Positions 1 through 42,350 of a stretch of 42,350 nucleotides of DNA are shown one piece after another. Each line of letters begins with the position of its first letter. The first letter of the stretch is position 1. The notes beneath the pieces are model-generated. The model was not told the DNA's origin. It saw only the letters and a list, made by a program, of their open reading frames with translations, and ran no database searches. This DNA is from Catajapyx aquilonaris (Eukaryota), in contig JYFJ02003406.1 of assembly GCA_000934665.2 (NCBI GenBank), forward strand, positions 1 to 42,350, given 5' to 3'. The position numbers and the translations under genes are program-made.

Positions 1-89
1 ATAATTATTGCAAAGGTTACTACTAAATCAATGAGTCACTCCTATGGAAAAGTCTTTCATAACCCGAGCAACGCCGGGTATCCTGCTAG
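1..89 (+). mobile_element. Helitron-like element, 3' terminus (truncated by window start)
   Basis: Short GC-rich hairpin ACCCG-agcaacgc-CGGGT (62-79) followed a few bases later by CTAG (86-89) and a T. This is the typical rolling-circle Helitron 3' end layout, set in otherwise AT-rich DNA. Confidence 0.55.
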
Positions 90-981
90 TAATAATATAA
101 TTACAATAATAATAATATGCAATATAAATATAAATAAATTAGCATGATATAATTAAATATGAATGCCTCGTTTAATTTTGATCACGTAGTATCAGATTGT
201 ACAATCAGATTATCTACATGTATTTTGGTTTCATGCATTGTGTTGTCCAAAATAATGTACCACGTAGATCGTAGAGAGAAAAAAATTGTTAATAATATGC
301 GCGCCAAAATGAACAGTGCTGCCATCTGCAATTTGCACTCCACTTTATTTTAAAACATTCGCATTAATTCAGCTCCAAATTTCGTGTGTTGTTTAGTTGT
401 CAAAGTTAATTATTGTAATTTTTTCCAGTCCGCATAAAACCGGTACGCAAATGCTGCTTAATAACATAATATTAGTGGACACTAAGTCGCAATAGCGAAA
501 TAGCCTCAATAATGCATGCCGGAATTTGCTTCTTATTAACACCCCGTCCATCAATCACAATATATTGTGCCGTGCGTTCTCCCCGCATGAAATCAGACAA
601 CAACACTGAAAACATGCATCGACATTATTTTGTGGCCATTATAATTATTATGCCGAGATATTAGAGAGCTGCATGCGACTAGGCTGGGCAGCAGCTGTGG
701 TATTCCCAGCCGGCTTCTTCCTCCATGATGGCGGCACATCGCCGGTTGTGTGGCCGACCGTTAGCCTGAAGAGGAGTGCCTTGCCTGGGCTGCTCTGCTG
801 TGGAAAGGCCTTTGGAGAGCGCAGGTGAGGTGGGACCCCCTGGGGCACACTAGCGTTGTTGTTACGACATGAGGGTTTGTAGTCCAAGTCCTCTTTGGTG
901 TACACCGAGACCGAGGCTGTTGGGGAAGTCCACCTGCCCTGTGCCTAACCCCCTCTGGTCCACAGGTCACAACACATCAGC

Positions 982-3900
982 ATGGCATCGTCCACTCCGG
1001 GGCACGATGGCCTGGAGCAGTCGGGGAAGACGGTGGAGAGGTGCTACCAGACGGACAGCGCCTTCCAGCCCCTCCTGGAGTCCCTGGGGGTGGGGCCGCA
1101 GTCAGGACCCACCGTCAGCGGACTCAACGAGTCTGCCTACCCCACCTTGGACGGGGGGCCTGCAGGGCTGGCCCCTCTCAAGCAGCTCAACGTGCTCAAG
1201 AGGAACCCACTGCCCGCTGAGCTCCTAGAACACTTTGGACGTATCCTTTCTTAATACACTGCAAATATGAAAAACCAATATTAGATAAACATTAAAATCA
1301 AATACAGTTGGATCTGGATATAACAGATTTCAAGGGTCCCGGAAATCACTGTTATAACCGTGAGGTCTGTTACACATTATGTGTATAGAAATTTGCCGGG
1401 ACCGGTCTGTCGAGTCTGTTATAGCTGAGGCTGTTATATCCAGATTCAACTACTGTTGTTACATAAATATAAAACTAAACAAATATTTTAAAATAAATAC
1501 GCACAAATTTTTGCTATATAAACATAATTAATAGAAATATTTCGAGTCCATATAAATCAATAAACAAATATTTTGAATTAATATTAATTTAAAAACAAAT
1601 TCTTCCAGAAATGTCAATTAAAAACCAAGTTTTTCCATGCAGATTAATTTAAAAAGCAATATTTTCAATAATAAAAAATTAATAAACATATTCTTCAATA
1701 AGTCAAATTAATAACATATTCAATAAACACAAGTAAATAAACAAAATCCAAAATAATTTTTTAAAAATAAAACAAAATTTGTTCAAATAGCCTACATACA
1801 ATTAGAATTTTAAAAACACAATTTAATATACCGTATATTTAAAATGTGGATTAATAAACAAGTACATTTCAATAACTACAAATGAACTAACAAATTATGC
1901 AGATATCTGCATGAGTAGCTGTAAATGTGCATTTTTCTTAACATGTGGGCAGACATGCAGTGCAACTGTCTAATGGGCCTTTTTCCGGAGGTGGGTCGTG
2001 CTTGGCTCACAATTGATAGCGGGATATACGTCTGGGCATATGAGGATGGGTAAGTATGGGCGGATACAGGTTGGCGCATTTACTTGCATATTTTCCGCTA
2101 CAGGAGTGACCTGGCGTACTTCAACGGGCTGTCCGAGACCATCCTGAGTGTTGGGCTGCTGTCGCCCAAGCCACGTGTTTTCCAGTCGTATATTCGGTAT
2201 CTCCTGTGCCTCACGACTCCAGTGGAGATTGTGCTGCTTGGCGTGACCTTGTCCCGGCCACACGGGGCATCTGCTTATGAAGAGATGCATCTGCTTCCGG
2301 AGCCACTCTTCTCACTGCCTACCGATGGTGCCTACGTGGTGACTATTGCGGGGACGGCCTCAGGTCGAGTGTTTCTCGGGGCTAAAGACGGTTGCCTGCA
2401 TGAACTGATCTACCAGGCGGAAGACGGCTGGTTTAGTCGCAAGTGTCGGAAAGTCAACCATTCCAAGAGCGCCCTGTCTTTCCTAGTCCCTGCATTTATC
2501 TCCGCTGCTATATACGAGGAGGATCCATTGGTGCAGATTGTGGTGGATGACACCAGGAATGTGCTGTACACCCGCTCGGAAAAGGGGAGCCTACAGGTAC
2601 GGTTAATTTTTTGCTTCTAATTTGAGCTGCTAATGCAATTAACTGTCTTTTTTCAGGTGTATGACTTGGGTCTGGATGGTCAGGGCATTTCACGAGTTGC
2701 GGCACTCCATCAATCGCAGATGATGTCTCATGTGTCTCATGTTGCACGGACTGTGGACTATTCTGTGTTTCGTCCGCTGTCCGGTATATCAGTGGTGGAT
2801 CGCTCCGAGTCTCCGCATGTTCATTTGGTGGCCATCACCCACACTGGCGCCCGACTGTATTACACCACCACTTCCATCTCACATCCGACGCATCGGCCAT
2901 ACACGTTGCAATTGTTACACGTGCGATTACCACCTGGATTTGCGGCAAATGCGTCACCAGTGCGGCCTAGTCGGGTTCACATGTCTCACTACCGTCGTGG
3001 GACACTCCTGCTGTCCAGCTCCGTCTCGGAGGACAACGACGCACTGTGGGTCATCAGCAATGATCCGTTCCCATTCCAACAGTCCCTGATGGAGATGCAG
3101 TCAACCCTTAGTGTCGGTGGGAAAACCTGGGCGATGGCGGAAGTCCCTCAGCCGTCACGTACACTCGAGATCCTGGCCATATCCCAGCCATCATGCACGC
3201 CGCCTTTAGCACTCACTCAGCATGCGGAGTTGCCACGGCTCTTTGTCCTGCTCTCGGCTCAGGGCTCGGTGATTCTGACTAAAATGAGACCCGTGGACCA
3301 ACTGAAGCAGTTGCTGCTTGATTGCGGAGGACCCGACTCTGAGAGCGTGAAAGCATACTTCCAGATGAATGGCGAGGCCCAGGCGTGTGCGATGGCCCTG
3401 GTGCTCGCATGCAGAGAGGGCGTACAGGATGCGCAGATGGCCGAGTGGGCCAGGCGTGCATTTTTCCTGCACGGAGGCGAGCCGAAGGTGACACATCAGC
3501 AGGGATTTGGTGCCCAGCCGACACAAGGATATTTGCATGGTGAGCTGCATATTGGTAGTGTTTGTACTCATCTGAAGTCGCTACTTGATTGTTATAGCAG
3601 CAAGTCCGGTGATGAATATGGCATCACCAAATCCAGGCACCTACGTGCAATCTCCAGCAGGCGGATTCCATCCAGAGCTGGTGTCAACTCCTGTGTCGGC
3701 TGTCCAGGGAATGGCAACACCTATCGGGGACATCCAGTTTTCCGGGAAGCACAATGGGCTGTACCTCCATTTCTCCCGTATCGTTCGACCATTCTGGTAC
3801 ATAAAGCTGGTGCAGCCGTACCAGACTCAGCAGAAGGTCCAATATGTGAGTATGCAGCTTCGTACAGCATTTGCTTCGAGAAAACTATTTGTGTGCACAG

Positions 3901-6900
3901 ACTAATGCTAGTTCACTTTTGCTGCAGTTGACGTCCATCCTCAGCAGTAGCGACATGAGCCTGTTTTTGACCCAGCTTCATCCACTGAGAGACTTTGTTG
4001 AACGTAACTCTGAGTTGCTGATGGGCGGACCTGGACTGGTTGGTGGGTCGACTCCAGGTCCCAACATGGATGGAAGCATAACAGGGCTGTACCAAGGAAG
4101 CGTGAGGGACGGGTGGGCATTAAGTGGGGCCAACGAGACGTCCAGGATGGAATCACGCACAGAGGGACGAGCCCAGGAGCGGCAGTCGCTGATGAATCTG
4201 AAGCGATTGCTCGGACGCACCTGCCAGGTATGAAGTGCTGCGATAAAAACATTACCACCTGTAAGTCGAGCGAGACCATCACTTTTCGTATCAATATTTC
4301 AGGTTCTGTCCTTCTGGAAGGTCCTCTGTGACCACCAGTTGCACATCATTTTGGCCACTCTTCCAAAAGACCGCCAGCAGCAAGTGTCTGCTGCCACATT
4401 CCGCGACTTGGTGGTGTCCGGCTCAGAAGTGTGTGCTGCCTTGGTTAACAGCCTTATCTCTCGCTTCCTGGACGACAGTGCAAGTACGGATGCAATCAGT
4501 GAGCGACTCAGAGAAGCGTGTCCGGACATATATCGCAGAGAAGATGCGGCTTGTTCTAAGGTCAGCCACTTTCCATTGCGAAGTAGTCAAATGTGAATCG
4601 ATGTAATTAATTCCAGGCAAGTGAGCTGCTTCTGGCTGCCCGTTCTCCAGACCTGTCCCAGGGTGAGCGTGAACGTCTGCTTAGAGAAGCACTTAACCTG
4701 GCTAAGCCGATATCAGGCCAGTTGAACTTGGCTCCTCTGTGTGCACAGTTGGCCGCCTGTCGTGCCCACCGAGGGGTGGTTGAATTGTGCCTGAGCGCCG
4801 CAGCAAGGAGAGACAGTCGGAGTCTGGCTCTGAGATTTCACAAGTCCGGTCGACCCGAGGCTGACAGGCAAGGGTATCAGGCGTACCTAGAAAGGAAGCA
4901 GTGTTATCAGCCTGTGTTGGACCTGCTTGGAGCACTGTCGTCTAAAGCAGGAACAGGACATCTTCGGGCTTCCGTGTTGCCTCAGGTGCCTGGGCCTCCT
5001 CCGCCTGCTGATCCAACGCAGATGGCACCGTCACAGGCTAAGGAATACGTAAGTGGCTTTTGTTCCGTAACGTCATTGGTCCTGTTCTCATGCATTGATA
5101 TGTTCCAGGCAGAACAGATGTTTGCCATGTGCTTGGAGAGTGACGACGAGCTTTTCCATGTGTCCCTGTACGAGTGGTTGGTTGAGCAGAAAATGTACGA
5201 GGAACTTCTGGAGATCCGCCATCCTTTCCTGGAAGCCTTCCTCCAGCATACGACGCAGGCCATGCAGGAAGAAGGGGCCAACCGATCAGTCCTCGACTTG
5301 CTCTGGAAGTACTACGAGAGGAATCGCAATTATCTTGCTGCTGCCAACATTCTCGCCAAGCTTGCTGAAAGACATGAGTGAGTATATCGATTGGTTGTGG
5401 AGTTTATTTAGTATGAGACTTATTGCCTCATCTTTCGTACAGCCCAACGGTGAGCCTGGGTCATCGCCTGGAGTATCTCTCACGTGCCATAATGTGCCTG
5501 AAGAGCACCGACGCCTGCCTGATCCCTCCGACCCAGGGTGAGTTCCTGCATGAACTGGAAGAGAAGATGGAAGTCGCCCGAGTCCAACTCCTAGTGCTGG
5601 ACACACTCAAGGTTGCAGGGATCGGTTACGGAAGTCAACAGACATTCCTGGAGGATGCAATCTCCAGACTCAACTGCGACCTTCTGGACATCACCCAGCT
5701 GTATGAGGAGTATGCTCAGCGCTTCCAGTTGTGGGAGTGCAAACTTGCGATTCTGCATTGCGCTGGGCACTTTGACGCTATTTTAGTCGAAAATGTGTGG
5801 AGCAACATCATTCAAGGAGGTGAGTTGAGCTCGTCACTTGTCAGGTTCATGCAAATCGCTGACACTTCGTTTGATTCCAGAGCTTCAGCGCACCATGGGA
5901 GAGGCTCCAGACATAAAGATCGAGGCAATCCAGACGAAAATCAAATCACTAGGAAAGCTGTATGCTTCTTCTCAGAAGTTCTTCCCACTTGGTATGTCCG
6001 CAGATGTTTCTCTGTTGTCTAATAAGGCATCATCAGCATTGCGTGGACTAGTTTGCTACTGTGAAATTTATGCAAGGAAAACATGAACTAATGAGTACGT
6101 TTGGGGCCTTTTTTTCGCAGAATATCTGGTAAAGCATCTGGAGATAATATCTTGCAAGCAGATGGGTCCCCTCCAGTGGGTATTCTCGGTGATGCTGGAG
6201 GTTGGCATCCCAGTGCAGCGTTTGGTGCACGTCTACAATAGACTGAGTCTGGCCAACGACCTCGTATGGCAGAGCGAGAGGCAACCGCTCAGACTCCTCG
6301 AGGTTCTTGCGGAGCTGCTTGATCGATTCTGCGACAAGCCAACACTTGTGCCAATTGTTGAAAGGTGAGGAGCATGCCTTTTGAATTGCAGAAGATTATT
6401 TGCACCAATATTTGAAATGCAAGTCCAAATATGCGTAAGTAAGGCACTGGCCATAAGTAAGGCAAACCTTATTGAGATAACTTCAGATAATGTATTTCAA
6501 GTCCCATTCTCGGAATGACTGATCTGTGTTTTGCAAAGCAGTTGAGGCAAAATACAGATAGTGTAGTGCAAAGCCGTAATGGGTCCGGATAACAATCTTC
6601 AGATAGGAAAAGGATTTCTTAAAGCCAAAAGTAAGGCAAAGGCGGCTTTTCTTCACAAGAACATTTCTGACGGCAGAGACAGCTCTTTAGGTGCACCACG
6701 ATATCGGGAGATGAAAGACTCCAGATAAGACAATATCCATGCCCTTTGTGACTTCCTCCATAAATAAAATGAAGCCGTACGAAGTGAAAATTTTCTGGCA
6801 ATGATCAATTTATGCCACATAATATCCTCTGCTATTAGGTTCATCTTAACAAGGTTTTCCGATAGAGAGCGCCTGTTTATCTGTACATTAATAATTTCGA

Positions 6901-7072
6901 TGTGGAACTTGAATATTAATACTGATTTTGAACGATTTGCAGGCAACATTTTGTGATCAGCTGCCAGGACATGATTGCACGTCACCTAGTGACCTTGGAC
7001 TGCCGCTCAGATGCGGGAATACTTACGGCGAAGATGCGGACCATTCAGGACAGGCTGGAGAGACTCCATTGA
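982..7072 (+). CDS. NUP155: Nuclear pore complex protein Nup155, 13 exons, about 1366 aa
   Basis: Exons 982-1240, 1953-2049, 2104-2596, 2657-3539, 3598-3845, 3928-4227, 4303-4560, 4617-5048, 5109-5377, 5443-5819, 5881-5991, 6121-6364, 6943-7072. All phases join (4101 nt). Motifs [104 protein letters not shown] and C-terminal LERLH* are characteristic of Nup155. Confidence 0.97.
1241..1952 (+). other. U12-type (minor spliceosome) GT-AG intron, Nup155 intron 1
   Basis: 5' splice site GTATCCTTT (1241-1249). Branch site TTTTCTTAAC (1933-1942) lies about 10 nt before the AG (1951-1952) with no polypyrimidine tract. Splicing restores the conserved FG-H-MQCNC. Confidence 0.92.
1305..1452. mobile_element. 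MITE (Tc1/mariner-pogo type) inside Nup155 intron 1
   Basis: Terminal inverted repeats AGTTGGATCTGGATATAACAG (1306-1326) and CTGTTATATCCAGATTCAACT (1431-1451) match 20/21. Left end begins TA|CAGT. No ORF. Confidence 0.7.
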
Positions 7073-7840
7073 TTGAGGGGAATAATTTCTATTGTTTTAT
7101 TAATTCTGTCAAAGCACACAAAAAGGCGGTCATTAATCACCATTAATATTTCAAGCATTGTTGGATAGACTATTTTTCCATAGGTGGGAGGAGAGGAATA
7201 TGTGATTCCAGTGATTTACCCACTGCCAATTATTTCCTCCATGTTTTTGTTACGATCGTGGGTTGCAATTCATGTTTGCGAGTTTCTTTTTTTTTATTTT
7301 ACAGAAATGCAGATTAAAGTGTGAAATCAGTTTTGTCTTGTTTGATGACTACTTGTTCATTCGCCATTCTTGAAGGTTTTCAATGAAACATCGCAACTGA
7401 AATCAAACTTATTGAAGCATTAACACAAGGTGTAATGTTTGTATGATGTTACTTTTTTGCTTAACTAGACTACTAGAGTATGAAATCCCTGAAGAAAGTA
7501 GAACTTGGCAGAATGTGTTTCCATACATTTCAGCTTTTCGAGATAAACGGTGCAGCAAACAGCTCGAGGGAGATAGTGGAATGTGACAGGATCCATCAGA
7601 TAAAATGTGCACGTTCCTTGCTGTAACGGAAACTAGGGATTGCGTAACTAGGTGATTGGTGTCGATTTCTACCGCCTACGCCCCAGCTATCAATCTTATC
7701 AGAATTTGGATTGCTTTTTATCACAACGTTACACACCTGAATGACCTTTTCAGATAAGCCAGACTTCCAGCTTTACTCATTATTGTGAGTGGGGACGAAG
7801 AGAGTTTTTGCAAGTAATGTGACACTTTAGCAAGTCCAGA

Positions 7841-10678
7841 ATGAAGGCAGAGGACAGGGCTTTCGTGTTGGTGTGTTTGTTGCAGGCGGTGTGTGGCGTG
7901 AAGGGGCAAATGCTGTGCAGAAGCAGCCGTCTTAACGAGTCGACAGATGAGAAGTTCGTGGAAGGTTTCTACAAGAGTAACAATGTGGAGTTTGTGGTGA
8001 TATATCCCGAGGATTCATCTGGGGAAGTGTGGAAGGAGGAGTGCGAATGCGAGCCACCTTCGATGGTGCGGATGGAGGGAGACGTAATGGTGAGTGTTGT
8101 GGTGTACTGATTAATTACATGGTACAACAAATGTAATGGATGTGTGGGATAGAGTTGGCATTAATTTTCGTTAGGTCGCCTATATGCAATAGTATGTACC
8201 TTTAGTTCAATGCATTCACTTTTGCTTATTTCTGGATATGACTGGATGTATTTGCACATCTAATCTTGACATGTCAGGGTCTATTGATAGTGTTAAGCTT
8301 TGTTTATCTTGTCCTCTGCCTGAAATATTAGCATCATAAACTAACGAGTAATGAAAACACATCAGTAATGCGACTTTTCTCTTGTGCACAGTGGTGTGAT
8401 GTCTTGGATGTGTACGAGGCGGAAGAACACTATGATTGCAGCAGTGGTACTGGTCGTTACCCAACCAATGCTACATCATCATCAAACGGAACATGCTTCC
8501 AAGGGTTTTACCAATGTGATGACTACGGAAACAAAAGCATAACTTTTACCAATAAAACTACGTGCGATGATGGCCTTTTCTTCAACATTGCTAGAGGAGT
8601 ATGTGATTATTCAGCGAATATTAAAGAATGCTGGCCGAAAAAAAATGTTAGCTGCTCCCATCCTGGAATATTTCCCATCATTGATGGGAAACTCTGTAGT
8701 GGCTATTACATGTGTGGCAATGAGAATAATACAAAAGCAATGGAACATTGCATGCCAGGATATGCATTCAATGGGGACTTCTGCGACTTGGAGGAATTTG
8801 TCAACAGCAGCATCTGTAAGCCTAAGATGTGTCCATGTCAAGGTACTGCGCAGGTGGCGGGTTGCACAACGGGTATGGTGTGTGATGAAGCTGGAAGTCA
8901 ACCGGATGCCATAACCTGTGACGAAGGTAACCTGTTTGACACTGGGACGAAATCGTGCTTGCGGGCACATGATGTCGTGTGCGATCCAAGGAGCGATGTC
9001 GATTGCAACCCACCGTCGTTGCAATGTGAGTGTGAAGGAGCGTACGCATCTGTTGGTTGCGGTGTCGGATATTTGTGCCCAAGGGCGGGCCAACCGGCAA
9101 ATTTGGTGCAATGCCCAGAACATTCTCATTTTGACACCTTGTCCTTATCATGTGGTGTCAATAAGTCAAACTGCGAGACGGAACTGAAGTGTGGTACATG
9201 TGGGTGCATCGGATCGTATGTGTCTTCACGTAATTGCAGTGTCGGGTACACATGCGATGCACCAGGTACATCAGCACACGTGACTTACTGTCAAGGTGGG
9301 ACCTCGTACGACACTGACTCGCAAGAATGCCAAGCTAGCAGCACCTGCCTTCCTGAAATACATTGCTATGTGTCTGGAACAATGCGAATGGTAGTGAATA
9401 TACTTGTGGGAATATCGACCGGACTCATTGCATTTGGCATGGTCATGTTCGTGTTGCGACCAGTGTCCACCCGTGATCACACTCTCTTCATAGGCACTGT
9501 GTTGGCATCGCTTATTGCAGCCAAGGCATGTTACATGGCCATTGTGGCTAATGCCACCAACTATGTACGTATGATATTTCAACGTTTGTTGCTATTGCAC
9601 ACTAACAATTTCTCCTTTACATAGGAATTTTCATTCGGTTCTGTTGGTGCATTGCTGCACGTATTTTACATGAACGTACTGCTGGTAATGGCTGTGGAAC
9701 TAACTGCGGTGTACATGCAATTGCGCTCACAACCCCTGCCCTACTCGTTCTTGCTGCCGGCTTATTTCATCACATGGGGTAAGTACAAATTGAAATTCCC
9801 AAAACGGTGTGTTCACAGAATCAGACGTTTTCATGGTTTTATTATGACAGCCATACCAGCTGTAATAGTTGGTGCAACAGTCGGTGGAAATGGAACCAAT
9901 TCGTACCTGTTTCTGAGTGCAAGTCAGACCTTCTTTAGGATTGACTGGGATTCTTCAGCTATCTACACATTCGGAGTGTCGATTGCAGTAGCGCTCCTGG
10001 TACGCCACATCATGTTGAGATCAGATGCCGGATGTCTTACCAAACTTTTAATATGCAGGTGGTCATCTCCTTCCTGGCAGGCTTGCTGTGGATGTGGTGC
10101 CGAGACAAAACGGACTCAATTTCAGACGGACGCCTTGAGTAAGAATCGAACTGACTGCGAGTACTCACGTGGACATTTCATGAGGAACAATTTGTTTGCA
10201 GGTGTGACATGCGCGTGTGCGTTGGAGGCACCCCAGCCATATTGGCAACATGGTCTCTTGCCACTCTGACATTCAGCACTCAGGATGATGTGCCTGGTGG
10301 ACTTTTTGCAGCTTTTGCATTCTTGGAGGTTAGAATAACTAGTATGAAATGAGGGCTTTAGATATTTAATCTGGATATTTTAATATTTCAAATCAGGGTG
10401 CCCTCCTGCTGATCCTCTTGTGGGTTGGGACACGTCCTCGTGGACGTGTCAGCTTCTTTGCGTCTGTTGCTGAATTGTGTCACTGGGAAGGAAGGGTCGG
10501 CCCATTAGGATCCACTGCTGAGAGACCCCAAGGCTCTTCCGTGGCTGGTCCATCTGGAGCAGCAGCTCCGAGACTTTCCATCTCGAGCTGGGGATCTGGA
10601 AATTCCTCCTCCGCCTCCACTGCGTCTGGAATAGGCGAGTTTCTGTCCGCAAAGTTTTATGTACCGGTATCGCCATAG
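7841..10678 (+). CDS. Chitin-binding (peritrophin-A/CBM14 x5) seven-transmembrane receptor, class-B GPCR-like, about 737 aa
   Basis: Exons 7841-8089, 8392-9564, 9625-9778, 9851-9999, 10059-10138, 10202-10328, 10397-10678, all GT-AG and phase-compatible. Signal-like N-terminus (AFVLVCLLQAVCG), Cys-rich repeats, seven hydrophobic segments with LLHVF..M..E...Y (TM3), W-AIPAVIV (TM4), LATW (TM6), LF..F..LEG (TM7), then a Ser-rich tail. The 3' end may extend into 10778-10920. Confidence 0.85.
8437..9348 (+). other. Array of five chitin-binding type 2 (peritrophin-A/CBM14) domains
   Basis: Six-Cys spacing with aromatic motifs: CFQGFYQC..CDDGLFFNIARGVCDY..C; CSGYYMC..CMPGYAFNGDFCD..C; CTTGMVC..CDEGNLFDTGTKSC..C; CGVGYLC..CPEHSHFDTLSLSC..C; CSVGYTC..CQGGTSYDTDSQEC..C. 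Confidence 0.85.
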
Positions 10679-12729
10679 TGCATATGGATACTGCTGAAGT
10701 GCCTATTGTACAAATTGTTCATTGCATGTGAAAGTTGGATGGTTATGTGATTGTGGTCATTCTTATTTCAATTGCAGAGACACAGCAAACTGGATGGATG
10801 CACCAGAGTGGTTCGCAGGAAGCACCAGCAAGGAGAGAAGATATACTTCAAAGCACCGAGGAACGTGATTGGTGGCAGTTTCAGCAACCGCAAGTCCACC
10901 GAAGATTGCCACGGCCATAGTAACAGGGTTTCAAAAGGCAACCCCTTGTGTTTTACAGTGTGGCACAGCCTACGTATCCTTGGCTAAAATAATAACTTTC
11001 CTCATGCTGGAAATGTAATACTATATAAGCATCATGGAGGCCAGTGTTTTGAAAGGACTAATTGGGCTATACATTGGCCGAAAGCTGCACCTTCATTGGC
11101 TGAGTTTGCTCAGTCTACAGTGACAATCTGCTCTGCGTAATCAACAGAACTGCTATCCACTTTTCAGGAATTGTATGCACAAGTGAAATGTACGACTTGC
11201 AGCCGAGAAAGCAGAAGAGAATCTCTTCAACCTTCATTTACTCGCATTTACGCCCCATAATATTGCTGCTGCACGATAACTCTGGACTGGTCAGTTCAGC
11301 ATTCCCTGCCACCTCTATTTTAACAGTGGAAACATTTTTCTTCAGAAACGATGCGCCGTCATTTCGATGCACCTGTAAAGTGAAGTGATTCCGACAAATC
11401 TGAGTTGCACCTTATATGTTACACAAATTATGTCATGGTTTTCCAATTAAAACTGCAACTCATCTGAATGTTTGGTATCTTCCTCCTTTATTGCCCTCAG
11501 GACACAAAAAAAAAGGACGAGAGCAAATTGTTGAGATAATTAACGGCAGTCACAAGAGCTATTTTTCGTACTTTGTATAGCTACATCAGCGACACATACC
11601 CTGTATCTTAGTAATTAATACTTCACTTTTTTTTTAAATTGTATAAATGTTATCCGCACTTTTCGAAGTAAGACAGTCCATGTCGTCGTATTATGACCGT
11701 TTTCAACAATACAGCATTACAACAAAAATATCGTCAGTGTTCACAATACTTGTGTTGGGAACATGCCGTGCAAAAGACACGTGAAATAACATTTCAGAAA
11801 TTATTATTATGCTCAGAGTCTGATACTTAAAGACTCATCTTTATACTGGAACAGTTACTGCACGGCAATGTCCAACTCTATACAGTACTATCCACTTAAA
11901 TAACTTATAGTAACAAATAATGGTTAACATGCGAACAGTAAACAAAGACGGGATAATACTCTTTGAAGTCTTGGTTTTTTGGAGTTTATCGATCACGCAC
12001 ACACATTTCAGTCAGGCAACAGGAAAAATTGTGCCAAGTAACAGTTACCGAAAAAAGAGTCAACAGTTAAGACATGTATTGTAACCCACCAAAAAAAGGA
12101 AGCGTGAAGCGTGTTACGTTCAAGATTTTCAAAGTTGAGTTGATGTTAGGTTGAAATGGTTATAATACGTTTGTTAATTTCCGCACAAGATATGAGTGCT
12201 TTGGGTTACAGTAAAGCTTTAATGCGCATAGAACAGTGATGCAGTATAGTGTCTAAAAAAAAAATCTGGATTATATTGTACACTACAACTTCCTCATCGA
12301 TATACTCTGGACAAAATATAAACGTTCCCTGTTACATTTCATCTGAGTTCAGTTTTACGGGTGCGAGCCACCCATGTAATCATACGCAGTCATCCCTTTT
12401 ATTTGGGCAAAAATTGGACACCATAGCATTTCGTACAGCTGCGAAAAGCACAGTATTTTGGGAGGTGGCAAAAAGATGTCAAGCGGCAAAAGGCACCTTC
12501 TTGCTTAAACCTGCAGTCTAATATTTCAAAGAAATCAGAAAGCGGCACGGACATGTTTTACTCAGAGAAACGTAGTGATTGTGTGTAGGATATGAAAGTG
12601 AAGCCAAGAAGTCTTATGGGCGATATTCCAGTAACGACTTACTGTTTAATTGAAATCATTCCACCTGATATATTGTTTGTATTTATCACAAAAGGTCAGT
12701 TTTATGGTTGTAACACAACTACTGCGGAG

Positions 12730-12831
12730 TTCATGCCATGTTAACTTGATCAGGTGAAGCGTTCTATCATTCATACATTGCAATGTACGAATGATGGAAA
12801 GCTTCACCTGATCAGGTTAATGTGGCATGAA
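12730..12831. repeat. About 100-bp spacerless imperfect palindrome
   Basis: 12731-12780 is the reverse complement of 12781-12830 with 6 mismatches in 50. Confidence 0.95.
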
Positions 12832-13589
12832 AGCTTCATGTAACAAGTGGTATTATTGTCACTACATCTAACAGCCCGCCTACAAATGAACTCTAGTGCA
12901 CATCTCTCACTCCGAGTAAAGACAAGGACACATTGTTTGAACATGTACTCAAGAATGTTAAGAGAGCTTCGTAAAGTTTTAAAAAGTCAGAAGATATGGT
13001 ACAGCAGTCAGATGAAAGGTTTTTAATAAAACGTTGAGCATGATGATGAGCCAAACTTAAAACGGGCCATTTCACTTATTCATTATAGTGACAATTTTTT
13101 GGGGTTCAAAACCATAATCTAGCCTTCTCCATATGATATCTCTCATTCATTCCTTCACACTTACCAAAAAAATGATTTATTAAAAAATTAAAAGATAGAG
13201 AGCCCCCTTCGTTGCACTCACACGTTCAGCTCACACGACGAGGCAGCGTGAGCAGGGCGGAAAATAAAAATACTCTAGCCTACAATTGCTACTCAAAAAA
13301 TATGCCAATCCCTATCACATCACAACGTTGTCAGGCACATAAAAACTACACACTAAAACAACTTGTCCGGTTTTTGCTGCGTTGTCAATCACTAAAAATG
13401 AACTTCTTCAGACGCTACAGCCTGGAAGAGAAAAATAATAATAACAATAACAACTCCTTGAAATGTGACAATAACTGAGAAGCAGAAAATAAACTCACAT
13501 TGTTGGTATGAACGAATGTAACTGTTAATATAATATTACTATTAAATACAATATCCCTTTATCACTGACTACCCCTTATAGGGATATGT

Positions 13590-13870
13590 TGTGATGTTAA
13601 ATACCGTACAATATATTAAAATAAATAAAATAAAATATAACTAATATAATATAATATATAACTAATATAATATATATATAACTATAATATAATGAAACGA
13701 ATATAATATAATAAAACTAATAAAATATTTATATTTTATTAGTTTTATTATTATATTCGTTTCATTCGATTATATTTGGCATTATAATGCAAAATATAAT
13801 CGATAAAATAAAATATTACTGATAAAATATAATGCTGTAGGATAACTAATCTTGCATATATATATATAAA
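13590..13870. repeat. AT-rich low-complexity tract
   Basis: Almost pure A/T with repeated ATATAACTA(A)TATAAT units. Confidence 0.7.
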
Positions 13871-14092
13871 GGCAAAGTTTGTTTGTTTGTTTGTTTGTTT
13901 GCTCATGGCAACGGCTCTCCATGGCAACTGGTTACAGAGCATCATTAGGAAAAACTTGGCATTTGCAACGCATTTGTTCAGAGTCGAATTTAGTTCCTGC
14001 TTCTCACTGGCATGTGTATACAAATGGGTACTAACTGCACGAGGTCAATCGGTGGCAGGGGTCATCATCAGTTGAGGTCACATTCCTTTTTG

Positions 14093-17000
14093 TTAGAGTA
14101 GGACGCAAAGAGTACCGTGGCAACCACCAGGCAGCAGCGGATGGGTGGAGATGTTAGATGTGGGTAAGAAAGGGACTTTGGTTGCATTCCTCCGAAGGTG
14201 AGTGTTCACTGATGACAAAAAATAAGTGTTGTCGGTTCATGCAGGGTGTCACTACACAAAATAATTATCAATTGGTGGTATCTAACAACCACCTGTCCCC
14301 ACATTCACAAAAAAATTGTTAACGGGGAGTTATTGATAACAACAAAAAACTACCAGTAGTTGTTGTTGCTCCGGTTGATGGAAAGAGGAGATATCTACTT
14401 GGGTTAATAAGTCTCACCTGAGAGCTTGCTACTGCTTAGTGAGGCATCAGATAAGCGCACCTGGTTGCCGGCGGAGGTCAACACCAGGGTCGACTCTCTT
14501 CGGGGATTAGCCATTTCTTGGAGAGGGTACCAATGGGGCTGCTCGTCCAGCACGTTCGGATCTGGAAATTACAAGCAAATTAAAGCTCGCCATATAATTA
14601 TGATATAAAAAATACAAACGTGCGGGTTTCGGACTTTTCTCTCAATCAACGGCATCAGTGTGCCCAGTGTCAGCACTCTCAGTAGTGTGAAAGTGTGTTA
14701 GGTAACCCGGACATACAAACTCACTCATTTATAAATATCGAGACTGGATCAAATCCTACATTTTGGGCATTAGGACTCAAAAGTGGTTAGTTTTGGGACT
14801 TTTTCCCACAATGTGCCACTCTCAGTAGTCCGAAAGTGGGTTAGGTAACCCGGACACACAGACAAATTTTTATGCTTTATTATGTAAGGTATAAATTGTG
14901 CCACTCCGATGGAAATTTCTTTCAACCATAACCTTATGACCATCGTCTATAGTTTACTCATAAGTGTTTACGCCATACATATGTGACATGTGATAATAAT
15001 TTTAGAAACCTTCCAAATGCCACTTACCAGCCAGATCTAGCACCACTTCTCCCAGGAACTCGTTGGGTTTGTAGATGTCGTGACTCCAGGCAGTGACTTC
15101 CAGATAACGTTTCTTCAAATCCTCCTGTCGTATGTTGGGATAAACCATGGTCTGGTTCCACTCTGGCTCACTGATGCGGTTGAAGTACCTGGTGCGTCTC
15201 TGGTTCTCAACCCTGTACAGAGAGGTGTGTACATTACCAGAACATTGACTTAGGTCAGTGAGAGACATACGTTCTTCCAGGCAGGAGGTACACCTTGATG
15301 AAAGGATCAGGCCTGGAGTCGCCATCGTCTCTGGATATCATCAGACCTCTGGCTTGCAACACAGTCACGTACAGTATGAGAGCTCTCATATCATAACACA
15401 CCTGAAGATGTATTTCGCCCAGTGGGAAACAAGCTGCTCTCAGCACCTGAATCAAAACAAATGATCAAATAGCACTGATCACCACATTAAACATTTTTTT
15501 CACTTGCCCTCTCATGAGATGACCTCCGTTCCATGGTGCTTTCAGTGGATCTCGGTGGCCTCTCTGCTGGTTGGGAATGAGATGAACCTGGCCTAGAAGG
15601 CGGTTGGGACGAGGCCATTCTGCCTACTGGAGATGAATCTCGATCTGGAGATGTCCTAGGCGAATGGAGACACCGGAAGCTGCTTCCGTCCTCATCCAGA
15701 CATGGAGGAGGCCTGGCTCTCAGCAAGGACTGCCGGTGGCCCATTTCCAAGGAGGACTGCCGGTGACCCACTTCCAAGGAGGACTGCCGGTGACCCACTT
15801 CCAAGGAGGACTGCCGGTGACCCATTTCCATGGAGGACTGACGATGACCCATGTCCAGAGGCGAACAGCCGTCTGCTCCTTGGCAGCCTTTACCTAAGTG
15901 CAGGTGAGATTTGTAGTAAACTGGAGCATTTGACTGGCTAACTGTGCCATTAAAATTTTTAATGAGCGATAATAGGGACACTTTATTTGTAACAGAGGTC
16001 ACAATAATTGAATACTAACTTGGTTCGCAATCTCCTGAGTCAAATGATGAGTCTTTGATTCCCGAAGCTCCAGCACCTGAAGATCCTTGGTGTCTGTTGC
16101 AGCTGTTTCCGTTGATGTCGATATGGTTGTTGTTGTAGAGGTCACTGCCTCGACGGACGTGACCTTTCCTGGGCGGTTTGGACGGGGGTGTCACTTTTCC
16201 GGTGACCACGTTGAATCCACTGCGGGTCACAAAGAGTGTGAATCACTTGCAACGGAAAAAAATGGTGCAATTAACGTACCTGCGAATTATAATCTCGATT
16301 TCACCTTCGGATTGAGACACGATTTGCTGAACTTCCTCGAACGTCTTGTCGGTCAAAGGTACTCCATTCCACTCCAACACTTGATCCCCTGTCGATTTGG
16401 GCAACAAAACATATCCAGTGAGTGACCCCTTTTGAACTGCGACCCCCCTTTTCCCGCCCAATTTCCTGTACCTTCTTTAACTTCTCCTAAAGTTTCGACT
16501 ACTCCTCCTGGGTATATTTTGGACACATAGGCCCCCATATGACCCGGTGACCCCGGGATTTCCTTTCCACCGATCACCTTCATGCCCAATCCATTACCTA
16601 CAAGAAAGGGTCGTCGGCCTAAAGACAAACACAGACCGAGGGGTTACGACGCAATTCCAAAAACTCAACAATAAAATTTAAAATCAGAATAATTAATAAA
16701 CGCTGTAGTAATGAAAAAGTCAGACGTGTACAACTACTTCTGTTGTTAATGAGGTATAATAGGGCACTAAAGCACACATTTATTAAAGTCTAGCTAAAAA
16801 AAGTTACAGTTAACGTCTACTTATACTCTACCTAATGACGTGTGATCCACATTGATAGTGACAATAACACTTTTCTAGCTACATTATGCAGTAGTGTTAC
16901 AAAACTAACATGACACAATTTGCTGAAATAATGTCTACCCTTTAAAGAGGTGGTCCTGTACATTTAAATGCAACATATTTTGTTTTTGTTGTTGTCGACT

Positions 17001-20000
17001 TACCCGTTGTTTCAGCAGAAGGTCACATAATATGCTCGATATGCTAAAAATAACAATTCTCTATGCAACATAACGATTAAGCTGAGAATACTAATTATTT
17101 TAAATGCATTAAATCTCACATTGTCCATTCTCCAAAAAAAAAAACATTATCATTCTGTAACTTGATAATAACAGTTTGGTCCACTGCACTATGGTCAAGC
17201 TTGCCAATATTTGCATTCAATCCTCTCACTTTGTCACGACAATAACGGCCATTGTTGTGAAGACTGTTTCAAGGCTATGGTTGAATAAAGGCCAACATTT
17301 ATGCGCTGCTTATGATAAAATTTTAAGGGCTGACATTTATAAGGACATTACAATAAGTTTTTCGGTTTTACATAAGCTATAAGTGCTTCAAGTAAAATTT
17401 CCAACTCTCCATGAAAGAAATTCTGCCACGACATTGATATGATTTCCAAGCCTATAGACTACATAATAGCAGATATCTGTATAGAAAGTGCCCTTATAAT
17501 ATTCTCAACCCTTTTGAAACACATGTATTGCTGGTTGTGGGAATTAACTCCCTTTTTGCCAAGACCATGTGCACCAAAAAAAATGTCAATTACTGCAATA
17601 AGAGTATGACGTAGAAGACTAGGATATAATTGCATAGAAACATTAATCTAAAATTTTTGAAATCTCACAATATGCAGAAAGCACCTTTTTCGAAACATGT
17701 TAAACTACTTGTAAATAATGCACTGTGAACATAATGGGTCAAAATGTTTGGCACCAAAATGCTTAACGATATTATTGTACGAAGTGCAAACCACATAAAT
17801 ATTATTGTCGACTTCAGAATATTTTTATAATGGCAATAATTGCTCACGTTCAAAACAATTTGTTCTACACTTTACAGTATATATTCCAAATTAATTTTAT
17901 GGGCACTATGCCATTATGTCTACAATTTTTATAGTATTGGCCAACGGTAAATACATGTGGTTTACCCCCTATAGGTGCATATGGAAAAAAGGCTGAAAAT
18001 CCACTACATTAATGTGTAGGAAATGTCTCATTTTTGTCCGGTGACAGTGTCTAGTGATATGTCCCCATTTGTGACATGATGGAACTCGGACGCCATTTGA
18101 AGGCAGGCAGATCTCACTTATCGAGTTTTCGGGATAAACTCAAGTAGCAGCTCAGTAAACTGTCGAATGGGGAGTCATCCAGTCGGGCGGCTGATGATCA
18201 CTCAGCCCTGCAAAATGAGGATAATAGCAGGTTTGCCTCTATTTTTCTGTTTTCTTACTTCGGTGGAAGCAAACTATTTTAAATGTCAAAAAATATCCAA
18301 GGGTGTGATATCAAGCAAGAAAATATCAAAGATATTACGCCACACCCAAAACATTCCCACATCTATACTTTACTGGGCTCTACTGCAAGTGTCCGAGTTC
18401 CATTGTGTATTTTTTTTTAATTATATCAATTTTTGCATTTTTTTTTTTTGCAAATTTGTGAGTGACTCAAAGTGAAGAGCTGTTGGTCTTACCCCCAACC
18501 GAACGGTCCTTTGGGTCTCTAGTGAGGAGAATTCTTTTTACAGGAAACTGGTACTTCGGCGCTGAGTGCTGTAGATCGGGTGTCTGCAAAAAGATATCGG
18601 AAAACGAAACATTGGGGATGAATTTTTTTGGATGATTTACATTTTTTTTTGGGCGCGCGACTTTTTTTTGTGTAAATGATAACAGTTAGCGTACGTGAAG
18701 CTGTTTGGATGAAGAAGAGTAATCAATCTTCATACCGCATGCAGCTCATGCGCAATGGAGCGTTACGGAGCAAGTACAAAGAGTAAGTAATATGATTACA
18801 CTCTAATTTGCTCGCACACTGGAACTGATTGAATTTACGTGTACATAACAATATGGCGCATCTACAGGGTGTTCGATAATTTGTCGCAATTTTGTAATTT
18901 GTATCCAATCTGAATTTTTATGGACATCTAATAATCGCACATATAATCAGAATTTATTGAAATATTTATGATGCATGTCCACATTTTTTTGGCCTTCAGT
19001 ACAACAATATAGGATAATTCTAACCATCCTTTCTGAAGATGGTGTTCCAGTGTGCTGAACAAGAAATACACAACTTACTTTGAGTACAGCCACAAAATTG
19101 TGCGGCTTGGATCGATCTGTGAGAGTCCCTCCGCTACATCTGTGCAAAATTTTATAGTTCAAAAACTTTTAGTTCAGTATAAGTAGAAGGCATTACAGCA
19201 TGACCTGCAGCGTCAAAATAATTTCATGTCAAGCTGGGTCAACTGATGAAGATTTAATGCACAAACCCGGATTTTTAACAATGTGTTAAAGACACTGCAT
19301 AATAGAAATCATTAATAAAAATACAATCAGGCTAATATCACATCAAAATATATATTTTTTTCTCTCAAAAGTATATAAGTGAACACAATAAAGTTAAGCA
19401 ACGGCTGAACCTATTTATTTGATGAAAAAAAGCATTTAATATTTTTTTTCTGCACACGTAGCAACAACATGGGCCCCTAACAGTCATTAAAAATAATCCA
19501 AAGGCAGCTTACGTTCTTACTTGCGCTTTCTTGGGTTGGCCTGAACCGTTATTGGGATGGACCCCTTTTGAGGAGGACTTTGGGGTTGAGGAAGAGGTCA
19601 CCTGCTTTCGGCTGCTGCCCCCCAGAGTCCCGTAGTCATCAGTGTAGGACGAGCCATGTTGGCTTTTGACCACCATTGGGTCACCGCAATAGCGCTGCTG
19701 ATGACCTGGATAAGGATTTCGAATCTGACGTCAGACTGGCTGCAAACCCAAAGTCAAAACTGCATTTCTGCATAGAAGGGGGGGGGGAGATAATATAAAA
19801 ATGTGGTTAAAGTAAATAAAATTATATTGGGGGGGAAATAGGAGAGGTTAAAAAAAATATTTACTGTGCTCAGCTATGCTGAAATTAAATAGAGCCTATG
19901 TGTGCGCGACGCTAGTGAGTTCTAATAAAGCTTGGCGTGTTAAAAAGTGATTGTTAAAAGTTAGTCAACTTTTCTATAATTTTTTTTTTTGAAAGTATGA

Positions 20001-23000
20001 AGCGCTCTGAGTTAAAGGAAAGTTACAAAAACTCACCTTTACTGCGCGAAAAATAATCGATTGTTGAATTGTTCAGAATCTGAGCAAACTCACATAATAT
20101 TTAAATATTTATTCTACCCATTATGTAGGCTTATATACCCAGATATTAATTTTTTTAAATGGCAATATGAGTATATATTAATTAAATTATTATTGTTTGA
20201 ATTTCTAGAATGTGTGAATCCATGCGTGTTATTTATTAATTTAAGGACAAAATTGTTTGCCTTTTATGTCTGGTACATTTTTGCGCTGTTTTGCTCAGAT
20301 GCTCAACAATTAGCTGCAATTATTCCATGCATACTGAAACCTTATAGATCCCTACTGTTGCATGCAGCTCGGTAGCAGTGCATTACCATGGTTTGAAATA
20401 ATTATATATTATTTTAAGGATGACTTGCAAATTTGAAATCATGGTAATTAACTGCATGTGCAATCTATATGTGCGCCCCAGTTGTCATTTAAAGAAGGGT
20501 CATTTTTTAAAAATCTGTCAGTCACCACTTCCCCACCCCCGCTTTGTTATATTATATAAAAACAAACTAACAAAAAAGTATAAAAGCATCAGGCCAAACG
20601 TGGGGCAACCAACCATTCAAAGCAACACTACGCACAAGACGACAAAGCAGCATCACAATTAACAGATAGAGAAAAAAAAATTAAACAAATAACTGGAACG
20701 ATGGAGTTATCCAAAAAAAGATTTGGGTTAAATTTAGGAACATTTGGAAAAGGTTTGATAGAAAAATAGGTGCGGAATTAGAATATTTTGGATTTTTTTT
20801 TTCTCTTTTGTTCTCTTTTTTTTCGTATTTCGGGATTGTGCAATGAAACGCAAGGCCATCGGTTCTTCGCAAAGTTTTAATGAGGAACATCGTCATACAT
20901 GCAGCCTGAACAACAAGGTTAACATGTAAGCAGTGAGCATGCAGGAGAAGAATGACTTGTGGTGGTGCATAACCGCCATTTCTCATATATATTTTTTTTC
21001 ACAATATTATGCATATTTTTTTTGTTCTCTCTGAACGTCCCTCTGCAGAGACTTGGAATTGGCGGTACCGGCAGCAGCTTCGTATGACTTTGGAAAAATT
21101 AAAGGTCAAAGGGTCGGGTCAGGGTCAGGGAAATTATGAAGAGGAGGATCACACGATGCACTTTCCGTACTTTTTTTTTTTGAAATGTTATTTTTTTTAG
21201 CCTATATGCATCTGCTGCCACATGACTTGGTAAGGCACGATGTCTTTTCGTTTTCCTCCGGCTGTAATAATATTATGTACAGGGAAGCAGAATTGTTAGG
21301 TTAACAGTGATGATAAAACAGTGATAACAGCCTCACGACGATATGAAGAGGATATAAATCGGGATTAGTTTTTTTTTTTTTTNNNNNGGGGGGGGTTGGG
21401 TTTTAAGGATTGGTGAAAAGACTACCGGTTTTAAATCGCGTATCCACCTGCGAAGAGAATGGATATCGTGAGGATCTTTTTTTTTCGTTTTGAGGGAATA
21501 AAGAGGGGGTGTTCAGAAGAATGATGGATCATTATTATACTTTTTTTTTTACTATTTTCATTTGTTGCCGTGGGTTTTTGAGGCCCACTTTCTTCGCTTA
21601 CATGACGCAGGACACACAACACGTAACCAGACCAGCCACATTCCAAGAGAGAAAGAGCGAGCCAGCGAGACAAAAAAGAGAGGAGACAGATACAGAAGAC
21701 CTGGGTGGGCAAGACCGGTGTTAAAAAGGTCACTTTTTTTTTAAAAAAAAGCAAATAATTGCATAATGCCTTAACTGCATGTACATGGTGTTAGTACAGT
21801 AGGTGCAAACAGTTGAAGCATTAAGACAATGAAAACTTGATTTTTAGCATGATCAGTACTGGATACATTGTTGCAATTTGTCAGGTAATTCTGATAGTGC
21901 TAAAAATCAAGTCTTCACGCATTATTGACAGTGAAACAATATGTGCAATCATACCGGTCCATCAATTATTGTTATGTCTTCAGGTCAGACAGAAAAATAA
22001 TAAACAATGCAAGTGAGGTAGAGACGAAAGTGGAAGACAAGAAGGGAGGAAAAAAAAATAAACAAACAAGAAGAGAGAAAGAGAGAGGCCGTTCATATGA
22101 CAATAGGCACATACGTAAGAGCCGAGTGCAAGGTGCGATCAAGGAAGGGAGGTCAGGGGTCAAAGGTTAAAGAGTACACATCAAAACACTGCACACACGC
22201 ACCACCAAAATCAGCCGACCGCCACCAAAGCCATGTTTCCTATAACAGCAGTTATTATAATCGTGGTCTCTCTCTTTCTCTCACAAATATTATTTTTTTG
22301 ATTTTAATCATTCTTGTGGGGGGTGGGGGAGTGGCGTCAATTTTTTTATGTCTTCCTTTTTTATTATTTCGTGGGGTCTTGGTTATTTCAAGCATTCTTT
22401 TGCTGCATTTTTTTTTTTTTGGAAAAGTGACACGGAGCTAACTTTTTTGGTTTTTTAAAAATCATTGTTGGACATTGCAGTTTTGGGGGATTTGGAATTA
22501 AAACACGGAGATAAATTCAGCCATTTTTTTGTACGTGCATTGTTATTGCTGACTTGGGGAAGTTTCCCTCATTGACTTGAGTCTTTTGCTTTAAAAACTT
22601 GGCATCATGGTGTCAGGAAAGGAGAGTTAGAGAGTGTCTTTTTTTATTGTTGCAGAGAGATCGGTGACGTGGCTGATTTTACCTCATGCTGGGCCGCTAC
22701 ATTGTTAGTTAATTTCTGCAATTGAAAGCGCTTCCTGCAAAATGTTAACTGTTGTGCTTTTATATAGAGTGTACTGTTTAATAATTGGACTAAAAAGTAA
22801 AATGAAACGAATATTTTTTTGTACTGTGTCGGACCTACAACAACATCGTTACATTGCAGCATATAAAAGGCCTATCGGTTTACAGAGGTTGACCTCTACA
22901 AGATTGTAAAAATATATATTGCTAATAGAGCCTGTGGAAAGTAAGGGAATCAAAATTTTTTGTATATTACTTTTCTAACAGGAAGAGAAACAACGGTCAA

Positions 23001-26000
23001 CTGCTAACTGGGGGAAAAAACATTTTGCAGAAAGAATGTAGCATACAATTGCGACTTATTTGCTTTGCATTATTATTATTATTATTTCCATCAGTTTTTT
23101 TGGCCTACAATTGGAAGGTCCAAATCTGCTGAATCAGCAGTATGGGTCTTTCTTTTTTAAAACTCACACGTCAAGGATTATACGACAAAGCCTGAAATCT
23201 GAATTCAGGAGTAGATTTACCATTTCAGAAACATGTTTTTTTTTGAGGTAAAAATCACACCAGATCCAATTCCAAACAAAAAACTTGAGGAGCCCAAATT
23301 TTTTGTCCCCCCCACAAAAAATGACCCAAAAAATGTTTAACAAATTTCTCTCTGGGAAACAACATCTTGGATCCGGATAGTTTACATAAGCTCTAGGGAT
23401 GCCACTCGATAAAAGCAGTCATTCAATCATTTTTTTAAAGCTTTTGTTAAAAGTTCATCATACATCACTTCCTGGTATATCTCAATTGAAACACGTATAC
23501 AAGCTACGGATGAAAACACACCCAAAAAATGCTCCGTAAACCATCACAGATCGAGCACCAAAGAAACTTTGATTTGATATGATACCGCGACTGGCATCCC
23601 TACAGTCGATGGTCAGCCAGGACAAGCCGCAAAGTGTGTATGTGTGTGGGGTAATGTTAGTGTGTGTGTGTGTGTATTTTAAGCAATTATTATTTTCTGC
23701 ATTTTTTAATAGTAAAAGTCCCGGGGTTACAGCCGATGTGCATACTTGCCTTTCTGCGGGGCGGCTAGAACGGACTCGGTAATGGGCGAACTGCCCAGAT
23801 CCTCGAGGAGTTTCCTCGACCGGGTGGGCATGTCCGGCAAAAGCGGCATGGCTGCTGGGGTAAAGTCACTCACGCTCTCCGTATCCGTCGTGATTGGAGA
23901 TATGTCCGAGAGCCTCTCATAAATGGCACTGGTGTAGTCGTCGGTCCTGAAGGTGCTGGCGATCCGATCTATGCTGCGGTCCTCCTCAGTTCCAAGCGGT
24001 CCCATGCGGTGGGAACGCGGCGGCATGCCACCCTGGTAGTAATGAAGACGCGTGGGATCGCCTAGGCTTCTGTAGTCATAATGAAGCCCTTCTCCACGGT
24101 AATACCCGCCGGATGCAGCAAGTTCCCTGCTTTTCCGGCCGTACTCATCTTGAAGTATCTCATCGATGGACTTGAGCACACTAGTACCCCGGAGTGGAGC
24201 TGCGGGACTGACTGAACTTGCTGCGTAACCGTGACCTGGAGGTGGGAAGCCTAGTTCAGCCGACTCCCTGAGTCGAGCCAGTCTTAGAAGCTCCTCGTGG
24301 AGACGAGCGTTTTCTTCAATCTGTTGTCGGCGACGGGCGATTTCGGCTTTGATCTTCTGTTTCTTCTCCTCACGGGTTAGCTGGTCGTCGTCGTCGTCGC
24401 TGACGTATGGCGACGGATGCCAGGATCGAGGCTTCTTGTGCTTGCGACCGTCGCGACGACGGATCTCTCTTGGTGACATGGCGGCGGCGGATGTGGACAG
24501 ACCCAACATGCTTCCGCTTCGAGACCAGTCTTCCAGGCCGCCGGAACCGTCGCTGCTTCGTCGCTGCTGGCCGTACCTGTAGATATCGGGTTGCATGTGT
24601 TATACATGGGAAGGACGTGGGGTACAGAACTGACGAGGTGAAGTCAACACACTTCCAGTTAGGTACAGTCGCACCACCTCCAGAAAACATTTTTCGGCTG
24701 GATAACAGCCAGAAATGATTCCTGGATGCACAGACGTTCCGGTTATCGATGTGGAGGTCCTGAACATTGAATGACTTCAGTTGATTTGAACTTGCTATTA
24801 CAGTTCTTGGTTGAAGACTTGAGAATGTGCTGAGGCCATAAAAAAGTTGTTCTGCGCCATACATAGATGAAAATTGACCTTTGCGACGACCTAGACCAAC
24901 TTTTTGAACTTGGCGATTGGATGGTGTTGGTAGGCGACAGACTGCCAAATGCGCACCACATGCCGCATCCACTATTGATTTAAATGTTGTGCAATATGCT
25001 GCTAAGTCAAGTTGTGCATCGGTGCATTTGCTGCCTCCTAAATATACTGAAATTTGCATAATTAAGTTATATTAATAAAACTATTAAGTCAAACTCAAAA
25101 ATAATACGAATCAATTAATTTACAATTAGTATTAAAACATTCATTGGACATTTTTATGCTTCTGTGTCATTCAAAGTTTTCATAGGATGATTACATATAA
25201 CTATGCACAATACTAATGGTATGATGAGCACACTGTCTTAAGCAAAGTGGCATGATTTCCCCATGCCCTTTCCCGTTTCTAAGTGCGCAATTCGCCTAGG
25301 GCACCCTATTTATCATGGGTGTATCAATTCCGTTCTAATTACGGCAGCGTTAAAATCGGCTGCACAAGCACGAAAATGCCATTAATACCAGCAAGTGCAA
25401 AGAAGTCGACTTACGTAACATCATCGGGCAGTTACGAAATTAATCAGATCCTTACAAATAGCTCGCTGAGGATGTGGAGCCCTGATGGAGCTGTCAATAA
25501 TTATTAAATGAGGTAATGATAAATAGGATAACTAGCTGTCCTATCGATTCCTTGTTGTGACACTTTGACGTCAAACTGTCCCCCAAAATTTGACTTCACC
25601 TCCTCAACATCACACACCAACAACACACCTAGAACATCCAGTGCACTAAACACGTCTCTATTCCTCATATCGACACACTACCTCTGACCTCTTACCAACA
25701 CCATAAAGAAAAACACATCAACATTCATCTAACACTCTATCAGGTGGTGAAACCAAACTTAACGAACAATCGTGTGTCGAAACGTGTTGTGTCGCGTAAC
25801 AAAAAAAATAAATCACGGTAACAATAATAGCACTACCTATAAATGTTGGGATAGAATGGAAACATTATATCCAAACTTCACAACAATGGCTGTGTGTAGA
25901 GGGCAAAAGGATGGCTCCGTGTCCTAATTGGTCTTCAGGCTCGGGGCAGAGTGAGGCCCTTCCAATATCCTCTGGCAAAATGCCCTATAGGACGTAATAG

Positions 26001-29000
26001 TCTTTGGTGGGGGGAGGGGGGAGAAGGGGGGGGGGGAATATTTCCCCCCAAAACCATCCTGAGAAAACCCGTTTTTTTTGCTAAGACCAACTGATTCATG
26101 GCACTTCAATTTTTTCTGTGATGTAACGTGGGATTTCTGGAAGATTGGATTGCTCCTTCAAACGTAATGGATAATTCTTACTTTTTATGATTATGACAAG
26201 GAGGAGCACTAGTTATGAGACATCATATTTGAAGGGGTTTTAAGTGCGAAAGATTCAAGTACGATGCACAGATTCAGCAGTGTTACGTAAACTGGTTGCC
26301 ATCTTGCCAAATATATTTCTGTACATTGAATCTCTAGGACCGTACTGTACCACCCATATCATAGTGTATGTCCCGTGTTCATATTGACGACCCAACAAAG
26401 CAGAAATAAAACACACCTAAGGCATTTTTATGTCTACTCTTGCCCCGACACCAAAATCAGAAAAGCTCAGTATTATGTATAGGGTGTGGAAAAAACGACA
26501 ACATGTAAACGTCGCTAACTCGACCAAGGGGGAAAGGGGGGGATAGTAATGGAGGAAAGGGGAGCCCCATCCTGACCACTTTAAAAAATATATATATTCG
26601 GCATTCAGCTAAAGCCATGCAGCGATAAAAGTCTTAATACACATTTATTTTATTTCTCTTCACTCTTCAGCCCCGTCCGTCTCCATCGAGTTAACGAGGG
26701 TGTGGGAAAACATGCAGCAGGTCAAAAATAAATTACATGTAATTATACACCATGGTATAATTATTCGGGTGTGACACAAGTCCTTTCGCGTCATTTCACA
26801 ATTAAAATGTAAGTACAGCGTGAAAGGAACTTGTGTCACACCGTATATGGTCTGTCTAATCCAAGATCACAGCGGATGCCGCTAGATGGGGGTATTTGCG
26901 CATGCGCATAACTTCCGCCGCCATCTTGGACCAGGCCATCCCACGATTGCTGACCCATCCCGATTGTTGACTTTCCGGCAACAAATAAGAAAAGCGGGCC
27001 AGGGGGCCGATCCCCCGCCCCCCCTACCTGGTGGATGCCAGGTAGTGGGAGCGGAAGTCGTCCTCGTCCTCCACCACCATGCTGTTGATGGCCGTCTCAC
27101 GGAGGGACCCGCCCGCAGCCGCGTAGGAAGAGGCCAGGTACGACTGCGACGGGTCAAATTCCCCCCGCCCCGGGGCAGCGGCAGCGGCAGCGGCAGCAGC
27201 AGCAGAAGGAGGCACAGGGGCGGACATCGAAGAGGTGGAGAAAGAGCGCCGAAGAAGAGGGTCGTCCAGAGACTCGTACTCGTACGACTTGAACGGGGGC
27301 TTCAGCGACGGGTGCAGCAGGCTCAGAGGACTCTGTTCGCAGTACGGCTCAGATATCAGGACTCTTGTCCTCTCCACTTATTTTCCCCTATCCCTGATCT
27401 AGGATGGCGATCCTTCAGGACTTCTACGCGCAGGTGGAATTGCCCCCAAAAGGTATGGGGAATTCCGGGATGACGTGGGCCCCACCCGGAGGAAATCAAT
27501 TGGCCAAAGAGCTAGCGTCTACAACTGAAATGCGTCTTGATCTTGGAAAGCAGCCGTAGGTGGATTTTTACGAGCGCAACTGAATGCGCACCGTAATTCG
27601 CGCAGCGTGCACGATTGGCATTATCAATGATAGCTGTAGCTATAGTGGGTGCGAATTTATTTCCAACTCTACCCTGGGGGGGGGGGGGGGGNGGGGGGGG
27701 GACAAAAAATATAATATAAATAAAACAAAACAAAACGAGCAATAAAAAAATAAAGAAATTAAAATAAAACCAGAATAAAATAAAATAATAAAAATATCAA
27801 GCTAATTAAACTAAATAAAATAAAATAAAAATGAAACAATTAATAATTAAAATAATGAAACAGTAAAATTAAACAATGTCAATAATATAAGCAAATTAAA
27901 AATGACCGACGATTGCGACGTTGCCAAGGCTCTCTGTAAGAGGCTACATTATTGTTGTCAGAACAGTGCTGCGCGAATGTGGGTGCGTACTCGGTTACGC
28001 TCGTATAAAATTCATCTATAGAAAGCATTGTTGACAACAATGCCAAATGTGGGAAGAAGTCCTGAAGAACACCTCTCAATCTACCCTCCCAACAATGTTT
28101 TTTTTTTTTTTTTCGACAAAATCTATCCTATCCTATCCTACCCTACCCTATCTGTATAAAAGTTTGGCGCACCCGCTCGTATTCTCTCTCCAGGTCCCTG
28201 TCCTCCTGAATGGGCGAGAAGGGCGGGTGCAACTTGGGGTCGGATAGCTGGCGGCGGTGACCTCTGCCCCTGCGACCCCGGGTCAACCCTCCCGACATCA
28301 GCCTCTGCTGCATCTCCAATCTGCCGGGGGAATTTCATTTTTTTTTTCTTTTTGTTTTGTTTGTTTTCTGCTGGATTGTTGGACACAAGCTAAAACCCGG
28401 CGAGTTTTTGTTCACACACGTGTGGTACATGCTGCGTGGGGTCACAGGTCATAAAAATCACACACACAACACACAGAATAAAACTAACCCCCAAAAAAAC
28501 GGTCGAGTGAACGACATTTGCATGGTCGTGAAGTGATGGGTCGTCGCGTGCCTGAATTTCAAGTGCTTTCCAAACACAAACCGTGGTACATGCTGCATGC
28601 CCACCATTATAAGGAAAAGGGGGGGGTGGTAAACACTTTTTGATTAATTATAGTTTATCCACCATGAAACTTACTTTTTGAGCGGATCCCGAAGCGTGAC
28701 AAACTTGCCCATCCGACTGTCCCACTCCCTGTCACGAAGAAGTCTTCGTCGTTCCTCCGATGTTAAGAAGTCACCCTCCGCACTGTATCCCCGTCTCATC
28801 TCCCTGGAACTTGTCTTCAATTCTTCCCTCAGTTGTTCCTTCAACGTCCGCAGGGAACTCGGCAGCTGATCAGGAAAAAGGACGGGAGAGAAGGGAACAG
28901 AGAGAAGAGACAGAGAAGATAGATAGAGACAGAAGCCAACACCGAACACCGTTTGAGCCACGTCTAACTCTCTTCCTAATTTAATTTTTTTTTAATTGTG

Positions 29001-32000
29001 AAAAATTTGCGGTTGGGGTCGTTTGAGCGCCACGGAAGCGACATTGAACGACAAATAGAAAGAGAAACGGGGAGCGTGTAAAAAGGGGGGGTCTGAATTT
29101 TTGAGGGAGGTGTGACATGGGGGGGGGGTGGTGCATGCCGGATTTACTACAGAGAGGGAAATTTTTGGAAGTTTTTTTTGGCAGGTGCATATCGAAGCAA
29201 GCTATACATTGTTTCACACCACATTGATAACTACGGCTCAAAAAATTAATTTTTTTTAAAAGGATATATATTTTTTTGAAGACTACTAGTGAGACACAAC
29301 GTGCTTTGACATTGGTATAAGGTGGTGGGGAAGTGTTGTGTGAAGGGTGATCCAAAAACACATTTTTTGGGGGGAATATTTTTGAGGGGGGGAACGCGAC
29401 TGATTTCTTAAAATTTGCCTTAAAAATTATCCTACTTATCTGCAACTGGGATCTAAATCTGCCATCCAAATATTACGGCCTACTGTCATTAAAATTTGAC
29501 CCTTGTAATTTTTATTTAAATTCGCAGATGGAAGAGACGGCGAGAGAGATAGTAAAAAGAGAGAGAGAACCGGAAAGAATGTAGTTATGTTTTTTTTACA
29601 TTAGAAATTAACGGTATTATTAATTAATATTAACCAGACCCTACCCTCCCAACCCTCTGAAAAATTCCCCTTTTTCGTAGGGTGGAGCGAGAGATAACTG
29701 TAAATTAATAAAATAAATCGCGATTTAACGTCTGTGCATGTAATATCGACGGGCGTAGGCATACTAGAGTTGGGATAAGGTCAGGTCAAAAGGTCAAGGA
29801 TAAGAGAGAAAGAGAGAGAGAAAGAGAAAGAGAGAGAGAGAGACACTCAACACTTGGATCTACCGGCCGATGGAGGGCAAATTTAGCATGCAAATTGCGA
29901 GTCCGCCTTTCACATTGAGCCATTTACATGCATAATTCCGTGCAGTAACATTTTTTTTTGGCAGAATACGCGAAGGATCCAATACATTTCGAGCCTTGTA
30001 AAACATCTAGTTTGAGTGTGGCGCAACAATAACAGCCAATAGCGACAGTTGACTCGAAACTGAATCCTTCAACACCAAATAAGGCGGAAGCTCGTGACCT
30101 TTAGTTATTTCGCAAAGAGCAAAATTTTCAGCTATCCCCAACCACTGATTTTTTTTAAAATTGTAAAAAAAAGTAGCTATGGCATATATGGGATGTCGTA
30201 CCTGCGAACCAAAAGCAGAACTATCGCTGAGAGAAGGCGTGGTGGATGTGAGTCCACCGGAACTTAGGAGGTGTCGAAGGTCAGGTGGTAGACAAGAGGC
30301 CAGCTCTGCCAAACTGCTACTGCTTCCTCCGACTCGATGAAGTGTGTCCGCCCTGTAGCTTGGATACAGGCTCGAAAGCACAGAGGTGGTCGTGGTCAGC
30401 TCTCCGGCTCCGTACCCAGACGTCGTTGTCCTCAGGTCAGAGCTACTAACGAGGCTGGAGGCTGTGGAATCGACAATTCGCGGGTATGACTACACGTCTC
30501 TTCGCGAGTTGCTTCTCTCAAAAAGTGTGCACTACAAAACAACGCTGTTTTTTTTTGGTAACTATCAAGGTGCACGCACTAATGCGGTGACTATTTTAGT
30601 TAATGACGTCGTTAACACGCGGCTGTTATTGGAAAAAAGCGAAAAATGCGTAACTACAGTGCTGTCGTAATTTGCGAAAAATGGCTGCATCTACAATGTG
30701 CAGTACGACATGAAGCTCAGAAGGCTACGCTTTCGTATCGGAAGACCCCGTACTTTTACCTACTGTCCTAGGCGTGCATATGCTGAAAGATAGGCATGGA
30801 TCCGCTGAAGGATAGGCGCGGATCCGCCGGTAAGGAAGGTTAGGTCATGTTGGTGCAGCGTGCCCATACCCCTGCCACATTCGGTCTCCCATTACGAAAG
30901 TCCTGATGCTCAGAATTGCCTCAAAGAGTGGCGCTTCTATAGAGGGAGGATAGCCTCTCTGTGAGGCTATTTTGAGCTTCAAGTATGCTACCTTACTCCT
31001 CACTACACATTGGAGACACTTATATTTTGCAAAATACAACAGTGTGCCTCTCTGCCTCGTACGGAATGTGAGTACGAGTTGACTGCAGTTTTTTTCGTGC
31101 AGGATGCAAAATTATGGTATATACAAAAATATGGCTGTGGTAACATGCTGCAGTCGGTGGAGCATGCTTCAAATTTTTTTTGTAAGAATTATATAGTTTA
31201 ACTAGACGTAGAAAAAATTTACGTGGTATACCTTCGTTCCCTTGCGGATATCACACGACGATATAAAACATTCGGATATATAACTTTTTATACACCCATG
31301 ATTCATTTCGTGGTAATTTCACAGAGTGTGCTGTAAAGTTGCCCTTCCCACAAATTATTAGATGGGTTATTCCCTATCAGTAAGTGCATGTGATGTGCGA
31401 CACATATGTGAGAAATTATTCTCTCAATACGTAAGAAAATAGTAGCTAAAAAAATAGGCCTGCGAAGAAAACTCATTTTGAAAATTTAGGTGGGTGCCAA
31501 GTAATGTTGCGAGCAATTGTATAGTGCTTGTCCGCAACTTTATTTGGCCAGTTTGGTCCCCTTTTATCACACCAATAAAATAGTCGAATTGTCGTCATAT
31601 AAACAGAGAGAGAGGTCCCTGGACAATAAGGGACATCCACATGTGCGGCCTACCTTGGAGGAGCCCGAGAGCAGAACCAGGTCGTGGAATGGTTTCCACT
31701 CCCATAGATATCTTGCGCAGGTTAGTCTCGCTCGAACTGGGTCGTGCCAACGACAACGCCGAACGTGGAAGTCCGGCGCCCAGTCCGGTCAGACGAGAGG
31801 TGTCAAAGGAGGAAGTCCGAAGAGGCGAGAGGGAACGACTACACGCATTGTTGGGGAATCAAAAGTTAGATCCATATGGTACAATCCAGTCGCCAAAAAA
31901 ACATTATTTTCATAATATGAAGCGATTTAACCTAGAGCTCATCATGGACATGCTACATGGCAAATATGAAGCGCTTCATCTCAAAATGCTTTTGCATAAT

Positions 32001-35000
32001 CCGGCTGTTTTTTTTGGCGAAAATTTGTCAGTTTTGACGACTACAATAGTGAGTTCCGGACACATTGTCTTAACAATGAGTCACCTGAGGCTGATGCGGT
32101 CCTGCGGAGGCTGAGACTTACTCCTCTCTCTTCTCCTGCTGGACGGCAGAGGCGCTGCTTCTTGGTCTGCCGGGAGAGCGGGGAGTTTGCGTCGGATGCG
32201 AAGCGATTTTTGCGAATCCGTTTCGCTCATGGTATCGGAAGAGTCGCCGCCTGCGTCTCGAGAACTGCGGGGAGTGCCCACTGGCGTGCCTTGTGGCGTA
32301 CCAAGTGGGGTCACTGCTAAAAAATCCGCTAGACATTAGGAAAGAATCGGTCAAAAATTTGACAGCCGATCGAAATCAGATCAAAATCAGGATTTGACTA
32401 ATCAATTGCGCTTTTGAAGGAAGGAAAAATAAACTAAACAGAACGAATCAATTTTGAGTCGAATTATATATTTTTGGGGGGCACGTGTCAGGTACAAGGT
32501 TGGACCATGTACCTGGTACCTCGCCTACTCGCATTGTATCGGATGGAAAACTAAAAAGATGTAAACGAACTGAAAAATAGGTTCGTAAACTAGGGTTCAT
32601 ACCGCAGTTCTGTCTGTTCCGCAACTTTTCCGGACTCTTCCGTAAAATATTCCATGAAATATTGTTGTACTACACACTAGGTTGTAGGCCATGAGCTGTT
32701 CACAGCCTTATGTTGTAGTAGTAGGAAGTAGTAGTAGTAGTACAGTAGAAGTAGGGTTCGACGCTTTCGGAACCACCTGTTTTGTTTTCTACACTACCAG
32801 AAACTGACCTGTGAGTCCCTGCTGGTACAACGAAGCTCCTGTAAGTCCTTGAGATACAACAACGCCAGGAACCGAACCCACACCCATCTGCCCCATTTGC
32901 AACATGCTGGAAAGACCAGCAGTGCCTAACATGTCTCGTCTAAGCGGTTGAGGAGACAATGGTTTTTGCATCTGGAACAAAATGTTCATATTGCGGATGT
33001 TGGATCTGGAATCTTTTGAAGTCTTTTGTCCGGACTTACAGCGACTTGTTGCAGTGCCTGCTCAGTTCTTCGACTTCTCCTCTGATGAGGAGATAACTGT
33101 GGATGTGCAGTTTGCTGCACTTGTATTTGTTGAGGAGAGGTGCTGCTGACCTGAGATTGAGGCGTGACTAGCGTGCCACCATGTGTCAAGGCGTGGTAGT
33201 GACCGCTGACCATAGGCTGACCATGGACATACACTGCCTGAGGTTGCTGCTGTGCCTGTTGCTGCTGGCCAAAAGTGACTGTCAGAAATAGTTTTATGTA
33301 TTTTATGCGAAACTTTTACCGGTTGTTGCGAGTACAGAAGTGGATGCTGCTGTGTGAGGACATATGCTGGAGTCCCTGTCTGGGCTCCTCCTTGTTGATG
33401 GAGAAGATGCTGGAGGTCACCTCCAGCTGCGTAGTAAGCAGCTTGTTGCGCTTGAGTCAACTGAGCGTGCTGCTGTTGTAAAGGCCCGTACACTGTGGCA
33501 CCTGGAGAGATGTCCATTCCAGGTACTGCTCCGGGTTGGAGGACCTGAAGACCTTGCATCCCCGCAGCCTGCTGGGATTGGAGCAATGCTTGTTGTTGTT
33601 GGCTCAGGGTGTAAGGTGTGGTGCCTATTCCCATGCTGGTGGGAGCTGAGGAGTAGGCCAGATGGTGTTGGTGTTGCAGGTGGGTCTGATGGTCCGAAGT
33701 GGCACCAAAAGTGCTGGTTGGAGGCTTCTCTTCGGATGGGGATGGCCGGGGGGATATCCCGCTCAGACCTGGTTTACAACAAATGGGTAAATGATTGAAA
33801 CCTGATGGACAAATCAACTGATATGGATTTACCCAAAGCTCTGCTAAAATCGGCGAGCATCCCACTGATGGTACCGGTACTGGCTTTAGTAGTTTGGACT
33901 TGATGCTGCTGTTGCTGTTGCTGCTGGGTTGATGTCACGATGCCCAGTTTTTGTTGCTGCAGCATCTGCTGCTGTGCAGTCAGTCCTGACATGGAGGTGA
34001 CCACTCCCATGCGACTCATGTCCATCACACCCTTGTCCTGAAGAGATTGTCAAAGCAGTTGAGTGGAAGTGGGGCCTCTGTAATGCCTGCAAACAGTGTT
34101 GCTTTCGAGGTGAACATTTTGCAATAACACACCGGGAGGAAAGAAACTTGCGAGCTCCTCAACACCAATATTCAAGTGCGACACATCCATGGATTGCATC
34201 TTTCCAGAAGGGTTTTCGCAATAAAAATGATAAGACGTACTTTTCACACACATTGAGCTGCATAGAAAAGTTATGAATGGGTGGGGTATTTACTGTACCT
34301 GTGGCGCATAGGATCTGAGCAAAAGGTACAAATTGCAGTGGATATTATATTTATACAATATATTCACAAAATGTTGTTTCGGCTAAATTTAATTTTCTGT
34401 CCAAGAAAACATTTCACTCTGGAATAAGTCTAGAATATTAATTTTGTCACCATTGTTGACAAATATATTCCAACCAGAAAAATGTTTCCTGGAGGTGGTG
34501 CAACCGGACCTAAATATTACAAACGACATTGTTGAACTGAAATATTAAAATATAGAGTTGTACGTAGATGTTATATAACTGCTTCATATTCCAATAATAG
34601 GAACCTTAATTACGGTACTTTCTTAGTTACTTTCTGTCTGGTATACTTAATATTTGCATATCGGTACTCTTGCATAGTATTCTGCTAATGTGGCCTATTT
34701 TGTGCAATTTTTAAATAATTTGTGTTATTTTGCTCAGATGTTCCAAACGCCACCGAACATATCGGCGAACACGATTTTTCGACAGAAGTTTTAAAAAACA
34801 CATGTGACCTTACGCAATGTCCATCTCTCCACATCATTTTTCTCTAATGAGGTCAGGAGTTTCCTAAGAGGTGTTGGAGGGCCGAATATATTAACGCAAC
34901 AAAAAGCCAAAAAACAAATTGACCCAAGGAGAAAGCGACGCAAGGAAGGCAGAAAAAGCGAGGAGCAGTTTGTAATATATATATTTTTTGAATCTTTTGG

Positions 35001-37914
35001 TGCTGATTTTTTTTCTTTTTACCTGAAACCGTTTCATGAGCTCCTGCTCCGCTCTTTCAATCGACGGAGAAACGTCCAAGATGGGGGAAAGGTCTGTGAC
35101 GGGCGACCAGTCAGCTGGTTCTGGTTTTGGCGCCCTCGTCTTCTTCCCGCCCGTCTGCTGCTTTACGGAGTGCGGGCAAAATTCAGGGGGGTTTGAATTG
35201 TTGTAATTTGTGAGATATTGGCGGGGATCATTTGTTAAAGGGGGAACCACAGCAACATAGGGAATTATGGAGGAGGAGGGGGGGAAGGGATTTTTGAGAG
35301 AGAAAAAGGTGTTCTAATTAGTGGCAAAGCTGGCGTCTCGACACAGGTTATTTGTTGTTTTTGGGGGCGTTCCAACAGTCATTAATAACATATAGTGCGT
35401 CACATGGAATCACACATGTGATGCATTTGCTAACGAGGATCAGTCAGATATATCCAGCTTTTGCATGAGTCAGAAGGCACCTCTGGATGTCAATCTTTTT
35501 AAAAATTCCTGCCATTCATATAAAAGAGAATCTCGTGTTGATTAGGATATGTTTAAAAAAAAGAGCAGTGCTCTACCATATTTGAAACGATGATACAATA
35601 TTGTATGCCTAAAATAAAGGTACAGGAGTATGAAGCACATATAAATTCCACTAAACATGATCTGAAATAAATTGACTATTTATAAACGTTATTTTAACTT
35701 GAAACAGTTCATCTACTTAGAGAGTTGGAAAAAGACTCTGATGATCATGATCGTATTTTAATTATAATTATGGATTAAGCTGCATGTACGAGTCCGATGG
35801 CGAAAAGATCTGATACATGGACAGCATAATTATTATTATTTCGTCAAAATATCATTCTCAACCTCTCTAGAGCATGTTAATTACACATTAAACAATTAGG
35901 TACCAAGTAACCATCATATGCTGACGGACACTAACGTGGAGAAATAGTACGAATCTATTATTTACTATTTATGATTGATATATTATAATATCCTAGTTTG
36001 TTGTCTGGGTGCCATCTAACCATGAGAGCTGGATACGAAAAAGCAGGTGGAAGAGAAAGAATGTGGAGAGATAGAGACAGAGGAAGAGAAAGAGGCCACA
36101 TATTATCTACAGAGGAATAAATGAACAGAGCGAAGAGTTTGGTACACAAGCGTATAGAGGGGGGGGGGGAAGTCATACGTGGAGAGAGGGCATAAAAATA
36201 GGCCAATAGTCACCAATAGATATGAGAACAACAGCGTGGGATTCGGCAAGAAAAAAAGTAAATGAGGGGCGCAGCGTATGTAGGCGCACAGAAAAATAGT
36301 ATAGAGCAAAAAGCTGCAGTCCTGACCCCTTGTCAACAATGAATCACACAACAAACGTGGACAACAATTCTCGCAAAAAAAATGGCATCTGTTGCGGTAT
36401 CAGAGAGGAAAATTGTATTTTTATTGCGTTGCGACACAACCTTGGCTGAAAATATTCGGTGCTGCGAAGCTTTTCTTCTGCCACAACGGTCATTACCATG
36501 AGCGTCACCATCACCACCACATCAACAACAACAACAGCAAGGACAACAACGAAAGCTAGTGTTGCCAAAGCGACGATTTGCTGTCAGTGACCTAAATATG
36601 TGCATCTAGTTTCCAGCTATAGGGAGGTTCATTAGGCTTAGGCCCTGCTATTGGCGCTCTAAGGACTCATAGGCCTAATTAGTGGGAGGGGTGTAAGTGA
36701 AGCTACAGTTTGTTCTAATTAGGGGACAGCTACAAATTTCACTACATCTGGCAACAATACTAACCTGGAAATCTATGGGTTTCGGTTTTGGTTTTGTACT
36801 AAGGCCATCTGATTGGGATAACTGTTGTTGCTGTTGCTGTTGTTGCTGAAGCTGCATCAGTTGCTGCTGCAGCTGCTGTTGTAGCTGTTGCTGCTGTGAC
36901 GGTGATGCTGTTGCATCCACTGCCTGCGCAGCTAAAAACTGCGCTTGCAACGTATCCTGGATCAACTGTGGTTGTTGCTGGGGCTGCTGTTGCTGCTGTT
37001 GTTGGATTGGTTGCGGTTGTTGTTGGTTTGGTTGGGTTAAAGGAAATGCCTGGCTGTTCGACACTACTGGTTGGGCCGACTGTAAAAAGAATAACGTTTG
37101 CAAAAAATAGAAATAACCCCTATCGACATATCGTGGTCCAAATAATTCCTCTCTGGTATCGCGCGAGTTTTGTTTACACAGTGCCCTTGTTTATTTATCG
37201 CAAACGTTCGTCAAATTACCTGCATCGGACGCAAAAGCCGGTCTGGATCCATTTGCTGTGTCGTAGGAGCCATCATACTACTCGGTGCCACCTCATTTGC
37301 TGTCATGGATTGTGTTCTGCAAAAAAAGGTTCTTTCCATGTCTCAGTCTTTCTCTATTTTTTAAAGCAAGAAATCCTCACTATATCTTGGCGAAGTTGGT
37401 TTCTAACGATAGATAAGAAAATGTAGATTCTAATTGTGCAATCAGTTATTATCAGTACTGAACGGTAAGTCCAGGAAAAGATGTCAAAATTGAGGATTGG
37501 TCTTTCAGCTTTCATGTATCGACAAAATTTGATTTCTATATATAGAAATCAAAATTAGCGATTTGATTTGAAAAGCCAGACTTGATTTCAACGATGACTT
37601 ACGTTCCGGAAAACCTAGTCATCGTGGGCCTTGGAGCGGTGTGAGCCTGCTGATCTATTATCTGGGTTGTGTGCTGTTGCTGATAGGGATCCTCTTTGCT
37701 AATTTGCGGTCTAATTGGCTGCTGCACACCACCGGTGAAAGAGTTGTATTGATCCCATGCCTGGGATACTTGAGGTCCTCGCTGACGTATGCCTGCATCT
37801 ACCTCCATAATGTCTGCAGAGAATGGTTTCAAGTCAATATTCAGCTGGAACATATGAAATTGATTGGTTTTTACCTGGTGGTTTCTGAACGGTGCCTATC
37901 ATGGAGGAAAGCGG

Positions 37915-37961
<47 letters not shown>

Positions 37962-38828
37962 GCAGTGTCTGTTGGGCTAGCGATACGGGTTGTTGCTGCA
38001 TTCCAAGTCCAACTGCTGCAGGTTGCTGCAACTGCTGCTGTTGAAGTTGTTGCTGCTGCTGCAGTTGCTGCTGTTGCAATTGCTGTTGCTGTTGTTGCAA
38101 TTGCTGTTGCTTCAAGTCATGTTGCTGCTGAATTTTTTGCTGCTGCAAGTCGTGCTGCTGTTGCTGAATTTTTGCCTGCTGTTGTTGCAGCTGTTGTTGT
38201 TGTAACTGCTGTTGCTGCTGGATTTGTTGCTGTTGTTGTTGCAATTGCTGCTGTTGCTGTTGAATTTGTTGCTGCTGAAGTTGCTGCTGCTGATGGATTT
38301 GTTGCTGTTGTTGCGCTAGCTGTTGCTGCTGCAGCGTCGGTTGCCCTTGCTGCTGAAGCTGTCCTGTTTGTTGCAGTCCCGTTTGTAGCTGCCCCGGCTG
38401 TATTTGCCCTGTCTGAATTTGCCCCGACTGAATCTGTCCAGGTTGTAATTGACCCGTTTGTTGCAACCCCGTTTGTTGCAACCCCGTTTGCTGTAACTGT
38501 CCAGGTTGTTGCATCTGTCCTGGTTGGTGTAGTTGCCCCGTTTGTTGCAACTGTCCTGGTTGCTGCAACTGTCCAGGTTGCTGCAGAGGCCCCATATGAC
38601 CTGGCTGCTGCAGAGGCGAGTGTTGCTGTTGCATTTGGGGCTGTTGTTGTCCAGGTAGACCCATACCCATCCCTGGTCCAGGTGGTCCTCTGGGAGGACC
38701 TTGCTGCATATGCGGTCCTCTAGGTCCTCCCATCACACCTGCAGGTCCATCTAATGACCTCTGAGGTCGCAACTGAGGACCTACAAACCTACGCCTCGGG
38801 CCTCCAAGCTCACCCATTGGCTGAATCC
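14093..38828 (-). CDS. PCLO: Piccolo/Fife-like presynaptic active-zone scaffold (5' part lies beyond the identified exons)
   Basis: Minus-strand exons in order: 38828-37875, 37813-37603, 37316-37220, 37079-36765, 35160-35023, 34037-33833, 33768-33320, 33264-33040, 32971-32809, 32316-32085, 31838-31654, 30461-30202, 28865-28675, 28320-28173, about 27332-27028, 24576-23750, (23599-23586?), 19724-19521, 18583-18493, 16597-16472, 16388-16280, 16219-16020, about 15941-15508, 15446-15271, 15212-15028, 14561-14418, 14208-14093. The PDZ ([35 protein letters not shown]) and C2 ([19 protein letters not shown]) match Piccolo, as does the RRQLSDPK motif. The first identified exon starts in phase 1, so upstream exons are missing. 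Confidence 0.88.
14418..15446 (-). other. C2A domain exons of Piccolo-like gene
   Basis: [93 protein letters not shown]. Confidence 0.93.
14676..14860. repeat. Intronic direct repeat, two copies of about 43 bp
   Basis: ACTCTCAGTAGT(GT/CC)GAAAGTG(T/G)GTTAGGTAACCCGGACA(T/C)ACA at about 14675-14717 and 14818-14860; probably a transposon remnant. Confidence 0.75.
15721..15856 (-). repeat. Coding 27-bp tandem repeat, five copies of (D/E)(M/V)GHRQS(S/L)(M/L)
   Basis: Plus-strand unit GGAGGACTGCCGGTGACCCA(C/T)TTCCA(A/T) repeats in the exon between the PDZ and C2A. Confidence 0.92.
16280..18583 (-). other. PDZ domain exons of Piccolo-like gene
   Basis: [96 protein letters not shown] over three exons. 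Confidence 0.93.
21362..21395. other. Small assembly ambiguity (N run between homopolymers)
   Basis: NNNNN at 21383-21387 between poly-T and poly-G; a further single N sits in the poly-G at 27692. Confidence 0.9.
37914..38650 (-). repeat. Coding polyglutamine and QQ(P/T)GQL repeats
   Basis: Pure (CAA)n run at about 37914-37961, mixed CAA/CAG Q-tracts interrupted by L/I, and hexapeptide [17 protein letters not shown] repeats at about 38350-38610. Confidence 0.93.
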
Positions 38829-41800
38829 CTGAAATCAAACGGAAACGAAATATTGCTGTCTCATCCAGCATCAGACTGTTGAAAATATATCGTGAAAGCT
38901 ACTTTGGCACATGATATGTGACTTGCACTTGCAATAAATAATCAACATCCAAGGAATGACGCTCCAATCTAGCGAAAACAGTTTCAAGTGCGTATCACGT
39001 AGCAGTAAATGGAAGGCTTCTGTTACACTCCTCCGCTGTGAGATCTAATCTCATGATATAGGTCGTCCTGGGAGCGTGACCATAACTGTCAGTACAATTA
39101 TCAGCAGCAAGGCTTTGCGTCGGATAAAAAACTAGCGCTTGCAATTAAAATGGAGCAGGAGTCGCAAATTTCTTTTATGCAGAAGGTTAGAATTGCAAAC
39201 ATTGTGAGGTCCCATAATTTGGTTCCACCTGAGCTAAATGGCCGCTAATATTTTGTAACGCAAAACCAAATGTAGGTGCAGAGCTTGGCAGAGGTCATGT
39301 CAAGGCGAGTATCAGACCACATAACTGAATTAAGGTTCCTTTTACAGGGTGATCCAACCCGAATCGTCTGATTTTATATTTAATATTTTAGGTCAAATGT
39401 GCTTTTTTTACGAGCATATTAAGTAGTTAGTCTGTAACTGGTAGTTAAAAATTACTGCCAATGATAAGTTGTGGCCTTGAATCAATCCCATGTTTATCTT
39501 GATAATAAATTAAAATAATAAAATCATACTATATTGTGATGGAAGAATTTCTCTGAAATCTGGCAAAAAAAAATCTCAATGAACTAGAAAAAGGTAGCAA
39601 TTCTCAGCAGAACCTTCTAGTCGATGTCGGCCGCACCCAGACGCATCGTGTTTCTCACGAAGATTACTTTAAGGCTCAAAAAGAATCACAAGTCGCGCCC
39701 CAAGGAGCCCAGAAAACGGAAGGTGGCCCCACCCACCCAAAGGCAAACTGATCATTAATCTGAGCTTTTAGCAAGTGAAGGGAATGGAAGGATATACCCC
39801 CAAGACGATTAAAGTTTCTTCTGCGGAACCCGTCGAACCAAGACAATCGTGGGGGCCGCAGATATGAAAGGATTTCCCTCTAGAGTTGCGCGAGAAACCC
39901 TGGCTGCAAGGTATCGATCAACTTTGGAGGATCTCAAGCTATACCAACCACCAATATATGTCTCCCCTCCTCTTTCAACTACTGGGTTTTGTTGCCTTCA
40001 CCTTTTGACTACTAGATTACTTCACAGAAAATTGAATTCAGTGAGGTGGAGACCATGTTTTTCTCTCAATTTCAAGGGGGGCTGTCTCCTGCCATAATTA
40101 AACTGGTAAACACTTATCGTCTTCCAGCGGAAATGTCGTCAACTTCATCAGGCCAAGGGCGTTTCGTCGTCAGGTCGTGAACGCAGTTGACACAACGACG
40201 GTCTAGATTTTTTTTTTTCGATTTCCAGTGAGGGTTAACTGCGGTTTTTTTTATCGAAGTGTCAACTCGATTGCAGGAGTTTATTTGTAGAAGACTACAG
40301 GGTGGGGCAAAATTTGGTTCATTTATTGAGGTTCTTTGCTGTATTTCAAGGATAGTTCAGAAAACTTGCAGAAATATCTGAACTCTAGTGGTACTACCTA
40401 TAATTTGTATGACAGTGGCAATTAAAAAATTTAATGACATGGCCTGCCGATTTACCACGTAGTACTGTTTTTCACGCATAGATGGCGCACCCTCCATCTG
40501 CATACACCTGCCACCCTCAGGTCGTGCGAGAGATAGCGATCGGTCGGACAAATCTCCGACGGAGAGAATAAGCCTATTAGGAGAAAGATATTGCACCGAC
40601 CAAAATGGCAGCCAGTCACATATCATGATCACCAAAAAAAAATGTGTGTAAACTACGAAAACTACTAAAAGAGCATGCATGTAAAGAGAGACGACATAGC
40701 AGCCCCCCATAAAAAATAACAATTAGCAACTACCGACTAATATTTGTCATATTTTTTCCACCCACACACAAAGCTTCCGTCTTTTGGGTTTTGGATTGCG
40801 TGTGACTGCTTGTGGTACAATGTCTGTAATTTGATACTTACCACCGCATTGCAGGGGAAGCGTAACTTTTTTTATTGCAAAAAACTCTAACGGGTTTCGT
40901 ACGTGATAATTATTTTATAGTGCGCAGAAACGTGATTATTGAAAAACGCATGGGTGTATTATTTAAAAAAAATTTTGCGAACAGCCGAACGCAAAACTAA
41001 CAGACACATTTGGCAATCAAGATTGATTCATACTTCCCTGCATTGTCATCAAAAGTACGGATATATAAATATAATAATATGGTGGCGAAGTGAGGAGGAG
41101 GTTTGGCGAATATAATTTGCTCAAGTCATAACGATATATTTCCCAACTAATTCTATATTTTACCAAAGTTCGAGAGGACGCAACTTACAAAGAGACACAG
41201 ATGATTATACTGATTGCGATAAAATGGGAAAGAGAGTTTGTACTTACAGGGTTATTGCTTCTTGTCGGGTGCCGTGTTCCTTGGAATAATGCGCAGAGTA
41301 ATTCTAAGGCTTTAAAGCGGCCACGCTTTCGAATCCGACATTACGTGAAAACATTTTTAGGTGCAAAGGATTCATTCCAGTAATCACACTTTATATTACT
41401 CTGATTATTTTAAAAACATGTAAATAAGCAGCATTGTTGGATGAGACCTACTCGTGCAATATTCATAACATACCGAGACATATTGTTTTCAGGTATTGTT
41501 AGTGAAAGACCTGGAAGTAATCCTTCAGCACGAGTCGAATTCTTTCCTCGTGACTTAGGCCACGTCAAATTATTTATTTAAAAAAAATTATCATTAAGCG
41601 AGATTGAAAGCCACCAATAGGTTCAAAACAGAAAGAAAAAATAACTTACAAAAATGAGACCAGAGTTTTTCCACCAGTAACATGCTGCATGCTGAGAAAA
41701 ATGTCACGGAAAGCGCCAATCACAATCATAATGCACAAGTACAATAAATTTCACAGGAAGTGACACAATTCGCAGATGTATGTTTCTATCATATTTTTTT

Positions 41801-42350
41801 TTTGAAGAGAGACATAGAGAGGCTCAGTGCAGTTATTCATGTGAAGGTGGTAACACAAACGCTAGATCAGTGCAGTCCAATATGCACGTAATTTTTTTAA
41901 AATTGCTGCCTTTAAAAGCGGGATGGATTTTTAATCATACTTTGTTTTTTGTCAAGCAAAAAAAAACTGGAGTGAGGACAGATGGAAATTGAAGGTTGTC
42001 GAAGCCAATTTTTTTTTGGAATGCACGGAAGGCGAAAAAATTTCCTTCCTCTTTATAAAAAAAACCGAGGAAATTACCATCTATTTGCGAAAAGGCTGCG
42101 ACAACGTCTTTTGCCTTGAGAAGAAATATTTTGCTCAGAAAACTTGTCCTTGGTTTTTTTTTCATGGGACTAGACCCATATATTTTGTGTAGAAATTTGT
42201 CCGTTCAAACGGCGTATGTATGTTGTATTGTCCTCCTCAAATGAAATGTGAGGACATTTTATATGAACTTTTTTGGGGGACCAATACGTCGAATTATGAC
42301 CAAGTGAGCGACATTTTTTTATGATGGCGTGGTGAATTCCAAAGTTGACC

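Follow-up and report, generated by a model that had tools for sequence, protein, structure and literature searches.

A candidate receptor-like gene joining five CBM14-type repeats to a putative, strongly diverged family-B seven-helix domain

The window, that is the whole 42,350-nt stretch of DNA analysed, contains a candidate gene at 7841-10678 on the forward strand (+), where seven exons separated by six GT..AG introns join into a single frame of 737 codons plus a stop (2214 nt) with zero internal stops. The original prediction held that the ORF fragments at this locus splice into one reading frame with a signal peptide, five six-cysteine repeats, seven transmembrane (TM) helices and a Ser-rich tail, and all of these parts were recovered in the joined frame, the helices as seven hydrophobic segments. 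The ATG of exon 1 was immediately preceded by an in-frame stop. The exons and introns of the model were:

Exon 1, 7841..8089 (+): start codon, signal peptide, then a 60-aa stretch closing with a C-x-C motif.
Exon 2, 8392..9564 (+): all five CBM14 repeats, TM1 and TM2, uninterrupted.
Exon 3, 9625..9778 (+): TM3 and the first part of TM4, up to the Trp and base 1 of the Gly codon.
Exon 4, 9851..9999 (+): remainder of TM4, extracellular loop 2 (ECL2) with an N-G-T sequon, first part of TM5.
Exon 5, 10059..10138 (+): remainder of TM5, basic intracellular loop 3 (ICL3).
Exon 6, 10202..10328 (+): TM6, ECL3, first part of TM7.
Exon 7, 10397..10678 (+): remainder of TM7, tail (Arg-rich start, then Ser/Gly/Ala-rich), stop codon at 10676-10678.
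Intron 1 (+): 302 nt, donor GTGAGT.
Intron 2 (+): 60 nt, donor GTACGT.
Intron 3 (+): 72 nt, donor GTAAGT.
Intron 4 (+): 59 nt, donor GTACGC.
Intron 5 (+): 63 nt, donor GTAAGA.
Intron 6 (+): 68 nt, donor GTTAGA.

The sequence points to a real, intact-looking gene of seven exons with predicted splice junctions. Donors were good and all six acceptors were of the pyrimidine-rich (C/T)AG type. GC content ranged from 0.47 to 0.56 in exons compared to 0.25-0.43 in introns, every intron being AT-richer than all seven exons. Exon 2 lies inside a stop-to-stop ORF of 430 aa; among the 53 ORFs in the window that reach 110 aa or more, only one is longer. Since the exon holds the repeats together with TM1 and TM2, that part of the fusion is independent of splicing; the earlier argument that a single exon (8392-9564) speaks against a gene-joining artefact was thus upheld. 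A wrong merger of two adjacent genes was considered and rejected: the repeats and TM1-2 share one exon, and the stretch from exon 2 to exon 7 shows neither a start nor any other signal of a further gene.

A partly wrong gene model would have the product stop after exon 2 (CBM14 repeats plus a two-helix anchor, for example through retention of intron 2), or would use other junctions or another last exon, making the seven-TM pattern an artefact of exon chaining. The predicted junctions leave room for this, with 73, 14, 63, 27, 8 and 25 frame-keeping GT..AG pairs for junctions one to six (the chosen pair counted). Retained intron 2 would add 19 codons before a stop at the intron end, intron 3 is in frame and stop-free over its 72 nt, and a good acceptor near 10778 leads into a different frame (ORF 10751-10987). 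However, the alternative pairs mostly delete coding sequence, whereas those of the model rank with the best-matching sites and retain most of the open frame. The AT-rich introns also argue for the model, as does the fact that the five downstream exons yield exactly five more hydrophobic segments with alternating loop charge, which is unlikely by chance, and no second gene start was seen between 9565 and 10678. We consider such an error in the model improbable.

Exon 2 matched the Pfam family CBM_14 (PF01607) over five stretches (48.1 bits, cutoff 22.1; E 1.2e-12), in agreement with the five CBM14 modules originally assigned. When the repeats were compared individually, CBM_14 was the top family for all five, the cutoff being cleared alone by repeat 1 only, and alignment revealed six Cys columns common to the five repeats with all 30 cysteines in register. 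The features of the N-terminal part were:

Signal peptide, 7841-7906 (+): about aa 1-22, hydrophobic peak at aa 8-26.
CBM14 repeat 1, 8425..8643 (+): 31.5 bits, E 2e-07, the best-conserved repeat.
CBM14 repeat 2, 8644..8826 (+): 21.2 bits, E 3.2e-4, six Cys in register.
CBM14-like repeat 3, 8827..9009 (+): 19.2 bits, E 1.4e-3, subtype with a leading C-x-C and a trailing Cys.
CBM14-like repeat 4, 9010..9195 (+): 14.0 bits, E 0.056, subtype as repeat 3.
CBM14-like repeat 5, 9196..9372 (+): 18.1 bits, E 0.003, subtype as repeats 3 and 4.

Repeats 3-5 carry two extra cysteines each, repeat 4 has 31-37% identity with repeats 3 and 5, and the final Cys of repeat 5 is about 8 residues ahead of TM1. 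The sugar-binding face of CBM14 carries conserved aromatic residues. Repeats 1 and 2 have both members of a pair of aromatics located between Cys2 and Cys3, and a further one behind Cys4; one member of the pair was left in repeats 4 and 5 and none in repeat 3. The ectodomain contains 10 N-x-S/T sequons. A Pfam scan of exons 1-2 returned CBM_14 as the sole family, with no HRM and no Methuselah ectodomain; the 60-aa stretch behind the signal peptide matched zero Pfam families, and up to an E of 10 the matches to exon 2 included neither GPS nor GAIN. Exon 2 had no matches among PDB chains (phmmer), and an AlphaFold2 model of it made without an alignment had a mean pLDDT of 39.5, with moderate confidence only in the helices of TM1-2.

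The original prediction had set a count below seven TM segments beforehand as a possible refutation; hydropathy analysis returned seven peaks past the signal peptide (aa 420-438, 450-468, 480-498, 516-534, 567-585, 606-624 and 636-654), the sixth of them weak, with a charge pattern of N-terminus out and C-terminus in. The segments were:

TM1, 9388..9456 (+): aa 416-438, hydropathy 2.42, a helix in the AlphaFold2 model of exon 2 (pLDDT 64-77).
TM2, 9487..9555 (+): aa 449-471, hydropathy 1.88, a helix in the AlphaFold2 model.
TM3, 9637-9705 (+): motif L-L-H-x-F...M..E....Y.
TM4, 9742-9882 (+): across intron 3, motif W-G-x-x-P (T-W-G-A-I-P).
TM5, 9961-10094 (+): across intron 4, recognised by hydropathy.
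TM6, 10215-10283 (+): motif P-x-x-L-x-T-W (P-A-I-L-A-T-W), weak hydropathy (1.13).
TM7, 10296-10432 (+): across intron 6, L-E-G with the junction between E and G.

The inside loops hold 2, 1 and 4 Lys and Arg residues and the outside loops 0, 1 and 0, with three more in the first 20 residues of the tail, and the one N-x-S/T sequon of ECL2 (N-G-T) lies on the predicted outer side. The hydropathy peaks, the positive-inside rule and this sequon fit a predicted seven-segment bundle oriented N-out/C-in. The tail is 81-82 aa long, Arg-rich at its start, and includes 17 Ser, 11 Gly and 10 Ala. An AlphaFold2 model of the TM3-5 fragment, again without an alignment, reached a mean pLDDT of 53.6; Foldseek with this low-confidence model returned 11 rows, all with E of at least 3.2 (best 3.2) and none a GPCR, a result that is meaningless at such confidence. 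A complex prediction from three TM fragments scored 0.00 and gave no answer; run without controls, it is evidence for neither side.

Class-B receptors carry a Glu in TM3 and a QG in TM7, and adhesion GPCRs a PLLGxTW motif in TM6. The candidate shares short motifs in TM3, TM4, TM6 and TM7 with family-B GPCRs and, like them, places a modular N-terminal ectodomain before a 7TM domain with N out and C in. Motifs had been predicted in TM3, TM4 and TM7, together with a phase 1 intron behind the TM4 Trp and a phase 0 intron before the TM7 Gly, and each was located as claimed: intron 3 falls after base 1 of the Gly codon behind the Trp (phase 1) and intron 6 between Glu644 and Gly645 within TM7 (phase 0). 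Agreement in detail was partial. TM4 G-W-G-x-P and TM6 P-L-[LF]-G occur in nearly all 52 receptors in supplement 2 of PMC1764030, and compared to these the T-W-G-A-I-P of the candidate, a W-G-x-x-P, is one residue longer, close but inexact, while its P-A-I-L-A-T-W retains the Pro and has the Gly replaced. The B1 sequences in the same supplement have a TM5 Pro and an Asn-Phe in nearly all cases; TM5 of the candidate has neither, and its TM2 also departs from the B1 patterns given there.

The intron positions had been called typical of class-B genes. As described in the text of PMC1764030 (section 9), deuterostome family-2 GPCR genes have TM4, TM5 and TM7 each split over two exons, part of TM5 on a distinct exon from TM6 and part of TM7, and TM1 and TM2 each on an exon of their own. 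In the candidate, introns 3, 4 and 6 cut TM4, TM5 and TM7, and intron 5 parts the TM5 piece from TM6 and the TM7 piece, so that introns lie inside these three helices and in ICL3 as in the deuterostome genes. At the level of helices, and at this level only, this layout matches the one reported in PMC1764030 and gives the claim partial support; TM1 and TM2 differ from it in sharing one exon.

Family and structure searches with the TM region returned nothing. Contiguous TM fragments, namely exon pieces, TM1-2 (75 aa) and TM3-5 (125 aa, with the in-frame intron 3 translated as well), had no match to the Pfam 7TM families, including 7tm_2 (PF00002), at E up to 10; no fragment matched the Frizzled Pfam family, and four TM fragments had zero matches, and so no solved GPCR, among all PDB chains (phmmer, E up to 10). 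With pieces of 26-125 aa these searches are insensitive and a weak test of a 7TM family. A disulfide between TM3 and ECL2 is a near-universal GPCR feature, and it is impossible in the candidate since both ECL1 and ECL2 contain zero Cys. The class-B assignment of the 7TM part is, as far as sequence comparison goes, partly supported: the motifs and introns speak for it, whereas the inexact TM4 motif, the missing loop cysteines and the lack of a 7tm_2 or solved-GPCR match on the fragments do not.

We searched for relatives of both parts. An exhaustive phmmer search of exon 2 against 1.84 billion representatives gave six matches at E up to 0.001 (best 4.2e-11), each with at most one hydrophobic segment by hydropathy (6/6); in the five of the six scanned with Pfam, CBM_14 was the main and only strong family and no 7TM family was present. 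Among longer proteins, a word-index search scored none of 1495 candidates for exon 2 and none of 895 for TM3-5 at E up to 1. On metagenome contigs, zero of 53 pattern matches to exon 2 and zero of 596 to exon 3 were confirmed, and tblastn with the spliced model found no paralogs within the window. The protein and metagenome searches thus returned no ortholog, no paralog and no other CBM14-7TM protein. Judged by titles and abstracts, the papers listed in literature searches described no CBM14-7TM protein and no CBM14 ectodomain on a family-B GPCR. Those listed as pairing CBM_14 with 7tm_2 were domain lists in insect genomics, and ChtBD2 appeared with GPCR in a gut-immunity review. The original statement that no characterised receptor is known to have this architecture stands for the publications and databases searched, in an invertebrate lineage that is unsampled. 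Such a want of relatives is expected there because of the poor sampling; the neighbouring Nup155 has a best match only 56% identical.

The missing relatives bear on whether the gene is a young lineage-specific chimera, or an unexpressed relic of exon shuffling that is still open with its function no longer maintained. The divergence of the CBM14 repeats would suit this, as would the codon-position GC, which was flat in the candidate gene (0.50/0.49/0.50) compared to 0.62/0.46/0.62 in the neighbouring Nup155 exon. However, a frame of 737 codons over seven exons, intact splice sites, 30 repeat cysteines in register and a clean topology point to constraint, and the poor sampling of the lineage would account for the lack of relatives. 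We regard a decayed or unmaintained chimera as very improbable.

Secreted multi-CBM14 proteins were the sole sequence relatives found. Peritrophins, CPAP/obstructor and other secreted multi-CBM14 proteins share with the candidate a tandem array of six-Cys CBM14 repeats behind a signal peptide; unlike them, the candidate continues from its array into seven membrane helices and a tail on the cytoplasmic side, and has two extra Cys in repeats 3-5. It differs from family-B GPCRs in the lack of a GAIN/GPS, hormone-receptor or Methuselah ectodomain, and from adhesion GPCRs (B2) in that no GAIN/GPS match precedes TM1, the last repeat Cys being only about 8 residues away. Frizzled/Smoothened-type receptors have a compact disulfide-rich ligand-binding domain near the 7TM and no autoproteolytic GAIN domain; the candidate is likened to them in working principle, while the Cys-rich fold and the 7TM family differ. 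CEBiP/CERK1, the plant LysM-type chitin receptors, report chitin across the membrane through an ectodomain of carbohydrate-binding repeats, although these are LysM and not CBM14, the receptors are single-pass and signal through a kinase, and there is no sequence kinship with the candidate.

These comparisons leave room for a real CBM14-7TM gene whose bundle is not that of a family-B GPCR but of a different, perhaps new, seven-pass family. Such a protein would act mainly as an apical-membrane anchor for a chitinous matrix (cuticle, chaetae, shell or gut lining), or would organise chitin deposition, without G-protein signalling. The structural nature of the nearest relatives, the silence of the GPCR searches, the missing ECL Cys pair, the absence of GAIN or HRM and the departures of TM2, TM4 and TM5 from the B1 patterns in PMC1764030 are all consistent with it. 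Against it, seven helices with N out and C in and a Ser-rich tail form a GPCR layout, the order of the TM3/4/6/7 motifs and the introns splitting TM4, TM5 and TM7 suit family 2 as PMC1764030 describes it, the short fragments made the searches insensitive, and tethering could be achieved with a single-pass anchor. On balance a non-GPCR bundle is rather unlikely. The 7TM part is most likely, judging from its motifs and gene structure, a strongly diverged descendant of the family-B (adhesion/secretin/Methuselah-like) GPCRs in which a GAIN/GPS or hormone-binding domain was lost or never present.

The candidate is probably a modular 7TM receptor, for which chitin sensing is plausible from its domain content. 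After cleavage of its signal peptide it would present five CBM14 (peritrophin-A type) repeats in tandem outside the cell, with a seven-helix bundle directly behind them and a Ser-rich cytoplasmic tail. Repeats 1-2, where the aromatic positions of CBM14 are retained, may bind chitin fibres or chito-oligomers, whether of the animal's own chitinous matrix, of food or of fungi. Binding to the array, or pulling on it, might be transmitted straight into the helix bundle, a direct route that is proposed because the last repeat almost abuts TM1, and the bundle may then signal via G proteins and/or phosphorylation of the Ser-rich tail. Taken as a whole, a receptor-like protein that senses chitin with a CBM14 array on a diverged family-B 7TM domain is a reading we put forward tentatively. 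It is unlikely, though conceivable, that it represents an animal GPCR lineage with a CBM14-array ectodomain. Such a receptor would sense chitin or chito-oligomers directly at the cell surface, or act as a mechanosensor attached to the animal's own matrix, and would couple to G proteins without GAIN/Stachel.

To our knowledge, how animal cells perceive chitin, whether it belongs to the animal itself (cuticle, gut lining, shell matrix) or to fungi and prey, is poorly understood, and the chitin-binding CBM14 proteins we know of are secreted, structural or enzymatic. A CBM14 array fixed to a seven-helix domain is a concrete candidate for a link from chitin to the cytoplasm, and would give the modular 7TM receptors a type of ectodomain not reported before. 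A CBM14-array GPCR, if true, would be the first animal chitin-binding GPCR described. Should the 7TM part be a relative of family B, a protostome-like lineage that has kept the TM4/TM5/TM7 intron layout would be informative about the age of this gene structure; should it not be, the gene would represent a new seven-pass family.

The CBM14-7TM gene, which couples peritrophin-A chitin-binding modules (CBM14) to seven predicted membrane helices (TM1-TM7), lies in eukaryotic sequence, and its coding pieces switch frames in a stop-to-stop ORF map. Splice inference predicted seven exons:

7841-8089, forward strand, predicted exon 1
8392-9564, forward strand, predicted exon 2
9625-9778, forward strand, predicted exon 3
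9851-9999, forward strand, predicted exon 4
10059-10138, forward strand, predicted exon 5
10202-10328, forward strand, predicted exon 6
10397-10678, forward strand, predicted exon 7

Joined, these gave 2214 nt that read through 737 codons to the terminal stop without interruption, and in this model the fragments form one reading frame, as the original prediction had it. Introns 1-6 measured 302, 60, 72, 59, 63 and 68 nt, all six with a GT start, an AG end and good donor and acceptor contexts, and each exon (GC 0.47-0.56) was richer in GC than each intron (0.25-0.43). The ATG at 7841 has an in-frame stop upstream and opens a hydrophobic, signal-peptide-like segment, and exon 2 sits within a 430-aa open frame; only one of the 53 window ORFs of at least 110 aa is longer. 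Counting GT..AG pairs of 40-500 nt that kept the frame open, junctions 1-6 offered 73, 14, 63, 27, 8 and 25 pairs (chosen pair included), with acceptor 9625 common to all 14 at junction 2 and only two acceptors at junction 5. These counts bear on whether the gene model is partly wrong; the alternative pairs mostly remove coding sequence or use poor splice sites, and we consider such an error improbable and infer the six junctions as modelled from these sequence features.

Intron 3 (9779-9850, forward strand, 72 nt) is in frame and stop-free, and its retention would add 24 residues in the middle of TM4; the 60-nt intron 2 is also in frame, its terminal TAG doubling as the acceptor AG. A possible alternative 3' end (10659-10987, forward strand) has a GT donor (TAT/GTACCG, the slash marking the splice point) six codons ahead of the stop. 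Spliced to a pyrimidine-rich CAG acceptor near 10778, it would lead translation into the frame of ORF 10751-10987, in which no Pfam family was matched, and swap the last residues for about 69 aa of basic sequence.

Exon 2 matched Pfam CBM_14 in five stretches (E 1.2e-12; score 48.1 bits, cutoff 22.1), bearing out the five domains proposed, and no other Pfam family was found in it. Scanned singly, repeats 1-5 scored 31.5, 21.2, 19.2, 14.0 and 18.1 bits with CBM_14 as the best family each time, repeat 1 being the only one to pass the cutoff alone. Six Cys columns were common to all five in a MAFFT alignment, and repeats 3-5 form a subtype (28-37% mutual identity) marked by an additional C-x-C at the start and a Cys at the end. 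Aromatics between Cys2 and Cys3 of CBM14 matter in sugar binding; the pair is kept in repeats 1 and 2 and gone from repeat 3. Across the ectodomain there are 39 Cys residues, and N-x-S/T sequons occur 10 times. At its end (8041-8089, forward strand) exon 1 carries a C-x-C motif resembling the start of repeats 3-5, and the start of exon 2 (8392-8400, forward strand) one further Cys; these segments, which had no Pfam match, could be what is left of half a repeat, interrupted by intron 1.

The repeats share exon 2, uninterrupted, with TM1 and TM2, as had been predicted, and TM1 follows about eight residues after the last repeat Cys. Past the repeats, the Kyte-Doolittle profile showed seven peaks (aa 420-438, 450-468, 480-498, 516-534, 567-585, 606-624 and 636-654), the sixth of them weak (1.13). 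Lys and Arg numbered 2, 1 and 4 in the inside loops between predicted helices, the outside loops had 0, 1 and 0, and the first 20 residues of the tail added three; this pattern is the N-out/C-in layout of a seven-helix GPCR. The second outside loop has an N-x-S/T sequon, and Ser, Gly and Ala abound in the C-terminal tail (81-82 residues). Single-sequence AlphaFold2 models of exon 2 (pLDDT 39.5) and TM3-5 (pLDDT 53.6) were too poor for use, and Foldseek with the latter returned only noise.

Several features point to family-B GPCRs (class 2 or family 2: adhesion, secretin-like/B1 and Methuselah-like receptors). Adhesion GPCRs carry P-L-L-G-x-T-W in TM6, which the P-A-I-L-A-T-W of TM6 here resembles. 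Class-B GPCRs have a Glu in TM3 and Q-G in TM7, resembled here by the Glu of L-L-H-x-F...M..E....Y and by the E-G of L-E-G, split after its Glu by the exon 6/7 junction; the class-B-like motifs first reported in TM3, TM4 and TM7 were all found. In supplement 2 of Cardoso et al. (2006; PMC1764030), which covers TM2, TM4, TM5 and TM6, nearly all of the 52 family-2 receptors show G-W-G-x-P in TM4 and P-L-L/F-G in TM6; TM4 here reads W-G-A-I-P, and its one additional residue counts against family B. For deuterostome family-2 genes that paper describes TM4, TM5 and TM7 as each split over two exons, with "part of TM5" on a different exon from "TM6 and part of TM7". Introns 3, 4 and 6 lie inside TM4, TM5 and TM7 and intron 5 inside the third inside loop, and therefore, at helix-level resolution, each of the five introns that interrupt the 7TM region falls at a site of this layout. 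Class-B-typical intron positions had been claimed from the outset; the claim gains partial support, at helix level, for the split TM4 and TM7, whereas TM1 and TM2 share one exon here and have individual exons in the family-2 genes described there.

Other results tell against family B. At E up to 10 the single exon pieces, TM1-2 (75 aa) and TM3-5 (125 aa, translated through in-frame intron 3) matched no Pfam 7TM family, nor did phmmer match four TM fragments to any PDB chain at E up to 10; both tests are weak because the pieces span only 26-125 aa. The Pro and Asn-Phe that B1 receptor sequences in PMC1764030 have in TM5 are missing here, the first two outside loops have no Cys, and Pfam found no GAIN/GPS, hormone-receptor or Methuselah ectodomain in exons 1 and 2. 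The leading rival reading, somewhat less likely than a receptor, is a protein of seven passes that is no GPCR and would anchor or organise a chitinous matrix.

The neighbouring features in the window were:

850-6400, forward strand, multi-exon Nup155 nucleoporin gene directly upstream of the CBM14-7TM gene
2657-3499, forward strand, Nup155 exon, 49-56% identity to best database proteins
4611-5381, forward strand, Nup155 Nucleoporin_C region, Pfam E 1.4e-47
15002-15337, reverse strand, C2-domain exon downstream of the CBM14-7TM gene, E 1.5e-08
15487-16014, reverse strand, ORF encoding a tandem array of peptide repeats, each about 9 residues long, adjoining the C2-domain exon
33062-33934, 36675-37190 and 37834-38898, reverse strand, long Gln-rich low-complexity ORFs with Val/Ala-rich plus-strand mirror ORFs

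The C2-domain exon and tandem-repeat ORF (15002-16014, reverse strand) are probably one gene, and the two Gln-rich ORFs scanned (33062-33934 and 37834-38898) matched no Pfam family. Codon-position GC was flat in the CBM14-7TM gene (0.50/0.49/0.50) and strongly periodic in the Nup155 exon (0.62/0.46/0.62).

Searched exhaustively by phmmer with exon 2 as query, 1.84 billion cluster representatives yielded only six proteins at E up to 0.001 (best 4.2e-11); CBM_14 was the only strong Pfam family in all five scanned, and none of the six had more than one hydrophobic segment. No longer proteins matched exon 2 or TM3-5 in word-index searches, no relatives appeared in two metagenome scans, and a search of the window turned up no second copy. 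The 281-aa Nup155 exon reached at most 56% database identity, its best named matches (49-53%) coming from a brachiopod, spiders, bivalves and a bryozoan; the proteomes of the source animal and its close relatives are therefore absent from the databases, and the lack of CBM14-7TM relatives is weak evidence for that reason. A chimeric gene, young or idle, would suit such isolation, but the intact 737-codon frame argues for constraint; we think it very improbable. The fusion seems undescribed so far, no description of a CBM14-7TM protein having been found in the literature as judged by titles and abstracts.

Modular ectodomains are already familiar from 7TM receptors, and in invertebrate genomes they are freely shuffled. 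We tentatively favour a receptor, a possible reading in which the CBM14 array would bind chitin, binding or tension on it would pass directly to the helix bundle, and the bundle, of a diverged family-B type, would signal through G proteins and/or the Ser-rich tail. Known from one lineage, the CBM14-7TM fusion would be a testable candidate for chitin sensing in animals.
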